From positions 4,450-68,449 of the forward strand of contig CAVLCA010000012.1 in the NCBI GenBank assembly GCA_963661495.1: 64,000 nt of DNA. The letters are read 5' to 3'. The translations under genes and the position numbers were made by a program. Positions 1-64,000 of the stretch are shown one piece after another (the first letter of the stretch is position 1; the number at the start of each line of letters is the position of its first letter). The DNA is from a bacterium. Its GTDB lineage: Bacteria > Bacillota > Clostridia > Oscillospirales > Acutalibacteraceae. The notes below the pieces were generated by a model that was not told the DNA's origin, did not search any database, and saw nothing but the letters and a program-made list of their open reading frames with translations.

Positions 1-339
1 TAACTGATAGTCCTGAACGCTGTAACCGCCCTTCATATTCATCAACTTCATATCAGTGATAGCTTCATCAGCGTTATTAGTTGTTTTATAACCTACATAA
101 ACAGCTCTTTTTGTTGAAAGCAAATTATCTGCGCCGTCGTTAAGGTTATTGTCGATTACCTCATAGTCATTGTCGGTAAGCCACTTTTTGGCTTCTTCCT
201 CCGTTTTGCCGTAGCTGATAATCATTTCTTTAACATACTTTTTGCCGTTGAATGTTGCGGCAAAAGCACTTGTGCAGGTGGTTACGCAAAGTGTAACCGC
301 AAGCACAACGCTAATTAATGTACTTAAAAATTTCTTCAT
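1..339 (-). CDS. 5' part (113 codons) of a further member of the tandem surface-protein paralog family (subfamily A); runs off the left window edge
   Basis: Own translation from ATG at 339: MKKFLSTLISVVLAVTLCVTTCTSAFAATFNGKKYVKEMIISYGKTEEEAKKWLTDNDYEV...MKLMNMKGGYSVQDYQ. It is colinear with the N-termini of ORFs 383..2635 and 2628..4859. GGAGG RBS at 347-351. Confidence 0.85.
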   Translation of the reverse strand, partial: MKKFLSTLISVVLAVTLCVTTCTSAFAATFNGKKYVKEMIISYGKTEEEAKKWLTDNDYEVIDNNLNDGADNLLSTKRAVYVGYKTTNNADEAITDMKLMNMKGGYSVQDYQL

Positions 340-382
340 ATTTTTTCCTCCGTTGCCATTAGCTTTTTCGGTAATTTATCCG

Positions 383-2635
383 TTAAGCATTTTGCTTCTT
401 TGTTTTTTTCTTTCCGGTAACCGTACCAAGGTAAAACGCCACAGCGGCTACAACGATTGCAACACCGCCACCGATGAGTGCATATGTTCCGTTTGAAATT
501 GCACTGCCGGCAAATGCGCTTGCGTCTGTACCGTAGAAAAGATAGATACCGTCATTTGAATCGGCATATGTATAACCGGCTTTTTTGTTTGTAAGATTTT
601 GAGCGGCACTTTCGCAGAAGATTGAAAGCGGTGTGCTGTCGTTCGGCAAATCGCTATTGCCGACCTGAACTGTAAAATCTGTTGTTATCGGGTCGCCTGC
701 TGACTTATCCTTAGTGGTGTACAGTGCCACCCACTGTTTGCCGACATCACCGTTCAAATCGCCGTAGTCGCCAAGGAGTTTATTGTTATCCTTAACCATT
801 CCCTGTTCTTCTCTGTTGCACTTTACAGCAGTATAATAGGTATATGTTTTTTTGTCGTTTTCGTCCACACCCTGGTTCACCATATGCAACGGAATCGGTG
901 TAAACTCAACATTATAATACGCTTTTACATCCTGATATGTGCTCCAAAGTGTTGCAGCTGCTAACACAAGGGTAACGCAAGTTACCGCAATACTCGCATA
1001 ACATACCGTCTTTTGAAATGTCTTTGCAGTTCCTATGCTCTTATTAAGTCTATAAATTTGCACTTCCTTTTCACCTGACTGCTTAAATAGTTCCTTCGCT
1101 TCGTTACTTAATCCGTCAGTAACTTTTTGACCGCCTTTTGATACTAAATCTTTGGATTCTTGGGCTAATTTATTAATATTAGCTGTCGTATCACTAATAA
1201 AGTCTTTCATAGCAGCTTTAGTAGCACTGTTAAATACCCAAGCAGCGGTTGTAGCAACAAGTCCGGCACCGAAACAACAAAGCAAAACCAATGATGTGGT
1301 TGAAATATTGTCGCTCAAACCGTTCACTGCGTTTTCACCTGTTGCCGATTGAAGCTTGTATGCCTCACCCGTAAGTGCAACTTCATCGGTAAAAACCGTT
1401 CTGTCTACACCGCTGTAAACTGAAACATTTAACGATTTAACAGAATCCACATCTGTTTCCTCAACTCCCTGCTGTAACGCTTCGTCGTTGTTTATGCCAA
1501 GACCTACGATTTGATACATTGTTAAGAAATCAAGGCAAGCCTTTTGACCGTTTGACAAAACGGAAACAAGCGGATAAAGCATATATCTGTCGCTGCCCTC
1601 AAGATCGTAATCACCACTCGTAATCAAATCAAGGAGTGTAATATCGTCATTTTTCAATGTTTTAAGAAGTTCATACTGAATACCTGCAGCAACCCAGTTT
1701 TCATCTTCAAAATCAGCGTTTGCCGACTTGTATGCTTCTATCTCTTCGCTTGTACTTGTAACAGAAATGTCTGCATTTGTATATTTTTCAAGAAGTGTTT
1801 TGTACTCGTCAAGCTTTGAAGCTATCGTTTCAGCATATTGATCGTATTGAGTTGCAAGTTTCTTTGTAGCTTGATTTACTGTAAGGTCATCCTTATCCAT
1901 AAGTTCATCAAGCATTTCATCGTAAGTTTTTGCTTTATTATACCTTTCAAACCAGAGTTCGTCGCTGTCGTCAGCCGCCGTTGCAATAGTTTGCTCTATA
2001 GAAAGAACAGCTTCTGCATTGCCCTGCATAAGAATGGTTGTCATATCGCCAACCTTTGCTTTTTCGTCATCGCTCAAAGCATTGTATTCTTCATCTGTAT
2101 ACTCTTCTCTTACTCGATTGAGTAAAAGGTCGCCCATATACTGCTCTGTGTCGTCATCATAAAGCATATTAAGCATATCGTGAGCCGCAATTGCACGACC
2201 CTTGTTTGCTTTGTAATTATCTCTGTATTCCTGAACAGCAACTTTGAAATTGCTGAAAAAGTTCTTAATGCTTTCCTTTTGCTCAGAGAGAAGCATTTGA
2301 TAATCCTGAACGCTGTAGCCGCCCTTCATATTCATAAGCTTCATATCAGTGATAGCTTCTTCTGCATTTTCTGTTGTTTTGTAACCGAGGTAAACGGCTC
2401 TTTTTGTTGAAATAATATCGTCGGCACCGTCGTTGAGGTTGCTGTCGATAACTTCATAACCGTTGTCGGTAAGCCATTTTTTGGCTTTCTCAGCCGTGTC
2501 ACCGTAGCTGATAATCATTTCCTTAACATATTTATTGCCGTTGAATGTTGCGGCAAAAGCACTTGTGCAGGTGGTTACGCAAAGTGTAACCGCAAGCACA
2601 ACGCTGATAATCGAACTGAATAATTTTTTATACAT
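383..2635 (-). CDS. Uncharacterised three-span surface protein, paralog subfamily A (750 aa)
   Basis: Signal peptide ...LAVTLCVTTCTSAFA|A. Hydrophobic spans at about aa 445-468, 544-566 and 717-739. Lys-rich tail GKKKTKKQNA. The ATG overlaps the stop of the upstream paralog (ATGTATAA at 2628-2635). AAGGAG RBS. Confidence 0.9.
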   Translation of the reverse strand: MYKKLFSSIISVVLAVTLCVTTCTSAFAATFNGNKYVKEMIISYGDTAEKAKKWLTDNGYEVIDSNLNDGADDIISTKRAVYLGYKTTENAEEAITDMKLMNMKGGYSVQDYQMLLSEQKESIKNFFSNFKVAVQEYRDNYKANKGRAIAAHDMLNMLYDDDTEQYMGDLLLNRVREEYTDEEYNALSDDEKAKVGDMTTILMQGNAEAVLSIEQTIATAADDSDELWFERYNKAKTYDEMLDELMDKDDLTVNQATKKLATQYDQYAETIASKLDEYKTLLEKYTNADISVTSTSEEIEAYKSANADFEDENWVAAGIQYELLKTLKNDDITLLDLITSGDYDLEGSDRYMLYPLVSVLSNGQKACLDFLTMYQIVGLGINNDEALQQGVEETDVDSVKSLNVSVYSGVDRTVFTDEVALTGEAYKLQSATGENAVNGLSDNISTTSLVLLCCFGAGLVATTAAWVFNSATKAAMKDFISDTTANINKLAQESKDLVSKGGQKVTDGLSNEAKELFKQSGEKEVQIYRLNKSIGTAKTFQKTVCYASIAVTCVTLVLAAATLWSTYQDVKAYYNVEFTPIPLHMVNQGVDENDKKTYTYYTAVKCNREEQGMVKDNNKLLGDYGDLNGDVGKQWVALYTTKDKSAGDPITTDFTVQVGNSDLPNDSTPLSIFCESAAQNLTNKKAGYTYADSNDGIYLFYGTDASAFAGSAISNGTYALIGGGVAIVVAAVAFYLGTVTGKKKTKKQNA

Positions 2636-4859
2636 TGGCTTTCTCCTTCTTTTTTCTCTCTACACTTCTGCCTACAAAGAATGCTGCAACCGCAACCGCA
2701 ACAGCCGATACGCCACCGATAAATGCGTACATTCCGTTTGAAAACGCACTTCCTGCAAATGCGTTCTCGTCTGCACCGTAGAAAAGGTAGATACCACCCT
2801 TTGAATCGTTATATGTGTAGCCCATTTTTTCATTTGTAAGATTTTGTGCAACGCTTTCGCAGAAAATCGAAAGCGGATTACGGTCATCCGGTATATTTGT
2901 GTCTTTATACTGAACAACCATATCGGTTGTTATCGGGTCGCCGGCGGCTTTGTCCTTGGTAGTGTACAGTGCCACCCACTGTCTGCCGACATCACCGTTC
3001 AAATCGCCGAAATCCTCAAGAAGCTTGTTGTTATCGTTTACCATTCCCTGCTCCTCTCGGTTGCACTTAACAGCCGAGTAATATGTAAACACCTTTTCGT
3101 CATTTTCATCGACGCCCTGATTTACCATATGGGACGGAATCGCAGTAAATTCAGTGTTGTAGTACGCTTTTACATCTTCGTAAACTCTCCAAAGCGAAAC
3201 GAGCATAAGCACGATTGTAACGCATGATATGATTATTCCGGCTGTGAAAAGCACTTTTGACATAGCAGCAGCACTTTTTGAAGAAGCTTTGGATTGAACA
3301 TATTTTTTATGAAAATCATTCGCTTCGTTTTCGAGAGCCTCGGCTTTTTCACCTTCTATTAATTCGTAAGAATCTGACAATTTTAATTCATATTTATTAT
3401 AGAAATCCTTTGAAGCTTTCTTCAAATTTTTAGATAAATGACTGTAATAACCGCTAAGAGAAAATGTGGCAAGCGTTGCAAGAGCCGAAACACCGAAAGA
3501 ACAATAGAAAATGAGCGATAATGTGGAAATGTTATCCGTCCACTTTTCCGTCGGGTTTTTGCCTGATGAATTTTGAAGCGTGTACGCCTCGCCCGTCAAA
3601 GCAACATCACCGTCAAAGAACGAGCGGTCAATACCCTCGTAAACAGAGTAAGTACCCTCTTCTTTTGAAACTGCTTTGCCTATTTTATCCATAGCCGCTT
3701 TAACAGTTTCGTCATTGTTCAAACCGATTGCCATAAGCTGTTGCATCGGCAAGAAGTCAAGACAGGCTCTTTGACCTTCGGTGAGCACCGATACAAGCGG
3801 ATAAAGCATATATCTGTCGGCATTTTCCACATCGTACTCATCGCTGTAAATCAAATCGTAAAGCGAAACTTCGTCGTTCTCCAACGATTTTGTAAGCTCG
3901 TACTGAGTTCCCGCCGTAAACCAAACGGAATAGTCAAAGTCCTCGTGTGCCTTTTGATACGCTTCAAGCTCATCTTCCGTGCTGTAAAGAGTTATATCGG
4001 TATTTGTATAATTTTCAAGATAAGATTTGTATTGAACAAGGGCTTCCGCAATTTTCTTTGCGTCATCGTCATATTCGATAGCAAGCTCTTTGGTCGCCTG
4101 TTTTAATGTAATATCGTCATTATTCAAAGCGTCACTAATCATATCGTCATAGGTCTTTGCATCTTGATATCTTGTCATCCAAAGCGTGTCGTTGTCGTCC
4201 GTTGCAAGAGCGATAACTTGCTCCATCGCCAACACGGCATTGCCGTTTGCCTGCATAAGAATTGTCGTCATATCGGCAACTTTTGCCTTTTCGTCGTCAG
4301 ACAAAGCATTATATTCCTCGTCCGTATACTCCTCTTTTGTTTTGTTGAGCAAAAGGTCACCGAGATTTTGCTTCGTGTCGTCGTCATACATCATATTGAG
4401 CAAATCGTGAGCCGCAATTGCACGCTGCTGACCTGCATTATAGTTGTTTCTGTATTCTTTAACGGCAACCTTAAAGTTGTTAAAAAATGCTCTGATATTG
4501 CTTTTTTGCTCATCAAGAAGCATTTGATAGTCCTGAACGCTGTAACCGCCCTTCATATTCATAAGTTTCATATCGGTTATAGCCTCGTCAGCGTCGTCGG
4601 TCGTTTTATAACCGATGTAAACTGCTCTTTTTGTTGAAAGTTTGTTATCTGCGCCCTCGTTGAGATTGTAATCAAGAATTTCATAATCGTTATCGGTAAG
4701 CCATTTTTTAGCCTCGTCTGCTGTGTTACCGTAGCTTATAATCATTTCCTTGACATACTTTTTACCACTAAACGAAGCCGCAAAGGCACTTGTGCAGGTG
4801 GTAACACAAAGTGATACCGCCAGCACTATACTAATCAAAGCGCTCCAAAATTTCTTCAT
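2628..4859 (-). CDS. Uncharacterised three-span surface protein, paralog subfamily A (743 aa)
   Basis: Same architecture as 383..2635. The N-terminal about 440 aa and C-terminal about 190 aa are colinear with it. The loop between spans 1 and 2 is unrelated. Confidence 0.9.
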   Translation of the reverse strand: MKKFWSALISIVLAVSLCVTTCTSAFAASFSGKKYVKEMIISYGNTADEAKKWLTDNDYEILDYNLNEGADNKLSTKRAVYIGYKTTDDADEAITDMKLMNMKGGYSVQDYQMLLDEQKSNIRAFFNNFKVAVKEYRNNYNAGQQRAIAAHDLLNMMYDDDTKQNLGDLLLNKTKEEYTDEEYNALSDDEKAKVADMTTILMQANGNAVLAMEQVIALATDDNDTLWMTRYQDAKTYDDMISDALNNDDITLKQATKELAIEYDDDAKKIAEALVQYKSYLENYTNTDITLYSTEDELEAYQKAHEDFDYSVWFTAGTQYELTKSLENDEVSLYDLIYSDEYDVENADRYMLYPLVSVLTEGQRACLDFLPMQQLMAIGLNNDETVKAAMDKIGKAVSKEEGTYSVYEGIDRSFFDGDVALTGEAYTLQNSSGKNPTEKWTDNISTLSLIFYCSFGVSALATLATFSLSGYYSHLSKNLKKASKDFYNKYELKLSDSYELIEGEKAEALENEANDFHKKYVQSKASSKSAAAMSKVLFTAGIIISCVTIVLMLVSLWRVYEDVKAYYNTEFTAIPSHMVNQGVDENDEKVFTYYSAVKCNREEQGMVNDNNKLLEDFGDLNGDVGRQWVALYTTKDKAAGDPITTDMVVQYKDTNIPDDRNPLSIFCESVAQNLTNEKMGYTYNDSKGGIYLFYGADENAFAGSAFSNGMYAFIGGVSAVAVAVAAFFVGRSVERKKKEKANV

Positions 4860-4895
4860 TCTTTTTCCTCCGTCAAATTATGCAACCGTATGCCG

Positions 4896-7163
4896 TTAAG
4901 CATTTTTCTTCTTTTTTCCTTTGTTTCTGTTCTTTAACTTTTGGAAAAGTACATCAACAGCAACACCCATAACGGCACCTACACCAACGGCGATTGCCAT
5001 ATTTCCGCTTGAGAAAACCGAACCTACAGCCAAAGTTTCTCCTCTGTCAAAGTAAATATATGTTCCGTTTGCGGAATCTTTTTTGCCTGTGTAATCCTTT
5101 GAAGTAATGTTAAGAGCCGACTCTTCGCCAAAAAGATTTACGCTGTCGTAATCCAGAGGGGCATTGGATGATCCCTTAACAATTTTCATATCGGTTGTAA
5201 TCGGTTCACCAACAGATTGATCCTTTGTGTAGTAAAGAGTGAGCCAACCAACCGTACCCACAAAGTTATTCAAATCGCCCGCATTGCCCGAAAGGCTCGG
5301 CACGTAGTTATATGCAACATAGTCGTCCCCGTTGTCGGTACTTACAGTGTCAACAATATGATTTGGAATTGACGAATACTTTGCTGTTTGCGGTTCGTTT
5401 TCAGCAAACAATGTGTAAAGAGCCATACCGATTGAAATAAGTGTAAAAATAACCGTTACCGCAAGGAAGAACGCTCTTATTCCCAATATAACCTTACCGC
5501 CCGTTGTAGAGGCAATTGACGAACCTTTGCCGTAAGACATATTGGCAAGTTTTGAAGAGACTGTTCTTGTTGCTCGCTCGGTATAAGTTTCATCACATAT
5601 AATATTTTCAAACACTAATTTAGAAACTTTAGCTGACTCAACATGATAGCGGAACATTGCATTTGCCGAAGTTCTTGTTGCGGAGCCGATTGTAGTATCA
5701 AGTCTATGTAAAAACGCAGTTATTCCGAGATATATTGAAGCCGAAACCACCGCAGGAACAACATAAAATGCCCAAAAATCGTACCATTTATAGTCGCCGG
5801 CTTTTTGCGGTTGGAAAACTCTATCGAACAAATCCTCCGACCAACTCTTACCGCTTGAAGTGTATTTTTCGGTTGTTGCACTTGTCAAAGCAACGCCGTC
5901 ATCAAAAAGGCTTCTGTCTACGCCTTCGTAAATCGAAACGCTGTCATAACCCGAAAGGAGTTCGCTTACTTCGGCAAAGTCATCTTTTTTTGAATCGTCG
6001 CCGTCAATAATCACACGGGATATAACCTGCTGAAGACCGACATTTGTTACCTGTGCACAAAGCTTTTTACCCATAAAATAAGCAAGTGAGTAAAGTTCTG
6101 TATCATCAACTTCGCTCTCGTCACGCATAAAGAAATCGAGCATTGTGCCGTCACCGTATTCAACGCCGTTAAGATATTCAATAAGAACAGCATCCGAAAT
6201 GTCATTGGTTGCCGACTGAACCTCAATATTCTTTTCAAGCACTTCATTGAGCGCAGTTTCCGACATACCTTCCGTTACATCGGACGAAGTCGGAGCGTCT
6301 TCAACCTGCTCTGTAATTGCTTGAGAATTGAATATGAGTTTGCCGTTTTTCTCTGTGAAGTACTTAGTTTTAACAGCACTGAGGTTTTGATAAAATGTAT
6401 TCCATGTAAGACGAATAGTATCTGCCGAAGTACCGTAATCAGCCGCTAAAGCCTGATAAGCCTTGTTTGGAGTAGGATATGAATCCATATACAAATCCAA
6501 AAGGAAATCTTCATCCGATTCTGCCATCTTTTCAATCCACTTTTTATCGTTTGAGCTTTCACCCGCAATAAACAAAAGCTGTTGAATGTTCACAATAAAT
6601 GACGAATAACCCTGCATAAACACTTTGGTTATATCGGTCGTGTCCTTCAAATCGCAGTTGAGAAGATAATCGCCCATATAGGTTTGTGAATCGTCCTCAT
6701 AAAACTTATTAAGTGTGTCGTGTACAGAAACGGCAATTGCCTTACCGTCATTATAGTTTGTTCTGTAAGCGGTAATCATCGGAATCAAGCCGTTAACTGT
6801 AGCCGTTACGCTTTCCTTAATACTGTCAAGAAGTCTTTCGTAATCCGTGTAACTGTACTTACCGTTCATATTCATAGCAGAAAGACCGGTGATAGCTTCG
6901 TTTCTGTTCAAAGTTGATTTGTAGCCCAAATACATTCCGCCGTCCGAAAGACTTTCATTCAAATTGTCCTCCGACATAAGTTTATATCCCTGTGCCTTGA
7001 GCTTTGTTTCTGCTTCATCGGCAGACTTTGCCGTACAAAGAATCAAATCCGAAATATATGATTCCTTACTTGTTGCGGCAAAAGCACTTGTGCAGGTTGT
7101 TACACAGATTGTAACAGCCAAAATCACGCTTATTAACGCACTGAAGAATTTTTTATTTCTCAT
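4896..7163 (-). CDS. Uncharacterised three-span surface protein, paralog subfamily B (755 aa)
   Basis: Signal peptide ...LAVTICVTTCTSAFA|A, then TSKESYISDLILCTAKSADEAE...MYLGYKST..EAIT. Spans at about aa 463-485, 559-585 and 722-742. Tail KNRNKGKKKKNA. Confidence 0.9.
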   Translation of the reverse strand: MRNKKFFSALISVILAVTICVTTCTSAFAATSKESYISDLILCTAKSADEAETKLKAQGYKLMSEDNLNESLSDGGMYLGYKSTLNRNEAITGLSAMNMNGKYSYTDYERLLDSIKESVTATVNGLIPMITAYRTNYNDGKAIAVSVHDTLNKFYEDDSQTYMGDYLLNCDLKDTTDITKVFMQGYSSFIVNIQQLLFIAGESSNDKKWIEKMAESDEDFLLDLYMDSYPTPNKAYQALAADYGTSADTIRLTWNTFYQNLSAVKTKYFTEKNGKLIFNSQAITEQVEDAPTSSDVTEGMSETALNEVLEKNIEVQSATNDISDAVLIEYLNGVEYGDGTMLDFFMRDESEVDDTELYSLAYFMGKKLCAQVTNVGLQQVISRVIIDGDDSKKDDFAEVSELLSGYDSVSIYEGVDRSLFDDGVALTSATTEKYTSSGKSWSEDLFDRVFQPQKAGDYKWYDFWAFYVVPAVVSASIYLGITAFLHRLDTTIGSATRTSANAMFRYHVESAKVSKLVFENIICDETYTERATRTVSSKLANMSYGKGSSIASTTGGKVILGIRAFFLAVTVIFTLISIGMALYTLFAENEPQTAKYSSIPNHIVDTVSTDNGDDYVAYNYVPSLSGNAGDLNNFVGTVGWLTLYYTKDQSVGEPITTDMKIVKGSSNAPLDYDSVNLFGEESALNITSKDYTGKKDSANGTYIYFDRGETLAVGSVFSSGNMAIAVGVGAVMGVAVDVLFQKLKNRNKGKKKKNA

Positions 7164-7200
7164 TTTAACACCATTCCCTATACTTATTATATATAGTCAG

Positions 7201-9489
7201 TTACTGTTGATTAGGAACTGTCTTTTTTCTCTTTTCTTTCATCTTTCGGAAAAGCATATCAATCGCTATGCCGATAACCGCGCCCACACCGATTGAAATC
7301 GCTGTATTTCCGCTTGAGAAAACAGAACCCGTTGTTATTGCCTCACCACGGTTAAAATAAATGTAAGTTCCGTCTACAGAATCCTTAACTCCCGTGTAAT
7401 CCTTTGAAGTGATATCAAGAGCCGTCTCTTCACCAAAGAGGTTTATGCCCTCGTAATCAATAGGCGTCTTAGTTGAACCTTTAACAATTTTCATATCGGT
7501 TGTAAGCGGTTCGCCTGCTGCACTATCCTTTGTATAATAAAGAGTAAGCCAACCTGCCTTACCGACAAAATTGTTCAAATCACTTGCGTTGCCGGAAATA
7601 TTCGGCACAAAATTATATGCAATATAATCTTCGCCGTTGTCGGTAGTCACAGTGTCAACTATATGATTAGGTATCGTGGTATATTCTGCCGTTTGCACTT
7701 CGTTTTCGGAAAACAGTGTGTAAATTGCCATACCGATTGAAACAAGAGTTAAAATAATTGTTACGGCAAAGAAGAATGTTCTGAGCCCCGAAAGAAGTTG
7801 ACCGCCGCTCTTTGTTGAGCCGTCAACCAATGTACCCTTACCGAAAATTGCTCGTGAAGACCTTGATATTTCCTTTGCGTCTGTTGCATATAAATGCGGA
7901 TTGAATTTAATTTTTTTAAAAACCGCTTCCTTACCAATCTCTATTGACTGTCTGTTTACTTCCATACAACTGTTTACAAATTTTTGTTTCGTTTTGCCGT
8001 ATAAATCTTTAATCAAAGTTTTTTCTAAATGATTCGAAATACCGACAATCGTGCCGTAGCATGTAGCTGAAATAACTGTCGGCATAACATAGAATGCCAA
8101 AAAGTCATACCACTTATATTCACCGGCTTTTTGCGGTTGGAAAATTCTGCCAAACAGTCCGTCCGACCAGCTCTTGCCGCTTGAAAGGTTCTTGCTTGTT
8201 GTTGCACTTGTCAAAGCAACGCCGTTTTCAAAAAGAGTTCTGTCTACACCCTCGTAAACCGAAACTTTTTCGTAGCCTGAAAGAATACCTTCAATATTTT
8301 CGTAATCGCTTGCCTGAGCGTCGTCGCCGACAATGGTTAAGCGAGATACGACCTGCTGAAGTCCGACATTTGCCGACTGAGCACAAAGCTTTTCGCCCAT
8401 AAAGTATGCAAGTGTGTAAAGTTCAAAATCATTAACTTCGCTCTCGTCACGCATAAAGAAGTCAAGCATTGTGCCGTCGCCGTATTCCAAACCGTCGAGA
8501 TACGAAATGAGCACACTGTCAACAAAATCACTGCTTGCTTCCTGACCGTCAATACTTGCCGACATTGCGTCAACAGCGTCGTCTGTCGTTGAACTGTCGT
8601 CTAAATTAAACTTATCCGTATCAACGCTGTCAAAAGTTTGATTCATAGCGTCTTCGTTAAATTTAAGCTTGCCGTCACTTTCGGTAAAATATTTGTTCTT
8701 CGTGGTTTTAAGGTTTTCATAAAACACATTCCATGAAAGACGAATGTTGTCTGCCGAAGTGCCGTAATCTGCCGCCAAAGCTTGATACGCCTTGTTCGGA
8801 GTCGGGTAAGAATTGATGTACAAATCCAAAAGGAAATCGTCGTTTGAATCTGCCATTTTTTCAACCCACTTCTTGTCGTTTGAGTTTTCACCCGCGGTAA
8901 ACAAAAGTTGCTGAATATCAACAATAAATGCCGAATAGCCCTGCATAAACACCTTGGTTATATCGGTCGTGTCCTTCAAATCGCAGTTGAGAAGATAATC
9001 GCCCATATAGGTTTTTGAATCGTCTTCATAAAACTTGTTGAGCGTATCGTGAACCGAAACGGCAACCGTTCTGCCCGCTTTGTAATTTGTTCTGTAAGCT
9101 GTAATCATCGGAATCAAGCCGTTGATTGTTGTTGAAACGCTTTCCTTTAAACTGTTAAGAAGATTTTCATAATCGGTGTAACTGTACTTACCGTTCATAT
9201 TCAAAGCCGAAATATCAGTAATGGCTTCACTTCTGTTTGTGGTTGATTTATAGCCCAAATACATACCGCCGTCTGTAAGGCTGTCATTCAAGTTTTCATC
9301 CGACATCAGTTTGTAATCCTGCGCCTTGAGCTTTTTTTCTGCTTCATCAGCAGATTTTGCCGAGCAAAGAACCAAGTCGGAAATGTACGATTCTTTACTC
9401 GTTGCGGCAAAAACGCTTGTACAAGTTGTAACGCAGAGGACAACAGCCAAAATCGCACTGATAATTGCACTTAGCGTTTTTTTACGCAT
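7201..9489 (-). CDS. Uncharacterised three-span surface protein, paralog subfamily B (about 762 aa)
   Basis: Colinear with 4896..7163. The ORF track starts at 9495 (ATG), but the second in-frame ATG at 9489 has better spacing to the GGGGGAG RBS. Both overlap the stop (9482-9484) of the upstream paralog. Confidence 0.88.
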   Translation of the reverse strand: MRKKTLSAIISAILAVVLCVTTCTSVFAATSKESYISDLVLCSAKSADEAEKKLKAQDYKLMSDENLNDSLTDGGMYLGYKSTTNRSEAITDISALNMNGKYSYTDYENLLNSLKESVSTTINGLIPMITAYRTNYKAGRTVAVSVHDTLNKFYEDDSKTYMGDYLLNCDLKDTTDITKVFMQGYSAFIVDIQQLLFTAGENSNDKKWVEKMADSNDDFLLDLYINSYPTPNKAYQALAADYGTSADNIRLSWNVFYENLKTTKNKYFTESDGKLKFNEDAMNQTFDSVDTDKFNLDDSSTTDDAVDAMSASIDGQEASSDFVDSVLISYLDGLEYGDGTMLDFFMRDESEVNDFELYTLAYFMGEKLCAQSANVGLQQVVSRLTIVGDDAQASDYENIEGILSGYEKVSVYEGVDRTLFENGVALTSATTSKNLSSGKSWSDGLFGRIFQPQKAGEYKWYDFLAFYVMPTVISATCYGTIVGISNHLEKTLIKDLYGKTKQKFVNSCMEVNRQSIEIGKEAVFKKIKFNPHLYATDAKEISRSSRAIFGKGTLVDGSTKSGGQLLSGLRTFFFAVTIILTLVSIGMAIYTLFSENEVQTAEYTTIPNHIVDTVTTDNGEDYIAYNFVPNISGNASDLNNFVGKAGWLTLYYTKDSAAGEPLTTDMKIVKGSTKTPIDYEGINLFGEETALDITSKDYTGVKDSVDGTYIYFNRGEAITTGSVFSSGNTAISIGVGAVIGIAIDMLFRKMKEKRKKTVPNQQ

Positions 9490-11914
9490 TCGCATTCTCC
9501 CCCTTGCCGCTCTTTGCCTTTTTCTTTTTGATTGCCTTGCAAACCAAGCAAGAAATTGCTGCTACCACTACCATTGAAGCACCGGCAATAAGTGCATATG
9601 TTCCGCTTGAGAACACACTGCCTGCGTATGCGTTACTGTCAACATCGTAGAAAAGGTAAATACCTTTCTTAGAGTCTGCATATGTGTAGCCTGCTTTTTT
9701 GTTTGTAAGATTTTGAGCCGTGCTTTCACAGAACATTGAAAGAGGTGTGGAATCGTCCGGCACATCGCTCTTGCCGTACTGAACATCAAAATCAGTTGTA
9801 ATCGGGTCGCCTGCCGAGCTGTCCTTTGTTGTATAAAGTGCAACCCACTGTCTGCCGACATCACCGTTGAGGTCACCGTAATCTTCAAGGAGCTTGTTAT
9901 TGTCGGTTACCATCTGTGCTTCTTCTCTGTTGCACTTAACAGCTGTATAATAAGTAAACACCTTTTCGTCCTTGTCGTTTACGCCCTGATTTACCATATG
10001 CATAGGAATCGGTGTGAACTCTGCATTATAGTACTTCTTCAAATCTTGATATGAGCTCCAAAGTGAAGCTACCATCAAACCAATTGTAATACATGAAATT
10101 GCAACCGAAAAACCGGTCATCCATTTTTGCAATGAAGCGTTACCTTTTACAGCGTCGGTTGTTCTGGTGCCAAGGTTTTCACCTTGCAATGTTTTTTGAG
10201 TGTTTGCAATATCGTCAACCGAGTCTGCCATTTGATTTTTAATTGAGTTAGCTACATCATCGCCAACATCACCGACTCTCTCGGCAATTTGTGCTGAACC
10301 GTTTGCAATTTGAACACCCTTCGCACCAGCCTCTTCAAATACAAAACTACTGTCGGAAGAAAAGCTTCTTTCCAATGTCTCTGAAGCAGCACTTACTGCA
10401 TCGTCAAACCGATCTGCTGTTTCGGAAATAGCATTCGATACGGTTTCATGACACATATTAAAATCGGCGTCAGCCAATTTGCTTATATTCACCTTATTGT
10501 TCCAAATAATAGTACTTCTTGTCGTCCAGCTGGCAATTGTTGCCACCATACTAATGCCGGTCAAAACATACAAAAGTTTTGTTGAGCTTGAAATGAATCC
10601 TGTCCAGTTTTCAACAGCAACTTTGTTTGATGAATTTTGAAGTGCATATGCGTCGCCGGTAAGAGCAACATTTTCGGAAAAGATTGAACGGTCCATACCG
10701 GAATAAATCGATACATAATACTTTTCCTCATCAATATCAATGTTCTTTGCAGCTTCCGCAATTGACTTATCGTCATTGATACCCATAGAAACTATCTGGC
10801 TCATTGTGATAAAGCCAAGGCAAATTCTTTGGCCTTTTGTCAATGAAGCAACCAAAGGATAAAGCAAATATGCGTCTTCGCCCTCAACATCATATTCGTC
10901 GCTTGTTACCAAGTCGAGGAGTGATACATCGTCAACTACCAACGACTCTAACAAATTGTACTGAGTACCTACTGTAAGCCAATTAGACATATCAAAATCT
11001 TCGTGCTCTTTTGCATAAGCTTCAATTTCTTCCTGAGTGTTATCAAAAGAAACTCCTGCGTCTGTGTAATTTTTAAGATATGTTGCATACTCTTCAAACT
11101 TCGAAGCGATTGTCTTTGCATCAACATCATATTCTGCCGCAAGTTTTTTAGCAGCTTGGCTGACTGTAAGATTATCGTTTTCCATAAGGTCATCGACCAT
11201 TTCATCGTAAGTCTTTGCCTTTTGGTATCTGTCAATCCAAGTTTTGTCATTATCGTCGGAAGCAAGTGCGATTGCCTGCTCCATAACAAGAACAGATGTG
11301 CTGTTACCCTGCATAAGGATTGTTGTCAAGTCGGCAACCTTGCTTTGTTCTTTCTTTGAAAGAGCCGCAAATTCGTCTTCCGTGTACTCTTCCTTAACCT
11401 TTTGAATAAACAAGTCGCCCAAATATTCTTCTGTGTCGTTATCATACATATGGTTGAGCACTTCAAAAGCGGTGAGAGCACGCTGCTGACCGTTTTTGTA
11501 ATTTTCTCTAAATTCGTTAATTGCAACGATAAAGCTGTTAACAAATTCCTGAATATCAGCCTTTTGCTGTTCAACAAGCATTTGATAATCCTGAACGCTG
11601 TATCCGCCGTTCATATTCATTACTTTCATATCAGTAATAGCTTCGCTTGCCTTTGAGGTTGTTTTGTAGCCAAGATAAACAGCTCTCTTTGTTGAGAATG
11701 TGTCATCGGCGCCGGCATTAAGGTTGTCGTCAACAAACTTATAACCTCTGTTTTGGAGCCAAGACTTAGCGTCAGCTTCTGTTTTACCGTAGCTTAAAAT
11801 CAATTCTTTAACATAGGTCTTACCTGTAAATGTTGCCGAAAACGCCGTGCACGGCTGTAACATACAGGTAAAACAAAGAATAATTGCCACAATAGATTTA
11901 ATCATTTTCTTCAT
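9482..11914 (-). CDS. Uncharacterised three-span surface protein, paralog subfamily A with enlarged loop (810 aa)
   Basis: N- and C-terminal modules are colinear with 383..2635. The inter-span loop is about 133 aa, versus about 65-79 aa in the other paralogs. The start overlaps the 3' end of 11898..13178 by 17 nt. Confidence 0.9.
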   Translation of the reverse strand: MKKMIKSIVAIILCFTCMLQPCTAFSATFTGKTYVKELILSYGKTEADAKSWLQNRGYKFVDDNLNAGADDTFSTKRAVYLGYKTTSKASEAITDMKVMNMNGGYSVQDYQMLVEQQKADIQEFVNSFIVAINEFRENYKNGQQRALTAFEVLNHMYDNDTEEYLGDLFIQKVKEEYTEDEFAALSKKEQSKVADLTTILMQGNSTSVLVMEQAIALASDDNDKTWIDRYQKAKTYDEMVDDLMENDNLTVSQAAKKLAAEYDVDAKTIASKFEEYATYLKNYTDAGVSFDNTQEEIEAYAKEHEDFDMSNWLTVGTQYNLLESLVVDDVSLLDLVTSDEYDVEGEDAYLLYPLVASLTKGQRICLGFITMSQIVSMGINDDKSIAEAAKNIDIDEEKYYVSIYSGMDRSIFSENVALTGDAYALQNSSNKVAVENWTGFISSSTKLLYVLTGISMVATIASWTTRSTIIWNNKVNISKLADADFNMCHETVSNAISETADRFDDAVSAASETLERSFSSDSSFVFEEAGAKGVQIANGSAQIAERVGDVGDDVANSIKNQMADSVDDIANTQKTLQGENLGTRTTDAVKGNASLQKWMTGFSVAISCITIGLMVASLWSSYQDLKKYYNAEFTPIPMHMVNQGVNDKDEKVFTYYTAVKCNREEAQMVTDNNKLLEDYGDLNGDVGRQWVALYTTKDSSAGDPITTDFDVQYGKSDVPDDSTPLSMFCESTAQNLTNKKAGYTYADSKKGIYLFYDVDSNAYAGSVFSSGTYALIAGASMVVVAAISCLVCKAIKKKKAKSGKGENANA

Positions 11915-13178
11915 TTTTCTTCTTACCTTTCTTCTTATAAATTAATAATCCGACTACTACCAAAACGATAATAACCAAGAATACAATTATTGCCTTTATA
12001 TTACCCGAGCTGATTACCGAACCCGACTTATCGCCTTCGGTCTCCTCCTCGGTAGTTGCCTCAGTGGTTTCCTCTTTTTCTATATCAAGATATTCATCGG
12101 TAACTTCTTCAACCGTCGTGCTTTCCTGCTCGGTGGTCGCTTGTGTCGTTTCCTCCGGAACACTCACATTTGCAGTGCCCAAATAAATACCGTAAATTTT
12201 CCTGTCGCCTGCCGAAACACAACTGCATTCGTCTTTGCTTTTTGCAAACGATTTATATTCTGACGATGTTTTTGAAATCGATTTATTTGTTGCCGCATAA
12301 ATTCCTGCCCAATCGCCGAGGGTAAAACTGTCGTTAAACAACTTGCCGTTTGAAATATCAAGCAAGTACGCACCCGACTTGCCGTCTCGGCTGAGTTTTA
12401 CATCGTCGCCGTCAATACCGAGTTCGGTAACGGCTTGCGTTTGGTCCGCCGTTCTTTGATAAGCAATATAAGTCACATTATTATTACTGTCGGATATATC
12501 CTTATCCAAGTAATAATCACAGCCCTTTGATGCCGCCGAATTAAGTGCCTTGGCTTTTGTACTTGCCGTAACCATACACACATTTGAAATGTACTGCTTA
12601 ATACTCGACTCTCTGTACATCAAAAGATAAAGTTCATTGTTGCTGATACCTTTGTCGAAATTAGCAAGTTTGCCGTCATCGGTACGAACCGGTGACGAGC
12701 CGTCATTCCTAAGCGAAACAACGCTGTCTTCGCTCGTAAAGCCCGATACCGTATCAAGTGAGGTAATTCCCTCTCCCGCCGAACTGTCACTTGTGCAATA
12801 AAGATAAATTGCCGAGCCGGAAGTTCCGTTATTTAAATTAACATCCGCAACTAAATTATATGTATGACCGTTTGAAGCAATTGAGCTTTCTTTCTTGTCC
12901 GATACAATAAAATCTGTTATAGCGTTTGAGCCTTTTTTGTAACCCAAATATACCATTGAACTTTTGTTATCGTCCGTAACCAAATTCAAGCTTTGGAACA
13001 TAACCGAATATCCGCTTTTTTCAAGATTGGTTCTTGCGTTTGCTCCCGTTGCAAGAGTAACCTCGGAAATGTAAGATTCCTTGGCAAACGCACACACGGA
13101 GAAACTGTTTATAACCATACAAATCGTAAGCATTATGCACACAATTCCTATACGGCTTTTGTTTATTTTCTTAAACAA
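11898..13178 (-). CDS. Short membrane-anchored relative of the paralog family (about 426 aa from TTG 13178)
   Basis: From TTG 13178: MFKKINKSRIGIVCIMLTICMVINSFSVCAFA|KESYISEVTL..., with RBS GAGGTG at 13187-13192. Two copies of the family N-module. An acidic Thr/Glu stalk, one C-terminal span, and tail KKKGKKKNEEND. The ORF-track ATG at 13235 lies inside the predicted promoter spacer. Confidence 0.8.
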   Translation of the reverse strand: MFKKINKSRIGIVCIMLTICMVINSFSVCAFAKESYISEVTLATGANARTNLEKSGYSVMFQSLNLVTDDNKSSMVYLGYKKGSNAITDFIVSDKKESSIASNGHTYNLVADVNLNNGTSGSAIYLYCTSDSSAGEGITSLDTVSGFTSEDSVVSLRNDGSSPVRTDDGKLANFDKGISNNELYLLMYRESSIKQYISNVCMVTASTKAKALNSAASKGCDYYLDKDISDSNNNVTYIAYQRTADQTQAVTELGIDGDDVKLSRDGKSGAYLLDISNGKLFNDSFTLGDWAGIYAATNKSISKTSSEYKSFAKSKDECSCVSAGDRKIYGIYLGTANVSVPEETTQATTEQESTTVEEVTDEYLDIEKEETTEATTEEETEGDKSGSVISSGNIKAIIVFLVIIVLVVVGLLIYKKKGKKKNEEND

Positions 13179-13225
13179 AATTCCACCACCTCTATTATTT
13201 AAAATTATATATTTATACACACTAA

Positions 13226-13254
13226 ATTTTAACATTATGTTTATAATTTGTCAA
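13226..13254 (-). promoter_or_regulatory. Sigma-A type promoter for the paralog array
   Basis: Minus strand reads TTGACA (13254-13249), a 17-nt spacer, then TAAAAT (13231-13226). It sits in the 245-bp gap after rfbC, about 40 nt upstream of TTG 13178. Confidence 0.6.
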
Positions 13255-13480
13255 TAATTTGACAACAATTAAGTATTGTAAAAAGTTACAAATTAACGCC
13301 CCTGATTTTCAACACTTTTATTTAAATTTTCACCCATTCCACCACACAAAAACACTTTTAAAGCCGTCGTATAATTACAAGACTGTCAAGGCAAAATCAG
13401 TCTATAACTAAAAAATAAAACTCCTCACAGCAGACTGTCAAATCTGCCATAAGAAGTTTGTCAAAAACTCATTCAAAATA

Positions 13481-14023
13481 TCAAAGCATTTTCCAATTTT
13501 TATCTTTTTCCGAAAGATTGAGCACCATGCCGTCTGTAACCGGCCACTGTACGCCGATTGTAGGGTCGTTATATGCAATTCCGCCTTCATCATTTGGATG
13601 AAAGAAATCATCAACTTTATAGCAGAATTCGGCATAGTCGCTCAATACAAGAAATCCGTGAGCAAACCCCTTAGGAATAAAGAATTGCTTTTTGTTTTCC
13701 TCTGTAAGCTCAATGCCATACCATTTTAAATATGTCGGGCTGTTTTCACGCATATCAACGGCAACATCAAAAACAGAGCCTTTTATAACTCTGACAAGCT
13801 TTGATTGCGGATACTTTATTTGTCTGTGAAGTCCGCGAAGAACGCCTTTAGTAGAGGCAGATTGATTGTCTTGAACAAATTTAATGTCAATTCCGGCTTC
13901 TTTCATATCGTTTTCATTGTATGTTTCCATAAAATATCCACGATTATCACCGTGAACGGTTGGGGTAATAACGCAAAGTCCTTCAATCCCACCAACATTT
14001 TTTTCAACTGTAATTTGTCCCAT
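13481..14023 (-). CDS. rfbC: dTDP-4-dehydrorhamnose 3,5-epimerase
   Basis: 180 aa; motifs GDNRGYFMETY, VLRGLHRQ, GFAHGF typical of RmlC. TAATG overlap with rfbD. Confidence 0.95.
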   Translation of the reverse strand: MGQITVEKNVGGIEGLCVITPTVHGDNRGYFMETYNENDMKEAGIDIKFVQDNQSASTKGVLRGLHRQIKYPQSKLVRVIKGSVFDVAVDMRENSPTYLKWYGIELTEENKKQFFIPKGFAHGFLVLSDYAEFCYKVDDFFHPNDEGGIAYNDPTIGVQWPVTDGMVLNLSEKDKNWKML

Positions 14024-14883
14024 TAATAATCTATCTCCTTAAGGTATCTTGACAAAGCGTCTTGCCAAGTCGGAAGCGGATTAAATCCGTTTTCAATAAG
14101 CTTTCGTTTGTCAAGTCTGCTGTTAAACGGTCGCTTTGCTTTAGACAAACCGTATTCTTCTGTCGTCACCGGCTTGACCTTAGTTGAATAACCCGCTTGC
14201 CTGAATATCTCACAAGCAAAATCGTACCAACTGATATATCCACCCTCGTTTGTTGCATGATAGTAACCGTATTTTTCGGTTTCAATCATATCAACAAGAA
14301 GTCGTGCAAGGTCATAAGTATATGTCGGCGTTCCGATTTGGTCGTTAACAACCGTAATTTGCTCATACTTTTTACCAATATTAAGCATAGTTTTAATAAA
14401 ATTATTGCCGTTAACCCCAAAAACCCAAGCTATACGAACAATAAAGTATTTGTCGAGCGTTTCTACAACCGCAAGCTCACCATCTAATTTTGTTTGACCA
14501 TAAACATTAAGAGGTGCATAATCTTTGCAATCAGGCTTCCAAGGTTCTGTTCCCTGACCGTCAAAAACATAATCTGTGCTGATATACATCATCTTGCAGT
14601 TGAGCTTTTTGCATACTTCAGCAATGTTTCTTGTGCCGTCTGTATTTACCGCACGAACCAAAGCAATTTTGTCGTCATCTTCAGCGAGGTCAACAGCCGT
14701 CCAAGCAGCACAATGAATAACTGCATCCGGTTTTTCTTTGCCGATTACTTTCTCGACGCTTTGCCTGTCGGTAATATCCATATCTTTGATATCAACACCA
14801 ACAGCCTCATGCCCTCTTTTAGCCAATTCGTTAACAACATCATAACCGAGCTGACCTTTTGCACCCGTTACCAATACTTTCAT
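14023..14883 (-). CDS. rfbD: dTDP-4-dehydrorhamnose reductase
   Basis: 286 aa; MKVLVTGAKGQLG Rossmann start, YISTDYVFDG and YGQTK motifs typical of RmlD. Confidence 0.95.
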   Translation of the reverse strand: MKVLVTGAKGQLGYDVVNELAKRGHEAVGVDIKDMDITDRQSVEKVIGKEKPDAVIHCAAWTAVDLAEDDDKIALVRAVNTDGTRNIAEVCKKLNCKMMYISTDYVFDGQGTEPWKPDCKDYAPLNVYGQTKLDGELAVVETLDKYFIVRIAWVFGVNGNNFIKTMLNIGKKYEQITVVNDQIGTPTYTYDLARLLVDMIETEKYGYYHATNEGGYISWYDFACEIFRQAGYSTKVKPVTTEEYGLSKAKRPFNSRLDKRKLIENGFNPLPTWQDALSRYLKEIDY

Positions 14884-15903
14884 TTATCTGTTACCGTACA
14901 TCTTTTCATAATAATTTTGATATTCGCCGGAAATAATGGTTTCCCACCACTCTTTATTATCAAGATACCACGCAATCGTCTTTTTAATGCCGTCTGCAAA
15001 CTTCGTTTCGGGAAGCCAACCGAGTTCGTTGTGAATTTTTGTCGGGTCGATTGCATAACGCATATCGTGACCTTTTCTGTCAGCAACATAGGTAATAAGA
15101 CTTTCCGGCTTTCCGAGTTCCTTGCAAATCAGCTTAACAATGTCAATGTTTTTCATTTCATTATGGCCGCCAATGTTGTAAACCTCGCCGACACGACCGT
15201 TATGTATAATCAAATCAATAGCCTTGCAGTGGTCTTCAACATAAAGCCAATCACGAACATTAAGCCCCTCACCGTAAACAGGTAAAGGCTTGTCGTTAAG
15301 TGCATTTGCTATCATAAGCGGAATCAGCTTTTCCGGGAAATGATACGGACCGTAATTGTTTGAGCACCTGCTGATTGTTACAGGCAAACCGTATGTTCTG
15401 TAATAAGCAAGCACAAGCAAATCTGCACCGGCTTTTGAAGAACTGTACGGTGAAGATGTGTGAATAGGTGTTTCCTCAGTAAAAAAAAGGTCCGGTCTGT
15501 CAAGCGGCAAATCACCGTAAACTTCATCAGTTGAAACTTGATGATATCGCCGAATGCCATATTTACGACAAGCATCCATAAGAATTTGAGTGCCGAGAAT
15601 GTTTGTCTTGAGGAAAATGCCCGGGTCTTCGATTGAACGGTCAACATGAGATTCTGCCGCAAAATTTACAACTATATCCGGATTTTCCTCTTCAAAAAGT
15701 TTTTCAACTGTTTCTTTGTCACAAATATCAGCTTTAACAAACCTAAAGTGCGGATTTTCCATTACAGTAGTAAGCGTTGAAAGATTGCCGGCATATGTAA
15801 GCTTATCCAAACAAACGATTCTGTAATCAGGATGTTTTTTCAACATATAAAATATAAAATTCGAACCGATAAATCCCGCACCGCCGGTCACTATAATCGT
15901 CAT
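14884..15903 (-). CDS. rfbB: dTDP-glucose 4,6-dehydratase
   Basis: IIVTGGAGFIGSNF, YSSSKAGADLL. The ORF-track start at 15909 is TTG; ATG at 15903 follows a GGGAGGAA RBS. Confidence 0.95.
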   Translation of the reverse strand: MTIIVTGGAGFIGSNFIFYMLKKHPDYRIVCLDKLTYAGNLSTLTTVMENPHFRFVKADICDKETVEKLFEEENPDIVVNFAAESHVDRSIEDPGIFLKTNILGTQILMDACRKYGIRRYHQVSTDEVYGDLPLDRPDLFFTEETPIHTSSPYSSSKAGADLLVLAYYRTYGLPVTISRCSNNYGPYHFPEKLIPLMIANALNDKPLPVYGEGLNVRDWLYVEDHCKAIDLIIHNGRVGEVYNIGGHNEMKNIDIVKLICKELGKPESLITYVADRKGHDMRYAIDPTKIHNELGWLPETKFADGIKKTIAWYLDNKEWWETIISGEYQNYYEKMYGNR

Positions 15904-15905
15904 TG

Positions 15906-16799
15906 TCAAATTCCTCCCAAAGTTCCTTCCTCAGCTACCTTTTTAAGATACTTGCCATAGTCGGATTTTCCGTACTTTTCCGCCGATTCAATAAGTTTGT
16001 CTATATTAATCCAACCTTTACGCCAAGCAATTTCCTCCGGAGCCGAAATACAAATTGCCTGCCGATTTTGAATCGTTCTGACAAAATCAGCCGCGTCAAT
16101 AAGACTGTCCATTGTTCCGGTATCAAGCCAAGCAAACCCTCTGCCAAGAAGCTTAACATCGAGTTCGCCGCTGTCAAGGTACACTCTGTTAAGGTCTGTA
16201 ATTTCCAATTCACCGCGAGCAGACGGCTTTTGATTTTTTGCATATTCAACACAGCGATTATCATAAAAATACAATCCCGTAATCGCCCACGGCGACTTCG
16301 GATTTTTAGGTTTTTCCTCAACAGAAAGTACTTTCCCGGTTTTGTCAAACTCAACAATACCAAATCTTTCCGGGTCTTCAACATGATAACCGAAAACAGT
16401 TGCTCTGTGATTTTCTTCGGCATTTTCCTTTGCTTTAACGAGAATATCGCCAAATCCGGCACCGTAAAAAATATTATCACCCAACACCATAGCACAACAG
16501 TCATCGCCAATAAAATCCTCACCCAAAGTAAACGCTTGAGCAAGCCCATCCGGAGACGGCTGAACTTTGTATGAAAGCTTCACTCCAAATTGACTTCCGT
16601 CGCCGAGAAGTCGCTCAAAATTCGGCAAATCGTTCGGAGTTGAAATGATTAGGATATCATTTATTCCGGCAAGCATAAGTGTACTCAGCGGATAATAAAT
16701 CATAGGTTTGTCGTATATCGGTAACAGTTGCTTTGATGTTACCATTGTTAACGGGTATAGCCTCGTTCCGCTTCCCCCTGCAAGAATTATACCTTTCAT
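15906..16799 (-). CDS. rfbA: Glucose-1-phosphate thymidylyltransferase
   Basis: [18 protein letters not shown]... The ORF-track start at 16805 is GTG; ATG at 16799 follows an AGGAAAGG RBS. Confidence 0.95.
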
Positions 16800-16836
16800 A
16801 AACACCTTTCCTTAATGGACATAAAAACCACAAAAA

Positions 16837-17955
16837 TCACAAAAGACTTTTTATTTTATTTTTTACACGATCTATTGTGGTGGGCAAAAAACATTTTGTA
16901 TACAAATAATCAAAGTTTTTGCTTGAAATATTCCGTAAATACTTATTTCTTTTGTAATGCGGAGCAACTGATTTCACGGCTGAAGAGTTATACTTTAACG
17001 CATTATCAATTAAAATCTTTTTATATTTTAAAGAGGTTTTGATTGAATTAAAACAAAATTCACCTTTGTCACTGTTAATTAAAACCAAAGATGTTCCTTT
17101 ATCATCAAACATTTCGGGTAAAATATTTTGAACTCCCCAAAAATCCGCCAATGTTATATCGCTTGCTCTTTCTATAGATTTAAATTCACAATTATAGCAA
17201 GATTCCCTTAAACTGATATTTTGAAGAAACATTTGCATATAAGGATTTAGGTTAAATATAAAGCTTTTTGTCAAATCTTTATATTTTATAACAAGACTAT
17301 AATCCAACCAGCCTTTTGATTTGTTTCTAAAATTCACTTCTATAGGCTGGGTGAAATAAACAGATTTCAGGTATTTTTGCCATAATAGCGGACTTGGTAC
17401 TCCATGACAAATTATGTCTTGAGTAATTAAATTACTATATTTCTTACTCAAAAAGGAAAGCAAACCGTTAATTTGACAAGGTGTTCCTGTAAATAAAACC
17501 AATATTCCCTTTTCTAACTTTTTCTTTGCCTCTCTATATGAAGTGCCGATTGTACTCTGTACATATTTTGATTTTTGTAATTTATATAAATCAGATTTAT
17601 CCGATATACATATATGTTTAACATTGAAGTCTTCATCAAATGCCGCACCAAATACTACTCCGTCATTTTCTAAAACATAATTAGCAAGAAGATTAAACAT
17701 CCCTCCGGACGAACTGTCCAATCTAACCTCATCATTTTTATTAATGGCAGCATATGCTTCAATATGATTTTTTATTGCCTTATCGTTCAACAAAGGGCAA
17801 ACCTTTTCACACAGTCCGCAATTTACACAAAGTGCACTGTCAACTTCCGGGTATAAAAAGCCTTCAACATTAGGCTTCATCGTAATACAATTTTTAAGGC
17901 ATATATTATAACAAGCATGACAGCCGTTACAATAAATTTCATCAGGCATAATCAT
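16837..17955 (-). CDS. Fe-S protein resembling the coenzyme F420 hydrogenase/dehydrogenase beta subunit (usual partner of polysaccharide pyruvyl transferases)
   Basis: Two ferredoxin-type Cys clusters, CNGCHACYNICLKNC and CVNCGLCEKVCP, followed by an about 300-aa domain. Lies near the pyruvyl-transferase gene, separated from it by the flippase gene. Confidence 0.7.
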   Translation of the reverse strand: MIMPDEIYCNGCHACYNICLKNCITMKPNVEGFLYPEVDSALCVNCGLCEKVCPLLNDKAIKNHIEAYAAINKNDEVRLDSSSGGMFNLLANYVLENDGVVFGAAFDEDFNVKHICISDKSDLYKLQKSKYVQSTIGTSYREAKKKLEKGILVLFTGTPCQINGLLSFLSKKYSNLITQDIICHGVPSPLLWQKYLKSVYFTQPIEVNFRNKSKGWLDYSLVIKYKDLTKSFIFNLNPYMQMFLQNISLRESCYNCEFKSIERASDITLADFWGVQNILPEMFDDKGTSLVLINSDKGEFCFNSIKTSLKYKKILIDNALKYNSSAVKSVAPHYKRNKYLRNISSKNFDYLYTKCFLPTTIDRVKNKIKSLL

Positions 17956-17956
17956 A

Positions 17957-19507
17957 TCAAACTAACCTCTTCAAAATTCTAATTTTACCCTTAGTCAATC
18001 CGTCAATCATATATATCAATTGTTTAAACTCCTCCTGCTTTCTAAACAAACAGAAAAATATAACATTTGAAACCGCTGTAGCAATTAATGCATTTATTAT
18101 TAAAGCAACAATATTGGATTTAACATTTACAAACGATACTAATACAATGCAAATGGCAGTAGAGGCAACGGCTATAGATGAATATAACGCCAATTTAATT
18201 AAATATTTTTTTGCACCGGAATGAAACAACACAGTGAACAAATTTTTATATAGCCACGGCGTACCAATAAAAAGCGTACTTATTATTGTAGACATAATTA
18301 TACCGTATAATCCCCAAAATTGCACCATTATCAAATTCATTATTAAATTCGCTAACGCTGTAACTAATGGTCTAAATCTGTCTTCATGCCAAATACCTGC
18401 GGCGTCTTTATAGAGATTTAATAAAGAATTAATTACCCTAACATAAAAATACAGACAAAACAGAATAATATAACTATAATCTAACAATAGTTTTTCACCA
18501 ACCCAAATTTTCATAAACGGTTGATACATTCCGGCAAAACAGCAACAACAAAAAGCTCCAAGCCACGACATTAATAATGTGAATTTTTTTAAATCATTAT
18601 AATTTTTTTCTTCTGTTTCTACAACAATACTATTACCTATTCCTGCTGTACAGGCACTAAAAATAACAGTTACAAATCCAAATACAGCACTGATTACGCA
18701 ATTATAATTTTGATAAACAGCAAGGATTTTTAATCCCAAAAATGCGGAAATAACAATTGTGTCAACAGAATTTACAATTACAGTCCCGAGCTTTGCGGTA
18801 AACAAGTCACGAACACGCTTGTTAATTTTTGAAATCTCGCTCTTAGGTAAGGAGCCTGTCGGACGGTACCCCGGAAAAACTTTATCTACAATGATAGAAG
18901 TCACTATGTTACTTATACCATTCATTATAATCATAACTATTAAATAAACATAATAATTATGCGTAACAACAAGTGCTAATATCTGCAAAATATATGAGAT
19001 AGTTGATACAACCATTGCTATTTTTGATGAAATGTCATTTCTCTGATGTGCAGATAACAAACAATTTTTATATGCAAACAGCCAATAAGTTATTACTGTT
19101 GCCCCGAGATTCATTAAATACAATACATATATATTTAAATCATCGGGAATACTGCCCTTTATAAGTTTTGGAATAAACGGAATTAGCGCTATTCCAAGCA
19201 CTGCAATTACCAATCCGATTATTCTGTAATAAGTTCTGTAAAGCTTCATTAAAGCACAAATTACAGTTTTATTATCTTCGGCTATCGGCTTGTACATACT
19301 AAAAACCATTGCCGAGCCAACTCCGAGTTCGGCAAGATTCAATACCGATAAAATAGAAGCAAAAAGGCTATTAAGTCCCAGATATTCTACGCCCATTACG
19401 TGTATCATAACTGTTCGTATAATAAAAGGAACCAATTGACTATATGTAGTCAGAGCAAATCCAAAAATTATATTTCTTGTTGCGTTTTTACTTCTCTCAA
19501 TTTTCAT
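17957..19507 (-). CDS. Polysaccharide flippase (MOP/Wzx family)
   Basis: 516 aa and hydrophobic throughout (12 or more predicted spans), located within a glycosyltransferase cluster. Confidence 0.8.
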   Translation of the reverse strand: MKIERSKNATRNIIFGFALTTYSQLVPFIIRTVMIHVMGVEYLGLNSLFASILSVLNLAELGVGSAMVFSMYKPIAEDNKTVICALMKLYRTYYRIIGLVIAVLGIALIPFIPKLIKGSIPDDLNIYVLYLMNLGATVITYWLFAYKNCLLSAHQRNDISSKIAMVVSTISYILQILALVVTHNYYVYLIVMIIMNGISNIVTSIIVDKVFPGYRPTGSLPKSEISKINKRVRDLFTAKLGTVIVNSVDTIVISAFLGLKILAVYQNYNCVISAVFGFVTVIFSACTAGIGNSIVVETEEKNYNDLKKFTLLMSWLGAFCCCCFAGMYQPFMKIWVGEKLLLDYSYIILFCLYFYVRVINSLLNLYKDAAGIWHEDRFRPLVTALANLIMNLIMVQFWGLYGIIMSTIISTLFIGTPWLYKNLFTVLFHSGAKKYLIKLALYSSIAVASTAICIVLVSFVNVKSNIVALIINALIATAVSNVIFFCLFRKQEEFKQLIYMIDGLTKGKIRILKRLV

Positions 19508-20615
19508 TCAAATTTAATGCACCTTTCAAATATTTGTATGCAAATTCCTGTTCTTTTAAAATTAACTCTTCCGTTTTAGAATAATCAACATCAAACAAAC
19601 CGTCATACTCTTCTGTATTTCCTATAAATTTATCATCTAATTGCAACTTTTCAAACAAGGTTTCCATTCTGCTGTTCATACTCGATATATGTTCTTCACA
19701 TCGAGAAAACCATCTGAACGGTTTATTAAATATAACTGAAAAACAACAACCGTGGAATGAGTCCGTTAACATCAACTCACAATTATCGACAAGCCACAAA
19801 AATTCCGACGGACCGTAATTATATGCCGAATCATTTAAATAACAATATTTTTCTCCATACAGATTAACTATTTTACAATCATTTTCTTTTGCGATTTTAT
19901 TTATATATCGCTCTATTTCATCTGATTTATTACCCAAAAAATATGTTAAAATATATTTTCCGTTAATATCAACGGATTTTTCAACATCTCTCCATTTTTC
20001 AGCACTAAGAAGCAATGTGGGGTCAACAGTAGTCAGAACCTCTCTGTTGGTGTATTTTTTTATGATTTGTGCACCACGATTTTCTCTTACAGAAATATCC
20101 TTAAATTCTAAAACAGCTTCATTAAAATAACTGACCATATCTTGCGATATATCATCGGTTCCTATACTTGCCGAATAGGCTATTCTTTTCTGTTGCGGAA
20201 CAAACTTAGCGAAATAAAAATCAACTTGAGCTTTCACAAATTCCATGTTCCAAATTTGGTCAGAGCCGCAAATGATATAATCAAAATTATCGATTTTCTT
20301 TTTAAAAACCTTACTTTCATTATAACTGATAAAATCAATGCTTTTATTAAATATGTCAAATGATTTTATTCGTTTGTTTTTTTTATTAGCTTTTAGGCGG
20401 AGCAACGAAGAATAAACAGATTTTGCAAATGCAAATCTGATTTTGTTTTCTTTCATTCCTTTATAACAATTATAAAATAAATTTTGTTTTACCGTTTTGG
20501 AAGATATCCCAAGCCCATTCAGCGTTTGTATCAAAGCATAATTTTGCAATGATTGCCCATAATTGTTATCTCCCGTTAATGTTACGATCCCTACTTTTTT
20601 ACATTCTTTTTCCAT
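19497..20615 (-). CDS. Polysaccharide pyruvyl transferase
   Basis: VGIVTLTGDNNYGQSLQNYAL and ICGSDQIWN motifs typical of PS_pyruv_trans (CsaB/EpsO-like). Confidence 0.8.
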   Translation of the reverse strand: MEKECKKVGIVTLTGDNNYGQSLQNYALIQTLNGLGISSKTVKQNLFYNCYKGMKENKIRFAFAKSVYSSLLRLKANKKNKRIKSFDIFNKSIDFISYNESKVFKKKIDNFDYIICGSDQIWNMEFVKAQVDFYFAKFVPQQKRIAYSASIGTDDISQDMVSYFNEAVLEFKDISVRENRGAQIIKKYTNREVLTTVDPTLLLSAEKWRDVEKSVDINGKYILTYFLGNKSDEIERYINKIAKENDCKIVNLYGEKYCYLNDSAYNYGPSEFLWLVDNCELMLTDSFHGCCFSVIFNKPFRWFSRCEEHISSMNSRMETLFEKLQLDDKFIGNTEEYDGLFDVDYSKTEELILKEQEFAYKYLKGALNLNEN

Positions 20616-20797
20616 AATTCAACCATCCAGTATACTCTTGGAAATTTACAAATAAAAAATAATCTTTTACCTATCTTTCCTTTTAATTTTTTATAATCAT
20701 ATTTATAATATTTTAATTTTTTTACGACAGATAAATATAAATCTTTAAATTCATGTGTTCTGGTCAAGCTTTTTTGTAACATTTCAACCTAATTTTC

Positions 20798-21727
20798 CTA
20801 AAAAAGTCTTAAAATATATACCAACTTCTCTTTCCAACCAATTGTTTTTGCGAGCAAAACCTTTATAATGTTTTTCTTTGCAATTGATTTCAATTTAATA
20901 TGATCATTGCCATCTACATTTAAGAATGTGTCAACTAATATTCTTTCTCTACCAAAATATGAATTAATTTCTAAGCCCATATTTCTTTCAGCTATCTCAT
21001 AAGTTTTTATAAGTGCAAAATATAATTTTAAATACTTTTTACTATCTAATGTACGCATAACACTATCATTACGAATAAAATAATAATACAAAAATACATC
21101 ATCTAAAACAATCATTGATTCAATTGTTGACAGAAATGTTAGTACGAAACACAAATCCTCACCATAAGATAAGCTCGTATCGAATCGTAAATTATGTATT
21201 GAACTTTTAAGAAACAGCTTGTTCCATACACATCCAATCATATTACACTTATCTGAAAGACGAATGTACTCATACGCTTGTTTTCCACTAAAACATTCGT
21301 ATTTATTTTCTAAAATAATATCTTGCACTTTTATATTATTAAAGTCTGAAAAATTCTCAAAATTGCAAACAACACATTCTGCATCATTATCCTTTGCAAA
21401 TTTATATAAAACCTCATACATTTGAGGATGAATAAGATCATCAGGATCACAAAATGCTATATATTTTCCTAATGCATTATCTAATCCTATATTTCTAGCA
21501 GAAGATACTCCTCCATTTTCTTTATGTATAACCTTAATTCTATTATCTTTTTTTGCCCAATCATCACACATTTTAGGACAATTATCAGGTGAACCGTCAT
21601 CAATTAATATAATTTCCAAATTTGTGTAAGTTTGATTAACTATAGACTCTACACACCTATCAAGATATTTTTCGACATTATAAACAGGTACAATAACACT
21701 TATCAAATCATTATTTTTCATAATCAT
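20798..21727 (-). CDS. Family-2 glycosyltransferase
   Basis: ISVIVPVYNVEKYLDRCVESIVNQTY..LEIILIDDGSPD...DPDD. Confidence 0.9.
   Translation of the reverse strand: MIMKNNDLISVIVPVYNVEKYLDRCVESIVNQTYTNLEIILIDDGSPDNCPKMCDDWAKKDNRIKVIHKENGGVSSARNIGLDNALGKYIAFCDPDDLIHPQMYEVLYKFAKDNDAECVVCNFENFSDFNNIKVQDIILENKYECFSGKQAYEYIRLSDKCNMIGCVWNKLFLKSSIHNLRFDTSLSYGEDLCFVLTFLSTIESMIVLDDVFLYYYFIRNDSVMRTLDSKKYLKLYFALIKTYEIAERNMGLEINSYFGRERILVDTFLNVDGNDHIKLKSIAKKNIIKVLLAKTIGWKEKLVYILRLF
21516..21688. repeat. 173-nt near-identical segment shared with 22514..22686 (5' ends of adjacent GT2 genes)
   Basis: Manual alignment gives 9 mismatches in 173 nt, including a perfect run of more than 60 nt. The remainder of the two genes is dissimilar. 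Confidence 0.85.
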
Positions 21728-22716
21728 CCTTTAATCATATTCCAAAATTTCATTGCAACTCTAAAACATCCATACATTCTTTTGTTTATCATCAGCGAAA
21801 AAAGTTTAAAATGCTTTGGCAATAGTTTTCTGTACTTTGTTGCATTATTCAAAGAGTCGTCTTTCACAATCTTATTATAATCATCAATTCTATTTAAAGC
21901 CAACAAATTCTTCAAATAAACGATAACATTCATTTGAAACTGATAATAAAATTCATTATAATCAATAGGAATTTCTTTTGCAAAACTATCATTTAACTTT
22001 CTTTTTTGATTTTTAACCCATCTGTCATAACTTATATTATCTATATTATGAGTGGTACTATCCGCATTTTGAAAATAAAAATACAAGCATTCATCAAAAA
22101 AAGTGACGATGTTTGCACAATGAAAAACCCTAAAATTAAACCAATAATCTTCGCATCGAATATCATTAACATCAAAATGCAAATTGTTCTTTTTTAAAAA
22201 CTCCGCTTTATATAATTTATTCCAAGGTCCAAACAGTCCAATATTTTTATTTGTGTAAAATGATTTTAATAAATTTTCTTTTACCGCTTTATTATTTGAA
22301 TATAGTTTTTCAAGTTCAAAATGAACAGGTGTAATTTTGCCTCCATTATCAATATTCCAAGAAAAAATAACAACATCACTATTATTTTCTAAAGCATTTT
22401 TTAAACATTTTTCAATTTGTGTCTTTTCACAATAATCATCACTGTCTACAAAAGAGATATATTCACCGGTTGAAATTTCCAATCCTAAATTTCTTGCATC
22501 GGCTTGTCCACCGTTTTCTTTATGTATAACCTTAATTCTATTATCTTTTTTTGCCCAATCATCACACATTTTAGGACAGTTATCCGGCGAGCCGTCATCA
22601 ATTAATATAATTTCCAAATTTGTATAAGTTTGATTAACTATAGACTCTATACACCTATCAAGATATTTTTCAACGTTATATACAGGAATAATTACAGACA
22701 CTAAAATGTTTTTCAT
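21724..22716 (-). CDS. Family-2 glycosyltransferase
   Basis: VSVIIPVYNVEKYLDRCIESIVNQTYTNLEIILIDDGSPD...DSDD. Stop overlaps the next start (4 nt). Confidence 0.9.
   Translation of the reverse strand: MKNILVSVIIPVYNVEKYLDRCIESIVNQTYTNLEIILIDDGSPDNCPKMCDDWAKKDNRIKVIHKENGGQADARNLGLEISTGEYISFVDSDDYCEKTQIEKCLKNALENNSDVVIFSWNIDNGGKITPVHFELEKLYSNNKAVKENLLKSFYTNKNIGLFGPWNKLYKAEFLKKNNLHFDVNDIRCEDYWFNFRVFHCANIVTFFDECLYFYFQNADSTTHNIDNISYDRWVKNQKRKLNDSFAKEIPIDYNEFYYQFQMNVIVYLKNLLALNRIDDYNKIVKDDSLNNATKYRKLLPKHFKLFSLMINKRMYGCFRVAMKFWNMIKG
22514..22686. repeat. Partner copy of repeat 21516..21688
   Basis: See 21516..21688; the offset is exactly 998 nt. Confidence 0.85.
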
Positions 22717-22770
22717 ATAAATTCACCTAAACATATCAGTTACTAATAAGTAAACAAATTACAATTATAA

Positions 22771-23838
22771 TTAAAACTTAAAACTCTTATACAATCTCAT
22801 TATAATTTCACTATTTTTTATTTGATTCTTTAATTTAGTTATCATTATAATCAAATTAGTTTTCCTATGATTAAAAGCCCAAATTTGAATATTATTTATA
22901 GGATTTTTAACATATTGTATTTTGTTTTTTAGTAAGACTTCAATTAATTCTTTATTATTAAAAACTTTATTAACCTCTTTTTTTAGTTCTGACTTGGCAT
23001 AATTACAATCTTTATGAAAATAATTTTGACAAACGACATTATACATTCCTTTAAGAAACCTTAACTGAATATAATCCAATACTCTATCATCATTTATTTG
23101 CCAATTGTTGTAAAGATCTGTAAATTTATAATACACATCAAGTATAAATTCGGATTTATTAGGCAAATACCTCGAACATGCATTACCATTTAAATAAATC
23201 ACATAATGATAATAAACTTCCGACGAAACATACACATCATTTAATCGGGGGTATAATTGCATATTAAAAATTTCATCTTCTTGTATTCTCTGATTACCAA
23301 AATGAAAATTGCACTTTTTTAAAAATGACATTCGATAAAACTTATTCCAAGCAAATCCATTCCCGTGTTTCATCCATAACAATTCATCTGAATAAACTTT
23401 TTTCAAATCATTATTAGAGTGAATAATATGCTCATTTAAAGATATCTTTTCCTCCCCCGGTTCCGAATTTACTTTAACATAATATCCGAAAATCACTAAA
23501 TCAGCAGCGTTTTCTGTTGCCATTTTGACAGCATTTTCAATAAAATCAACTTCAATAGAATCATCCACATCAAAGAAATATATAAACTCCCCTTTAGAAT
23601 TATCAATACCAACATTTCTGGCACTGCCAGGTCCACCGTTTTCTTTATGAAAAACACGAATTCTATTATCTTTTTCTTTTAATTCATCACACAAATGTGA
23701 TGTGTTATCTGTTGAACCATCATCCACAATAATTATATCTAAATTTTTATATGTTTGATTTATTATATATTTTACTCCGCTAATCAAAAATTTTTCAACA
23801 TTATACGCTGCAATTGCAACTGTAACCAACGGTTCCAT
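22771..23838 (-). CDS. Family-2 glycosyltransferase
   Basis: VTVAIAAYNVEKFL...IIIVDDGSTDNT...DVDD. Confidence 0.9.
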   Translation of the reverse strand: MEPLVTVAIAAYNVEKFLISGVKYIINQTYKNLDIIIVDDGSTDNTSHLCDELKEKDNRIRVFHKENGGPGSARNVGIDNSKGEFIYFFDVDDSIEVDFIENAVKMATENAADLVIFGYYVKVNSEPGEEKISLNEHIIHSNNDLKKVYSDELLWMKHGNGFAWNKFYRMSFLKKCNFHFGNQRIQEDEIFNMQLYPRLNDVYVSSEVYYHYVIYLNGNACSRYLPNKSEFILDVYYKFTDLYNNWQINDDRVLDYIQLRFLKGMYNVVCQNYFHKDCNYAKSELKKEVNKVFNNKELIEVLLKNKIQYVKNPINNIQIWAFNHRKTNLIIMITKLKNQIKNSEIIMRLYKSFKF

Positions 23839-23848
23839 TTTGTTTCTC

Positions 23849-24562
23849 CTATAAAATCCCTTTTAACTTCTCAACAGTATCCTTACCAATCACTCTACGA
23901 ACGAAACGGTTAAACTTTAATTGTAACGCTGATTTATCGCTCCAACTTGCATCATACCAATGAATAGAATAAGTTTTATCGGTTTTATTCAATCGTCCCG
24001 TAATGCTGTCGTACGGATTGAAATATTCTTCCGGATAAAGGTGAACATCGCACACTGTTTGTTCACTTCCGTCCAAAATTATTCCTTTTGTTTTAAACAA
24101 ATCCGTTGCGACCTTGGGACAGCCTATTTGGTTATATGTGCCGTCCTCGTTTGTAAAATTCCATTCTTTATAAACATCAATATGTTCCTTCAAAAACGGC
24201 AATCCCGCTTCAGAGCCAAAACCTTGCCCTGTATTTATGTTTTCATTATTTTCAAAACTCATATATGCCCTATTTTCAAGCAAATCATCAAGCGGCTTTA
24301 CAACCTCAACATCGGTGTCCATATATATTCCGCCATATTGATAAACAAGCATAAGTCGTGCAACATCTGTTACAAAAGCATATTTTTTCGCTTCATATGC
24401 TTGCTCAACAAACGGCATACAATGAATATCAAAATTACTTTCGTTCCATTCGATTATTTCATAATCCGGGCAAAACTTTTTCCAGCTGTTTATGCACTTT
24501 TGAACACTTTTCGGTTTTTCGTTTCCGCCAAACCAACAATAATGAATTTTTTTTGGAATCAT
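23849..24562 (-). CDS. DXD-motif glycosyltransferase (Gly_transf_sug / GT32-like)
   Basis: IPKKIHYCWFGG...SWKKFCPDYEIIEWNE...TDVARL..YQYGGIYMDTDVEV. Confidence 0.8.
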   Translation of the reverse strand: MIPKKIHYCWFGGNEKPKSVQKCINSWKKFCPDYEIIEWNESNFDIHCMPFVEQAYEAKKYAFVTDVARLMLVYQYGGIYMDTDVEVVKPLDDLLENRAYMSFENNENINTGQGFGSEAGLPFLKEHIDVYKEWNFTNEDGTYNQIGCPKVATDLFKTKGIILDGSEQTVCDVHLYPEEYFNPYDSITGRLNKTDKTYSIHWYDASWSDKSALQLKFNRFVRRVIGKDTVEKLKGIL

Positions 24563-25743
24563 AATTGTTCTCCGATAATTTCATACAACTTTTCTATTTC
24601 TTTTGAATTCGTATAATCTGTTTTTCGAGTATTAGCAATTAATTTTTTTAAACACTCGTTATCATTTATCACCTTAACAATTCCCTCAGCACATTTTTGA
24701 TTATCCATAGGAACAATTATTCCGTCAAAGCCATCAGTCAACTGTGACTTTGACGAAGCATAATCAGTAATTATCACAGGTTTATTAAGAATTTGTGCTT
24801 CTCTGACAGCAACACATTTTCCTTCATATCTTGAAGGTTGAACATAAATATCACAAGCTTTTATATACGGATAAGGATTTTCCTTTTTACCAAGAATGAT
24901 AACAGTATCTTCCATTTTGTACTCGGCAATTTTGGATTTGATGAGCCTTTCATCGGCACCGAATCCGATTATATACCATTTAAAATCTATACCTTTTGAT
25001 TTTATAATGCTTGCAATTTCAGGCACATTATCAAAATTCTTTGCTTCGCAAAATCTACCGATTGACAAAAGCTTAACAGAACCGTCAGGCATTTCGTTTA
25101 TAACATTTATCTTATCAGCTTCATTTTTAATAAATTGCTCTGATAATATATTTTCTATAACTATTGTCTTGTTTTTCAATTCCGGAAACAAAGTATAAAA
25201 CGTCTTTTGGTTTTGATTACTTACACAAGCAATGTAATTCATTTTTTTATAATCTTTTTTTAGAAAATCCATATCTTCATTAGCAGACGAATAATCAGTA
25301 TGTACCCAACCTACTTTTACATCAGCACTTACTTTTTCTATTATTAAATCAAAAGGTCTAAAAAATCCCAAAGCCAAATCATAATGTTTTTTTAATGGTT
25401 TAACCTTCATTCTCATTATTTCTGCCCATGTTTCATCATGATTAACATAAATAAATTTGGATAACAAAGCATCTCTTAAACGTAAAAAAGCAGAATAATA
25501 ACACTTATTTTTAACTTTAGAAACGAACGATTCTCGTAAATATGCTAATTCTTTAACTTCAGGTAAAATATTTACATTCTCATTGATTAAATTCATTAAT
25601 GTACCGTGATGGGAATATAAAAACAAATCAACATTATATTTTTTATAATCTACAGAATCCAGCAGCCCTAGCAAGCTTCGCTCTATTCCGCCAAGTTCCA
25701 TTGGACCCGTAAACACAACTAATATATTCTTCTTTTCTTCCAT
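24559..25743 (-). CDS. Family-4 (group 1) glycosyltransferase
   Basis: 394 aa; C-terminal YVQPSRYEGKCVAVREAQILNKPVIITD (EX7E-type region). Confidence 0.85.
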   Translation of the reverse strand: MEEKKNILVVFTGPMELGGIERSLLGLLDSVDYKKYNVDLFLYSHHGTLMNLINENVNILPEVKELAYLRESFVSKVKNKCYYSAFLRLRDALLSKFIYVNHDETWAEIMRMKVKPLKKHYDLALGFFRPFDLIIEKVSADVKVGWVHTDYSSANEDMDFLKKDYKKMNYIACVSNQNQKTFYTLFPELKNKTIVIENILSEQFIKNEADKINVINEMPDGSVKLLSIGRFCEAKNFDNVPEIASIIKSKGIDFKWYIIGFGADERLIKSKIAEYKMEDTVIILGKKENPYPYIKACDIYVQPSRYEGKCVAVREAQILNKPVIITDYASSKSQLTDGFDGIIVPMDNQKCAEGIVKVINDNECLKKLIANTRKTDYTNSKEIEKLYEIIGEQL

Positions 25744-25768
25744 ATTTACCGCCTAATAAAATAAACGC

Positions 25769-26890
25769 TTAATATTTACATGATTTTAATGCCAACAAAT
25801 AAAGATTAAAATTTTTTTTCATTATAGAATTATATAGATTTTTATATTCGAGTCCTTTATACTTGCATTCTGAAAAATATTTATCAAAAATATCACAAAT
25901 ATATACAAACAAATTCATTTGAATATTTTTATTCATATAAAAATATCTGTTATAACTATTTATAACTTGTCGTAACGTGATATTCAAAACGCGTTCATTA
26001 ATAGAAATATTTAAATAATTCATTCTATCTAATATTTGAGGAACTATTAAAATTGAATCTAAAGAAGCATAATTGCTGGAAGCCGAAAACGAAATACCTT
26101 TTCGATTGCGTCTGTAACCGTATGTATATTCATCAACTACTCCAACTTTTCCCCCTGCCATTTCATGCACGAAGAATTCCATACAAGTATCTTCAAATAC
26201 ATATCCTTCTTCAAACTCAAAATGTTCTAATAAAGAGTTTTTTATTACTTTATTACAAGCAAGACCATATAGTTTCTCTCCTGCTCTTTGAACTTTTGAA
26301 ATTATCTTATCTCCTTCGAAATAGTAATAATTACCTTCAACTATACTTAATTCTTCAGAATATGCTTTATCTAACAATAGCTCAACAGTATTATCTTTAA
26401 TAACATCATCCGAATCAACAAATAAAACATAATCACTTTCTATATTTTTAATTCCAAAATTTCTTGCTGAAGACAATCCTCCGTTTTGTTTTTCTAAAAA
26501 CTGTATTTTAGGATCGTTAATAAAACTTTGAATGATTTGTTTTGAGGAATCTGTAGAACCGTCGTTTATTATTTTAATTATATATTTATATTTTGTTTTC
26601 TGATTTAATAAAGATTCAATACATTCACCAATATATTTCTCAACATTATAAACGGGTACAATAATAGTAAGGTTATAATTGGAAGATTCCATAGAATTAA
26701 CGATACTTAAATCTGAAGGTTTATGAAGCCTAACATCAGTTAAAAATTTTTGAGAATCATTTAAAGTCGGCAGATTAATTTTCTTGTTTTTAAACACTTT
26801 ATACAATATCGGATATAAAACACGATAAGTATATTTTGATAAAATCTTATTTATTTTAAAAACGAAACTCATGTTCATAGCATTCTCCAT
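25769..26890 (-). CDS. Family-2 glycosyltransferase with an about 70-aa N-terminal extension
   Basis: LTIIVPVYNVEKYIGECIESLLNQ...NDGSTDSS...DSDD. Confidence 0.85.
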   Translation of the reverse strand: MENAMNMSFVFKINKILSKYTYRVLYPILYKVFKNKKINLPTLNDSQKFLTDVRLHKPSDLSIVNSMESSNYNLTIIVPVYNVEKYIGECIESLLNQKTKYKYIIKIINDGSTDSSKQIIQSFINDPKIQFLEKQNGGLSSARNFGIKNIESDYVLFVDSDDVIKDNTVELLLDKAYSEELSIVEGNYYYFEGDKIISKVQRAGEKLYGLACNKVIKNSLLEHFEFEEGYVFEDTCMEFFVHEMAGGKVGVVDEYTYGYRRNRKGISFSASSNYASLDSILIVPQILDRMNYLNISINERVLNITLRQVINSYNRYFYMNKNIQMNLFVYICDIFDKYFSECKYKGLEYKNLYNSIMKKNFNLYLLALKSCKY

Positions 26891-26908
26891 TTTTAAAAGA
26901 CTTTTTAA

Positions 26909-28036
26909 TTAACTAATCCATTTAAACTCATTTAATGCTATACTGTCAAATGAGTTGTCGAATGTTCCAAAGCCAGAATAGATATTACCATACCACATAT
27001 AAAACAGATAACATCCGACAGCGGCTACTTTCATAGGCACACGCCATTTAGGTTTAACCATATTAAACATTCTCGGCAAAGCAACTACAGGAAAAATATA
27101 AAAATAGTTTGCCAAACGGGCAAAATAGTTTGCCGTGCCAAATAAGGCGATAAACATTATTTCACCATTAAGGAACGACAAATTTAAGCAAACATTATCT
27201 TGTCTGTCATATTCATAATATGGATCATTTATTTGTTTTCGAAGTATAAACGACAAAACTAACGGAACTAATGTAACTAAAAGTCTAAAAGGATTAACTC
27301 CTTCTCCGCTGAACTCCTCAACCGTATAATCTTTGCCCAAGGATTCGGTTGTTTCCAAAAGTGTACCTAACATTGGGCGAAGCAAAATTCCGGCAAAGAA
27401 AAATAGAACTATCCACATAACTGTTCTTTTGTCCTGCCATGGAATAAAAAACATAAACGGAACAATTAAATACATGATTGAGTACGCATGGAAAGTCTCG
27501 GCTATTAATATCCAAAAAACAAACCAAAACCACTTTTTATTTATCGCCTTATCAACCGCAATCAGGCAAAATGCAACCGCAACGCATTGCTTAATTGCCG
27601 CAAGCGGAAAAGTGAATACAAGGCAAAAAAACAAAAACATTGACATCAGAAAATCGGTTGAATATTTATGTATAAACCAAATGTATATGCTGTATGTCAC
27701 AATGGCAAACACCATCAAATAACCGTTACTGCTGAAGCCTAATGACTTTAAAACAATGCCCGCAACATTAAATCCGAAATTATCGCCAAATGTCCACTCA
27801 ACATCCGAAAAGTCAAAATCCGAATTTGTTAAGTATTCATACATTTCTAAATATGTAATGGTATCGTTATAATTTGTTCTCAATCCGGCAAATACCGCCA
27901 TAACAACAACGGCTATAATCCATATAAACTTTTCTTTATAAATATAGCCGGTCAGCCTCTCATTTTTTCTTGAAAACCTATCAGAAAAAAAGGCTGTTAC
28001 CAGACAAATAACAAATATAGGAATTAATTTCCACAT
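26909..28036 (-). CDS. EpsG-family polysaccharide polymerase (Wzy-like)
   Basis: 375 aa, about 10-11 hydrophobic spans, RTNYNDTITY-type N-terminal motif as in EpsG proteins. Confidence 0.7.
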   Translation of the reverse strand: MWKLIPIFVICLVTAFFSDRFSRKNERLTGYIYKEKFIWIIAVVVMAVFAGLRTNYNDTITYLEMYEYLTNSDFDFSDVEWTFGDNFGFNVAGIVLKSLGFSSNGYLMVFAIVTYSIYIWFIHKYSTDFLMSMFLFFCLVFTFPLAAIKQCVAVAFCLIAVDKAINKKWFWFVFWILIAETFHAYSIMYLIVPFMFFIPWQDKRTVMWIVLFFFAGILLRPMLGTLLETTESLGKDYTVEEFSGEGVNPFRLLVTLVPLVLSFILRKQINDPYYEYDRQDNVCLNLSFLNGEIMFIALFGTANYFARLANYFYIFPVVALPRMFNMVKPKWRVPMKVAAVGCYLFYMWYGNIYSGFGTFDNSFDSIALNEFKWIS

Positions 28037-28048
28037 AAATGATCTCCG

Positions 28049-28855
28049 CTATTTTTTTATTGAATGCAAAACTTTATAAACCGATTTTGGCAATAATCCA
28101 ACCATTATTGGTCTTAAAGCATATATATAATTCACAGGTGATAAGTTAAGCAATTTAACTGCCTGTACCGTCAGCCTCGCTTCATTAATTCTGTATTTGA
28201 ATTTTCTTCGTGAAAAAGCATTTCTGTCATCTCTCATTTTATAAAGAGGATCTTGAAGATTGTATCCTTTATACCCTTTTGCATACATTCTTATCCATAA
28301 ATCCCAATCCTCAACACGAAGTTTTTTAGGATTAACCTCATATCCGTTTACAGCTTCATATGCTTCTCTCCTCACCATACACGGAGCATGACAAAAAGGA
28401 GTTCCTTTTGCAAGAGTTGAAACTTTCGGTTCCCCATTGCCCTGACAAGCCCTAAAATCACCATTCTCATCAAAATATATCATCGGTGTACTAACTATCG
28501 CATATTCCGGATGCTCGTCCAAAAAAGATACCTCTTTTTCAAATCTTAATGGAAGTGATATATCATCCCCGTCCATTCGTGCTATATAAGCACCTTTTGA
28601 ATATTTAAGACAATGATTCAAAGTATAATTAAGTCCCATATTCTTCTCATTTTCAATCAGAACAATTCTATTTGGATACTCATCCTTATACTGCTTTGCG
28701 ATTTCAAAAGTGTTATCCGTTGAGCCGTCATTACACATTATAATTTCAAAATTTTTATATGTTTGTGCCAACAATGAATCAAGGCTTTCTGCCAAAGTAT
28801 CAGCACAATTATATATACCCATAATTACAGAAACTAATGGTTGAGAATTTAACAT
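28049..28855 (-). CDS. Family-2 glycosyltransferase
   Basis: VSVIMGIYNCADTLAESLDSLLAQTY..FEIIMCNDGSTDNT...DGDD. Confidence 0.9.
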   Translation of the reverse strand: MLNSQPLVSVIMGIYNCADTLAESLDSLLAQTYKNFEIIMCNDGSTDNTFEIAKQYKDEYPNRIVLIENEKNMGLNYTLNHCLKYSKGAYIARMDGDDISLPLRFEKEVSFLDEHPEYAIVSTPMIYFDENGDFRACQGNGEPKVSTLAKGTPFCHAPCMVRREAYEAVNGYEVNPKKLRVEDWDLWIRMYAKGYKGYNLQDPLYKMRDDRNAFSRRKFKYRINEARLTVQAVKLLNLSPVNYIYALRPIMVGLLPKSVYKVLHSIKK

Positions 28856-28857
28856 TA

Positions 28858-29994
28858 TTATTCTCCTAATAATTTTTTTCTATCCTCTAAAATATAGTTA
28901 AACAATTGTTTTTGCTCAAAATTATTTACTACGAAATCGTGAGCCTTTTCTGCCATAGCAAAATATCGCACTTTATCTTCACGAATACTTATCATCGCAT
29001 TATATAAACTTTCAACATCCGCTTTTTGAACAACAATTCCTGTTTCGTTATCTATCATTGCATCTGTTGGGCCCGGAATATCAGTTACAATTACAGGAAC
29101 ACCCATTGCCTCTGCTTCAACAACACCCATTCCAAAGCCTTCACGATAACTTGGAAGAATGTAGCAATCCATAACAGATAAATATTGCTCAACAACTGTT
29201 GTATAGCCTGTAAATTTAATTTTTTCATTTTTTGATGCCCAAGTATAAAGATCTTGGTTAATTGTTTCATCGACCTCACTTGGACCAACAATAATTAAAT
29301 AGCTGTCATCATTTATCATCTTATAGGCCTCTAACAATTCATTAACACCCTTATCCCTTGTGATTCTACCAACAAATCCATAAACAAAGGCATCCTCTGG
29401 AACATCGAGCTGTTCTCTGATATCTTTTCTGTATTCCTCTTTACTGGAAATATCAAACTTAGTTAAATTTACACCACAAGCACTACCATTCCAAATAACA
29501 GAACCTTTGCTTTTAGGATACAATCCGATCTCATGCGCAAATCTTAAATTGCTGTTGCTATCCGGCTCAATATGAGTTGAAAGATAACAAACATATTTTT
29601 CTTCCATTTGAAAGATTTTACACTTTAAGCCTTGGAAGCCAACGAAAGCCATTCCCCATTGGCAATACAATCTAACTGGGATATTCGCAAGCTTACCAGC
29701 AATAGAAGCATAAAGGGAAGCGTTTGGAGTTGAATACTGAATTAAATCAAACTTTTCTCTTTTAAAAATTTTCTTAATTTCAAACATCGCCTTAACGCCT
29801 GCAATACTGATACCTCTTTCCATTTTTACCGGAAAATAATGAATATACTTTGGAAGTGATGAACCAAAATCATTTTCATCACTACAAATAAAACTAATGT
29901 CCCAATCTGTGTTTTCATGAAGATATTTTGCTGTATTTAAAACAAAGGTGTTTAATGTCAAAGGAATTGTAGTTATGAAGCAAATCTTTTTCAC
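28858..29994 (-). CDS. Family-4 (group 1) glycosyltransferase
   Basis: 378 aa; YILPSYREGFGMGVVEAEAMGVPVIVTD. Confidence 0.85.
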   Translation of the reverse strand: MKKICFITTIPLTLNTFVLNTAKYLHENTDWDISFICSDENDFGSSLPKYIHYFPVKMERGISIAGVKAMFEIKKIFKREKFDLIQYSTPNASLYASIAGKLANIPVRLYCQWGMAFVGFQGLKCKIFQMEEKYVCYLSTHIEPDSNSNLRFAHEIGLYPKSKGSVIWNGSACGVNLTKFDISSKEEYRKDIREQLDVPEDAFVYGFVGRITRDKGVNELLEAYKMINDDSYLIIVGPSEVDETINQDLYTWASKNEKIKFTGYTTVVEQYLSVMDCYILPSYREGFGMGVVEAEAMGVPVIVTDIPGPTDAMIDNETGIVVQKADVESLYNAMISIREDKVRYFAMAEKAHDFVVNNFEQKQLFNYILEDRKKLLGE

Positions 29995-30602
29995 TTGATT
30001 CTCCTTACAGGTACGCCTGCATATGTACCGCTTTCAGTTATATCTTTCACTATCACCGAACCGACCCCAAACACACAATCCGATGCAATGTTCAGTACCT
30101 GTTTTGTGCAAGAACCTGCTCCGATATGTGTTGATTTGCCAACTTTAACAGTTCCGGCAAGAACACAATTCGGTGACAGATGAACAAAATCATCCAAAAC
30201 ATTATCGTGTTCAACTATCGCCCCGGTATTGATAATACAATGCTTGCCGATTTTTGCACACGGATTAACAACCGCATTAGCCATAACAACCGTTCCTTCG
30301 CCGATTTCAACGCCCAAAGATGAAACTACGGCATTCGGATGAATCGCTGTGTACCACTTAACAGGCAAATCAGAAATTTTTTCTCGTATATACGGATTTC
30401 CAACTGCAATCACAAACTCGCAATCTAAAAAATTCTTATAATCGGCTGTTACGCCTAAAACCGGAATCTCGGCAACACTTTTCCCTTGCAAATCCGCCTC
30501 ATCGTCTAAAAAGCCCTTTACCTTGTCACCTGACGATAAAACAACATCGGCAATAACTTTTCCGTGGCCACCTGCACCGATTACGATAACATTTTTAGGC
30601 AT
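29991..30602 (-). CDS. Hexapeptide-repeat sugar N-acetyltransferase (NeuD/PglD/EpsM-like)
   Basis: MPKNVIVIGAGGHGKVIADV... followed by left-handed beta-helix repeats. The ORF-track start at 30674 is GTG inside the upstream gene; ATG at 30602 gives an 8-nt overlap with its stop. Confidence 0.85.
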   Translation of the reverse strand: MPKNVIVIGAGGHGKVIADVVLSSGDKVKGFLDDEADLQGKSVAEIPVLGVTADYKNFLDCEFVIAVGNPYIREKISDLPVKWYTAIHPNAVVSSLGVEIGEGTVVMANAVVNPCAKIGKHCIINTGAIVEHDNVLDDFVHLSPNCVLAGTVKVGKSTHIGAGSCTKQVLNIASDCVFGVGSVIVKDITESGTYAGVPVRRIK

Positions 30603-31221
30603 TTGCTGTTTCTCCGTTTTCATTTCCCATAAATTCTTCCATAGTCGCACTTGTTTCGGAGCTGATACCGTCACGCTTCAAAACATTGGCAACCGTCATA
30701 AACAAAACTTTTATATCCATCAAAAGTGAATAGTTATCAACATATTCAACATCAAAATCAAACTTTTCTTCCCAGCTTATTGCATTTCTGCCGTTAACCT
30801 GAGCCCAACCCGACAAACCGGGCTTAACCTCGTGACGGCGGTGCTGGTGTTCATTATATCTCGGCAAATATTGAACAAGAAGTGGTCTCGGGCCGATAAC
30901 CGACATATCGCCCTTTAAAATATTAAACAATTCCGGCAACTCGTCAATGCTTGTCGAACGCAAAAACTTACCGAATTTTGTGAGTCTTACCTCATCGGGA
31001 AGCAACTCACCGTTTTCGTCCCTTTCATCGGTCATTGTGCGGAACTTCATCAATGTAAATATTTTTTCGTTCTTGCCCGGTCTTTCCTGCTTGAACAAAA
31101 CAGGACTGCCGAGTTTTGTTTTAACCAAAACGGAAGTTACCGCAAGAAGCGGCGACAAAATAATTATTGCAAGAAGCGATGAAATTACATCAAGAATTCG
31201 TTTTACATACTTATAAATCAT
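30595..31221 (-). CDS. Small (PglC/EpsL-type) undecaprenyl-phosphate sugar-phosphate transferase
   Basis: KRILDVISSLLAIIILSPLL...LFKQERPGKNEKIFTLMKFRTM...DELPELFNILKGDMSVIGPRP. ATG at 31221 follows a GGGTGGA RBS; the ORF-track start at 31233 is TTG. Confidence 0.9.
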   Translation of the reverse strand: MIYKYVKRILDVISSLLAIIILSPLLAVTSVLVKTKLGSPVLFKQERPGKNEKIFTLMKFRTMTDERDENGELLPDEVRLTKFGKFLRSTSIDELPELFNILKGDMSVIGPRPLLVQYLPRYNEHQHRRHEVKPGLSGWAQVNGRNAISWEEKFDFDVEYVDNYSLLMDIKVLFMTVANVLKRDGISSETSATMEEFMGNENGETANA

Positions 31222-31233
31222 AATTCCACCCAA

Positions 31234-32454
31234 TTAATCAAAACAATGCTTAACCGCCTCAATAATTCTGTTCTGCTGTTCGGCGGTCATCTTATTATCG
31301 CTCGGCAGACAAAGTCCCCGGTTGAAAATATCCATTCCCACATCGTTCGCTTCGCCTGCAATATAAGCATTTGTTCTTGCCCTGCCGTTGCCGCTTTTTG
31401 TCACAAAACCGTTCATTCTGTAAATCGGTTGCATATGCATAGGTTTCCAAATCGGTCTGCCCTCTGCATTGATTTTTGCAAGTTCGTCCAAAATTTCCTG
31501 CGGACAGGTTTTGCCGCTTTCGCTGTTATAGCAATAATCCGTCTCGCCTCTTACCTGCTTACACATTGCATTTTCGTCAATAATAAGGCAAGAAAGCCAA
31601 AAATTAGGCTCGCTGTTTTTTTCGTCATACGGATTCATTTTTATCGGCAAATCCTTAAATGCCTCTTTGTATCGCATATAAATTGCCTTTTTCTGTGCAA
31701 TATGCTCTGTCAAATATGGAATTTGACCCCGAACCACACCTGCAATTACATTGCTCATTCTGTAATTGTAACCGAGTTCCTCGTGCTGATACCACGGTGC
31801 ATTTTCTCTTGACTGTGTTGACCACTTACGCACCTTGTCAGCCGCTTCTTTATCATCCGTCAAAAGCATTCCGCCGCTTGAGCCGGTTATAATTTTATTT
31901 CCGTTAAAACTAATGCAATTATATTTTCCGAATGTGCCCGTTTGCACTCCCTTGTATGTAGCACCGAGTGATTCAGCCGCATCCTCAATAATAACCGCAT
32001 TGTGCTTTTCGCAAATTGCTTTAAGCTCGTCAACCTTACCCGGCGTGCCGTAAAGATGTGCAACTACCGCAACTTTAACTTCCGGATAAATTTCAAACGC
32101 CTTTTCAAGGGCAATCGGATCCATATTCCAAGTGTCGTACTCCGTATCGATAAACACAGGCACGCCGCCCTCATAAACAACCGGATTAACCGTTGCGTCA
32201 AATGTCATATCCGAGCAAAACACCCTGTCACCGTGCCCAACTCCCGCAAGTTTTACGGCAAGATGAAGTGCCGCCGTACCGGACGACAACGCAACCGCAT
32301 ATTTGCAACCGACCTTTTCGCAAGTCTCTTTTTCAACCTCGTTGATATTAGCACCAACAGTTGACATCCAATTTGTTTCAAAGGCTTCGGTCATATATTT
32401 AAGTTCATCACCGTGCATAGTTGGCGATGAAAGCCAAATTTTTTCATCAGCCAT
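31234..32454 (-). CDS. DegT/DnrJ/EryC1-family sugar aminotransferase (PglE/EpsN-like)
   Basis: ...LSSGTAALHLA...EDAAESLG...SFNGNKIIT (PLP lysine). ATG at 32454 follows a GGAGGA RBS; the ORF-track start at 32484 is TTG. Confidence 0.9.
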   Translation of the reverse strand: MADEKIWLSSPTMHGDELKYMTEAFETNWMSTVGANINEVEKETCEKVGCKYAVALSSGTAALHLAVKLAGVGHGDRVFCSDMTFDATVNPVVYEGGVPVFIDTEYDTWNMDPIALEKAFEIYPEVKVAVVAHLYGTPGKVDELKAICEKHNAVIIEDAAESLGATYKGVQTGTFGKYNCISFNGNKIITGSSGGMLLTDDKEAADKVRKWSTQSRENAPWYQHEELGYNYRMSNVIAGVVRGQIPYLTEHIAQKKAIYMRYKEAFKDLPIKMNPYDEKNSEPNFWLSCLIIDENAMCKQVRGETDYCYNSESGKTCPQEILDELAKINAEGRPIWKPMHMQPIYRMNGFVTKSGNGRARTNAYIAGEANDVGMDIFNRGLCLPSDNKMTAEQQNRIIEAVKHCFD

Positions 32455-32530
32455 AACTGTCCTCCAAATGTGTAAACTGCACAAACAAAATGATTTTATT
32501 TGTACATTCTCAATATATTCCTCAAAGTAA

Positions 32531-32559
32531 ATTATACACTATACAGCATAAAATTACAA
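32531..32559 (-). promoter_or_regulatory. Sigma-A type promoter of the polysaccharide locus
   Basis: Minus strand reads TTGTAA (32559-32554), a 17-nt spacer, then TATAAT (32536-32531). It lies just downstream of the spoVAD terminator. Confidence 0.6.
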
Positions 32560-32580
32560 TATGGTTTATTAATATTTTAT

Positions 32581-32618
32581 AAAAAAGCAACCACAAGCTA
32601 AAAAATCGCCGTGATTGC
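32581..32618 (-). terminator. Rho-independent terminator after spoVAD
   Basis: Minus strand reads GCAATCAC-(16 nt)-GTGGTTGC followed by TTTTTT. The stem has 7 of 8 bases paired. Confidence 0.6.
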
Positions 32619-32623
32619 AAAAC

Positions 32624-33649
32624 TTATTTTTCAAGCAAAACTGCGTGAGCTATTCCCGGAATTGTTTGTCCCTGTTTTGACGAAGTCGGGGACATCAACG
32701 CACCTGTCGCAACAAACAAAACCTTTTTGAGTTTGCCGTTTTTGAAATTTTTCATAATGTGTGAGCACAGTACGCTTGCCGAACAACCGCAACCCGAGCC
32801 GCCGGAATTAACATCTTGTTCCGCCAAATCAAAAATCATTGTTCCGCAATCTTTGTGCCGGCTTTTGATGTCAATGTTGCTGTCTTTTTTGATAAGTTCA
32901 TACAGTAAATTTGACCCGGTAAAGCCCAAATCTCCCGTTAAAATCATATCGTAGCCGTCGGGCTTAGTCTGAGTATCGTTCAAAAAATCGGCTATGGTTT
33001 TCGCCGCCGCAGGAGCCATTGCCGCACCCATATTGTTTGCGTCTTTTATACCCAAATCCGTAATCGTGCCGATGTGAACCGCCGTGATTTTTACCGCATT
33101 TTGCAGTTCATCGCTTGCAACATTATCCGGATTTTTAACAATAGCACAACCGGCACCTGTAACGGTTCTCTGCGATGTCGGCGGCCGCTGTCCGCCGTAT
33201 TCAAGCGGAAAACGAAATTGCCTTTCGCTTGACGCAAAATGACTTGAAGCTCCGGCAACGCAAATATTCGCCCCTGCCGAAACAATCATAGCCGAGTTGC
33301 ACAGAGTGAGTGCCATTGTGGAGCAGGCTCCGTACATTCCGATGAACGGCATACCCAAATCTTTGAGTGCAAAGCACGAACCGGTGCACTGGTCGAGCAA
33401 ATCGCCCGCCATTACAAAATCAACTTCACTCGACGACACCTCGGCATTTGAAAGTGCCCTGATAATTGCATCGTGAAGCATCGCACTCTCGGCAAGCTCA
33501 AAGCTTTCCTGCCCCATCGTCGTGTCTTCAAATATCATATCAAAATCACTTTTGAGCGGACCTTCGCCCTCTTTCTTGCCCGCTACTCCGGCGGAGCCGA
33601 TAATCAACGGCGGCGACTCAAAAATATATGTTTTCCCGATTTTTTTCAT
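32624..33649 (-). CDS. spoVAD: Stage V sporulation protein AD (thiolase-fold)
   Basis: 341 aa; N-terminus MKKIGKTYIFESPPLIIGSAGVAGKKEGEGPL.. and overall length match SpoVAD as I recall it. Confidence 0.85.
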   Translation of the reverse strand: MKKIGKTYIFESPPLIIGSAGVAGKKEGEGPLKSDFDMIFEDTTMGQESFELAESAMLHDAIIRALSNAEVSSSEVDFVMAGDLLDQCTGSCFALKDLGMPFIGMYGACSTMALTLCNSAMIVSAGANICVAGASSHFASSERQFRFPLEYGGQRPPTSQRTVTGAGCAIVKNPDNVASDELQNAVKITAVHIGTITDLGIKDANNMGAAMAPAAAKTIADFLNDTQTKPDGYDMILTGDLGFTGSNLLYELIKKDSNIDIKSRHKDCGTMIFDLAEQDVNSGGSGCGCSASVLCSHIMKNFKNGKLKKVLFVATGALMSPTSSKQGQTIPGIAHAVLLEK

Positions 33650-34103
33650 AAAAACACCTCGGTATTAGTTTTACCGAGGATTTTGATTATATTTATTCTA
33701 AATGCATAAGTGAATTATTTTCACATACCGTCTTTGAATAGGTTTTAAAGTGGATAGTGAAAATTATTCACTATCCATTTGCAAAGCATCCATAAACATA
33801 TTCTCGTGAATTTTCTTCATATTCAAAATAACATATAATATAAATAAATCAAACTGTTTTGCTTTGCATTATTTTGAATATATTTGCCTCTTCATATCCG
33901 AATACATCAACTTCTACAACAATTACCGTATTCAAACTAAAACAAAACTGACTCCGCTCGAAAAACGAAATCAGTTTGTTACTTAAATTAGTTTTCTACT
34001 TTAGGTAGTCTTTTTTGTACTGTCTGCACAATCTGGGGCGGTTCAATAACTATTATCCGCAAGTTTATTCTATACTTAAATTTGAACCGAATAAATAAAA
34101 GCT

Positions 34104-34144
34104 AAAACCGTGGGCACCTCATAAATTGAGATACCCACGGTTTT
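34104..34144 (-). terminator. Rho-independent terminator after the DivIVA-domain gene
   Basis: AAAACCGTGGG / CCCACGGTTTT form an 11-bp stem with a 19-nt loop. T-rich tract follows on the minus strand. Confidence 0.75.
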
Positions 34145-34165
34145 AGTTTAATCTGTCATTATCAA

Positions 34166-35023
34166 TTATTGCTCATTATTATTTTGAACTCTTTTGAGCA
34201 TATCGCGGAGAAGAGCATTTCTGTCTGCCGGCGGTGTTGAATTTTGTACAGGAGCGGTTGAAACAGGTTCTTCTTTAATCTGCTGTGCAATCGGCTGAGC
34301 CGGTGTCGGTGCCGGTTGACTGTCAATCGGAGCCTCGGCCTTCTTTTCCTCAACAACCGCCGTTTCGGCAGGTGTGGAAGCCAAAACCGGTTCGGCAACT
34401 TTTTCTGTAGTCTTAACAGTTTGAGATTTTTCATTTGTTGAAAACGAATCGAAAAACTCTTTATATTCTTCAGCAACGGCATTTGCCTTGTTTGCATTTT
34501 CGGTTTTGATATTTTGAATATCGTCCATTGATTCGGCAACGAGTATTGCTTTTTTAATCATAGCGTCTGTGTTGGCAGACACAGCGTTAATTTCTTTTGT
34601 AAGATTTGCAAGAAGTGCCTTAACATCAGTATTAATAAGATTGTATGCACTGATCGCCTTTTGTGCCTCTGCCTTTGCCTGTGCCGAAACGCTTTCGATT
34701 TTTTGCAAAAATTCCTGTGAACCGGCCTTTGCGTCATCGGTAATTTTAGCTCCGCTTTCATACGCCGAATAAAAAATCTGACCGATACTTGAAATATAGT
34801 CGCTATTCGATTCTTCGCTTTCTTCAAGCTTTTTTTCCAATTCCGCAACACGGTTTTTAAGCTTTGCAGCTTCGTTTTGATACTTATCAACCTTGAGTGC
34901 GTTATGCTCTGCAAGGTCAAGTGCCTTTTTCAATGTTTCGTTTTCACTTTCAAGCTTTGCTAAGTATTCGTCAACCGACTTTTTATTATATCCGCCCATA
35001 AAAGACGACTTAAATTCTGCCAT
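34166..35023 (-). CDS. DivIVA-domain coiled-coil protein
   Basis: N-terminus FKSSFMGGYNKKSVDEYL followed by heptad-rich sequence; Pro/Ala-rich C-terminus. Confidence 0.7.
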   Translation of the reverse strand: MAEFKSSFMGGYNKKSVDEYLAKLESENETLKKALDLAEHNALKVDKYQNEAAKLKNRVAELEKKLEESEESNSDYISSIGQIFYSAYESGAKITDDAKAGSQEFLQKIESVSAQAKAEAQKAISAYNLINTDVKALLANLTKEINAVSANTDAMIKKAILVAESMDDIQNIKTENANKANAVAEEYKEFFDSFSTNEKSQTVKTTEKVAEPVLASTPAETAVVEEKKAEAPIDSQPAPTPAQPIAQQIKEEPVSTAPVQNSTPPADRNALLRDMLKRVQNNNEQ

Positions 35024-35054
35024 TGGTATCTCTCCTTTAATTTATAACTATATT

Positions 35055-35083
35055 ATTATATCACAAAGAATCAACAATTACAA
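35055..35083 (-). promoter_or_regulatory. Sigma-A type promoter (extended -10) for the DivIVA-domain gene
   Basis: Minus strand reads TTGTAA (35083-35078), a 17-nt spacer ending in TGA, then TATAAT (35060-35055). Confidence 0.5.
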
Positions 35084-35151
35084 TGCGGCAGATAAAGTGC
35101 CGATGCCGACTGTGACATCTATATATAGTTTACAGTTGGTTTGTCACAAAA

Positions 35152-37371
35152 TTACTTTTCGGTTTTTGTGTACTGCTTGAGGTGCTTTTGAAGAACATAA
35201 TAACCCGGTTTTAATCTTTCGTGATAAGTTGGAGTGTTCCACGAATCGTAATTATATTTACCGTCAATTTTTATTTGACCCGAAGTGTCTTTTGATGAAC
35301 CCAAGCCAAACGAAAATTCTTCATATGCAGTCGGAGAAATGCTTTGTGTTTTGTAAAAATCGTTTATCTGCTGTTTTGAAGACGGGTCCATAACATTGAG
35401 AAGTTGCCACGGAAGTCTGATTTCTATTTTGCCGTTTTTGTAGCAAAAATCGGTAAGTGATGTATAATCGTCCGAATCCGGATTTGCATTGCCGTACTGC
35501 AATTTACCCGTTTCGTAAACAAGGTCTTTAACCTCTTGATTTGTATGCGGAACAGTAAGATGATAACCGTAGCACATACGCATTTCATTAAATACGCCGC
35601 TGTTTTTGACATTTGAATTTTTGTCAATAGCCATATCGGCAAGTGTGCCGGAGCGTATAAAATAATAGTAAAACGCATCATAATAGCGGTCAACATATAT
35701 ATGCGAATTTTTTGCACCGTTAATCATTACAAGAAAATCTGCGCCCTTGTCAAATTTCAAATTATATTTGCTTGCCGTTGTGTTGCCTTGAGAAGCAATA
35801 GTATCAATCGGGATATAAATTGTGTCGGTGTTAAAATCGTACTTTGAAGTGTCGGTATCAACCATAAGATAAAGATAGCGTTCATCCGATTTTACATACA
35901 GTTTTCCGTAATCTGTTGTGCAAACGGGCTCCTGACCTTTCCATTCGGACACATCGCCGTCAACATAACAAACGGACTGCGTATCTCCCGGGTCAAACGC
36001 AAGCAAGCCAAAGCATTGCTCTGTTGTTTGAATATTTGACCAAAACGGTCGTCTGTCGGCAACATCGAACATAACATTGTTCCAGGTTCTCTTAAACCAT
36101 TCGTCCTGCCAAGTAAAGACAATACCGCCGGCATATTTTTGCTCGTAAATCTTATCAAACAAAGAGGAAAGAATTTGTCCCTGCTTAGTTTCGTCAATTC
36201 GTCCCTGGTCGTAATTCATAACGCTTTTATGCCCCAAACCTCTTGAAGTAGGCACGCCGAATTCCGCAACCATAATCGGCATTGTGTGAGCAAGTTTTAA
36301 GTCGGCAAGATAAGCACTGTATGTGTCAACATTGCCTTCATCGTCATAATTATTCAAATAATCCGTTTGATAATTAAGACTGTCCGGATAATACGGATAA
36401 ATGTGATACGAAGCAAACATTCCCGGTTTAAAGTTATCTCTCGATTTTACATTTTCAACATTAACCGTAACCTTGTCCTCGTCATAATGAGGCTCGTTCG
36501 GGTGAGTGAGCGGGTCGGTTGTAATCCAGTTTGAAAAAGCAAGCGTCGATTGAAATTTGTAATCCTCCGCCTCTTTTTTTATTACAGCGTCGCCAACCTC
36601 ACAGAGAAATGCCTCAAACGGAGTTGCCGCCTGTGTATAAAGATATTCGCCGTCATAAGTTGCTTTGTCGGCGTGCTGTTCATTTGTATTGAGTACCAAA
36701 TTCGGGTCCCACTCAATACCTAAAATCCAACCGCCGAACCAGTGTGAAACATCCGCCGTGTATGTACCGGAAGCCTCACCTGCCGTTTCGGGCAAAGTAA
36801 TGTTGCCGTGAATAACATCAACAAGGTTAAGTGCATCTTCTTTAAAGCCTTCAAGGATTTTACCGTTTTCGGCATAAACATCCGAAAGGCGTGAAATATC
36901 CTCTTCGTTTACCCATACGCCCTGGAAAAGATAAAGCGGATTTTCGGCAGTTTTGTTGTATGTTGCAAGTGCCGTGTAAAACTGCGGTCGCATCGTGGTA
37001 TAAACACGGATACAGTTGCAGTTCATCTCGCCTATATATTTAAACCATCTAAGATAGGTTTCGTACGAAATTGTAAGTTCTCCCGGGAAAATACCCGGCT
37101 CGCCGGCACCGATATTAACACCTGCCCAGAAAACCTCGTTCCACTCGCCGTTTTCGTATATTTGAAAATAATCGCCCTCCGTCTTTACCCGATAGGAAAC
37201 ACCCGTTTCATCGTCGGTAAAGACTTCTTTTTTATTGGAAGCTTCACTGTCTTTACTGTCTGAAAACGGACTTGAAATACCGTGAATACCGAAAGGCTGA
37301 AGAACTCCCGTTTGTGCAAGAACGAGAAAAACCATTAATGTTGCAACAATGGGAATAACATATTTTTTCAT
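35152..37371 (-). CDS. Secreted or anchored 739-aa protein of the EPS-synthase operon; possible TIM-barrel glycoside hydrolase/transglycosylase-like domain
   Basis: N-terminal hydrophobic anchor. NCIRVYTTMRPQFY, HPNEPH and MVAEFGVPT motifs. The C-terminal module is shared with 39910..43068. Start overlaps the GT2 stop (TAATG). Confidence 0.85.
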   Translation of the reverse strand: MKKYVIPIVATLMVFLVLAQTGVLQPFGIHGISSPFSDSKDSEASNKKEVFTDDETGVSYRVKTEGDYFQIYENGEWNEVFWAGVNIGAGEPGIFPGELTISYETYLRWFKYIGEMNCNCIRVYTTMRPQFYTALATYNKTAENPLYLFQGVWVNEEDISRLSDVYAENGKILEGFKEDALNLVDVIHGNITLPETAGEASGTYTADVSHWFGGWILGIEWDPNLVLNTNEQHADKATYDGEYLYTQAATPFEAFLCEVGDAVIKKEAEDYKFQSTLAFSNWITTDPLTHPNEPHYDEDKVTVNVENVKSRDNFKPGMFASYHIYPYYPDSLNYQTDYLNNYDDEGNVDTYSAYLADLKLAHTMPIMVAEFGVPTSRGLGHKSVMNYDQGRIDETKQGQILSSLFDKIYEQKYAGGIVFTWQDEWFKRTWNNVMFDVADRRPFWSNIQTTEQCFGLLAFDPGDTQSVCYVDGDVSEWKGQEPVCTTDYGKLYVKSDERYLYLMVDTDTSKYDFNTDTIYIPIDTIASQGNTTASKYNLKFDKGADFLVMINGAKNSHIYVDRYYDAFYYYFIRSGTLADMAIDKNSNVKNSGVFNEMRMCYGYHLTVPHTNQEVKDLVYETGKLQYGNANPDSDDYTSLTDFCYKNGKIEIRLPWQLLNVMDPSSKQQINDFYKTQSISPTAYEEFSFGLGSSKDTSGQIKIDGKYNYDSWNTPTYHERLKPGYYVLQKHLKQYTKTEK

Positions 37372-38783
37372 TATTCGTCAAATTCCTTTCGTTCGATTTT
37401 GCCCCAAGTTTGGCGGAGTTTACGGTATTTGAGTATGCCCTCAACTCGGAAAAGCGTGATAAGCTGACGGTAGCCGAAATTTTCAAGTATGGCATAAACC
37501 GAAATTTGAATGTACTGCTTTGCCGTCATTGCCGATTTTTTGGTATACTGCTCCAAAATAAGACTGCCGATAGACAACATAATACCGAGAAGCGTTGCAA
37601 GCAAAAAGTATATTACAAAAAAGAATATATTAAGCTCGCCCATAAGCAGTGAAAACGGAATAAGAAAATATCCGATAACCTCAATACACGCACCGAGGAG
37701 TTCAAAAATCCAGTTGTACGGCACGGCAAGCAAGCCGACTGCACCGTAACGCGGATTTAAAAACAGTTTTTTATGAGAAAGAAGCGTATCAAGAAGACCG
37801 ATTTGCCATCTTCTGCGTTGACCTCTGATATCTTTAAGTTGCATAGGTCCCTGCGTCCAGCACACGGAATCTTCACAAAAAATAATCTTATACTTACGCC
37901 TGTTTTTACGCATATATTCGTGGAGACGAACAACGATTTCCATATCCTCACCGATGGTGTTTGTTTTATATCCGCCGACTTCAATAACCGCCTGCTTTTG
38001 GAACACGCCGAATGCACCCGACACGATGAGCATTGAATTTGAAAGACCCCAACTTACCCTGCCCGATAAAAACGAACGGTAATATTCCACAATTTGGAAA
38101 CGCTCAATGAGCTTTTTCGGCATAGAAAAACTTTCAAACACACCGTCACGGATAATCGAGCCGTTTGCGATACGCACGATACCTCCGGCAACGATTGTAT
38201 TCTTATTCTTGTTAAACTCAATTGCAAGTTTCAAAAGAGCATCTTTTTCAAGACGGGAGTCCGCGTCAAGGCAGGCAAAAAGCGGATATGACGAAGCGTT
38301 TATACCGGCATTGAGTGCGTCCGATTTACCGCCGTTCGCCTTGTCGATATAAATCAACTGCGGATATTTTACATTGTAGTAAACGCCCCTTACCTCTTTT
38401 GTCGGAATGGAAATCTTTTGAGAAGTTTCGATTTGATAAAGGTCAAACGCCTTGATGATTTTGTCGTGCGTGCGGTCGGTTGAACCGTCGTTTACAACAA
38501 CAATCTCAAAATTTGGATAATCCATTTTCATAAGCGACTTGATGTTTTGTACAACATTTTCTTCCTCATTGTATGCGGGAATAAGCAAAGAAATCGGCAG
38601 AAGATTATCCGAATACATATACCGCTCGTAATCGTTTGAACGCATTTCTTTTGAATCTCTGCGTACCTTAATCAAAGACAATACCATTTGTGCAATATAT
38701 ATCAAGCTGAGGAGCAGAGTGAACGCCATACAAAAGTAGTTGAAGAACTTAATTACAGCTCTTATATAGGTCATAATATCCAT
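37371..38783 (-). CDS. Processive membrane-embedded family-2 glycosyltransferase (PgaC/IcaA/BcsA-type polysaccharide synthase)
   Basis: N-terminal span; LLIPAYNEEENV...VVVNDGSTDRT; DADS; GEDMEIV; QRRRWQIG (Q-x-x-R-W). Several C-terminal spans. Confidence 0.9.
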   Translation of the reverse strand: MDIMTYIRAVIKFFNYFCMAFTLLLSLIYIAQMVLSLIKVRRDSKEMRSNDYERYMYSDNLLPISLLIPAYNEEENVVQNIKSLMKMDYPNFEIVVVNDGSTDRTHDKIIKAFDLYQIETSQKISIPTKEVRGVYYNVKYPQLIYIDKANGGKSDALNAGINASSYPLFACLDADSRLEKDALLKLAIEFNKNKNTIVAGGIVRIANGSIIRDGVFESFSMPKKLIERFQIVEYYRSFLSGRVSWGLSNSMLIVSGAFGVFQKQAVIEVGGYKTNTIGEDMEIVVRLHEYMRKNRRKYKIIFCEDSVCWTQGPMQLKDIRGQRRRWQIGLLDTLLSHKKLFLNPRYGAVGLLAVPYNWIFELLGACIEVIGYFLIPFSLLMGELNIFFFVIYFLLATLLGIMLSIGSLILEQYTKKSAMTAKQYIQISVYAILENFGYRQLITLFRVEGILKYRKLRQTWGKIERKEFDE

Positions 38784-38788
38784 AGCGT

Positions 38789-39868
38789 CTACCCCCTCAT
38801 ATCAATTTCTCTGTAAAGTGAATTCTTAACCGCATCGGCGGCATATCGGTCGTAGCCTTTCATAATCTCGTCTATATCCTTGATTTTAACCGACATATTA
38901 AGAAGTGCCGAAGCCGCAACCTGACGAACCCACCACTCTTTGTCTTTCGTGGCGATTTTAACGGCGTCAACGGATTCTCTCGTTTGAAAAGCGGCAAGCC
39001 CTTTAATAGCGGCAATACGCACAACCCAATTTTTATCCTTTGCCGCAACGATAAGCGCGTGCTCGTATTCAAGGTTTTTAAGTCCCGAAAGTGCCTTGAC
39101 GCAAGCAATTTTCATATCCTCGTTTGTACTTGTAACGCCTGCATAATAAATATCGGCAAAATCACTCAAACCGTATGAAGCAACCGCCGTAATAATAGTT
39201 GCTTTCATACTCTCGTTGCAATTTTTAAGAACAAGTGCAACCAACTCGGTTAAATCCCCGCCGTAACACGCAATAATTTCATATACCACTCGGGTTGATA
39301 ATTTTTTATCGTCTTCAAGGCTGACAATGTACTTTGCCACACGCTCGCAATCACCGAATACAGACAACGCCATAGCCGCATTGTACGCGATTGTGCGGTT
39401 TTTGTCGGTTACAAGTTTGCCTATATCGTTGACATAATCAACCGCACTAAAATCGGCAAGACGGCGGCACGCATAACATTTATCGTGCCAACTTCCGTCC
39501 TTGAGAAGTTTTGCGTAAATTTCAATCGGCTTTAGCGTATTGTCAATGTCAACAAAAATATTCTCTCTTGATTTTGTGAAATCATCGGCTTGATTTTTCC
39601 ATTTATTCACTTCTTCATACACGGTGTCAAGAATTTCACAGTCACCGTTCACAAGGTCGCTCAGCGATTTAAGCTCACTTTCTCTTGAACGGTGGGTCGG
39701 GCTGAACATAATTCCCTCCACTATCTTTTTTGCCTTTTTTCGTGCCGCAGAATATTTATTTGTATGTTTTTCCTGCTTAACTGCAAGAATGTAGAGCCAC
39801 AAATATTCAATCGCAAGCAGAAATAAGCAAATGATAATACCTATTACCGCTAAAAGTTCGTATGTCAA
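38789..39868 (-). CDS. Membrane-anchored HEAT-repeat protein
   Basis: N-terminal span, then repeats of the type DKNWVVRIAAIKGLA / DKEWWVRQVAASALL. Confidence 0.8.
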   Translation of the reverse strand: MTYELLAVIGIIICLFLLAIEYLWLYILAVKQEKHTNKYSAARKKAKKIVEGIMFSPTHRSRESELKSLSDLVNGDCEILDTVYEEVNKWKNQADDFTKSRENIFVDIDNTLKPIEIYAKLLKDGSWHDKCYACRRLADFSAVDYVNDIGKLVTDKNRTIAYNAAMALSVFGDCERVAKYIVSLEDDKKLSTRVVYEIIACYGGDLTELVALVLKNCNESMKATIITAVASYGLSDFADIYYAGVTSTNEDMKIACVKALSGLKNLEYEHALIVAAKDKNWVVRIAAIKGLAAFQTRESVDAVKIATKDKEWWVRQVAASALLNMSVKIKDIDEIMKGYDRYAADAVKNSLYREIDMRG

Positions 39869-39909
39869 AATCTCACCGCCTTTCGGATATATCTTTCAAA
39901 TATCTAATG

Positions 39910-42900
39910 TTATTTTATAGTTTTAAAGTATTTTTTCAGAGTGCCGAATCCGTCTTTTTCACGGTACTCAAAATCCACAGTTTCCCAACTGTTCCACTTG
40001 AAAGTTTTGTAGCCCGGATCCTGTTTTGATTCAGGGAACATATAAAGAAGGTCCTTTGTGCTCTTATCGGCAATCATAAGCGAAATCAAAAAGCCGTTTG
40101 TCTGCGTTGTTTTTGCCTGTGAGCCGAGTTTACCCGGATTGTTGATAACAATCTTTTGCGTCGGGTCGGTCACATTAAGAAGTGCCCACGGAATACGGAT
40201 ATATGTTGTTGTACCCGTTGAGTAATATTGATTGTCGCCCGAACGGAAACCGCCGTATTTGAGAGTTGCAACAAGACTGTACTTACCTGTATAGCTTTCC
40301 TTTGAAGAATAGTTGCCCTCACTTTTGTCATACGATTTTACAACATAAAGCTTCGCATTTTGTTTGCTTGAAAAATGTATAACAAATTCCATACCCGAAA
40401 GAGCGGTAGGCGTATACTTTGAAGCGTAGTAATATTCACCGTCGTTACGCTGATAAGTGTCAATGCCGACGAAGAAATCTTCTTTTGAATAATCTACCTC
40501 TTCAAGCATTCTTACATTAATATAAAGATAGCTTTCATTTGCCGAAACGGACATACCCTGCATTCTGTCATCATCGGTGTATTCCAAATCCGTGTTTTCC
40601 GGCGTTTTGGAATCAAGCGACACGATACCGGTCGTTTGAGCACTGTCGGCAACATTATGCCACAAATAATTATTAAGAAGCGGCACTGTAAACGGATACA
40701 TTTTACTCGAAACGGCAGACCAATTGTCGTTGAGGTCGGATATAACCGCACCCATAGTGTTTGCACCCGATACGGCATTAAGTCCGGCAATGAGTTTGCT
40801 TGCCTGTTCTGCCTCGCTGTTACCTCCGATGTTTGACGAAATGCTTATTGAGCTTACAAGAAGCGGAGCCTTAACGGCTGTCAAAAGGTCGCTGAGGTAT
40901 TTAGAAAATCCGTCGCCGTATGTGTTGCCGTAGCGTTTTGCGTTTTGAGCAAACACACCCTTGTCAAGCTCGCCGTTTACGGAGAGGAAGAAATACGGCT
41001 TTGACTTTTCGTTTGCCGAAATAACGGTTGACATATCGTATTTTGTGTCACCCTTTGCAAGCGAATAGTCGGCAACCGAATTTGAGTCAATCTGTACGCC
41101 GACAGGGATTTTGTAGCCGTAAGATTTGACATTTTTACTTTCGGCAATATCGCAAAGTTTTGCGGCAAACGCCTCAACAGGAGCATTTGCACTGAAATAC
41201 TTGCCGGTATAGGTGAATCCGTTTGAGCTGTTTTTAATCGCCTTGGCGTTGGCGGAAGTCAAATTTGCGTCAATCAAAACTCCGAGTACATAAGGTGAAA
41301 CATCGTTAAAATAGGAAGTGGCGTTAAGATTGGTTGTAGCCTTTGTCGAGCCGTCGCCGTGGAGTGCTTTGATAACTGTTTCAATCGCTTTTTTCCACTG
41401 CTTTTGACCGTCCTCGGTTAAATATTTATCCGCAGAAAGTCCCTCGGGAGCGGTTACCGTTTGAATTATGTAAATCTTATTATCGCTGTTATCAACATTA
41501 TTTTGATAAATCGCACGGTAAAACTCAGCCGGCATAAGACCTTTTGCTCTTACGCAATTTGCACCTATTTCATTCATTTCCTCAACAAGATTCTGATAGT
41601 AAGTGTAGTCGCGGGTGTACTTTGTTTCGCCCGGCTTGTTTGCGTTTATACTAAAGGCTTTCAGGTTAAATTCTTTGAATTTTTTGCCGTCGAGAACCTC
41701 AAATTTGCCGTTGTTTACTCGGGCAACTTCGGTAGAGTTTTTGCTTTCCTGTGCTCCTTTTTTGTGACGGTCGCCGTTTTCGGCTTTACAGTCCTTGAGG
41801 ATTTTCGTCATAAGCGGATTGTAAAACTTCCAATAAAAGCACGAAATGTCGCCCAAATTATCATAAGACAAAAACTTGAAAAACTTGTCTGCACCCAAGA
41901 ATTTATTGATATTCTTTTTGCTGACATAATCGTTAAAGTCACCGGCAAAATAGTATGCCGCCGGCTTATTTTTTACTTTTTTTCGGGTAATGGCAACAAA
42001 TCTCGGTGTGTTTGAAATTTCTGCCATTTTCTCCATACCTGTTGCATTTACATCAAATTCGAATGTGGCAAATGCCTCGGCGTCTGCATTAGCTTCAATC
42101 AATTCAAACCAATTATAAAAGTTGGTTTTTTTACAGCCCTTAAATTCCTTTTTATAATCCTCGTTCAAATAGATTTTGAGTAGGTTTTTGGAATCGAAGT
42201 CTGTTTTTTGCTCCAAGACAATGATTTTACCCTCTTTTGACACAAGCAATATTCCCGATCCGGTAAACTGCCACTCAACGCCCGACTGCTGTTCATAAAG
42301 TTCAGGTGCCCAATCGGGAACATCGGTGAAGTCCTGCAAATCATAAATATATCTGCCGACCCATCCTGTTTCGCTTATGCCGAAAAGCGACTGAAGCTGT
42401 GCGGTAACAGAAGCGGTCATATTTGAGTTAAAAAGTTCCATTTCACCGATAACTGTTGCATTATTTTCGTAAGCATAAGACACAACGGACATATCGTCGG
42501 CGTTGAAGCCCGAACCTTTGGCGTCGTCATCGTTAAAATATCCGTAAGTGTCGTTTGTCGCACCGTAAACATCGGAAATATACATCAAATCAGGCACATA
42601 ATCAAGCGTGGTAAGCTCTTTCATTTCGGTAGTCGTTCCGTCCTCTTTGAGGTGCTGACCGAAATAATCGTTTGTGTAATCGTATGCACTACCGTCCTGA
42701 AAAACGATTTTCTTTTGATTCAAAAGCCAAAAAAGTCCCTCGTGCTTTCTGTAAGCAAGCTCGTTATCAACATCGTTATCTTCTTCGGCAACAAGCACCG
42801 TTTTATCAAGCACGCAAACATTAAGGTAGGTTTTTGCCTTAATCTGCCAGCCGACAAAAGCAATAATTATTATCAAAAGCAAAATCATCGGAACTATAAA

Positions 42901-43068
42901 GTACCACTTGAAAAACCATTTTTGTTTTATCTTTTTAGTTTCCTGTTTTGTTTGCTCCGCACGGTCTTTTTCGGGATCAAATGTGTTTTCGTCCACCTGC
43001 GGTGCAACATAAGTGTTTGGATTTGAGGCTTCGTTAAGTTCTGCCCCGTTAAGCTTTTCTTCACTCAT
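39910..43068 (-). CDS. 1052-aa single-span ectoprotein of the EPS-synthase operon
   Basis: About 50-aa cytoplasmic N-terminus and span FKWYFIVPMILLLIIIIAFVGW. ANCVRAKGLMPAEFY segment. C-terminal module IRIPWALLNVTDP shared with 35152..37371. Confidence 0.85.
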   Translation of the reverse strand: MSEEKLNGAELNEASNPNTYVAPQVDENTFDPEKDRAEQTKQETKKIKQKWFFKWYFIVPMILLLIIIIAFVGWQIKAKTYLNVCVLDKTVLVAEEDNDVDNELAYRKHEGLFWLLNQKKIVFQDGSAYDYTNDYFGQHLKEDGTTTEMKELTTLDYVPDLMYISDVYGATNDTYGYFNDDDAKGSGFNADDMSVVSYAYENNATVIGEMELFNSNMTASVTAQLQSLFGISETGWVGRYIYDLQDFTDVPDWAPELYEQQSGVEWQFTGSGILLVSKEGKIIVLEQKTDFDSKNLLKIYLNEDYKKEFKGCKKTNFYNWFELIEANADAEAFATFEFDVNATGMEKMAEISNTPRFVAITRKKVKNKPAAYYFAGDFNDYVSKKNINKFLGADKFFKFLSYDNLGDISCFYWKFYNPLMTKILKDCKAENGDRHKKGAQESKNSTEVARVNNGKFEVLDGKKFKEFNLKAFSINANKPGETKYTRDYTYYQNLVEEMNEIGANCVRAKGLMPAEFYRAIYQNNVDNSDNKIYIIQTVTAPEGLSADKYLTEDGQKQWKKAIETVIKALHGDGSTKATTNLNATSYFNDVSPYVLGVLIDANLTSANAKAIKNSSNGFTYTGKYFSANAPVEAFAAKLCDIAESKNVKSYGYKIPVGVQIDSNSVADYSLAKGDTKYDMSTVISANEKSKPYFFLSVNGELDKGVFAQNAKRYGNTYGDGFSKYLSDLLTAVKAPLLVSSISISSNIGGNSEAEQASKLIAGLNAVSGANTMGAVISDLNDNWSAVSSKMYPFTVPLLNNYLWHNVADSAQTTGIVSLDSKTPENTDLEYTDDDRMQGMSVSANESYLYINVRMLEEVDYSKEDFFVGIDTYQRNDGEYYYASKYTPTALSGMEFVIHFSSKQNAKLYVVKSYDKSEGNYSSKESYTGKYSLVATLKYGGFRSGDNQYYSTGTTTYIRIPWALLNVTDPTQKIVINNPGKLGSQAKTTQTNGFLISLMIADKSTKDLLYMFPESKQDPGYKTFKWNSWETVDFEYREKDGFGTLKKYFKTIK

Positions 43069-45317
43069 TATGCTTCACCGCCTTTTTTGAGTTCGCAAAT
43101 CAAATCATAGCTTTTAATAAAAGCGTCAACAACTTTCGGGTCAAATATAGTGCCGCTGTATTCCTTGAGATACGATATGGCACGCTCGTCCGTCCACGCA
43201 TTTTTATACGAACGCACAGAAGTGAGTGCGTCAAACACATCGGCAACAGTTGTAATGCGTGCGGCAAGAGGAATTTCCTCACCCTTTAAACCGTAATATC
43301 CGTTACCGTCAATTTGTTCGTGATGATAATGTGCAATTTGAGCCGCAATGGAAATGAATTCACCGGGAACGCCCGAAAGGAGTTTGCCGCCGAACTCTGC
43401 GTGAGTTTTAACAATACTCTTCTCATCATCCGAAAGAGCCCCCTGATTTCCAAGAATGCTTTCCGGAATGATGATTTTACCTATATCGTGAAGTGCCGAA
43501 GCAAACCCGATTCGCCTTATGTCATCCTGGCTGAGACCCAATTCAGAGCAAATACAAAGCGAAATGGCTGAAACATTTGTAAGGTGGTTCTTTCCGCTTC
43601 CGCTCTTTGTTTCAACAACCTCAGCAAGCCTTGACAAAAAGTCAACCTGAAAATCCTCGTCCTTTTGCTCATCGCCCGTTGTGTTAATAAGAAGCGTAAG
43701 CTGTGCACACAAGACCTCAATTACATTGGAAATTTTGTCGTTGAGCATTTCCTTACTGCCCTCAAAGTGAATAATCGAATGAATATCGTCAAATTTTTTA
43801 AGTACAATATCAAAATAAGTGTCGCCCCAAAAGACATTATTGAGTTCGCTGTAATTTGCATAACGGTAATTAATTAGGTCGTAATTACACTCTTCGTCAA
43901 TATTATCGGAATAAATCTGATTAAATCCGCCCGCCTCGGAATTGCCTATGCACACGCCGACGGTCAACTGCTCGTCTTCGGAAAGTTGAGAATTAAGTAC
44001 TTTTTTAAGTTCCTTTGCCGCAACAACAATTTTTTCGCCGTCGTCCGAAATACTGACAACCTCATCAATAATTTTATTAAGTGCGTCAACCCAAGATGTA
44101 TCTTTTATAAATCTTTCGTATTCTTCCTGTTTTTTCTTGTATTTAAGCGATGACTTGTCAAATCCGACGGCAGTCATAACAACCGTAAACACTGCGTCTG
44201 TCATAAAATTGAACAAAACAAAGTATTTTACATTGCCAAAAAACATTTGAAGCGATAGTATAACGCTTGAAAACACAACAAAATTAAGTGCAAACCAAAC
44301 CGAAAACGAACCTTTGGCACGCCTGCCCATAGCTTGCAAAAATGCCGATTGCGAAAGTACAAGCGACGCCAAAAGAAGTGCCGAGCACACAAGCGGAAGA
44401 ATTCGGGTGACAAGCGGAACATTCGGTATCAGCGAACACAAAGCCGCAACAAACGACAGTGTGATTGTAAATTTAGCACTTTTTTTAAGAGAGCCGAAAG
44501 CGTTAAACGCTATAATTTCGGCAATAACGATACCCACAAGCGACAACGCCTGTGAAATATTTGCATAAATCGGAGCGTTAAGCGTATATGAACTTTGCAA
44601 AAATTCCCACAATCCAACTGAGCCGCCCGAAAGAATATTGTAAAACGCAATATAAAGTATCGGTGAAAAATGCTTATTCTTAATTGAAAAGGCAAGTGAA
44701 ATCAGAAGTATAATTACACCGACGGCAAGCATAACAATCGCAAACACCATACCTTGGTTAACCGGGAATGTGCTCGGTGCCTTGGTTGAAGTGCTCACTT
44801 CAAAGCATACAGAATAAGGCACAGCCATATACACCTCCACAGTTTGCGAAAGTGCTGTTTTTGTGAGCTTTACACTGTTGTAGCTGTTGCCGGTGTAACT
44901 GTCGGTTCCGTAGTGGTTATTGTACACTTCTTCACCGTTTACAAGTATTTTCAAAGGTGAACGGTCGGTTTTTATCGTAAGATATGTATCATCACTGACC
45001 TTTTCAAAGGTGTGACGAAGATAATAATATCCCGTGTTACCCTTTGTAGATATAGGCAAAACATAACTTGACTGACTTAACTCGTCCGTGTTTGGCTTGG
45101 CGTCGGCATTTTTAAGATAGCAATATTCCCACGACTGCACGCTTTTTGTATCGTTTTGCGACACGATAACATAATTTGCCGTGTACTTAACCGCAAACGA
45201 CAGCAAAATCATTGCAATCGCCAAAGCGGAGCCTATAACCAAATTCTGTCTGCCGCCCGACAAAAACTTTTTCAAATTCAATATTAACTTGTTAAACGCA
45301 TGCTTAACTGAATTCAT
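43068..45317 (-). CDS. 7TM-receptor (7TMR-DISM-like) HD-GYP domain protein, putative c-di-GMP phosphodiesterase
   Basis: N-terminal span, about 140-aa ectodomain, seven spans. Then ALHDIGKI...KTHAEFG...HYHHEQIDGNGYYGLKGEEIP...VADVFDALTS. Confidence 0.85.
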   Translation of the reverse strand: MNSVKHAFNKLILNLKKFLSGGRQNLVIGSALAIAMILLSFAVKYTANYVIVSQNDTKSVQSWEYCYLKNADAKPNTDELSQSSYVLPISTKGNTGYYYLRHTFEKVSDDTYLTIKTDRSPLKILVNGEEVYNNHYGTDSYTGNSYNSVKLTKTALSQTVEVYMAVPYSVCFEVSTSTKAPSTFPVNQGMVFAIVMLAVGVIILLISLAFSIKNKHFSPILYIAFYNILSGGSVGLWEFLQSSYTLNAPIYANISQALSLVGIVIAEIIAFNAFGSLKKSAKFTITLSFVAALCSLIPNVPLVTRILPLVCSALLLASLVLSQSAFLQAMGRRAKGSFSVWFALNFVVFSSVILSLQMFFGNVKYFVLFNFMTDAVFTVVMTAVGFDKSSLKYKKKQEEYERFIKDTSWVDALNKIIDEVVSISDDGEKIVVAAKELKKVLNSQLSEDEQLTVGVCIGNSEAGGFNQIYSDNIDEECNYDLINYRYANYSELNNVFWGDTYFDIVLKKFDDIHSIIHFEGSKEMLNDKISNVIEVLCAQLTLLINTTGDEQKDEDFQVDFLSRLAEVVETKSGSGKNHLTNVSAISLCICSELGLSQDDIRRIGFASALHDIGKIIIPESILGNQGALSDDEKSIVKTHAEFGGKLLSGVPGEFISIAAQIAHYHHEQIDGNGYYGLKGEEIPLAARITTVADVFDALTSVRSYKNAWTDERAISYLKEYSGTIFDPKVVDAFIKSYDLICELKKGGEA

Positions 45318-45335
45318 ATTGTTACCCTGTCTTTG

Positions 45336-45548
45336 TTATTTGTTTATGTTTGAATACTTATTGAGTAATTTTTTAACCTGTTGGTCGTTGTCCACGGTTG
45401 CATCGTCGTTTTCACCGACAAGTTCGTGAAACTCTGCAATGAGCTTTCCGATTTCTTCATACTTATCTTCAATATCGGAAAGAATGTCTACAAGCTTTGA
45501 ATTAACATATTTTAATTCTTCCGCTTCTTTTATGTAATCCTGATTCAT
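45336..45548 (-). CDS. Small acidic hypothetical protein (70 aa)
   Basis: ORF tightly packed between flanking genes (16-18 nt gaps). No recognisable motif. Confidence 0.5.
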   Translation of the reverse strand: MNQDYIKEAEELKYVNSKLVDILSDIEDKYEEIGKLIAEFHELVGENDDATVDNDQQVKKLLNKYSNINK

Positions 45549-45564
45549 AATTTGTCCTTTACAG

Positions 45565-46185
45565 TTATGCTAATTTTGCTATGTACTGCTTGCCGTCCTT
45601 TTGAGTTGTTACGGTAATCGTAGCAGAGCCGGACGAAGTTGTCTTTTTTTCATCCGAGAAAAACGACGCTTCAATCACATACGTTCCGTCGCTTTGAGCG
45701 GTTGACGAAGCAGTATAATATAAATCTCTGCCGTAAAGCGGTTCCCACATTTCAAACTTCTTTTTACCGCTGTTGTACAAATCGGATTTTGTAATATCAA
45801 CATTCAGCTTGCCAAAATCCTTTTGAATTTGAGAGTTAATTTGCTCGGCTGTTGCCTCACGCATTTTAACGCCCTCTCTCGGCATATCCGTGAGATTGTT
45901 ATAATAAAGTCTGCAAAAAGCATATTGCACCAACTTGCTTGTTGATATTTCACTCGGCGAATTAAAGCTGTCAATCGCAAGCAAATATTTCAATTCGTAC
46001 GCACGGTTGGCATAATATTCTTCATCAATAGTTGAGGTGTCGGCAGAAGTTTCTTCCGATGTGTCAACAACATAGTTGTCGTCCTTTTCACTTTTTTGCT
46101 TGACATTTGGGTCAACATTTGAGCAAGCCGCAAAAGCACCCACCATAAAAATAACCGACAGCAAAAACGCAATAGTCTTTTTCAT
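45565..46185 (-). CDS. Lipoprotein, function unknown
   Basis: Lipobox MKKTIAFLLSVIFMVGAFAAC|SN. Confidence 0.75.
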   Translation of the reverse strand: MKKTIAFLLSVIFMVGAFAACSNVDPNVKQKSEKDDNYVVDTSEETSADTSTIDEEYYANRAYELKYLLAIDSFNSPSEISTSKLVQYAFCRLYYNNLTDMPREGVKMREATAEQINSQIQKDFGKLNVDITKSDLYNSGKKKFEMWEPLYGRDLYYTASSTAQSDGTYVIEASFFSDEKKTTSSGSATITVTTQKDGKQYIAKLA

Positions 46186-46281
46186 ATTTATATCTCCTAA
46201 CCGTTTCTCTATATATTATATACATTATATATTATATCGGTATACAAAGCAAACAATTATACATATCTTACACTTTTTTAT

Positions 46282-46307
46282 AAAAAAAGGGACCGCAATG
46301 CAGTCCC
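46282..46307 (-). terminator. Probable rho-independent terminator after 46328..47518
   Basis: Minus strand reads GGGAC-(9 nt)-GTCCC followed by TTTTTTT. Confidence 0.5.
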
Positions 46308-46327
46308 TATGCGTATTGAAATTAGTT

Positions 46328-47518
46328 TTAGAAGCCCCAGTTGTAATCTGTGTATGAAATTGTCTTGTCTTCAGCCTGTTCAATGAATACAAAAGCTGTT
46401 TTTACATACTTGAATGAATTGTAAGCGTCTGTAATAATTGTTGAGCCTAAAGGAAGGTTTACAGAAAGGCTTTCTGTAGGAGTGTTTACAACTTTAAGAA
46501 TACCTGTTTGCTTGTCATAGTCTTCGTTGAAGTGGAATCTGTAAGCCATAAAGCACTTGTTTACATCTGTACGGAGAACCGGGTCGCCTTTTGGAAGAAC
46601 AAATGTCTTTGTTGCTTCGTCATAGCTTCTTTCTGTGTAGCTGTTTGAAACCTTAACGGTGTAAACAACTGTACCGGCAATACCGTAGCCGTAATCTGTG
46701 TAAGTGTCTGTATCCCAGTCGTTTGAGCACATCTGGAATTTGTATTCTTTACCGATTTCAAGATTAAGAGTGTCGCCTGTCTTATAAACACTGCCGTCTT
46801 CAAAACGAACAGACATCTTTTTAGGAGTTACAATGCCGAGTTCGATTGACTTTGAATCGTCATCTTCATCGTCTTTCTTGTCGTCCTTTTTGTCATCTTC
46901 TTTTTCAGTTGATTTCCACTGAGCATAAAGAGTGAAAATGTTGATTCCTTTAGGGAAACCGAGGTCTTTTACAACAATTGTGTCGCCCTCTTTGTAAGCT
47001 TTACCCGAACCGTCAGCCTTTGTGTTCCAACCTGTGAATTCATGACCCTCATATGTGAATGAGCTTGCCTTAACTGTAGCTGTGTCCTTTTTGAAGTAGT
47101 GCTGTGGGTCTGTTGTTGAGCCCGATGTTGCACCGTTTCCGTCATAAAGGAAGCTGTAAAACGGAATAATTACGCCGTCAACATGCCAACCTTCGCTTTC
47201 TTGCTTTGTAACATACCAAACAACAGATTGACCGCTTTCAAGTGAAACTTCAGGAGCGGATACGATGTTTGAAACGCCCTCTTCGTTGTACTCGCCGGTG
47301 TAACCGTCTGTAACTGTGATTTTACCGTTGCCTGCTGCCGAATAATTGCTCTTTGGCTGGCTTGCCGTACCTACAGGAACCGGAAGACCCGAGTTCAAAA
47401 GGTAAAACGAAGCGTTAACCGTTTTGCTCGATGCTGCAAATGCACTTACAGGGAACATTGATACGATAAACATAACAAGAATTACTGCCGCAGCAATTTT
47501 TTTCATACTCTTTTTCAT
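46328..47518 (-). CDS. Secreted 396-aa protein with one Listeria-Bacteroides-type (Flg_new) repeat; riboswitch-controlled
   Basis: Signal peptide ...FPVSAFA|AS. FTYEGHEFTGWNTKADGSGKAYKEGDTI...LYAQW. Asp/Lys-rich linker. No membrane anchor. Confidence 0.85.
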   Translation of the reverse strand: MKKSMKKIAAAVILVMFIVSMFPVSAFAASSKTVNASFYLLNSGLPVPVGTASQPKSNYSAAGNGKITVTDGYTGEYNEEGVSNIVSAPEVSLESGQSVVWYVTKQESEGWHVDGVIIPFYSFLYDGNGATSGSTTDPQHYFKKDTATVKASSFTYEGHEFTGWNTKADGSGKAYKEGDTIVVKDLGFPKGINIFTLYAQWKSTEKEDDKKDDKKDDEDDDSKSIELGIVTPKKMSVRFEDGSVYKTGDTLNLEIGKEYKFQMCSNDWDTDTYTDYGYGIAGTVVYTVKVSNSYTERSYDEATKTFVLPKGDPVLRTDVNKCFMAYRFHFNEDYDKQTGILKVVNTPTESLSVNLPLGSTIITDAYNSFKYVKTAFVFIEQAEDKTISYTDYNWGF

Positions 47519-47564
47519 AATTATTATCTCCTTTACGAATTATTTGTAATTTACGGGTTGTTTG

Positions 47565-47706
47565 TAAAAATAAAAACCGCAAACTGTAAAACAATCTGCG
47601 GTTTGACTACCATAGTAAATACTTTAGGTTCATAACTTTGCGTCCTGCCGTTTCCGACAGTTTGCCAAATATTAACTTAAAAATTTCAGAGATTTCTCTC
47701 GATTGC
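47565..47706 (-). promoter_or_regulatory. Class-I c-di-GMP riboswitch (GEMM-I) with terminator-type expression platform
   Basis: Minus-strand RNA reads UUUGGCAAAC-UGUCG-GAAA-CGGCA-GGACGCAAAG-UUAUGAA-CCUAAAG-UAUUUAC-UAUGGUAG-UCAAACCGCAG. It has the GGCAAAC and GACGCAAAG blocks, a GAAA tetraloop hairpin and the CCUAA(A)G/UAUGG receptor. The hairpin AAACCGCA/UGCGGUUU (47604-47574) plus a U-tract follows. Confidence 0.8.
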
Positions 47707-47712
47707 AAGGCA

Positions 47713-47741
47713 AGTATATCAAATAAAAATCCGTTTGTCAA
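47713..47741 (-). promoter_or_regulatory. Sigma-A type promoter driving the riboswitch leader
   Basis: Minus strand reads TTGACA (47741-47736), a 17-nt spacer, then TATACT (47718-47713). Confidence 0.65.
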
Positions 47742-47778
47742 TAGAAAATTCAAAAAAATATTTGTAAATTTTTCACAA

Positions 47779-48129
47779 TCAATTTTCAATCTTTTTGATG
47801 TTTTCAACAACGAGATTATAATTTTGTGTTAATTCCTCAATCATTTGTGCAGTTACACCGTTTTCGCCTCCACGCAACGCCTCGGAAATTTTAATACACG
47901 ATTTTGAAAGAAGATAGAACCCAAGATTAAGACTTATACCTTTAAGCGAATATATCGCCCTATAAGCCTCCTCCAAATTTCCGTTTTGATATTCCGTCAC
48001 AAACCTGTCGTAGCTTTCGTCATGTGAAAACGCATTTACATACTTCATTATAAGCTCATTTGAGCAAAGCCGTGAAAATACTTTTTGATAATCGCTTCCG
48101 ATTGCTTTGTAAAATTCTTTGATTTGCAT
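47779..48129 (-). CDS. Hpt-like four-helix protein lacking the phospho-accepting histidine
   Basis: EEAYRAIYSLKGISLNLGF corresponds to the Hpt H-x-x-K-G helix with Tyr in place of His. ATG at 48129 follows AAGGAAG and lies 1 nt after the upstream stop; the ORF-track start at 48156 is TTG. Confidence 0.6.
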   Translation of the reverse strand: MQIKEFYKAIGSDYQKVFSRLCSNELIMKYVNAFSHDESYDRFVTEYQNGNLEEAYRAIYSLKGISLNLGFYLLSKSCIKISEALRGGENGVTAQMIEELTQNYNLVVENIKKIEN

Positions 48130-48130
48130 A

Positions 48131-50572
48131 TTACTCACTTCCTTTATTTTGCTCAAATTCCGTAACGATGCGTTTATTATTTATTTTGCCGAAATACAAA
48201 AGCCTGTCGGCATCGTTAATTGCAAGTTCCGTATTTTCTTTGCCGTATTTGCCGCCGATTGTAATTGAAAATCGGTAATTCGGCATTTCCTCAAATTCTA
48301 TTTCACCGACCGCATTAACTAAATTTTGAAGCGTAGCGGTAAACTCGGTCTCGTTAACGCCAACAAATAACAACACAAATTCGTCTCCGCCGTAGCGAAT
48401 CAATTTGTCATTTTGTCCGATATTGGCGGTTATTGCTTTTGCAACGGCAGCAATAGCCTTATCACCGACAATATGACTGTAATTATCGTTAATCGCCTTA
48501 AATCCGTCTATATCAATCATACAAACAGCGGTGACATTTTTCAATTGCTTACCCACATCGTCAAAATAACGACGGTTAAGCGTGTCTGTAAGCGGGTCAC
48601 GGTAAAGCTTACGGTTATAGCTGTTGACATAATTGATAAAATCATTTTTACCGTAAGCGTCAAACAGCAAATCGCTTCTGTTTTGATACACCATTTCAAC
48701 CACTCTCGGATGACCGTCAATTTCCATATATTTGGAAAAGACTTGGTACACGCTGTCGTTCAAAAATTCAAGCTTCGAGTGTGTTTTTTTGGTTTTAAAA
48801 GTTTTGTACGATATGCAGTTTTGGCAACGCTCGTTTCTGCCCCAAATAGAATAACATTTGAGTCTGCCCGTTTTTTGTGCCTTGTCAACATCGCCCTCAA
48901 AAGTTTTGTTGCTTACAATATTCGTTTCAATCGGGTCAACCACACGCACAACATCAAACACTTTTTTGATTTGTTCGGCAAAAACTTCAAACCCGCTGTC
49001 GTTGTAGTTTTTCATATCGATTGTGTCAATACTCTCAAAACTGTTGCTCGGTATAATACGCATAACAACACTTTTACGCTTAAGAACCGTGTCACCCGTC
49101 CACAGCGACATAATCTTAACTTCGCACTTATACTTTTTGCCATCATGTTCAAGATGAGCCGTGCCATTAAAAATCGGAATATTCGGTGTTGTTTGATTAA
49201 TCATATCAATCAGCTTATCGTAGTTGCCGTTTCCCTTACTGAGTTCACGAAAAGTGTGCATATCAATCATTGAGCTGTCAAGATTCAAAAGTCTAACACC
49301 GTAATCCGACACAGTAACCATACCGTAGTCTATATCGTATTCGATTTGAATTTCCTTTATGCCGTTTGAAAAAAACTTACGCTTCGCATTTTCAAAAAAC
49401 AAAAGATATTTCTTATCGTCCTCATTGTCATCTTGCGAATTCAGTTTGTCGGCAATGAGTTCTTTTGTAACTCTGAACGCCATGGTATCTTCGCCCGGCA
49501 TATTCTTTCTGCCGTGCACAATCTTGCAAAGGTAGTCAGAACAATCGCTTAAACTGTTCAAAAGCAACGGATTAAAAGCCCCGCATTCGCCGGCAAGTAT
49601 CATTTTAACAGCCGTTTCGTGGTCATAAGCCGACTTGTAACAACGCTCGCTTGTAAGCGCGTCATACACATCTGCCAAAGCGACAACCTGTGCGGAAATA
49701 GGGATTTCTTCGCCTTTCAGCCCGTCCGGATAGCCAAAACCGTCCCACCTTTCGTGGTGCCATCGGCATATTTCATAAGCATATTTATATATCCCGTTTT
49801 CGTTTTTTACTCTTTTGTCAAATCCCGGCATTGCCTTTATCATATCGGAGCCTATTGCCGAATGTTTTTTTATAATTTCAAATTCGTCCGTAGTGAGTCT
49901 GCCCGGCTTATTAAGCACTTTTTCATCTATAGCGATTTTGCCTATATCATGGAGTGCGGAAGCCGTAGATATGAGCATAATTTTTCTGTTCGTCAACTCA
50001 TAACGATCCGTAATTTCGGCAACACGCTCAAGCAAAATGCGTGAAACAGTCTGAACATTATGGATATGAAGATTGCTCTCGCCGTTTCTGAATTCAACAA
50101 TATTGCCCAAAGCATCTATCATCTGACGGCTGTAAATTTCCGTTTCGGCAATTTGCTCTTCAACCATACCCATAAGTTGCTTTTGTTTTCTGTAAAGTGC
50201 AAGCGTGTTTTTTATACGGTTATGAATAGTCGCACTATTGTACGGTCGTTTAATATAATCCACAACCCCGATTTTATACGCTTCTTCCAAAAACATTTCA
50301 TCATTCGATGAAATAACAATAACAGGAACGGTTGTAAGCCAACCTCGTTCTTTCATAACACGGAGTGTCTTAAAGCCGTCCATAACAGGCATAACAAGGT
50401 CGAGCACCACAAGCTCTATTTCATCAAGATTTTCGGAAATAACAGAAACCGCCTCACAACCGTTGGCAGCTTGCAAAATCTCATATTCATCACTCAAAAG
50501 TTCCGCTAAAATCATTCTGTTGATTTGCGAATTATCAGCTATCAATATTTTTTGCTTGTCCATCGTGCTCAT
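48131..50572 (-). CDS. Response-regulator receiver + HD-GYP + Cys-motif linker domain + GGDEF protein
   Basis: REC: ILIADNS...LVVLDLVMPVMDG...DYIKRP. HD-GYP: ALHDIGKI...WHHERWDGFGYPDGLKGEEIP. GGDEF: LNRRYFDD...IDIDGFKAINDNYSHIVGD...RYGGDEFVLL. Confidence 0.9.
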   Translation of the reverse strand: MSTMDKQKILIADNSQINRMILAELLSDEYEILQAANGCEAVSVISENLDEIELVVLDLVMPVMDGFKTLRVMKERGWLTTVPVIVISSNDEMFLEEAYKIGVVDYIKRPYNSATIHNRIKNTLALYRKQKQLMGMVEEQIAETEIYSRQMIDALGNIVEFRNGESNLHIHNVQTVSRILLERVAEITDRYELTNRKIMLISTASALHDIGKIAIDEKVLNKPGRLTTDEFEIIKKHSAIGSDMIKAMPGFDKRVKNENGIYKYAYEICRWHHERWDGFGYPDGLKGEEIPISAQVVALADVYDALTSERCYKSAYDHETAVKMILAGECGAFNPLLLNSLSDCSDYLCKIVHGRKNMPGEDTMAFRVTKELIADKLNSQDDNEDDKKYLLFFENAKRKFFSNGIKEIQIEYDIDYGMVTVSDYGVRLLNLDSSMIDMHTFRELSKGNGNYDKLIDMINQTTPNIPIFNGTAHLEHDGKKYKCEVKIMSLWTGDTVLKRKSVVMRIIPSNSFESIDTIDMKNYNDSGFEVFAEQIKKVFDVVRVVDPIETNIVSNKTFEGDVDKAQKTGRLKCYSIWGRNERCQNCISYKTFKTKKTHSKLEFLNDSVYQVFSKYMEIDGHPRVVEMVYQNRSDLLFDAYGKNDFINYVNSYNRKLYRDPLTDTLNRRYFDDVGKQLKNVTAVCMIDIDGFKAINDNYSHIVGDKAIAAVAKAITANIGQNDKLIRYGGDEFVLLFVGVNETEFTATLQNLVNAVGEIEFEEMPNYRFSITIGGKYGKENTELAINDADRLLYFGKINNKRIVTEFEQNKGSE

Positions 50573-50626
50573 AACAAAAACGGCAGCAAAGCCGCTTACC
50601 CCTCCTGCACAAAATATCTAATCTAT

Positions 50627-50655
50627 ATTATAACAACAAATTATATTTTTATCAA
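50627..50655 (-). promoter_or_regulatory. Sigma-A type promoter upstream of the REC/HD-GYP/GGDEF gene
   Basis: Minus strand reads TTGATA (50655-50650), a 17-nt spacer, then TATAAT (50632-50627). Confidence 0.55.
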
Positions 50656-50694
50656 TAGGAATAAACCCGTTATTTCCCATTGTCAAAGCCCATT

Positions 50695-51333
50695 TTATAA
50701 ATTTATAACCATATCTGTCATCTTGTCAAAGTCGTCGGTATGTGAGACGATTATTACCGTTTTGCCGACAGAGTGCATTTTGCCGAGAAAATCTACAAGC
50801 CACAGTCTTGATTTTTTGTCAAGGAAATTCATCGGTTCATCAAGAATCAGCGTTTGCGGATTCATTGCAAGCACAGACGCCACGGCAACCTTTTTCTTTT
50901 CCCCCATCGAAAGATGAAAAGGTGCACGCTCCTTGAGGTGCTCCGTGCCGGTGAGGGCAAGCATATCGTCAACACGCTTTGCAATTTCATTTTCGTCAAG
51001 TTGCATTTGGCGTGGTGCAAAGGCTATTTCATCATACACACTTGAGCAAAACAGTTGTGCGTCCGTATTTTGAAAAATATAGCCGATTTTTTGATGAAAC
51101 GCTTTTGCGAATTGCTCGTTTTTCATTGAGCTTTTATTAATTTCCGTTCCGTCAAAGGTATATATTCCGATTTCGGGGAACTCCAACGCATTTATGATAT
51201 TCAAAAGCGTACTTTTGCCGCAACCGTTATCGCCTTTTATAACAACAAATTCGCCGTCGTTTATCTCCGCATTAAAATGCTTCAGCACGGGAGTGCTGTC
51301 GTATGCAAAGCAAATATCATTAAGATTAATCAT
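50695..51333 (-). CDS. cbiO: ECF transporter ATPase (CbiO-type)
   Basis: Walker A GDNGCGKST, signature LSMGEKKKVAVA, Walker B LILDEP. Confidence 0.85.
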   Translation of the reverse strand: MINLNDICFAYDSTPVLKHFNAEINDGEFVVIKGDNGCGKSTLLNIINALEFPEIGIYTFDGTEINKSSMKNEQFAKAFHQKIGYIFQNTDAQLFCSSVYDEIAFAPRQMQLDENEIAKRVDDMLALTGTEHLKERAPFHLSMGEKKKVAVASVLAMNPQTLILDEPMNFLDKKSRLWLVDFLGKMHSVGKTVIIVSHTDDFDKMTDMVINL

Positions 51334-52148
51334 TTTGCAATCACCTCAAAATAAACAAAAATTCCCACCGCACAGGCAACAAAAAGCATATACAAAAAGT
51401 CTTTTGCCTTTAATTTTTCGTGTCTTGTAACCGTGTATTTACCGCCAAAGCCTCGACATTCCATAGCTTTAACCGTTTCTTCGCCCGACTGCTTAGCTTT
51501 GATAAACACCGTGCCGAGTATTCCCGAAGCCGAGGATTTTTTGTTGTCATTCTTGCCGATTGAACGAATTTTAAGCGCCGTCAACATTTCAAAGCAAATC
51601 TCGCTCAAAATCAAAATGTATTTAACCGTAAAATCAAAGGTGAAAATCACCACATCAGGAATGTGAAACGATTTGAGCGACGAGGTTATGCTGTTAAACG
51701 GAGCGGTCAAATTGACCGACATAATAAGGCTTGTGCTGACAATCACCTTGCCGAGAACCGTGAGCAGCGTTTTCGGGTGTCCCATAAAAACAGCCGGAAG
51801 TAGAATGACAGTCGATATTAACATCGCAGGAATAAGCACTTTAAAAAGTGCCCTGATTTTGTCCGCCTTGAGAAGTGCAACTCTGACCGCAGTAACTCCG
51901 AGCATAAACAAAACGAAGCTGTAATTTTTTGCCACAGCAGTAAGAATTATCAGCAATAAAACGGCAAAAAGACGAACGGAAGTGTTCGCTTCCTTCGTCT
52001 TGTATACACCGCTGTTAACTTTATATTTTGACATCACCGCCACAACGGATTTTTGCGACTTCGTAATAAAATTGCGGTTATCCTTGGGCGGAATATAGTC
52101 CTCTTTTACCGTCAACCATGACGGTATTTCATTTTCAGTCATAGTCAA
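51330..52148 (-). CDS. cbiQ: ECF transporter T component (CbiQ-type)
   Basis: 272-aa multi-span protein overlapping both neighbours (4 and 14 nt), located between cbiM and cbiO. Confidence 0.8.
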   Translation of the reverse strand: MTMTENEIPSWLTVKEDYIPPKDNRNFITKSQKSVVAVMSKYKVNSGVYKTKEANTSVRLFAVLLLIILTAVAKNYSFVLFMLGVTAVRVALLKADKIRALFKVLIPAMLISTVILLPAVFMGHPKTLLTVLGKVIVSTSLIMSVNLTAPFNSITSSLKSFHIPDVVIFTFDFTVKYILILSEICFEMLTALKIRSIGKNDNKKSSASGILGTVFIKAKQSGEETVKAMECRGFGGKYTVTRHEKLKAKDFLYMLFVACAVGIFVYFEVIAK

Positions 52149-53124
52149 CCTTTGATTTCATAAATGTGCCGACAAGCTTAAACAAAATTGTTGAAATTGC
52201 AATACCGATAACGGCACACAAAATATATCCAATCCACTCAGGCAGACCGCCGATTGAATAATCCGGGCAAATCGCCTCAAATGTTGAGAGAGGACCGCTT
52301 GCAAGACCCTTAGGAACATAGCCGACAAGGTCGGTCATTTCGTCTGCTCCCCATTCGCCCCAAGCCGTGCCGGAAGCTAAAAGTCCGATAGGGGTTGCGA
52401 GTGTAAGCACTGCAAGAAGCACACCAATAAAAGTGTTGCCTTTTTTCGTTCTCGGTTGTTTTGCCATAATTTCCGGCGATGTCGAAGTAACAAAGGCAAG
52501 CATTGCAACAGTAAATATCGCTTCTGCCAAGCCGAAAAGTGTGAGGTGTTCCGCCATCATCGCAGGGATTGACACATTGAGTCCGTAAGGGCAATAGAGC
52601 GCCTGACCGTCTGCGGATTTGAAAAGCAGAGGCTGAATACCGAACTCGACAGCCGCACACAGTGCCGCACAGTTGATGCCTACATAACTGCCGACAGCCG
52701 CACCGATAAACTTTCCGTTTTTATTTTTGATTTTTCGGGTAATAAGATTATACACGGCATAGCCGACAAAAGGCAACACAAAAGCCATATTGAAGCAGTT
52801 TGCACCGATTGCAAGCACACCGCCGTCGCCAAACAGCAACGCTTGCAAAATCAGCGTCACGCTGACCGACAAACACGCCGCCTCGGGTCCCAAAAGTATG
52901 GCAATCAGCGTTCCGCCTACTGCGTGACCCGTTGAACCTCCGACAATCGGGATGTTGAACATCATTGCAACGAATGAAAAAGCGGCAAATATACCGAGTA
53001 GCGGCATTTTATCTTTTGTAATTTCCTTTGATACTTTTTTGATTGAATATCCCCATGCAGGAATTGTAGCGGCTGTCATAACCGCACAGGTAGCCGGGGA
53101 AAGATAGTTTTCCGGAATGTGCAT
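52135..53124 (-). CDS. cbiM: Cobalt/nickel ECF substrate component CbiM fused to a C-terminal PDGLE/CbiN-like extension
   Basis: Characteristic N-terminus MHIPENYLSP. Multi-span core. About 100 extra C-terminal aa with a further span and the GTAWGEWG segment. Confidence 0.8.
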   Translation of the reverse strand: MHIPENYLSPATCAVMTAATIPAWGYSIKKVSKEITKDKMPLLGIFAAFSFVAMMFNIPIVGGSTGHAVGGTLIAILLGPEAACLSVSVTLILQALLFGDGGVLAIGANCFNMAFVLPFVGYAVYNLITRKIKNKNGKFIGAAVGSYVGINCAALCAAVEFGIQPLLFKSADGQALYCPYGLNVSIPAMMAEHLTLFGLAEAIFTVAMLAFVTSTSPEIMAKQPRTKKGNTFIGVLLAVLTLATPIGLLASGTAWGEWGADEMTDLVGYVPKGLASGPLSTFEAICPDYSIGGLPEWIGYILCAVIGIAISTILFKLVGTFMKSKVDYD

Positions 53125-53244
53125 AAGTTTTCTCCTTGTTTTTTCTTTGTGTATATTATCATACCCAAAAATTCAAAACAAGCCTCCCCGGGGGTTGTTT
53201 TTATAAAAAAATAAAGACAACCAAACCGCCGTCAATTCAACCCT

Positions 53245-53538
53245 TTATACCAAGTGTAATTTTACAATTACCCCAATATTAACTATTGTTGCAACAAGTC
53301 CTGAAATTACGCCGATGGCGGTACATATTTTTGTTAATTTTTTATTGCTACTCATAATGTTTATTATAAAAGAGACAATATTAACCAAGCTCGGAATAAC
53401 GAATAAAGAATTAACGCAATCCATATTGATTACAGATATTAGTATTCCGATTATACTAACATACGCGAATATAATTATTAAATAATCATATTTATTTTTT
53501 CGTTCTTCATTATTAAACAAATTATTTTCGTTTTTCAT
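53245..53538 (-). CDS. Small three-span membrane protein (97 aa)
   Basis: Three hydrophobic segments. AT-rich. Divergent from the XRE regulator gene. Confidence 0.55.
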   Translation of the reverse strand: MKNENNLFNNEERKNKYDYLIIIFAYVSIIGILISVINMDCVNSLFVIPSLVNIVSFIINIMSSNKKLTKICTAIGVISGLVATIVNIGVIVKLHLV

Positions 53539-53633
53539 ATGACATATTATCTCCTTTCCAACAAACCACTATACTATTAATTGTATTGTTTATATTATGT
53601 TAATTATACTAATTATATCGGTACAAGTCAAGT

Positions 53634-53669
53634 TTAATCGGTAATGTTATCGTGAATATTACCGATTAA
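53634..53669. promoter_or_regulatory. Perfect 12-bp inverted repeat (candidate operator) in the divergent promoter region
   Basis: TTAATCGGTAAT-(12 nt)-ATTACCGATTAA. The right arm ends 7 nt upstream of a TAAAAT -10 (53677-53682) for the XRE gene. Confidence 0.6.
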
Positions 53670-53699
53670 ATTAGTGTAAAATGAGTATGAGGTGGTAAT

Positions 53700-54008
53700 A
53701 TGTATGAGCAATTTATACGAAACAGAATTACCGAATTGCGTTTGCAAAAAAATGTTTCGGAATACAAAATGAGCCTTGATTTGGGTCACAGCAAAAGTTA
53801 TATACAAAGCATTTCATCAGGCAGAGCACTTCCTTCTATGATTGAATTTATTTCCATTTGCGAATACTTTAATATCACACCGTCCGAATTTTTTAACGAA
53901 AAAGGAACAGAACTAATAGCACTAAATGAACTTCAAACAGAGGCAAAACAATTAAACAATGATGACATAAAACTATTAACCTATATTGCCAAACGGTTAA
54001 ACAAATAA
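53700..54008 (+). CDS. XRE-family helix-turn-helix transcriptional regulator
   Basis: ITELRLQKNVSEYKMSLDLGHSKSYIQSISSGRALPSM..EFISICEYFNITPSEFF. GAGGTGG RBS. The only convincing plus-strand gene. Confidence 0.85.
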   Translation: MYEQFIRNRITELRLQKNVSEYKMSLDLGHSKSYIQSISSGRALPSMIEFISICEYFNITPSEFFNEKGTELIALNELQTEAKQLNNDDIKLLTYIAKRLNK

Positions 54009-54040
54009 AAATGACTATCCGCTCGGGTAGCCATTTTTTT
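54007..54040. terminator. Bidirectional terminator between convergent genes
   Basis: AAAA-ATGACTATCC-GCTC-GGGTAGCCAT-TTTTTTT. The stem is perfect with G-U pairs on the minus-strand RNA and has two A-C mismatches on the plus-strand RNA. Confidence 0.6.
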
Positions 54041-54058
54041 GATTATATACACTTTACA

Positions 54059-54844
54059 TTATGACAGAAGCATTCTGTCGTTATCAAGATTTTCGCCGAC
54101 GGAAATTTTGAACTTTTCAAGGAGGTCAGGAACGGTAAGTCCGGCACGCTCCTCGTTTGCCACATCATAAACGACTCTGCCCTTATCCATCATAATCGTG
54201 CGGTTGCCGAGGTCGAGCGCAGACTGCATATTGTGGGTAATCATAAGACAGGTAATTTTGTTTTCATCCACTATTTGAGTGGTGAGATTGAGCACCTTTT
54301 CGGCTGTACCCGGGTCAAGAGCCGCCGTATGCTCGTCAAGGAGCAAAATCTTCGGCGGATTGATTGTTGCCATCATAAGAGTAAGAGCCTGACGCTGACC
54401 GCCCGAAAGAAGTCCCACGGGTGAATTCATTCTGTCCTCAAGTCCCATACCCAAAAGAGCAAGTTTTTCTCTAAAAATCTTTTTATCTTTTTTTGAAACG
54501 GTGCTGAGCCATCCGCCGTGACCTGCGGCAAGAGCAAGATTTTCTTCAATGCTCATACCGGGTGCACTGCCCTTCATAGGGTCTTGAAAAAGTCTGCCGA
54601 TAAAGCGTGCACGCTTGTGCTCCGGCATAGCGGTTATATCCTTACCCTCAAGCAAAATTCTGCCCTCGTCGGTAAGATATGTGCCGGCAATAGCGTTGAA
54701 AAGCGTTGACTTGCCTGCGCCGTTTGCACCGATAATTGTAATAAAATCGCCCTTGTTAACCTTAAGGGAAAGATTGTTAAGTGCCACCTTTGCGTCGGGT
54801 GTGCCCTTAAAGAATACCATTTTTACATCTGACAATGTGAGCAT
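54059..54844 (-). CDS. ABC transporter ATPase
   Basis: Walker A GANGAGKST, signature LSGGQRQAL, Walker B LLLDEHTAALD. Confidence 0.9.
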   Translation of the reverse strand: MLTLSDVKMVFFKGTPDAKVALNNLSLKVNKGDFITIIGANGAGKSTLFNAIAGTYLTDEGRILLEGKDITAMPEHKRARFIGRLFQDPMKGSAPGMSIEENLALAAGHGGWLSTVSKKDKKIFREKLALLGMGLEDRMNSPVGLLSGGQRQALTLMMATINPPKILLLDEHTAALDPGTAEKVLNLTTQIVDENKITCLMITHNMQSALDLGNRTIMMDKGRVVYDVANEERAGLTVPDLLEKFKISVGENLDNDRMLLS

Positions 54845-55797
54845 TATTGCACCTTCTTTCCCGAGCGAAGTTTTGCTTTTCTGATATATTCAGGCATTTT
54901 TGTTTTGAGATACGGTCCTGCAATTGCGATAATTACGATTACAGACGATACGAATTTGAGCATAAACGGCGGCATATGAAGGCCGATTGCGATTTGGTAA
55001 ACCAAGCGGAATACAACCGCACCGATAACCGCACCGATTGCACGAAGCGGAATTTTGCCCCGTCTGACAAACACACCGCCGATAAGAAGTGAAGCGAGTG
55101 CAACCGTTACCATACCTGTGCCGATATTGATTTCTGCCTGTTTTTGAGCCTGTGCAAGCAAGCAACCCGACAAAGCGGTGAACGAGTTTGCAATACAAAG
55201 ACCGATAATTGTTGTAACAATCGGATTGATTGACGATGATTTTACCATATCGGGATTGTTACCCGTTGCACGAATTGAAAGACCGAGCTTTGTTTTGAGG
55301 AACAATGACAAAAACAGCACAACAAAAAATACTGCCAAAGTCGCAATAATAAGGGCTTGTTTGCCCTCGAGTGCCGTGCCGTCAAGTTTTGATTTAAGAA
55401 GTGAAAAAACAGTGTCAACACTGTTGAGATTGAGCAATGACGATTTTTTCATAACCGCAATGTTAATCGAATACAGTCCTGTATTAACTACAATACCCGC
55501 AAGGAGGCTGTCTATACCGAGAACGGTTTGCAACAGTGCAGTAATCAAGCCCGAGGCGACACCGGCAAGCATTGCAAGCGGAATTGACAAAATCGGATGA
55601 CCGTTTAAAGCGACTATCGCACCGACTGCCGCGCCGAGAGTGAAGCAACCGTCGGTTGAAAGGTCGCACACATTAAGCATTGTGTAGCTGAGGAAAAGTG
55701 CAAGCACCGTAAGCGAAGTGATTAAGCCGAGTTCCAAAACGGTTTGCATTTGCCCCGCATCAAAAATTGAAGCTAAAGTTGACATTGTTTTCACCAT
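54844..55797 (-). CDS. ABC transporter permease
   Basis: 317-aa multi-span protein. Its stop overlaps the ATPase start by 1 nt. Confidence 0.85.
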   Translation of the reverse strand: MVKTMSTLASIFDAGQMQTVLELGLITSLTVLALFLSYTMLNVCDLSTDGCFTLGAAVGAIVALNGHPILSIPLAMLAGVASGLITALLQTVLGIDSLLAGIVVNTGLYSINIAVMKKSSLLNLNSVDTVFSLLKSKLDGTALEGKQALIIATLAVFFVVLFLSLFLKTKLGLSIRATGNNPDMVKSSSINPIVTTIIGLCIANSFTALSGCLLAQAQKQAEINIGTGMVTVALASLLIGGVFVRRGKIPLRAIGAVIGAVVFRLVYQIAIGLHMPPFMLKFVSSVIVIIAIAGPYLKTKMPEYIRKAKLRSGKKVQ

Positions 55798-55899
55798 TGT
55801 CTTTCGTTAAAATAATAAAATAATAGGCTGTTCATAAAGTTTCCGAATTTTGTTTCTTGCGAATTTGAACACAGTTCAGGAACTTTATCTACAGTCTAC

Positions 55900-55924
55900 G
55901 GCACCCTGCAAAATGCAAGGTGCC
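55900..55924 (-). promoter_or_regulatory. Intercistronic stem-loop between the binding-protein and permease genes
   Basis: GGCACC-C-TGCA-AAA-TGCA-A-GGTGCC with no U-tract. Such hairpins often set the binding-protein:permease expression ratio. Confidence 0.5.
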
Positions 55925-55942
55925 ATAATAATTAATTATAGA

Positions 55943-56992
55943 TTATTCAAAGCTTTCTGCTGTTTGGATTTCTTTAATTTCTGTGCAGAACGGATTTGAC
56001 TTTGTTTTTACATCGTCAAGATTGTAGCCAAGTGTTGAGCAGGTTTCTGTATTGATTGTTGCTGTGCCGTTATCAAAGAATTTTACAGGATATGTTGACG
56101 GGTCCTTGCCGTTTACAAGAATGTCTGAAATCATATCTGCTGTTTGCTGACCGAGAGCGGCATAGTCAACACCGTAGCCGAGGAATGCACCGTTGAGTGC
56201 GAATGAATCGGCACCTGTGTAATGAGGGATACCTACCTTTGCAAGGTCTTCGTAAATTGAAAGTTCTGCTGTCATAATTGTGTTGTCGGTCGGAGTAAAC
56301 ACAGCGTCGCACTTATCGTTGATGATAGTTGAAACAGCCTGCTGAACTTCAGTTACATTTGTGCCCGTGTATTCTTTGTATGAAACGCCTTTTTCATCAA
56401 GGTATTTCTTTGCGTTTTCAATAGGGGTTTTTGACGAATCCTGACCCATATCGTAAAGAAGAGCAATGTTGCTTGCCTTTTCGTTATTTGCAAAAATCAA
56501 ATCCATAATGGCATCAGTATTAAGATAGTCGGAAGTACCTGTTACATTTGCACCCGGTGCGTCCTTATCTGCAACCAAGCCTGCACCTACAGGGTCCGAA
56601 ACAGCGGCAAATACAACAGGAATTTTATTATCTTCCGTTGCTGCCTGCATTGCAACTGCTACAGGTGTTGCAACACCAACCATAAGGTCAACATTTGTTG
56701 AGATGTAGTTTGAAATGATTTGATTCATAACCGAAGCGTCTGCGTTGCAGTTTTCAACAGTTACATCAAATGTTACATTGTTTTCTTCACCCAAAGTTTT
56801 GAGCTGTGACTGAATGTTTTCAACGATTTGGTTAAGCGAAGCATCGTCAACATAATTACAAATGCCTACTTTATAGGTCTTTGTTGTTGAAGATGTGTCG
56901 GTGCTGTCTGCAGTTTTTTTGCTGCATGCCGCAAATGCGAAGATAATTGAAATTGCTGTGAGTACTGCGATAATTTTCTTAAACTTTTTCAT
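55943..56992 (-). CDS. ABC substrate-binding lipoprotein (ABC_sub_bind / PF04392-like)
   Basis: Lipobox LTAISIIFAFAAC|SK. YKVGICNYVDDASLNQ...VGVATPVA...PVVFAAVSDPVGAGLV...NVTGTSD. Confidence 0.85.
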   Translation of the reverse strand: MKKFKKIIAVLTAISIIFAFAACSKKTADSTDTSSTTKTYKVGICNYVDDASLNQIVENIQSQLKTLGEENNVTFDVTVENCNADASVMNQIISNYISTNVDLMVGVATPVAVAMQAATEDNKIPVVFAAVSDPVGAGLVADKDAPGANVTGTSDYLNTDAIMDLIFANNEKASNIALLYDMGQDSSKTPIENAKKYLDEKGVSYKEYTGTNVTEVQQAVSTIINDKCDAVFTPTDNTIMTAELSIYEDLAKVGIPHYTGADSFALNGAFLGYGVDYAALGQQTADMISDILVNGKDPSTYPVKFFDNGTATINTETCSTLGYNLDDVKTKSNPFCTEIKEIQTAESFE

Positions 56993-57112
56993 AATAAGTT
57001 TTCCTTTCGATGTTAAAAAATGATGTTTTGTTTTTTGTTTTTAATGATTGTGCAAAACTCACTTTCGCCATCGCCTTTTCAAAATAAACATTTCGTTTCT
57101 CCTTTGACAAAT

Positions 57113-57381
57113 AAAAAAACTCTTGTCCTGACATTTCTGTCGGGACAAGAGTGATAAATCAATCTCCTGCGGTGCCACCCGTCTTGACACATATACTGTG
57201 CCCACTCTACACGCACTACCATGCGCAGACCGTTGTTAACGAAGTGCCAGCTCCGTCTCACCTACTGTAATTTCGGATCGCCCTCAAAAGTCCATTCGGT
57301 TTTTCCCTTACCTATCGCCATCCCACCGTCGGCAACTCTCTGAAAAGCGGTAAAAAACTTACTTACTCTTTCTCATCGGTT
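57113..57381 (-). promoter_or_regulatory. T-box riboswitch leader, probable Trp (UGG) specifier
   Basis: Minus strand shows the GA/K-turn CGAUGAGAAAGAGUA, the AG bulge CAGAGAG, and the specifier loop GAA-UGG-A (codon at 57294-57292). The T-box core is GGGUGGCACCGC (57180-57169). A 13-bp terminator (57151-57120) is followed by U7. Confidence 0.85.
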
Positions 57382-57387
57382 TTCTTA

Positions 57388-57416
57388 ACTCTAACACACA
57401 AAAATCAATTTGTCAA
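57388..57416 (-). promoter_or_regulatory. Sigma-A type promoter of the T-box leader
   Basis: Minus strand reads TTGACA (57416-57411), a 17-nt spacer, then TAGAGT (57393-57388). Confidence 0.55.
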
Positions 57417-57468
57417 CAGTTTTTTCAAAAAATTACTCAAATTCAATTCAAAACCGGTAAAAAATTCA

Positions 57469-58818
57469 TTAATAAATACCCTGTTCCATCATGGCCTGTG
57501 CTACTTTTTCAAAGCCTGCGATATTAGCACCGGCAACAAGATTGTATCCGAGACCGTATTTTTCTGCGGCGGCAACGGAATTCTTGTAAATATTAATCAT
57601 AGCATGATGAAGTTTTTCGTCAACTTCTTCAGCCGTCCATGAAAGACGCTGGGAGTTCTGGCTCATTTCAAGACCGGAAACGCATACACCGCCTGCATTA
57701 ACTGCCTTTGACGGTGCAACGGTAATTCCGTCGGTATCAATAAACAAATTAAGTGCGTCTTCGGTTGTCGGCATATTGGCAACTTCTATGTAATACTTTG
57801 TGCCGTTAGCAATAATCTTCTTAGCCTCTTCAATAGTAATTTCATTTTGAGTTGCACAAGGCATAGCAATGTCAACCTTTTCGCCCCAAGGTTTTTCACC
57901 CGGGAAGAAAGGCACACCGAATTTGTCGGCATAATCCTGACATCTGTCTCTGCCCGAAGCCCTCATTTCAAGAAGATAATTTATTTTTTCATCTGTAACA
58001 ATGCCATCCTTATCATATACATAACCGTCAGGACCTGAAATTGTAACAGGCTTTGCACCGAGTTGTGCAAGTTTTTTGCAAGCACCCCACGCAACATTAC
58101 CAAAGCCTGAAACGGCAACAGTTTTATCTTTGATAGATTCGCCTGCATGCTTAAGTACTTCTTGTGTATAATATACGGCACCGTAACCGGTAGCTTCAGG
58201 TCTGATAAGCGAACCGCCGTAAGAAAGACCTTTACCGGTAATTACGCCGTTTTCAAATGCGTCCGAAATACGCTTATATTGACCGAAAAGGAAGCCGATT
58301 TCTCTTGAGCCGACGCCGATATCACCTGCCGGAACATCGACATTAGGGCCGATATGTCTGTAAAGTTCGGTCATAAACGCTTGGCAAAATCTCATAATTT
58401 CGCCCTTACTCTTACCTCTCGGGTCAAAGTCGGAACCGCCTTTCGCACCGCCCATCGGCAAACCTGTGAGCGAGTTTTTGAAAGTTTGCTCAAAGCCGAG
58501 GAAATACATAATCGATGAATTTACGCTCGGATGAAAACGAAGACCGCCCTTGTACGGACCGATAGCCGAGTTGAACTGAACACGATAGCCTCTGTTAATT
58601 TGTGTCTTTCCTGCGTCGTCAACCCATGCAATACGGAATGTAATAAGTCTGTCAGGCTCTGCCATACGCTGAAGCAAATCATCCTCTACATACTCGGGAT
58701 GCTGCTCTATAACAGCCTCAAGTGACCTAAAAACTTCCTTAACGCACTGGATATATTCAGGTTTCGCATTATCCCTGCGTTCAACGGTTGCAATTACCTT
58801 TTCAATGTAATCATTCAT
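57469..58818 (-). CDS. gdhA: NADP-specific glutamate dehydrogenase
   Basis: 449 aa; GLPMGGAKGGSDFDP and GFGNVAWGA motifs; typical hexameric-GDH length. Confidence 0.95.
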   Translation of the reverse strand: MNDYIEKVIATVERRDNAKPEYIQCVKEVFRSLEAVIEQHPEYVEDDLLQRMAEPDRLITFRIAWVDDAGKTQINRGYRVQFNSAIGPYKGGLRFHPSVNSSIMYFLGFEQTFKNSLTGLPMGGAKGGSDFDPRGKSKGEIMRFCQAFMTELYRHIGPNVDVPAGDIGVGSREIGFLFGQYKRISDAFENGVITGKGLSYGGSLIRPEATGYGAVYYTQEVLKHAGESIKDKTVAVSGFGNVAWGACKKLAQLGAKPVTISGPDGYVYDKDGIVTDEKINYLLEMRASGRDRCQDYADKFGVPFFPGEKPWGEKVDIAMPCATQNEITIEEAKKIIANGTKYYIEVANMPTTEDALNLFIDTDGITVAPSKAVNAGGVCVSGLEMSQNSQRLSWTAEEVDEKLHHAMINIYKNSVAAAEKYGLGYNLVAGANIAGFEKVAQAMMEQGIY

Positions 58819-59238
58819 AGTATTTTCCTCCTGTTGTTTTAATCGGGTGAGTGGCTACTCACCCTTTCTACAATTAATACTATATCACCTTTACGAAAAA
58901 ATTCAATATCTTTTCAAATTTTTGTAGGATGTCACAAAAATAAGCTGTTTTTTCTGTGTAACATACAACCGAAAGAACAACCTATTTTTACTTTTTGTTA
59001 TACCGATTTATATAAACTTTTTTGTAATTTAACATTCCATAAGTTTAAAATGTTCGGTGTTATTTATAATTGTACAACCGTTTATACCGATGGCGATATA
59101 ATCCAAAAGCACAACGCCGATACTGTTAAACAAATATTTGAACTGTACCACGAATGTAACATCACCTATTCCGTCATCCGAAACAAAGTCCATCATACCG
59201 TGAAATCCCTTTATTTATGCGGCTTTTGGCATAAATAA

Positions 59239-59268
59239 AGCCTTTTGAACATTGCTGCTCAAAAGGCT
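59239..59268 (-). terminator. Probable terminator of the dockerin/cohesin operon
   Basis: AGCCTTTTGA-(10 nt)-TCAAAAGGCT. TTTATTTAT follows on the minus strand. Confidence 0.5.
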
Positions 59269-59307
59269 AAAAGTGTCCTTCTCTTGCTATGTTGATACAA
59301 TGAACTA

Positions 59308-59356
59308 GGGGTTCAAAAATATGCAAGGGGGTTCAAAATTTGATAAAGGGGTTCAA
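59308..59356. repeat. Three direct GGGGTTCAA repeats at exact 20-bp phasing
   Basis: Copies at 59308-59316, 59328-59336 and 59348-59356. The first two extend to GGGGTTCAAAA. Confidence 0.8.
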
Positions 59357-59433
59357 GTGAAGTTCTTGGGATGGAAAGTGGCAGTCTTTCGACTGCCATT
59401 CTCCTTAACTACCCTATATCTGAACGATAATAT

Positions 59434-60561
59434 TTATCGTTTAGAACGATTTTTTCTTTTCAAAATTAAAAGTATAATTATAGCAATTACAGCAATAACT
59501 GCTACTACTGAACCTGCAATAATCCAAATGTTTTTTGAATTGCTTTGTTCATTTGAAGTAACTTCCTCTGTTTCATCAGGTTCTGTTGATTTGTCAAGTT
59601 TGCTTATAACATCAACAGCTTCATCTGTGGATAAATCTTCTGATATATTTGGAACATCAGCATCTTCATCTTGGAGTTTTTGTTGAAATTCCTTGATGAA
59701 TTTTGGTTTATCTTCATCACTTAACTTTCTAACATCGTCAACGCCATATTCCTTCAAAGTATCATTTAATATTTCTTGAACTTTTTCGTCATCAATATTG
59801 TTTGTTACTTCTTTAATAAATTCATTGGAATAACTGTTTTTATAGGTATCCTTAAGTGAATCAAAATCAACTATTTTATTATCATTTGAACCTGTTATAG
59901 TATTAAGATTTTTATTAAGTTCTTTTATAAAAGCATACTTATCTTTTACATCATCCAATGATTCAACGCCCTCTTGTCTAAGAGTGGTATCTACTGCTTC
60001 CATAAATTGTTTATCATCGGCGACCCAAGTATTAGATTTAACTGTTGTTGAGTTTGATTCAGTTGTAACCTTTGTAGTAGTTTTTGATGCTTCAGAAAAA
60101 CTTACATCAATACTTTTGCAATCAAGTTTTACGTCCTTGTATGTAACATCAAAAGTATCAGGTTGTGAATAAGAAAGCTCAATTTTTGAACTACCATTTG
60201 CACCATCTTCAGACTTTGCTGATAAAGTGAACAATGTACCATCGCTTGTAATGTTTTCTGTATAGTTCCAAACGACATCAAATGTACTATCATTCGTACC
60301 AAAATTTGTAACAAAATTGCCTTTGCTACAAAAATCACCTTTTGTAACTGACTTGATTTTTACTTTTGTTGAATCATATTTAACATTAAATTTAAATCCC
60401 ATCAAACCGGAATTACCTTCAATTTTAATTGGTATTAATGTTTCATTCTCTGTTAGTACAACATCATCAGCAAATACAGTAGGTGTTGTATCAGCAAAAG
60501 CAATGATATTAACTTGAAAAATCAGTAACAAAGTAACTATTAAAGCTAGAAATTTTTTCAT
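59434..60561 (-). CDS. Membrane-anchored cohesin-domain protein
   Basis: Signal peptide. Cohesin-like LIPIKIEGNSGLMGFKFNVKYDSTKVKIKSVTKGDF... Helical acidic linker. C-terminal span IWIIAGSVVAVIAVIAIIILLIL plus KRKNRSKR. Confidence 0.8.
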   Translation of the reverse strand: MKKFLALIVTLLLIFQVNIIAFADTTPTVFADDVVLTENETLIPIKIEGNSGLMGFKFNVKYDSTKVKIKSVTKGDFCSKGNFVTNFGTNDSTFDVVWNYTENITSDGTLFTLSAKSEDGANGSSKIELSYSQPDTFDVTYKDVKLDCKSIDVSFSEASKTTTKVTTESNSTTVKSNTWVADDKQFMEAVDTTLRQEGVESLDDVKDKYAFIKELNKNLNTITGSNDNKIVDFDSLKDTYKNSYSNEFIKEVTNNIDDEKVQEILNDTLKEYGVDDVRKLSDEDKPKFIKEFQQKLQDEDADVPNISEDLSTDEAVDVISKLDKSTEPDETEEVTSNEQSNSKNIWIIAGSVVAVIAVIAIIILLILKRKNRSKR

Positions 60562-60603
60562 AATTTACTTCCTAGCCAGCCACAAAAGTGACCGGCTTTA
60601 AAT

Positions 60604-63600
60604 TTATAATGTTTCTTTACCAACAAGGTATCTTGCAACCATGGCAGCATCCTTGTTATTTACATAACCATCACCGTTAACATCCATTGCCAGAATTTGA
60701 CATTCATCTGGTGTAATTTTGCTTACTTGGTACTTATTAAACATAACTACATCACGGTTACTAATAATACCATCACCTGTCATATCAGCAGTTACAATAA
60801 CCGTATTGGTATCAATAATCTCTCCATCTTTGTAAAGATTAATTTTTGTGCCAGTACCAACATTATCAGTAGAGTCTAATGTTGTTCCGTCAATTTTTAC
60901 GAATGAAAGTTCGGCATTTTGGAATTGTGCCATAATATCTTCAACTGTTGAATTGAACTTAATTCTTCTCAAATATCCAAGTGAATCATAATTTAATGTG
61001 CTGTTGTTAGATAAAACAATGTTATCGCTTGTTGAAGAGCCAACAGTCACAAGACAAGTTGCCTTTTCTTTTGATGAAGTAACAGTAGCTGTTATAGTTG
61101 CTATGCCTACACCAATTGCTTTTACAATACCATTTTCATCGACTGTAGCAACACCACCATCACTTGATGACCAAGTAATTTCCTCATTTGTTAAATTAGA
61201 TGGAGTTAAACTATAGGATAGGATTGAACTGTTTCCTTTATCCATAGTCAATTTATCACAGTTCAATGTGATGTAGGCATACTCTGATTCCTTTACATAT
61301 TTACCTGTCACAACTGTATCTTCAGTAATTGCATCGAAATCTTTATCCCATCCAGCAAATACATATCCTGGTACAGAATCAGTTGCTGGAGCTGTTGCAG
61401 ATTCGCCATAAAGAACAGTTTGTGTATCAAGTTCAGTGCCATCTTGCATTTGGAAGGTAACTGTATAAGGTATCGGGCTGTAATTAACATATAAATATAG
61501 TTCCCTAGTAACAGGTAATGATGTATCTAATTTATTTGTTAGTTCACTATCCATGTAAAATCCTTCACATGTATAACCGTTAATTTCAGCAATACTATGA
61601 AAATCTAATGTTTTGTTGTCTTCTGACAAAATTATAATATCATTTTCGAAATTTTCATTATGTATTGTTACAATATGATATTTTTTATTCGTATATCTAT
61701 ATACATCATTAGTTTCGTATTCACGTTTTTCATTTGATGTTGGAGCATCAGTTGTCCAGTTAGTCCACTGATAATAAGTAGCAATTTGATAGTGTGAACG
61801 ATACTGTATCTTGGTTCCGTTAACCTTTGTTTGCTTGAACCATTGCTGGCTATTATAGTTATAGTAACTTATGCTATCATCTGTGAAACCAGCAATGCTC
61901 AACTTTGATTCCAATGTAATAGTTTCGAGTGTGCAATCAAATCCACTAACCTCAGTAGGTGAATATTGAGTTGTTCCGTCACCATCAACATATTTGTAAT
62001 GTGAATATTGATAATTGGTTACTGTTGTATCTGCAACCTCTTGTGTGTCAACTTCAAAGTCTATTTTTGAAGAGTCAATAGAAATTTCTTCATCCTGCCA
62101 ATCTGTCCAATCCGAATACTTTGTTGAATCAAACAGCCATCCTTCTTCTTCATAGTTTGAAGCTTCTGTACCATTGCTTGTTTCTACAGTATTCTTGTAT
62201 CTATAGCCGGTATCATTTTCAAGCAAATACTCACTTGCATTTTGAATCACTTCTGATGGTAGTTCTGAATAAAGCATCCATTCGCTTGGCTCACCAGAAT
62301 TTATGCAATAATAGTTTGTAGTCTTTTCGCTATCATTCTTTCCAAGTGATGTAGCATAATAAGTAATTGAACAAGTTTTATCAACTGTTATTGAACCAGT
62401 ATAAATTTTTTCAGTGGTTTCATCATCATTCAAATAATAATAAATTACAGCATTTGAATCATCAACTGATAATGTCAAATTAAGTTTAGTGTCATACTCG
62501 CCACTATCATAATTAGCAACAGGTTCTTCAGTTGTTTCTTCAAAATAATATGCTGGATACACGTTAACATCGTGGCTAACATTTTCGTATTCTTCTGGAT
62601 TGAACCAACCTGCAAATTGTTTTCCATCACTTGATTCATCAACAGTGCTTGGAGCTTCAGCAGATGAATTATATTCAACTGTTTGAGTGTCGATCACATT
62701 GCCATCAAAATCATAGAAGTTAACCGTATAAGTATTAATATCATACTTTGCTGTTACGATCATATTTGATGTAACAATGGTATTGCCAGCATTAATTTCG
62801 TCCCAACCTTCACAGGTATAACCTTCAATATCGCTAAAATCAGGAGCTGTTAATACATCACCATATTCAAATATTTCTGTTTTTAGCACCTGGTTTGCCC
62901 AGTCAACAAAAACGACTGTAAATTCTTGCTTTTCAAAATCAGCATAAATATCTGTATCGGCAGTTATGTTTGTATTGGTCTTATCCCATCCTACAAAATT
63001 ATATCCTTCTTTTGTAGGATTTGAAGGTAGAGTCGCATTTTCGCCCTTAGTTACAAGCTGTGTATCAATTACTGTGCCATCCCAATCATAGAAATTAACA
63101 GTATATTGTGGCTTTGGAGCCTCAATTGTATCAATAGTGATTAAATCCGTTGTACCTTCAATACCGATAGCAACAGTGAAATCACCGGTTGCAATAGTAG
63201 GTTCTTCACGTAGTTTGAATGTGAACGAATATGAACCATCTTCTGCAACTGTTGATTGACCGATATACTCATTAGTATAATCAGATGCACCGGTATAACC
63301 ATAAACATATAGTGTAATCTGCTTGCCAGCGAAATCGCTTGATAGCTTGTTACTAATTGTATATTCTTTTCCAGAATCATCTTCAGTAGCCGCTGAAACA
63401 CTCTTGTATCTATAAACAGTTTGAGTTTCAACCTGCTTATTGCTTGTTGCAGTTATTTCCTCATCGCTCCAGTCGGACCAATCCTTCCAGCGATAGAAAT
63501 TATATGTATATTTTGTATCTCTGTATCTATATTGTGTTGCATAATTTGCAGACGTCTGAACCTGAGAAGTTGCCTGTGAGCAAGCATAAAGAACACAATA

Positions 63601-64000
63601 ATTAGATCCATTATAATACCACTTATAACCAGTTACTCCTTGGCTAGTAGTATATGCACCACCTAAAGCACTATCGAATGAATATGAATAGCTGTTAGGA
63701 TGATTTGATGTTTGCCAAGCAGAGCTATAGCCTCCTGAATATTGAGCTGCCCATCTATAATAATTCCATACTGTTTTATAGTTATATGATTTTACTGCAG
63801 ATTGGGTTTGTACTTCTCTTTTTGAACTCTCGTTTGTATAAGCACTTACACTACTCCATGACCATGAAGACCAGTTACCAACACTTTCAGATCTCGTTCC
63901 ATCATAAGTCCATCCTGTCAACGAAGTTGTGTTTCCGGTTGTTGTTTCTTTGTCGCTATATCTATATTGAACCTTGCTTTCAACTTCCAAATCGGTAGTA
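60604..64000 (-). CDS. Giant dockerin-bearing surface protein, 5'-truncated by the window edge
   Basis: The reading frame stays open to nt 64000 (the ORF-track start at 63990 is an internal TTG). Contains several Flg_new repeats (YTVNFYDWDGTVIDTQ...GWDK), a Big_2-like domain, recurring YRY...W-DWSDW motifs, and a C-terminal dockerin DMTGDGIISNRD...DVNGDGYVNNKD. Confidence 0.9.
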   Translation of the reverse strand, partial: TTDLEVESKVQYRYSDKETTTGNTTSLTGWTYDGTRSESVGNWSSWSWSSVSAYTNESSKREVQTQSAVKSYNYKTVWNYYRWAAQYSGGYSSAWQTSNHPNSYSYSFDSALGGAYTTSQGVTGYKWYYNGSNYCVLYACSQATSQVQTSANYATQYRYRDTKYTYNFYRWKDWSDWSDEEITATSNKQVETQTVYRYKSVSAATEDDSGKEYTISNKLSSDFAGKQITLYVYGYTGASDYTNEYIGQSTVAEDGSYSFTFKLREEPTIATGDFTVAIGIEGTTDLITIDTIEAPKPQYTVNFYDWDGTVIDTQLVTKGENATLPSNPTKEGYNFVGWDKTNTNITADTDIYADFEKQEFTVVFVDWANQVLKTEIFEYGDVLTAPDFSDIEGYTCEGWDEINAGNTIVTSNMIVTAKYDINTYTVNFYDFDGNVIDTQTVEYNSSAEAPSTVDESSDGKQFAGWFNPEEYENVSHDVNVYPAYYFEETTEEPVANYDSGEYDTKLNLTLSVDDSNAVIYYYLNDDETTEKIYTGSITVDKTCSITYYATSLGKNDSEKTTNYYCINSGEPSEWMLYSELPSEVIQNASEYLLENDTGYRYKNTVETSNGTEASNYEEEGWLFDSTKYSDWTDWQDEEISIDSSKIDFEVDTQEVADTTVTNYQYSHYKYVDGDGTTQYSPTEVSGFDCTLETITLESKLSIAGFTDDSISYYNYNSQQWFKQTKVNGTKIQYRSHYQIATYYQWTNWTTDAPTSNEKREYETNDVYRYTNKKYHIVTIHNENFENDIIILSEDNKTLDFHSIAEINGYTCEGFYMDSELTNKLDTSLPVTRELYLYVNYSPIPYTVTFQMQDGTELDTQTVLYGESATAPATDSVPGYVFAGWDKDFDAITEDTVVTGKYVKESEYAYITLNCDKLTMDKGNSSILSYSLTPSNLTNEEITWSSSDGGVATVDENGIVKAIGVGIATITATVTSSKEKATCLVTVGSSTSDNIVLSNNSTLNYDSLGYLRRIKFNSTVEDIMAQFQNAELSFVKIDGTTLDSTDNVGTGTKINLYKDGEIIDTNTVIVTADMTGDGIISNRDVVMFNKYQVSKITPDECQILAMDVNGDGYVNNKDAAMVARYLVGKETL

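Follow-up and report, generated by a model that had tools for sequence, protein, structure and literature searches.

An array of paralogous clostridial membrane proteins with an apparently split MABP-type beta-prism

The two conserved modules that recur in a family of paralogous proteins encoded at one end of the window (the whole 64,000-nucleotide stretch of DNA that was analysed) appear, from profile comparisons, to be the halves of a single MABP-type three-blade beta-prism. The N-module would correspond to blade 1 and the C-module to blades 2 and 3, with one DLN-type motif per blade, and about 470 aa comprising an acidic helical domain, TM1, a variable loop and TM2 separate the two. The array proteins are integral membrane proteins and belong to a single large family without a name; their genes form part of a conserved operon. 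What is new here is a known prism domain split by an insert, within an uncharacterised operon.

Organisation of the array and its operon

Within the window the array comprises five complete large genes (743-810 aa), one truncated large gene and a 426-aa relative, all on the minus strand. The genes and their flanking signals are as follows:

1..339, minus strand: next subfamily-A gene, N-terminal 113 aa, cut at the window edge (full 750-aa gene in contig L036)
383..2635, minus strand: 750-aa gene, subfamily A; reference protein for the model and alignments
2628..4859, minus strand: 743-aa gene, subfamily A
4896..7163, minus strand: 755-aa gene, subfamily B
7201..9489, minus strand: 762-aa gene, subfamily B
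9482..11914, minus strand: 810-aa gene, subtype A1, with a long acidic loop; at array position 1 in other genomes too
11898..13178, minus strand: short relative, 426 aa, first gene, with TTG start and RBS
13226..13254, minus strand: sigma-70-like promoter upstream of the short gene, TTGACA-17-TAAAAT with extended TG, score 11/12
13418..13459, minus strand: terminator-like hairpin, 19 pairs and a T-run, which ends the upstream rfbABDC operon and parts the array from it

The open reading frames, their junctions (gaps of 43, 36 and 37 nt; overlaps of 8, 8 and 17 nt) and the single strong promoter are as the initial annotation described them. The promoter has the top sigma-70-like score in positions 1-17500 (17.5 kb), and the array is probably co-transcribed. 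The TTG start of the short gene at 13178 is preceded by the RBS GAGGTGGTGGA; a 445-aa reading frame for this gene was rejected, as its start would fall within the -10 region of the promoter. Another ATG at 9495 would extend the 762-aa product to 764 aa.

Alignment bears out an element order common to all large array proteins and the division into two subfamilies. Subfamily A consists of four genes with 56-84% identity to the 750-aa gene, and subfamily B of two genes with about 30% identity to A. Orthologues of the position-1 (A1) gene share 53-89% identity across loci. The 426-aa product of the first gene has a signal peptide, two intact MABP-type prisms, an acidic disordered linker, one TM anchor and a Lys-rich tail, and 72 homologues were found. 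Its AlphaFold2 (AF2) model has a pLDDT of 78.5 with beta domains at 55-210 and 215-352 (445-aa numbering). Given the two intact prisms and the single anchor, the idea that this gene is a truncated copy was rejected.

The array does run past the left edge of the window, as had been suspected. There are 11 large genes in a 99%-identical contig (L036) and likewise 11 in another assembly (L037), which comes from the same species or a near one. After the large genes, the 99%-identical contig encodes a Pmp-repeat protein, then a relative of 1546 aa and a secreted protein of 433 aa. The operon order begins with the two-prism anchored protein, the A1-type gene and A and B genes in varying number, and continues with a TM-anchored Pmp-repeat beta-helix protein, a relative of about 1540 aa that carries a split prism and several extra intact prisms, and a secreted two-repeat protein of about 435 aa. 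Individual genomes have between 1 and about 9 A-type genes. A multi-subunit envelope system, as initially proposed, is plausible; a multi-subunit complex of fixed stoichiometry is disfavoured because the copy number differs between genomes.

Protein architecture and the split prism

Close homologues of the 750-aa reference number 417, and the family as a whole forms 1279 clusters at 50% identity (E<=1e-3), with members from gut Clostridia. Neither Pfam nor NCBIfam matches the family. The array genes show dN/dS values of 0.13-0.17 against their orthologues in a related locus (L004), and the family is under purifying selection.

Each large protein has a signal-peptide-like N-terminus ending AFA|A (by hydropathy and charge), an ectodomain of about 420 aa with a net charge of about -40, three hydrophobic spans and a Lys-rich tail. 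Hydropathy and charge agree with the initial description of these elements, and neither an LPXTG motif nor a lipobox was found in the array proteins, again as described. In the 750-aa reference the parts are:

2324..2536, minus strand: blade 1 of the putative split beta-prism, aa 34-104, NLN at 66-68, YLGYKTT..EAITD (hhalign 97%, PDB profile match, motif conservation)
1316..2299, minus strand: acidic all-helical ectodomain, aa 113-440 (AF2 pLDDT about 90)
950..1300, minus strand: TM1, variable helical loop (predicted cytoplasmic) and TM2, aa 446-562 (hydropathy)
518..898, minus strand: blades 2 and 3 of the putative split beta-prism, aa 580-706, DLN at 626-628, NLT at 680-682
386..487, minus strand: TM3 anchor and Lys-rich cytoplasmic tail, aa 717-750 (hydropathy and charge)

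The charge distribution and hydropathy fit a topology with both conserved modules outside the cell and the variable loop inside, as the initial annotation proposed. The family member P0302, in which blade 3 is followed by ricin-type lectin (RicinB) and PI-PLC-X domains and then by the last TM anchor, points to the same topology. AF2 of residues 110-415 gives helices with a pLDDT of about 90; this helical ectodomain has no Foldseek match at E<0.001 in PDB or BFVD and no Pfam match. The loop ranges from about 70 to 300 aa across family proteins.

Several comparisons argue for one prism in two halves. The N-module aligns with blade 1 of the intact domain of the short protein with a probability of 97% (hhalign), and the C-module with its blades 2-3 at E 3e-5. 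When the two are joined in order (N+C, 130 representatives), the profile matches the whole intact domain with a probability of 99.1% and an E of 1.9e-18 over 152 columns, spanning template positions 2-160 of 161. In a control with the order reversed (C+N), the N-module alone aligns and the score is 88.6 versus 114.9. A profile built solely from the joined modules of the large A/B proteins has a single PDB match, the beta-prism of Mpf2Ba1, at E 1.8e-5; this match (E about 1e-5) is of modest significance, consisting of two per-blade matches, each with an E of about 0.7. The intact domain of the short protein also has a homologue in the C-terminal prism of P0192, a MACPF protein that matches Mpf2Ba1 over the MACPF domain and prism (E 6e-9).

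The DLN-type motifs are among the best-conserved positions in 134 sequences. The blade 1 motif is [D/N]-L-N (N in 131/134), that of blade 2 has D in 132/134 followed by L and N (121/134), and that of blade 3 has N in 120/134 followed by L and [T/N]. The blade 2-3 segment also carries the motifs WVALYTTKD.SAGDPITTD and IYLFY. The strand pattern agrees blade by blade between AF2 models. Structure comparison with Foldseek did not bear out the fold: the full-length model gave no significant match, and with the short protein model the top PDB match was the MABP domain of MVB12B (3TOW), which was not significant (E 0.87, TM 0.42). The collinearity of the two modules with the intact domain suggests that they contact each other in one prism. 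The initial statement that the proteins belong to no characterised family stands in that no full-length match to one was found; it does not stand for the modules, which are recognisable as one probable split MABP-type prism.

Proposed role and competing explanations

The explanation that we favour, though tentatively and with a little less than even confidence, is that these are split-prism membrane proteins of a membrane-proximal envelope assembly. Both prism halves would lie outside the cell and come together at the outer surface of the cytoplasmic membrane, where TM2 and TM3, flanking blades 2-3, would keep the prism against the membrane. The DLN motifs may be expected to coordinate metal here, because such motifs bind Mg2+ in Mpf2Ba1 and Ca2+ in related toxins. 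The prisms of this kind that have been characterised (Mpf2Ba1, Plu-MACPF, MPEG1 and MVB12) all have a part in binding membranes or receptors; by analogy, the ligand of the array prism would be a lipid or glycolipid head-group in the membrane of the producing cell, much as proposed for MPEG1, itself membrane-anchored. The MVB12 and MPEG1 prisms bind anionic lipids via basic loops, and the strongly acidic ectodomain is a poor fit with anionic-lipid binding. The helical domain would supply the family-specific activity, and the co-expressed paralogues together with the accessory proteins would build up a coat or assembly located under the wall or inside it. Of these proteins, only the giant one with several prisms would be long enough for outward reach.

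An unlikely alternative is that the proteins are surface adhesins or multi-specificity binders, each paralogue showing a differing surface for host, dietary or microbial ligands. Such a role would suit the adhesin-like Pmp-repeat beta-helix protein encoded in the operon, the lectin and PI-PLC fusion in P0302, the lineage-specific copy-number expansion, and the receptor or membrane binding of MABP-type prisms in toxins. However, the pattern of divergence runs against it, and against the multi-specificity suggested in the initial annotation: among within-genome paralogues the outward-facing prism and helical domain are best conserved (80-90% identity, dN/dS 0.02-0.15), and divergence is concentrated in the loop predicted to be cytoplasmic (10-25% identity, dN/dS 0.30-0.62). 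The ectodomain is moreover tethered to the membrane at both ends, so it would sit beneath the Gram-positive wall, and the proteins have no wall-spanning stalk, LPXTG motif or wall-binding repeat. A part in cell-wall or capsular polysaccharide accessory machinery, for example in the export, attachment or length control of a rhamnose polymer, is distinctly improbable. The array lies directly downstream, on the same strand, of rfbABDC and a glycan locus, the window holds a large polysaccharide locus upstream, and rfb genes adjoin the array also in a distant lineage (L016) and, as a fragment, in L004. Yet this adjacency, the only basis for polysaccharide handling, is seen at three loci and absent at six others inspected, where the neighbours are unrelated (a PrsW protease and a 7-TM protein, GH3, permeases, an HTH regulator), and the strong promoter and hairpin set the array apart from rfb. 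The B proteins also give faint Wzz-like matches (E 0.03-0.17), but these are well short of threshold and coincide with the signal-peptide region at the N-terminus.

We consider it less probable still that the proteins form a hetero-oligomeric membrane machine (a channel, secretion or insertase-like device) in which TM1, a coiled-coil loop and TM2 would dock cytoplasmic partners in the manner of Get1/WRB. The family profile matches WRB/GET1 (E 0.002) and TMCO1 (E 1.1) over this segment, the topology is Get1-like (N-terminus out, coiled coil in, C-terminus in), and the gene overlaps suggest translational coupling. The WRB/GET1 match, however, covers the K/E/A-rich stretch where the profile is least conserved, and it probably reflects composition; the range of loop lengths, the wide copy-number variation and the lack of ATPase or obvious substrate genes in the operon also speak against such a machine. 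Least probable of all are latent helical pore-forming or contact-dependent toxins, built from a receptor-binding prism, a helical bundle and a hydrophobic hairpin (ClyA/Hbl-type). The closest characterised relatives of the prism are toxin domains, and ClyA/Hbl-type toxins also come as paralogue operons. ClyA and AhlC occur among the Foldseek matches, but at noise level (E 1.7-2.9); the three spans, C-terminal TM anchor and Lys-rich tail fit a stable membrane topology, immunity-like small genes are absent, and there is no MACPF domain.

Relation to known systems

Get1/WRB and TMCO1 (Oxa1 superfamily) share with the array proteins the order TM, cytoplasmic coiled coil, TM in the same orientation. 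The likeness is limited to the low-complexity, poorly conserved loop, the array proteins have a 155-aa half-prism between TM2 and TM3, and the profile match is weak (E 0.002); no evidence of homology was found.

The MABP prisms of MVB12 and MPEG1 belong to the same prism superfamily as the array prism (de Souza and Aravind, 2010; PMC10344926). MABP prisms bind lipid, and binding to the same membrane (in cis) has been proposed for MPEG1 (PMC6753088, PMC2881412), which, like the array proteins, has both a MABP prism and a membrane anchor. In the eukaryotic proteins the domain is uninterrupted, uses basic loops to bind acidic lipids and serves trafficking or immunity, whereas the array proteins are strongly acidic and extracytoplasmic. 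Among Clostridia, the MABP cell-wall protein CLOL250_02048 (de Souza and Aravind, 2010) likewise brings MABP prisms and beta-helix repeats into the envelope, but in one polypeptide, whereas in the array operon the Pmp-repeat beta-helix protein comes from a separate gene. It has no split prism, helical insert or three-span topology, and a paralogue array is not described for it.

The prism of MACPF toxins (Mpf2Ba1, 8B6U/8B6V; Plu-MACPF/Mpf1Aa1, 2QP2) shares with the array prism three homologous blades, in each of which a hydrophobic 'YL.Y' strand comes after a DLN-type motif, and P0192 is intermediate between the two families. In Mpf2Ba1 and its relatives the DLN motifs coordinate Mg2+/Ca2+ at the membrane-binding end, and the Mpf2Ba1 prism is related to that of 2QP2 and to the MABP domain 3TOW (PMC10344926). 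In contrast to the toxin prism, that of the array is split after blade 1 by the insert with its two transmembrane helices, lies between anchors in the membrane of the producing cell, has NL(T/N) rather than DLN as its third motif, and carries an extra N-terminal strand and helix on blade 1.

The paralogue array and its operon

The array of seven paralogous genes lies on the minus strand of the window, and its description as a paralogue array in the initial annotation is confirmed. The reading built on that description is partly supported.

Genes of the array (large genes and partial copy from the ORF listing)
1-339, minus, further copy, residues 1-113
383-2635, minus, 750-aa gene
2628-4859, minus, 743-aa gene
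4896-7163, minus, 755-aa gene
7201-9495/9489, minus, 764/762-aa gene
9482-11914, minus, 810-aa gene
11898-13178, minus, short gene of 426 aa, TTG start behind GAGGTGGTGGA

The junctions agree with those first reported: the gaps measure 43, 36 and 37 nt, the overlaps 8, 8 and 17 nt. The start assigned to the short gene (TTG at 13178, RBS GAGGTGGTGGA, 426 aa) also stands, and the longest ORF, starting at 13235, was rejected as it would open within the -10 element. A sigma-70-like TTGACA-17-TAAAAT site with an extended TG (13254-13226) is the top site in 17.5 kb, and a 19-bp terminator-like hairpin (13459-13418) lies 3' of rfbC. Alignment bears out both the order of elements common to all large products and the two subfamilies: the four A genes are 56-84% identical to the 750-aa gene, and the two B genes are about 30% identical to A.

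The array had been suspected to run past the left window edge, and two loci from other assemblies establish this. The contig L036, 99% identical to the window, has the order short-810-762-755-743-750-750-761-747-734-754. L037 gives the end of the operon as ...734-754-749, followed by a Pmp-repeat protein of 489 aa, proteins of 1546 and 433 aa, and an MFS gene on the opposite strand. The two orders together make the complete locus one of 11 large paralogues in about 35 kb.

Downstream partners of the array, all in L037 within 8915-16322
Pmp/POMP-repeat beta-helix protein, 489 aa, with a C-terminal TM anchor
Giant distant relative, about 1540 aa (1546 in L037), combining a split prism with several intact ones and several hydrophobic spans
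Secreted protein of about 435 aa (433 in L037), with two repeats of about 190 aa

Equivalents of these three partners occur in loci L013-L027. Of 36 loci retrieved from other MAGs, 23 have at least two large paralogues in tandem, with up to nine within the retrieved flanks; where there is a single copy, the contig is mostly short or cut. The recurring core order is the two-prism short protein, the first-position A type (A1), a variable number of A copies, B, the Pmp-repeat protein, the giant relative and the ~435-aa protein. A PrsW-type intramembrane protease and a ~230-aa protein with about seven TM spans adjoin the operon in 9-11 of the 36 loci (L013-L018, L023-L027), near the first operon gene (for example L024 3486-4849), on the same strand or divergently; the window lacks the pair. 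Only the Pmp/POMP repeats and PrsW were recognised among the accessory proteins: the giant relative and the 231-aa 7-TM protein are dark, as is the 433-aa protein, which has no database match. PADLOC protein models matched neither the window proteins nor the accessory proteins, and an origin in a prophage or defence island was rejected for want of support.

The family is large. A relative 99% identical to the window protein (P0001) was used in its place, as a record of the exact sequence was not found. There are 417 close homologues of about 750 aa. When 1.84 billion cluster representatives were searched with a profile, the matches numbered 1279 clusters at E<=1e-3 and, at the stricter E<=1e-30, 530; the roughly 1300 family clusters are clusters at 50% identity. 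None of the 417 homologues bears a name or a Pfam domain, and the cluster members are likewise nameless. All carriers seem to be Clostridia of the gut or rumen. The MAG labels on L006, L007, L014, L015 and L023 include Eggerthellaceae, Bacteroides faecis, Sphaerochaetaceae, Hallerella and Roseburia intestinalis; such bin-level names are probably wrong for near-identical loci of Clostridia type, and given these unreliable labels carrier taxonomy was taken only as general 'gut/rumen Clostridia'.

Other features of the window
13481-16805, minus, rfbA-rfbB-rfbD-rfbC (dTDP-rhamnose), directly upstream of the array and closed by the 13459-13418 hairpin
16837-32484, minus, large polysaccharide biosynthesis locus
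32624-33649, SpoVAD
35152-45317, minus, second, mostly uncharacterised operon
46328-47518, minus, second repeat protein, with Flg_new repeats
48131-50572, minus, 813-aa protein with response regulator, HD-GYP and GGDEF domains
60604-63990, minus, 1128-aa protein with Listeria-Bacteroides repeats, Big_2, CHB_HEX_C and a type I dockerin

The polysaccharide locus encodes FrhB-like, Wzx-type flippase, pyruvyl transferase, GT2 and GT1/GT4 glycosyltransferase, PglD-like acetyltransferase and DegT aminotransferase products. Its GC content falls to 27-33% over 18000-30000 against about 40% elsewhere, a drop which suggests that it was acquired horizontally. The operon at 35152-45317 encodes 739-aa and 1052-aa proteins without a Pfam match, a HEAT-repeat protein, a 749-aa HD-GYP-type protein and a GT2 synthase-like protein with weak chitin/cellulose-synthase similarity; it may be a c-di-GMP-linked exopolysaccharide system, and the 813-aa c-di-GMP signalling protein is encoded close to it. 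The dockerin and repeat proteins together with SpoVAD point to a spore-forming host that encodes dockerin proteins, of the cellulosome-type Clostridia.

Identity of the conserved modules

Direct PDB searches with single sequences and profiles of the full proteins or the short family returned nothing significant. Against Pfam and NCBIfam, all seven window proteins showed nothing but noise below the threshold. The lead came from the short gene, as its weakest homologue, P0192, bears a MACPF domain (PF01823, E 1.6e-11). The C-terminal domain of P0192, about 160 aa long, can be aligned twice to the short protein, once to residues 55-208 (32% identity, pairwise E 3e-12) and a second time to residues 215-284. 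P0192 in turn matches the insecticidal MACPF toxin Mpf2Ba1 (8B6U) at E 6e-9, in the MACPF domain as well as in the C-terminal beta-prism, the latter with three 'DLN.GAGG..IYL.Y' units. A chain of homology holds from the short protein through P0192 to Mpf2Ba1. Relatives of the Mpf2Ba1 prism are 2QP2 and 3TOW, the MVB12B MABP domain (PMC10344926), and the MABP prism itself was defined by De Souza & Aravind (PMC2881412).

In the large proteins, alignment pairs the N-terminal module with blade 1 of the intact domain (probability 97%) and the C-terminal module with blades 2-3 (E 3.4e-5). When the two were joined, a profile of 130 representatives aligned collinearly with the whole intact domain over 152 columns and template positions 2-160 of 161 (probability 99.1%, E 1.9e-18); in a control with the module order reversed the N-module alone aligned, and the score was 88.6 versus 114.9. 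The joined-module profile from the A/B family alone had the Mpf2Ba1 prism blades as its sole PDB match, at a modest significance (E 1.8e-5 and 3.4e-5). The N-module has one copy of the repeat 'DLN...YL.Y..(A/P)IT' and the C-module two, and the DLN-type positions of this repeat rank among the most conserved across 134 representatives. Blade 1 has [D/N]66-L67-N68 (N in 131/134, numbering of the 750-aa protein), blade 2 has D626 (132/134), L627 and N628 (121/134), and blade 3 deviates from DLN with N680 (120/134)-L681-[T/N]682.

The strand patterns of two AF2 models match blade for blade. The Foldseek search with the short-protein model (pLDDT 78.5) placed the MABP domain 3TOW first of 350,542 PDB chains at a level that is not significant (E 0.87, TM 0.42), and the full-length model (pLDDT 71; helical domain about 90) had no match at E<0.001 in PDB or BFVD.

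The two modules are thus resolved, by profile comparison, as the predicted halves of one split MABP-type prism, and the halves would pack together. The initial annotation had recognised no characterised family; this still applies to the full-length proteins, for which no family match was obtained, and it no longer applies to the modules. Blade 1 and blades 2-3 of the large proteins lie about 470 aa apart with two TM spans in between; only the first gene, of 426 aa, has the prism in one piece. Repeat structure, motif and profile similarity place the family, at the level of the predicted domain and with its contiguity broken, in the MABP-type/MACPF-associated type-I beta-prism superfamily.

Membrane layout, evolution and readings of function

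Hydropathy and charge give the large proteins a signal-peptide-like N-terminus ending AFA|A, an ectodomain of about 420 aa with a net charge of about -40, and TM1 near residue 450 and TM2 near residue 545 with a 70-150-aa loop between them. An acidic stretch of about 155 aa follows and, past TM3, a Lys-rich tail. A regex scan found neither an LPXTG sorting signal nor a lipobox in any of the seven products. The predicted layout starts with a signal peptide and an outer N-terminus; TM1 leads to the inner loop, TM2 back out to blades 2-3, and TM3 to an inner Lys-rich tail. It agrees with the earlier placement of both conserved modules outside and the loop inside, and it fits the split prism, since an intact prism needs both halves on one side of the membrane. 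Ricin-type lectin and PI-PLC X domains are typical extracellular modules. The family member P0302 (L038 4463-8296), whose gene sits among other large paralogues, carries both between blade 3 and the terminal TM anchor, and giant relatives have several extra intact prisms at this same position, which independently supports an outer location of blades 2-3.

Against orthologues in L004 (86-91% identity), overall dN/dS is 0.13-0.17, and by this measure the array genes are functional. The prism modules and helical domain have values of 0.02-0.15 and the TM1-loop-TM2 region 0.30-0.62. The prism modules of paralogues within a genome share 80-90% identity, their TM1-loop-TM2 regions only 10-25%. Positive diversifying selection on the loop was rejected, as a dN/dS of 0.3-0.6 is relaxed rather than positive; the loop is a poorly constrained helical hairpin. 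A1 and B are conserved across genomes as orthologous types. The middle A copies share 65-83% identity within a genome versus 52-60% between genomes, and this closer likeness points to lineage-specific expansion or concerted evolution.

These patterns bear on the roles that were initially proposed. A set of exposed adhesins of differing specificities is not favoured, nor is the proposed multi-specificity, as it is the outward-facing parts that vary least between paralogues (80-90% identity, dN/dS 0.02-0.15). A machine of fixed stoichiometry is at odds with the varying copy number. Polysaccharide handling draws on the rfb genes next to the array, but that adjacency is not general: rfb also precedes the array in L016 and, as a fragment, in L004, and not in six other loci with inspected upstream flanks. 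A conserved rfb link was rejected accordingly, with rfb upstream in three loci only and the other neighbours unrelated.

The conserved operon suggests instead a membrane-proximal envelope assembly. In such an assembly TM2 and TM3 would clamp the prism onto the outer face of the cytoplasmic membrane, while the acidic helical domain would depart from blade 1 and re-enter the membrane at TM1. The prism would recognise a membrane lipid, glycolipid or receptor, by analogy with all characterised MABP-type prisms, and as it is tethered to the membrane its target is probably the cell's own membrane, as proposed for MPEG1. The helical domain, which has no recognisable fold, probably bears the family-specific activity.

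Comparison with known systems

Among the bacterial MABP domains described are standalone ones, fusions to MACPF, and Clostridium cell-wall proteins that combine the domain with beta-helix repeats (PMC2881412); a literature search on MABP in Clostridia returned nothing relevant. The prisms of MVB12, MPEG1 and the toxins bind membrane lipids or a receptor (PMC2881412, PMC10344926, PMC6753088), and binding to its own membrane has been proposed for membrane-anchored MPEG1 (PMC6753088). Mpf2Ba1 has one DLN motif per sheet; at the end that binds the membrane, these motifs coordinate Mg2+, or Ca2+ in toxins related to it (PMC10344926). Unlike the MACPF/CDC pore-forming proteins, the seven window proteins have no Pfam match to MACPF (PF01823), which occurs only in the distant relative P0192. 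Toxin-like readings found no support in the fold comparison, as ClyA and AhlC, of the ClyA/Hbl/Ahl-type toxins, appeared only at E 1.7-2.9 and TM 0.08-0.12 normalised to the query (Foldseek). The predicted topology of TM1-loop-TM2 is that of the TM, coiled coil and TM in the Oxa1 superfamily (Get1/WRB, TMCO1). The family profile over 449-564 (TM1-loop-TM2; window about 950-1300 in the 750-aa gene) matched WRB/GET1 at E 0.002 and TMCO1 at E 1.1; both matches are probably compositional, the one to WRB/GET1 being confined to the variable K/E-rich, low-information loop columns and the flanking spans.

No precedent was found for a prism split by about 470 aa that cross the membrane twice, for a helical domain inside a prism insert, for the three-span topology, or for tandem arrays of up to 11 genes with conserved accessory genes, and none of the proteins has a family model or name. 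The family can take up 25-35 kb in the small genome of a gut anaerobe, with a strong promoter-like site in front of it, and has no name, model or predicted role. The operon would be an apparatus of about 35 kb made of one anchor protein with two prisms, as many as 11 split-prism paralogues, a beta-helix protein with an anchor, a giant protein of several prisms and a secreted two-repeat protein, often with a PrsW-type protease and a 7-TM protein. That it is an unrecognised envelope apparatus of gut Clostridia without a characterised counterpart, and as a whole a categorically new system, is a tentative proposal, less likely than not but with a real chance of being right. On this reading its principle of domain splitting would be a beta-prism put together across a transmembrane hairpin, which might link what happens at the outer membrane face to a cytoplasmic hairpin that evolves rapidly. 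If the operon does build an envelope structure, it would be a new Gram-positive surface component in an important part of the gut microbiota.

Recognition of the split prism offers the first handle on the family: it would fix the topology, points to lipid or glycolipid binding, and predicts a mutable metal site at N68, N628 and T682. Blades parted by two membrane passes would be an unusual case for the evolution of protein architecture and for membrane-protein folding. The prism assignment would also link the eukaryotic MABP domains (ESCRT-I, DENND4, MPEG1) and the toxin prisms to an abundant family of bacterial membrane proteins, which, if true, would represent a membrane-integrated bacterial form of the domain later used by eukaryotes in ESCRT and perforin-2.

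Follow-up and report, generated by a model that had tools for sequence, protein, structure and literature searches.

Tandem families of surface proteins that evolve under gene conversion include the opa genes of Neisseria, the variable surface proteins of Mycoplasma, and the cwp cluster of Clostridioides difficile, which lies beside a glycan locus. MABP domains, which adopt a type-I beta-prism fold with three-fold internal symmetry and for which the C-terminal domain of 2QP2 is the structural reference, are associated with the recognition of membranes or envelopes, as in MACPF toxins and ESCRT-I. Three subdomains have been described for MABP, and a cell-wall protein with an N-terminal MABP domain has been listed for a gut Clostridium (PMC2881412).

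Here, we analyzed an array of paralogous genes within a 64-kb stretch of DNA (64,000 nucleotides, hereafter referred to as the window). An original prediction, made from the sequence alone, had proposed that diversification of the encoded proteins is focused on a loop at their intracellular face, with each paralogue coupling a common extracellular module to a different cytoplasmic partner.

Genomic organization of the array and size of the family

Five tandem paralogues (A to E) are co-oriented on the minus strand (Table 1), with C being approximately 30% identical to A, B, and E. Neighboring genes overlap, by 8 nt in the case of the stop of B and the start of A, or are separated by gaps of 36 to 37 nt, and the genes of the array appear to be co-transcribed. 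The best promoter-like site overlaps the listed start of gene F, and the real start of F is therefore probably located farther downstream; F homologues mostly comprise 404 to 455 aa. The array adjoins a low-GC polysaccharide locus and extends by at least 5 further copies in contig L065, which is 99.5% identical to the window. Family copies make up the whole array, in which no candidate partner genes were seen, and none of the other large ORFs of the window (739, 749, 813, 1052, and 1128 aa) belongs to the family.

The family is new. It comprises 1,206 clusters at 50% identity (i.e., at least 1,200) from gut and rumen Clostridia, and its arrays hold ten or more copies in the same orientation. 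Several bins with names starting in CAV carry taxon labels (e.g., "Bacteroides faecis" and "Eggerthellaceae") that were set aside as unreliable. Searches of Pfam-A, NCBIfam, and PDB sequences with A to E, F, long relatives, and members with extreme loops returned no match above the cut-off or at E<=1e-3, and a literature search for a description of the family yielded nothing relevant.

Table 1. Positions of genes, predicted protein segments, and signals of the array within the window.
Feature	Positions	Strand	Details
Sixth family copy, N-terminal part	1..375	minus	Rest cut by window edge; family HMM E 5e-66
Paralogue A	383..2635	minus	750 aa; signal peptide, N-ectodomain, TM1, loop, TM2, C-ectodomain, TM3, Lys-rich tail; AF2 model mean pLDDT 78.5
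Patch in C-domain of A	420..640	minus	20 positions differ from an otherwise 99.5%-identical strain
Predicted blades 2-3 of split prism	518..757	minus	A aa 627-706; hhalign to F 134-211, prob 88.6%, E 2.7e-6
TM2 of A	938..1006	minus	From hydropathy
Loop of A	1007..1231	minus	aa 469-543; predicted helical, pLDDT 60-77 dropping to <50
TM1 of A	1232..1303	minus	From hydropathy
Predicted blade 1 of split prism	2336..2539	minus	A aa 33-100; hhalign to F 52-111, prob 98.1%, E 9e-14
Paralogue B	2628..4859	minus	743 aa
TM2 of B	3186..3260	minus	From hydropathy
Loop of B	3261..3455	minus	aa 469-533
TM1 of B	3456..3527	minus	From hydropathy
Paralogue C	4896..7163	minus	755 aa; C/D subfamily
TM2 of C	5418..5489	minus	From hydropathy
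Loop of C	5490..5708	minus	aa 486-558
TM1 of C	5709..5780	minus	From hydropathy
Paralogue D	7201..9495	minus	764 aa
TM2 of D	7708..7797	minus	From hydropathy
Loop of D	7798..8034	minus	aa 488-566
TM1 of D	8035..8106	minus	From hydropathy
Paralogue E	9482..11914	minus	810 aa; longest loop of A-E
TM2 of E	10052..10123	minus	From hydropathy
Loop of E	10124..10522	minus	aa 465-597, 133 aa
TM1 of E	10523..10594	minus	From hydropathy
Gene F, first in array	11898..13235	minus	445 aa as ORF listed; signal peptide, two MABP-like beta-prism units, Thr/Glu-rich spacer, one TM, Lys-rich tail; AF2 pLDDT 77
Best promoter-like site	13226..13254	minus	TTGACA, 17 nt, TAAAAT, extended TG; head of array
Terminator-like hairpin after rfbC	13418..13459	minus	19-bp stem; divides rhamnose operon from array

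Predicted topology of the variable loop

The five segments that had been flagged as variable are in frame and fill exactly the interval between hydrophobic spans 1 and 2, with lengths of 65 to 133 aa, and the peptides quoted along with them (KWYDFWAFYVVP, KWYDFLAFYVMP, and IPNHIVDTV) were all found. The loop of E had been described as rich in Asp, Ser, and Ala, which is correct in direction, although the enrichment is only mild (9.7% Asp, 11.2% Ser, and 12.7% Ala).

Judging from the Sec signal peptide, the positive-inside rule, and the Lys-rich tail, the loop is very probably cytoplasmic. The N-terminal n-region carries on average 3.3 Lys and Arg residues, and the cleavage site is of the type cut between AFA and A. 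In a set of 121 members, TM1 and TM2 are bordered by net positive charge on the loop side (K+R 1.8 and 2.5 vs D+E 1.0 and 0.8), the outer TM flanks are net negative, and the tail contains 5.7 K+R. Furthermore, residues 33 to 100 and 627 to 706 of A are colinear with one contiguous prism unit (see below), which would place both ends on the same side of the membrane. The confidence of the AF2 model is low at TM2 and TM3, and TM1 of E is weakly hydrophobic. The computed topology thus agrees with the intracellular position proposed in the original prediction, and no other part of the protein evolves faster than the loop. The conclusions on cause and function that had been drawn from this position were not supported, as described below.

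A putative MABP-like beta-prism split between both protein ends

As judged by homology, the N-terminal unit and the C-terminal domain of A to E are separated blades of one predicted MABP-like beta-prism. This link emerged only via F and P0420, while a direct hhalign comparison of the N-terminal unit of A with the C-domain of A was not significant (prob 1.5%). Besides F 52-111, the N-terminal unit of A matches F 213-274 and, more weakly, F 126-160 (hhalign), and BLASTP aligned residues 20-98 and 626-651 of A colinearly with residues 363-439 and 465-490 of P0420. The latter is a MACPF protein (PF01823 at aa 161-343), and its residues 379-539, which follow the MACPF domain, are 32% identical to F 55-208 (E 3e-12). 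In the F/P0420 alignments and in self-matches, three homologous repeats are present as "DLN-G...IYLYY...G-PIT" units.

In Foldseek searches of the PDB, the F model matched 2qp2 at rank 1 with a modest E-value (E 9.5e-3, prob 1.0, rmsd 5.4 across 167 columns), with 3tow coming second (E 0.98). The full-length model of A had no match at E<=1e-3 in the PDB or BFVD, which is expected if the prism of A is discontinuous. Pfam searches with F and 57 relatives at E<=1 returned only chance matches to TM or low-complexity segments, although the Pfam copy may lack an MABP model.

Loop divergence under relaxed purifying selection

The proposed contrast between an unalignable loop and conserved flanks was borne out in all five paralogues, with loops being 12 to 29% identical vs 56 to 78% for the flanks. 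Identity between A and B amounts to 63% in the N-domain, 29% in the loop, and 77% in the C-domain, and the corresponding values for C and D are 72%, 22%, and 74%. The loops of B and E are 12% identical, without any gain over shuffled sequences (z -0.7), whereas faint leftover homology is seen for A/E (z 5.2) and A/B (z 2.8-2.9). TM spans show in-between identity (29 to 62%). Across 160 family members, entropy is highest (3.4-3.5 bits vs 0.9-2.7 elsewhere) and occupancy lowest in the columns of the loop. The ectodomains, which had been described as strongly conserved, are so overall, yet unevenly, with identity decreasing to 40 to 54% at aa 251-334 of C/D and aa 202-450 of A/B.

Between the window genes and their orthologues, dN/dS was 0.64 for the loop (95% CI 0.47-0.84), 0.10 for the N-domain, and 0.08 for the C-domain; pooled over 45 disjoint pairs, it was 0.45 for the loop and 0.13 and 0.11 for the ectodomains. 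While these pairwise NG86 estimates are site-averaged, so that a few positively selected positions could be masked, they indicate relaxed purifying rather than diversifying selection and do not support the view that the diversification is adaptive. Since the loop values are below 1, some constraint is left, be it on helicity and charge or on a real interface. Between orthologues, loops evolve approximately 5 to 8 times faster than ectodomains at non-synonymous sites, with juxtamembrane and central loop parts being equally fast (0.62 vs 0.64), and orthologue loops are 43 to 78% identical where the flanks are 86 to 96% identical. Loop identity declines smoothly with flank identity, from 0.83 (flanks >0.9) to 0.48, 0.27, and finally the shuffled baseline of 0.20. 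Among the window paralogues, dS ranges from 0.5 up to saturated; with synonymous sites near saturation, near-neutral drift alone would suffice to render the loops unalignable. The conservation of the ectodomains, in turn, results from strong purifying selection (dN/dS ~0.1), probably in combination with DNA exchange among paralogues. Taking all data into account, we consider it rather likely that the loop is a weakly constrained cytoplasmic linker in near-neutral drift and not a specially diversified partner-binding site.

Putative exchange of ectodomain-coding DNA between paralogues

DNA encoding the ectodomains looks to have been exchanged between paralogues, both in related arrays and, within the window, in a single patch. 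Neighboring paralogues in L037, L017, L012, L064, and L004 have ectodomains that are 83 to 97% identical (mostly >87%). In the two pairs profiled, from L037 and L017, third-position identity of the ectodomains is mostly 75 to 95%, while the loops show random-level identity and are sharply delimited; in L037, this corresponds to 92 to 97% identity for the N-domain, 93 to 97% for the C-domain, and 19 to 30% for the loop (42 to 48% at the nucleotide level). Comparison of L004 with L003 and L009 gave 99 to 100% identity for the unique central parts and 65 to 93% for the shared ends. The C-terminus of P0004 is almost identical to that of A, with the remainder being ~60% identical, and the patch within the C-domain of A is 96% identical to downstream paralogues vs 91% to the positional orthologue. 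The converse case, a loop common to genes with divergent flanks, was not found.

These patterns are consistent with a reading in which the contrast arises mainly from concerted evolution, with gene conversion keeping the tandem ectodomains alike while the diverged loop blocks conversion and records the old age of the duplications. As the principal cause, we regard this as possible, albeit doubtful. The high dS of the window flanks, together with orthologues being nearer to each other than paralogues, makes recent conversion unnecessary to explain the window, and the dN/dS of orthologue ectodomains already accounts for their conservation. Moreover, the comparison genomes are all short-read MAGs, and the mosaic patterns could therefore represent assembly chimeras, e.g., from repeat switching.

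As a separate observation, where flanks are homogenised, the loop of each paralogue still stays distinct, which is what selection for loop individuality would likewise predict.

Alternative roles of the loop and stability between strains

According to the functional part of the original prediction, each loop would be a specific docking surface, diversified for the purpose of linking the common extracellular module to a cytoplasmic partner of its own. A loop is kept in all window copies, is under some constraint (dN/dS 0.45-0.64), is stable between strains (see below), and remains unrelated, with sharp borders, even in paralogues with homogenised ectodomains. In addition, loops are predicted to form amphipathic helices and not pure disorder, retaining a 100-degree amphipathic periodicity (mean z 1.66 across 121 loops) with nothing at other angles. 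However, the divergence of loops between orthologues argues against a conserved paralogue-specific interface, no motif was found to be conserved within an orthologue line, and the juxtamembrane and central parts of the loop evolve at the same pace. Loop size within the family ranges up to 162 residues, and in some members a mere turn of 4 to 8 residues takes the place of the loop; relatives of 1,300 to 1,700 aa have an unbroken hydrophobic block without a hydrophilic loop. No known domain was recognized in the longest loops (140-162 aa; Pfam), and no tandem repeats were detected within loops, including the long loop of E (TRF). Considering also that the array consists of family copies only, coupling to different partners appears improbable.

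Another idea, which we regard as quite unlikely, is that the at least 10 co-transcribed paralogues form one hetero-oligomeric surface structure of split MABP-like prisms and helical domains, in which each cytoplasmic loop is a selected identity tag. If true, this tag could set the place or partner of a subunit on the inner face and guard its identity by blocking gene conversion. In a wilder variant, the helical domain and hydrophobic hairpin would be related to alpha-helical pore formers and tethered to the membrane, with the prism directing them against neighboring cells.

That the segment is extracellular and diversified by phage or immune pressure seems very improbable: while no other part of this surface protein family, which is expanded in gut bacteria, is as variable, the charge distribution and the parity of membrane spans put it inside the cell, the N- and C-terminal parts form, as predicted, one prism and hence lie on the same side, dN/dS is below 1, and strain-level variation is not in excess.

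Loops are stable between strains, without short-term hypervariability. The window is 99.47% identical to L065, with only 9 of the 67 mismatches falling into loops, including 7 clustered in the loop of B, and the loop and TM DNA of L004 is 99 to 100% identical to that of L003 and L009. A programmed mechanism or an artefact, for which the sharp borders, the random-level nucleotide identity, and the clustered differences in the loop of B might speak, is hardly conceivable: a diversity-generating retroelement (DGR) was rejected, as no second copy or template of any loop occurs in the 64-kb window and strain differences hit G, T, A, and C and not specifically adenines; a shufflon, as inverted repeats are lacking beside the loops; cassette shuffling, as no loop is common to otherwise divergent genes; and a compensated frameshift, as the best alternative-frame match (z 4.3, score 33) lacks nucleotide-level support and the same in-frame loops recur in independent assemblies.

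Proposed architecture and comparison with known systems

Returning to the loop as a drifting linker, we propose that the gene product would be a membrane-anchored surface protein, the N-terminus of which is placed outside by a cleavable Sec signal peptide. Its extracellular part would consist of one split MABP-like beta-prism, with blade 1 at the N-terminus and blades 2 and 3 near the C-terminus; between the blades, a helical domain of ~330 residues and a hairpin of two membrane helices would be located, with a third membrane helix and the Lys-rich tail coming last. As the cytoplasmic connector of the hairpin, the loop would apparently need only hydrophilicity, membrane-proximal positive charge, and an amphipathic helix, and with so few requirements, its sequence and length could drift at approximately half to two-thirds of the neutral rate, while non-synonymous change in the ectodomains is approximately 6 to 8 times slower. 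Given the age of the window paralogues, drift alone may have erased the alignability of their loops. As a second process, gene conversion would swap ectodomain-coding DNA among tandem copies and halt where loop homology has been lost, thereby sharpening the contrast.

The flagged loop would thus be an ordinary, weakly constrained linker and should not be taken as a sign of diversification inside the cell or of signalling specific to each paralogue. The noteworthy finding is its carrier, a very large unannotated family with a split-prism architecture. To our knowledge, no MABP-like beta-prism has been described that is interrupted by a helical domain and a membrane hairpin. Since MABP domains are tied to membrane and envelope recognition, the family may constitute a major surface-recognition system in uncultured Oscillospirales. 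Furthermore, the arrays may provide a clean natural example of ectodomain homogenisation halting at a non-homologous block.

Like the opa, Mycoplasma, and cwp families, the locus forms a long array (at least 10 copies) in which secreted, membrane-bound paralogues lie head to tail and resemble each other in a mosaic fashion, next to a polysaccharide locus. In contrast to these families, the exposed domains are conserved and the variable segment is predicted to be intracellular, the genes overlap or are closely spaced and seemingly co-transcribed, switching elements were not found, and the proteins are devoid of cell-wall-binding or sortase motifs.

ClyA-type and tripartite alpha-helical pore-forming toxins (SmhA/B, Hbl L1, and XaxB) likewise have a helical bundle that leads into a hairpin formed by two hydrophobic helices, and their paralogous components are also encoded in tandem; several such chains were among the weak Foldseek matches. 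The best of these (7a26, 7nmq, 6gy7, and 6zzh) are not significant (E 2.2-3.8, prob 0.01-0.02). The proteins described here differ from ClyA-type toxins by their signal peptide, the additional TM helix (TM3), and the Lys-rich tail, and their usual hydrophilic connector of 30 to 160 residues would be unable to cross a target membrane post-translationally.

As for MABP itself, its three subdomains (PMC2881412) are paralleled here by three "[DN]LN-x-G...YL-Y" sequence repeats, and the C-terminal domain of Photorhabdus Plu-MACPF (2QP2) and human MVB12B (3TOW) were the top two PDB matches of the F model. Unlike Plu-MACPF, the proteins of the array lack a MACPF domain and are, as predicted, anchored in the membrane of the producer itself, and unlike known MABP domains, the putative prism of A to E is split by ~520 inserted residues, made up of the helical domain, the two TM helices with the loop, and another ~60 residues that lie outside the cell ahead of blade 2.

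Divergence of the loop and conservation of its flanks

The five segments originally described as unalignable between conserved flanks are in frame, and each matches the interval between hydrophobic spans 1 and 2 (TM1 and TM2) of the tandem paralogues A to E, and the contrast was confirmed by pairwise identities and by family-wide entropy. In global alignments performed region by region, A and B were 63% identical in the N-terminal ectodomain (N-domain), 29% in the loop, and 77% in the C-terminal ectodomain (C-domain), and C and D 72%, 22%, and 74%, respectively. The loops of B and E (12% identity; z -0.7) were not above shuffled sequence, and trace homology remains between those of A and E (z 5.2-5.3) and of A and B (z 2.8-2.9). 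Among 160 aligned members, loop columns were highest in entropy (3.4-3.5 bits) and lowest in occupancy. Conservation of the ectodomains is uneven, with parts of the helical domain falling to 40-54% identity. This second variable zone (C aa 251-334 with its equivalent in D; aa 202-450 in A and B) carries an indel between C and D. At three related loci (L004, L003, and L009), it forms with the loop a paralogue-specific core that is 99-100% identical between genomes.

Predicted topology

A to E share a layout: a hydrophobic N-terminal signal sequence ending in AFA|A or the like, a domain of approximately 415-430 residues, TM1, a hydrophilic stretch of 65-133 residues, TM2, a domain of approximately 135-150 residues, hydrophobic span 3 (TM3), and a Lys-rich tail. 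Charges were counted over 15 residues on each side of the spans in the 121 members showing four clear hydrophobic segments. Loop-side flanks hold 1.8 K+R versus 1.0 D+E at TM1 and 2.5 versus 0.8 at TM2, and the outer flanks of both spans are net acidic (K+R approximately 1.1 versus D+E 2.0-2.4); the tail holds 5.7 K+R, and the residues ahead of the hydrophobic core of the signal sequence 3.3. Furthermore, profile comparisons revealed homology of A aa 33-100 to aa 52-111 of F, the gene heading the array (probability 98.1%), and of A aa 627-706 to F aa 134-211 (88.6%). Since both prism pieces are contiguous in F, in relatives of 1,300-1,700 aa, and in the C-terminal domain of the MACPF protein P0420, the two ends of A to E would form one extracellular domain on the same side of the membrane. 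The Sec signal peptide places this side outside and, therefore, the loop inside. Thus, signal peptide, charge bias, and split prism give a coherent prediction, in which the variable segment probably lies on the cytoplasmic face, as originally proposed.

Rate of evolution and constraint on the loop

For the five window genes and their orthologues in the MAG CAVBQD01 (Nei-Gojobori, codon bootstrap), dN/dS was 0.10 in the N-domain (95% CI 0.08-0.12) and 0.08 in the C-domain (0.06-0.11), compared to 0.64 in the loop (0.47-0.84, excluding 1); TM1, TM2, and TM3 gave 0.48 (0.29-0.78), 0.30 (0.15-0.57), and 0.18 (0.09-0.31). Pooled values for 45 disjoint close pairs, drawn from 64 loci, were 0.45 for the loop and 0.13 and 0.11 for the ectodomains. 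Juxtamembrane and central loop parts evolve equally fast (0.62 and 0.64), and loop identity falls smoothly with flank identity, reaching the shuffled baseline (0.20) at flanks of about 70% or less. Because dS among the window paralogues ranges from 0.5 to saturated over the whole gene, a segment evolving at between one half and two-thirds of the neutral rate is expected to become unalignable. Special diversifying selection need not be invoked, and the proposal of diversification directed at the intracellular face, coupling each paralogue to a different partner, is not supported.

Loops exhibit hydrophobic periodicity at 100 degrees (alpha-helical) above shuffled controls (mean z 1.66, n=121; 36% above z 2), with no signal at 80, 120, 140, 160, or 180 degrees, and AF2 places helices in the loop of A with moderate confidence that drops along its length. 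Among 50%-identity representatives, the connector ranges from a turn of 4-8 residues (P0264, P0225, P0233) to 162 residues, no Pfam domain was found in the eight longest loops, and in the relatives of 1,300-1,700 aa a continuous hydrophobic block of approximately 85 residues replaces the loop. Together, these features fit a generic amphipathic linker and argue against a conserved docking function. The contrast is best explained by a weakly constrained amphipathic linker that would drift nearly neutrally in old paralogues, beside ectodomains under strong purifying selection that are probably also homogenised between copies.

Probable DNA exchange between paralogues

In related arrays, ectodomains of adjacent paralogues are 83-97% identical (mostly above 87%), with ectodomain third-position identity mostly at 75-95% in L037 and L017, the pairs that were profiled, while their loops are at random level (amino acids 0.18-0.35, nucleotides 0.42-0.48); the borders are sharp and lie where TM1 and TM2 meet the loop. 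Such a combination cannot arise by neutral drift since duplication. Comparisons of orthologues and of strains show no hypermutability of the loops, and no loop common to otherwise divergent genes was found. The economical reading is that the flanks may be under concerted evolution and that the loop forms a non-homologous block. A patch in the C-domain of A (420-640) differs at 20 positions from a near-identical strain (GCA_963595935.1, contig L065; 99.47% identity to the window over 12.6 kb), being 96% identical to downstream paralogues and only 91% to its positional orthologue; it reflects either gene conversion or a chimeric assembly. All comparison genomes are short-read MAGs, in which repeat switching during assembly could mimic ectodomain mosaics, this patch included.

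A programmed switch was rejected: no second copy of any loop was found in the 64-kb window, no inverted repeats bracket the loops, TRF detected no repeats inside them, and the mismatches to the near-identical strain that fall in loops (9 of 67) are not adenine-specific. Seven of these are in the loop of B, including one wholly replaced codon, and the remaining four loops hold two in total. A frame or assembly artefact can be dismissed, as translation of loop DNA in the five other frames gave no convincing similarity to loops of other paralogues, loop DNAs are at chance identity to each other, and independent assemblies contain the same loops, again in frame.

Array and genomic setting

Features of the array and its surroundings (window positions)
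Feature	Position	Strand	Remarks
Genes A to E	383-11914	minus	five co-oriented; products 743-810 aa
Gene F	11898-13235	minus	related; 445 aa as listed; upstream of A-E, array head
Sixth family copy	1-375	minus	first 125 codons; downstream of A, at window edge
Patch in C-domain of A	420-640	minus	221 nt
Mismatch region in loop of B	3287-3402	minus	replaced codon at 3318-3320
Second variable zone, C	6160-6410	minus	helical ectodomain
rfbCDBA	13481-16805		between polysaccharide cluster and array
Polysaccharide-synthesis cluster	16837-32484	minus	GC 27-33%; upstream of array, same strand

Neighbouring array genes either share 8-17 nt or are separated by 36-37 nt, a terminator with a 19-bp stem follows rfbC, and the region's best sigma-70-like site lies just ahead of F; thus, the array looks like a separate operon. 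As the listed start of F overlaps this predicted promoter, translation of F probably begins about 20 codons further downstream. The array extends beyond A: L065 continues at 12297-22253 with at least 5 further copies (750, 761, 747, 734, and 754 aa), so that the real array has at least 10 members. It lies downstream of rfbCDBA and of the low-GC cluster, which encodes a polysaccharide pyruvyl transferase, an EpsG-like polymerase, a Polysacc_synt flippase-like protein, GT2 and GT4 transferases, a PglD-like acetyltransferase, a DegT aminotransferase, and an FrhB/FdhB-like protein, and whose composition suggests a horizontally exchanged glycan locus.

A protein family with a probable split prism

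The variable loop is an ordinary feature; what is new, and merits description, is the protein family together with its organisation in arrays. A profile search retrieved 1,206 clusters at 50% identity (E<=1e-3; 501 at E<=1e-30) from gut and rumen Clostridia MAGs (Acutalibacteraceae, Oscillospiraceae, and Ruminococcaceae), with up to nine copies in a single 22-kb locus and no matches in Pfam, NCBIfam, or PDB sequences. Several CAV* 'cleanbin' MAGs carrying the Clostridia-type family (L012, L013, L020, L022, L028) are titled Bacteroides faecis, Bacteroidaceae, Eggerthellaceae, Sphaerochaetaceae, etc., and some 'different species' among these bins have 99-100% identical unique segments in common, which suggests mis-binning or mislabelling.

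F comprises two MABP-like beta-prism units, a Thr/Glu-rich, low-confidence spacer of approximately 55 residues, one TM helix, and a Lys-rich tail; its RIFIN/Stevor-type Pfam matches are spurious, arising from spacer and tail. The best PDB match of the F model is the Photorhabdus MACPF protein 2QP2 (Foldseek E 9.5e-3, prob 1.0), followed by the MVB12B MABP domain 3TOW, and F is 32% identical to the domain after the MACPF domain in P0420. The fold match, modest in E-value, and homology to this MACPF-associated domain thus support a probable assignment to the MABP beta-prism class, for which curated profiles gave no support. This prism consists of three homologous subdomains; recognition of membrane or envelope features is its proposed role, and a gut Clostridium cell-wall protein has been noted to carry one N-terminally (PMC2881412). 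Given the homology of the A pieces to the prism of F, A to E look like an MABP-like prism interrupted by a helical domain followed by a membrane hairpin.

The long relatives adjoin many arrays (e.g., L025 6217-10866; also L006, L010, L026, L031, L035, L036, L043, L044, L048, L053, L054, L056, L058, and L063). They consist of the family N-domain, the hydrophobic block without a hydrophilic loop, the C-domain, additional prism units, and an extended C-terminal region without Pfam match or C-terminal TM helix.

The AF2 model of A is confident (pLDDT approximately 90 in the N-domain and 88 in the C-domain) and found no match in PDB or BFVD by Foldseek; its non-significant hits (E 2-4) include SmhA, SmhB, Hbl L1, and XaxB. 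These are components of tripartite or bipartite alpha-helical pore-forming toxins, in which, as in A to E, a hydrophobic hairpin of helices accompanies a helical bundle and the genes are tandem paralogues.

What the first reader, a model, noticed from the sequence alone, without database searches (positions are those of the whole stretch)
35152..45317. Synthase-dependent exopolysaccharide operon with built-in HD-GYP sensor and HEAT-repeat subunit
Seen: there are five translationally coupled genes, with 1-nt overlaps at 43068 and 37371. They encode a 7TM HD-GYP protein, a 1052-aa single-span ectoprotein, a membrane-anchored HEAT-repeat protein, a GT2 synthase with DADS/GEDMEIV/QRRRW motifs and flanking spans, and a 739-aa ectoprotein. 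Established knowledge: Q-x-x-R-W GT2 enzymes (BcsA, PgaC/IcaA, HasA) polymerise and translocate homopolymers, and such systems are commonly c-di-GMP activated. I could not see a PilZ motif (RxxxR...D/NxSxxG) or a degenerate GGDEF receptor in any of the five products. The gene set does not match the bcs, pga/ica or pel sets as I know them. In outline it is reminiscent of B. subtilis ydaJKLMN and Listeria pssA-E, but that is from memory and not aligned. Inference: this is a possibly new accessory-protein combination for a Gram-positive synthase-dependent EPS, and its c-di-GMP receptor is unidentified. The HEAT protein or the HD-GYP protein are candidates.
Basis: partly seen in the sequence, partly recalled or inferred. 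Interest (0 to 1): 0.6.

Follow-up and report, generated by a model that had tools for sequence, protein, structure and literature searches.

The report
Uncharacterised c-di-GMP-linked sugar-polymer synthase operon
A gut Clostridia bacterium carries a membrane sugar-polymer synthase with two conserved, unstudied partner types (a HEAT-repeat protein and glycosidase-like surface proteins) inside its only c-di-GMP signalling island, and the same trio recurs across Firmicutes, so it looks like an unstudied kind of biofilm-polysaccharide machine.

Summary
All five genes, both 1-nt overlaps, the GT2 motifs and the absence of PilZ are confirmed.

- **Extent.** The unit is larger than reported: a lipoprotein gene and a conserved 70-aa gene precede the HD-GYP gene.
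- **Surface proteins.** The two ectoproteins are paralogs of a large family with no Pfam model. It has a clan GH-A barrel, nearest to GH157. The 739-aa copy keeps both catalytic Glu residues; the 1052-aa copy has lost both.
- **Conserved core.** GT2, HEAT protein and ectoprotein recur in Clostridia, Bacilli and Izemoplasmatales, and occur as fusions (HEAT+GT2, GT2+ectoprotein, ectoprotein+HEAT).
- **Not a known system.** The bcs, pga/ica, pel and yda/pss accessory proteins are absent.
- **c-di-GMP link.** The genome holds 2 GGDEF, 2 HD-GYP, 0 EAL, 0 PilZ and one c-di-GMP-I riboswitch. That riboswitch lies 1.4 kb upstream. In four relatives it sits directly before the operon's first gene.

I read this as a member of a widespread, experimentally unstudied synthase-dependent glycan system. 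It is switched on by c-di-GMP, in relatives through the riboswitch, and carries its own feedback phosphodiesterase. The polymer, and any protein receptor for c-di-GMP, remain unknown.

The parts
48131..50572 (-). 813-aa REC / HD-GYP / GGDEF protein. It is one of only two GGDEF proteins in the genome and has canonical HHERWDGFGYP and GGDEF motifs.
   Evidence: Pfam Response_reg, HD_5 and GGDEF; sequence; genome inventory
47594..47676 (-). c-di-GMP-I riboswitch aptamer, the only one in the genome. A terminator-like hairpin (47604-47574) overlaps its 3' end, which suggests an ON switch.
   Evidence: Rfam RF01051, 66.8 bits, E 6.6e-11; single copy in the genome; hairpin
46328..47518 (-). 396-aa secreted protein with a Listeria-Bacteroides repeat (Flg_new). 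It is the first gene after the riboswitch.
   Evidence: Pfam Flg_new, E 4e-7; signal peptide in the sequence; linked to the operon in relatives
46288..46308 (-). Intrinsic-terminator-like hairpin (9-bp stem followed by T7). A promoter-like site follows at 46284-46256. Together they form the boundary or attenuator between the Flg_new gene and the EPS operon.
45565..46185 (-). 206-aa lipoprotein (lipobox AFAAC) of unknown fold. It is the first gene of the EPS operon.
   Evidence: homologues found by phmmer in 13 of 80 related loci, all of the Ruminococcaceae type
45336..45548 (-). 70-aa helical protein with the conserved C-terminal motif LL(K/N)KYS.
   Evidence: found by phmmer in 5 loci and by position in more
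43068..45317 (-). 749-aa membrane sensor: one span, an outside domain, about seven spans, then a cytoplasmic HD-GYP domain. All metal ligands are kept, but the GYP motif lacks its Pro (GYY). Likely a c-di-GMP phosphodiesterase.
   Evidence: Pfam HD_5, E 9e-33; spans; 14-ortholog alignment
39910..43068 (-). 1052-aa type-II anchored ectoprotein. It has a conserved alpha/beta N-domain (about residues 78-430), a GH-A-like barrel in which both catalytic Glu are lost, and beta-sandwich domains. Likely a non-catalytic glycan-binding or guiding subunit.
   Evidence: Paralogy to P0005, E 6e-27; AF2 pLDDT 85.9; Foldseek best match GH157, E 6e-9; Glu loss across the clade
38789..39868 (-). 359-aa protein with an N-terminal membrane anchor and a cytoplasmic HEAT-repeat solenoid. 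It is a conserved partner of the synthase.
   Evidence: Pfam HEAT_2, E 1e-19; in 55 of 80 loci by clustering; fused to GT2 in L025, L044 and L072; fused to the ectoprotein in P0131, P0137 and P0145
37371..38783 (-). 470-aa processive-type GT2 synthase with LDADS, GEDMEIV and QRRRW motifs. Transmembrane spans flank the catalytic domain.
   Evidence: Pfam and NCBIfam; the only full-length PDB sequence match is BcsA, E 2e-5; spans
35152..37371 (-). 739-aa secreted or anchored GH-A-like (beta/alpha)8 barrel plus C-terminal beta-sandwich. It keeps E220 (GIEW, after beta4) and E370 (AEFG, on beta7). Likely a glycanase or transglycosylase acting on the polymer.
   Evidence: AF2 pLDDT 94.4; Foldseek best match GH157, E 6e-13; the family profile aligns E370 with E224 of LaGH157; conservation

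Best explanation
The stretch is a seven-gene operon: lipoprotein, 70-aa protein, sensor HD-GYP, 1052-aa ectoprotein, HEAT protein, GT2 and 739-aa ectoprotein. It encodes a synthase-dependent glycan secretion machine of a widespread but experimentally unstudied Firmicutes type.

Proposed roles.
- **GT2.** It polymerises a beta-linked polymer from a housekeeping UDP-sugar and passes it through its own membrane channel. This is inferred from the family.
- **HEAT protein.** The membrane-anchored cytoplasmic solenoid is an obligate partner of the synthase. The partnership is shown by synteny and fusions; its role as scaffold or regulator is inferred.
- **1052-aa ectoprotein.** Outside the cell, this catalytically dead paralog holds or guides the nascent chain, a BcsB-like role (inferred).
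- **739-aa ectoprotein.** This paralog has intact catalytic residues. It trims, releases or cross-links the chain, as BcsZ, PgaB-C or PssZ do in other systems (inferred).
- **c-di-GMP control.** In this clade a c-di-GMP-I riboswitch with an overlapping terminator turns transcription on when c-di-GMP is high. This is shown for four relatives. In this window the riboswitch is separated from the operon by the Flg_new gene and a terminator, so control here needs read-through or is lost.
- **HD-GYP sensor.** The operon-encoded sensor then degrades c-di-GMP, giving local negative feedback (inferred).
For: - **Anatomy and coupling.**
- **Ectoprotein family.** It has 1619 clusters at 50% identity. The model is confident (pLDDT 94.4). 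Foldseek places it in clan GH-A, with GH157 the best match (E 6e-13), followed by GH2, GH5, GH17 and GH72. The family profile matches LaGH157 by sequence (E 5.5e-4), with E370 aligned to E224, the residue mutated in PDB entry 9g4n.
- **Catalytic residues.** Both Glu residues are kept in the 739-aa orthologs and lost in all Ruminococcaceae-type 1052-aa orthologs.
- **Synteny.** Of 80 loci from named Firmicutes genomes, 68 have a GT2 homologue within 10 kb and 55 have a HEAT protein. No other accessory family recurs in more than 13 loci.
- **Fusions.** GT2+ectoprotein (P0266), ectoprotein+HEAT (P0131, P0137, P0145) and HEAT+GT2 (L025, L044, L072).
- **c-di-GMP link, seen in three forms.** HD-GYP in the operon (Ruminococcaceae type). 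REC-GGDEF-REC cyclase in the operon (Bacillaceae, Thermobrachium, Tenericutes, Heliophilum). Riboswitch plus terminator directly before the first gene in L015, L016, L018 and L019.
- **Genome inventory.** 2 GGDEF, 2 HD-GYP, 0 EAL, 0 PilZ and 1 riboswitch. Apart from one membrane GGDEF protein elsewhere, all lie in this island.
- **HD-GYP residues.** The metal ligands are conserved in 14 orthologs.
Against: - There is no experimental datum for any member. The library of papers returned no functional study.
- The polymer is unknown. The GT2 is below every NCBIfam cut-off.
- The link to GH157 is remote (10-14% identity, TM 0.33-0.46). It shows clan and fold, not substrate.
- In this window a good terminator (46308-46288) and a promoter-like site separate the riboswitch-led gene from the operon. 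Riboswitch control of this particular operon is therefore not shown.
- The altered GYP motif leaves phosphodiesterase activity unproven.
- Twelve of the 80 loci have the ectoprotein without a nearby GT2, and this genome has an orphan copy. The family can therefore act outside the machine.
Confidence: 0.7

Rival explanations
1. It is a divergent poly-N-acetylglucosamine (pga/ica-type) or chitin-like system. The GT2 would make a GlcNAc polymer, and the ectoproteins would stand in for the glycosidase domain of PgaB.
For: The best NCBIfam match of the GT2 is PgaC_IcaA (E 2.4e-38). There is a Pfam Chitin_synth_2 match (E 1.6e-7). The motif reads QRRRW. The C. perfringens counterpart is annotated 'chitin synthase' (PMC2879425).
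Against: The score of 132 bits is far below the 422-bit equivalog cut-off. No CE4 deacetylase and no PgaD/IcaD-like protein lies in the operon, and neither recurs in the 80 loci. The barrel is GH-A/GH157-like, not a match to PgaB.
Confidence: 0.2
2. The GH-A-like ectoproteins are nutrient-acquisition glycanases, for example for dietary beta-glucans, that merely sit beside an unrelated glycosyltransferase.
For: GH157 enzymes are beta-1,3-glucanases (PDB titles). This genome has an orphan copy beside a dockerin-bearing protein. Twelve of the 80 loci lack a nearby GT2.
Against: A GT2 is present in 68 of 80 loci. There are covalent GT2+ectoprotein and ectoprotein+HEAT fusions. One paralog has consistently lost both catalytic Glu yet is retained. 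No transporter or regulator typical of utilisation loci recurs.
Confidence: 0.07
3. The HD-GYP protein is not a working phosphodiesterase. Instead it is the c-di-GMP receptor or trigger that gates the synthase by protein contact, with the altered GYP loop marking this change of role.
For: The Pro of GYP is missing in all 14 orthologs of the clade. There is no PilZ or degenerate GGDEF receptor in the genome. The gene is translationally coupled to the 1052-aa subunit gene.
Against: All metal-ligand positions (H, HD, H, HHE, D) are kept, which argues for catalysis. Other lineages carry a cyclase, or nothing, in this position of the operon, so the protein is not part of the conserved machine.
Confidence: 0.15

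Closest known systems
C. perfringens NELoc-2 genes CP4_0466-0468 (Lepp et al. 2010, PMC2879425)
   Same: By annotation, length and order they match the Clostridium-type loci found here (ectoprotein - HEAT - GT2; L026, L028, L036, L037). The genes are a 685-aa hypothetical protein, a 377-aa HEAT-repeat protein and a 466-aa GT2 annotated 'chitin synthase'.
   Different: I did not align them; the match rests on the paper's table. No function was tested there either. There is no HD-GYP gene, no lipoprotein gene and no long dead paralog.
PNAG systems PgaABCD / IcaADBC
   Same: They have a PgaC/IcaA-like processive GT2, an extracytoplasmic glycosidase-like domain acting on the product, and c-di-GMP activation (known for PgaCD).
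   Different: The GT2 is below the equivalog cut-off. There is no CE4 deacetylase, PgaD/IcaD or PgaA. A HEAT partner is present and the barrel is GH-A-like.
B. subtilis YdaJKLMN / Listeria PssA-E, PssZ
   Same: It is a Gram-positive, c-di-GMP-dependent operon with a synthase-type GT2, membrane-anchored extracytoplasmic partners and a glycosidase.
   Different: The partners I recall (BcsB-like, DUF2334, GH8, degenerate GGDEF receptor) are absent from this genome. The control point here is RNA plus an HD-GYP protein.
Bacterial cellulose synthase BcsA-BcsB-BcsZ
   Same: The logic is the same: a GT2 channel, a non-catalytic outer partner and a trimming glycanase. BcsA is the only full-length PDB sequence match of the GT2 (E 2e-5).
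   Different: There is no PilZ, no BcsB and no GH8.
GH157 endo-beta-1,3-glucanase LaGH157 (PDB 9g4n, 9fz9, 9g5g)
   Same: It is the best fold match for both ectoproteins. There is also a weak profile-sequence match in which E370 aligns with E224.
   Different: Identity is 10-14%. The ectoproteins carry extra C-terminal beta-sandwich domains and a membrane anchor, and sit in a biosynthetic context. Substrate cannot be transferred from this match.
HD-GYP phosphodiesterases (RpfG, PmGH type)
   Same: It has the HD_5 domain with a full set of metal ligands.
   Different: The GYP Pro is deleted across the clade. The input domain is an unassigned multi-span sensor rather than REC.

Membership tests
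Processive family-2 glycosyltransferase synthases (BcsA/PgaC/chitin-synthase type) | GT-A domain with D, DxD and (G/T)ED motifs plus Q(R/Q)xRW, flanked by transmembrane spans | tested here: met
   Pfam Glycos_transf_2, Glyco_trans_2_3 and Chitin_synth_2; LDADS, GEDMEIV and QRRRW in the sequence; spans at 10-38 and 359-404
PgaC/IcaA PNAG synthase (TIGR03937) | Score above the equivalog cut-off, and a partner CE4 deacetylase (PgaB/IcaB) | tested here: not met
   132 bits against a cut-off of 422; no deacetylase domain in the operon products and none among the recurrent neighbour families
Cellulose synthase Bcs | PilZ domain on the synthase, and a BcsB subunit | tested here: not met
   PF07238 and PF03170 are absent from the whole genome
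YdaJKLMN / PssA-E | BcsB-like protein, DUF2334 protein, GH8 hydrolase and degenerate-GGDEF receptor beside the GT2. This list is from my memory of the family. | tested here: not met
   BcsB and DUF2334 are absent here but present in the B. subtilis control genome. No GH8 match in the products. Both GGDEF proteins have intact GGDEF motifs.
Pel | GT4 PelF, PelD, PelG and a PelA-type hydrolase/deacetylase | tested here: not met
   None of these Pfam families appears among the matches of the seven products
GT2 - HEAT - GH-A-like ectoprotein module (unnamed, uncharacterised) | All three genes adjacent, and fusions between them in other genomes | tested here: met
   Synteny in 80 loci and fusions
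Clan GH-A glycoside hydrolases | (beta/alpha)8 barrel with Glu after beta4 and Glu on beta7 | tested here: met
   For the 739-aa protein: the model places E220 after strand 212-217 and E370 in strand 366-371; fold matches; alignment to LaGH157 E224. For the 1052-aa protein the fold is met but both Glu are absent.
GH157 | Sequence membership and beta-1,3-glucanase activity | tested here: inconclusive
   Only a profile match at E 5.5e-4 over about 110 residues and 10-14% identity. Activity is not testable here.
HD-GYP phosphodiesterase | HD metal ligands plus the HHExxDGxGYP signature | tested here: inconclusive
   Ligands are kept. The signature reads HHEQIDGNGY-YG, without the Pro, in all orthologs. 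Activity is not testable here.
c-di-GMP-I riboswitch control of the operon | Aptamer plus expression platform directly upstream of the first gene | tested here: inconclusive
   Met in relatives L015, L016, L018 and L019. In the window the aptamer precedes the Flg_new gene, and a terminator lies before the operon.

The most novel reading that the evidence does not exclude
The GT2, the membrane-anchored HEAT protein and the GH-A-like ectoprotein family (with its optional N-domain and its catalytically dead paralogs) form a distinct class of synthase-dependent glycan secretion machine. It would stand beside Bcs, Pga, Pel and Alg and would make a polymer not yet described. In this reading the cytoplasmic HEAT solenoid is the allosteric gate of the synthase, possibly a new kind of c-di-GMP-binding module.
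Probability: 0.35. Interest if true: 0.8.

Novelty: new variant of a known kind. Interest (0 to 1): 0.6.

Why it matters
Synthase-dependent polysaccharide systems are central to biofilm biology. Only a handful of types are known, and those of Gram-positive bacteria are the least understood.

- **Reach.** The module occurs in about 6% of sampled genomes of the phylum. Hosts include gut Ruminococcaceae, soil Bacillaceae and Paenibacillus, clostridia and wall-less Izemoplasmatales.
- **Possible disease link.** By annotation it also lies in the disease-associated NELoc-2 of C. perfringens. It has no name, no Pfam model for its main surface protein and no functional study that I could find.
- **A tractable circuit.** In this organism it sits inside a minimal c-di-GMP circuit: two cyclases, two HD-GYP domains, one riboswitch and no PilZ or EAL. 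That makes the organism a clean natural case for asking how c-di-GMP controls a polysaccharide machine without the usual receptors.

Tried and rejected
- **Sequence searches of the unassigned parts.** Pfam and NCBIfam at relaxed thresholds gave only noise for the ectoproteins, the sensor half of the HD-GYP protein, the lipoprotein and the 70-aa protein.
- **PDB by sequence.** Single-sequence searches with the ectoproteins found nothing useful. A profile of the N-domain alone (A4) also found nothing.
- **N-domain fold.** Foldseek on the whole 1052-aa model is dominated by the barrel, so the N-domain fold stays unassigned.
- **Related-locus search.** A tighter alignment worked.
- **First riboswitch scan of relatives.** A scan of six related loci was uninformative because those loci start inside the Flg_new gene. 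Whole-genome riboswitch searches solved this.
- **Second GGDEF protein.** I tested whether it is a YdaK/PssE-like degenerate receptor. It has an intact GGDEF motif and no RxxD site, so this was rejected.
- **HEAT protein conservation.** The analysis showed mostly repeat-consensus residues (W281, R284, D309, W312, R315, D340). It found no recognisable nucleotide-binding motif.
- **Literature.** Searches for a characterised system with these parts returned nothing relevant.

Full report
**1. What is in the sequence**

The stop and start codons share one base (TAATG) at 43068 and at 37371. The other two junctions are gaps of 41 and 5 nt.

Pfam finds the following:
- an HD_5 (HD-GYP) domain at the C-terminus of the 749-aa protein (E 9e-33);
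- HEAT repeats in the 359-aa protein (E 1e-19);
- GT2 domains in the 470-aa protein (E 1.5e-25), which reads LDADS, GEDMEIV and QRRRW.

Neither large ectoprotein matches any Pfam or NCBIfam model, even at relaxed thresholds.

A hydropathy scan gives this topology:
- The HD-GYP protein has one N-terminal span, an outside domain of about 145 aa, and then about seven spans.
- The 1052-aa protein has a single span (55-73) after a basic tail, so its bulk is outside.
- The HEAT protein has one span (5-23) followed by a basic stretch, so its repeats are cytoplasmic.
- The GT2 has spans on both sides of the catalytic domain.

No product has a PilZ domain.

**2. The unit is larger than reported**

Two more genes lie upstream with gaps of 16 and 18 nt. 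One encodes a 206-aa lipoprotein (45565-46185) and the other a 70-aa helical protein (45336-45548). They follow a terminator-like hairpin (46308-46288) and a promoter-like site (46284-46256).

Both are conserved in the related operons. The small protein is recognisable by position and by a C-terminal LL(K/N)KYS motif.

Downstream there is a 128-nt gap with a promoter-like site. It separates the operon from a DivIVA-like coiled-coil gene, which ends in a strong terminator.

**3. The ectoproteins**

The 1052-aa and 739-aa proteins are paralogs (23% identity over about 700 residues, E 6e-27). The family is large, with 1619 clusters at 50% identity.

An AlphaFold model of the 739-aa protein is very confident (pLDDT 94.4). 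It shows a (beta/alpha)8 barrel followed by beta-sandwich domains.
- Foldseek against the PDB puts it in clan GH-A. The best match is the GH157 endo-beta-1,3-glucanase LaGH157 (E 6e-13). GH2, GH5, GH17 and GH72 barrels follow, all at 9-15% identity.
- A profile of the family also matches LaGH157 by sequence (E 5.5e-4). E370 of the AEFG motif aligns with E224, the residue mutated in entry 9g4n.
- E220 (GIEW) follows strand beta4 and E370 lies on beta7. This is the clan GH-A arrangement.

Both Glu residues are kept in the 739-aa orthologs, in a third paralog found in most relatives, and in the single long protein of Bacillaceae. Both are lost in every Ruminococcaceae-type ortholog of the 1052-aa protein. 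Paenibacillus keeps only the second.

The 1052-aa protein (model pLDDT 85.9) therefore has a dead barrel. It also has a conserved alpha/beta N-domain (about residues 78-430) whose fold I could not assign.

**4. A conserved module**

Eighty related loci from named genomes cover many lineages:
- Ruminococcaceae and Eubacteriales MAGs;
- Paenibacillus and Cohnella;
- Clostridium, Desulfosporosinus, Heliophilum and Thermobrachium;
- many Bacillaceae;
- Izemoplasmatales and Acholeplasmataceae.

A GT2 homologue lies within 10 kb in 68 of them, and a HEAT protein in 55. No other accessory family recurs in more than 13.

Gene fusions tie the three parts together:
- GT2+ectoprotein (P0266);
- ectoprotein+HEAT (P0131, P0137, P0145);
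- HEAT+GT2 (Heliophilum L025, Izemoplasmatales L044, Clostridium grantii L072).

In an even sample of the phylum, 26 of 401 genomes carry the family, and the distribution is patchy.

The window's genome also has an orphan lipoprotein copy on another contig, beside a dockerin-bearing giant protein. So the family is not always tied to the machine.

**5. The c-di-GMP link**

The genome is 2.18 Mb and 99% complete. Its full c-di-GMP inventory is:
- two GGDEF proteins: the 813-aa REC/HD-GYP/GGDEF protein of this window, and a 370-aa membrane protein elsewhere with an intact GGDEF motif;
- two HD-GYP domains, both in this window;
- no EAL and no PilZ;
- one c-di-GMP-I riboswitch, at 47594-47676.

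The riboswitch precedes the 396-aa Flg_new secreted protein gene. That gene ends 142 nt before the operon, at a hairpin followed by a T7 tract.

In relatives L015, L016, L018 and L019 the same riboswitch class sits directly before the lipoprotein gene. It is followed by a terminator whose 5' arm overlaps the 3' end of the aptamer. That arrangement is expected of an ON switch.

In other relatives the Flg_new gene lies between the riboswitch and the operon, as it does here. The gaps there are as short as 34-49 nt and lack a terminator.

Other lineages replace the HD-GYP gene with a REC-GGDEF-REC cyclase. In Bacillaceae this comes with a hybrid kinase and a receiver protein.

The link to c-di-GMP is thus recurrent and takes three forms. 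The one receptor that can be named is RNA.

The HD-GYP clade of the operon keeps all metal ligands but lacks the Pro of GYP in all 14 orthologs.

**6. Comparison with known systems**

- **Bcs** is excluded: there is no PilZ and no BcsB.
- **Pga/Ica** is excluded as membership: the GT2 scores 132 bits against a 422-bit cut-off and there is no deacetylase.
- **Pel** is excluded on gene content.
- **Yda/Pss**, as I recall its accessory set, consists of a BcsB-like protein, a DUF2334 protein, a GH8 hydrolase and a degenerate GGDEF receptor. This set is absent here, while the B. subtilis control genome has both BcsB and DUF2334.
- **C. perfringens NELoc-2** is the closest described thing. It holds a 685-aa hypothetical protein, a 377-aa HEAT protein and a 466-aa 'chitin synthase' GT2, in the same order as the Clostridium-type loci (PMC2879425). 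I did not align these genes, and no function was tested in that paper.

Notes by earlier agents of this scan describe the same trio in other genomes. I re-derived their main claims here.

**7. Verdict**

- the unit has seven genes;
- the partner set is a conserved, widespread module rather than a local oddity;
- the c-di-GMP input that can be identified is the riboswitch, not a protein.

The mechanism I propose is as follows. The GT2 channel works with a cytoplasmic HEAT partner. A dead-barrel ectoprotein guides the chain and a live-barrel ectoprotein trims or remodels it. The operon-encoded phosphodiesterase provides feedback. This is inference from anatomy and comparative genomics. The polymer, the role of the HEAT protein and the riboswitch control of this particular operon remain to be tested.

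Noticed in passing
window 34166-35023 (-); L025:5426-7636 (-): A 285-aa coiled-coil, weakly DivIVA-like gene (E 0.006) follows the operon as a separate unit. In Heliophilum a GGDEF-REC-DivIVA fusion sits next to the HEAT-GT2-ectoprotein fusion. This hints at a polar or septal localisation link.
   Followed up: partly
G000 contig C4, L081:8121-10301 (-): An orphan 726-aa lipoprotein paralog of the 739-aa ectoprotein has intact GLEW and AEFG motifs. It lies beside a 1642-aa Big_2 + dockerin protein and has no GT2 or HEAT gene nearby. It resembles the third paralog that relatives keep at the end of the operon.
   Followed up: partly
window 45336-45548 (-): A small 60-75-aa helical protein is conserved in position between the lipoprotein and HD-GYP genes. 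It has an invariant-looking C-terminal motif LL(K/N)KYS and no known family.
   Followed up: partly
window 43068-45317 (-), residues about 690-702: All 14 operon-encoded HD-GYP orthologs lack the Pro of GYP (a one-residue deletion, giving GY-, GN-, GS-, GT- or GK-). They keep every metal ligand. This is a clade-wide variant signature.
   Followed up: yes
L049:4799-15351; L031:12018-13520; L039:15988-17967: In Bacillaceae the module sits in an operon with a REC-GGDEF-REC cyclase (weak Hpt match), a single-domain receiver and a HAMP-GAF-PAS hybrid kinase. A Tenericutes MAG has an ODP(diiron)-GGDEF-REC protein in the same place.
   Followed up: partly
L082:3138-4250 (-) (G000 contig C13): The only GGDEF protein outside the window is a 370-aa protein of about six spans with an intact GGDEF motif and no RxxD site. 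It is the likely second cyclase of a minimal c-di-GMP network.
   Followed up: yes
window about 16000-30000: A low-GC block (27-33% against about 40% elsewhere) coincides with the densely packed polysaccharide gene cluster upstream. It is possibly horizontally acquired.
   Followed up: no
L016:14413-14500 and L017:14095-14206: In these relatives the Flg_new secreted protein gene lies downstream of the operon with its own second c-di-GMP-I riboswitch. The adhesin-like gene and the EPS operon are therefore separately riboswitch-controlled there.
   Followed up: yes
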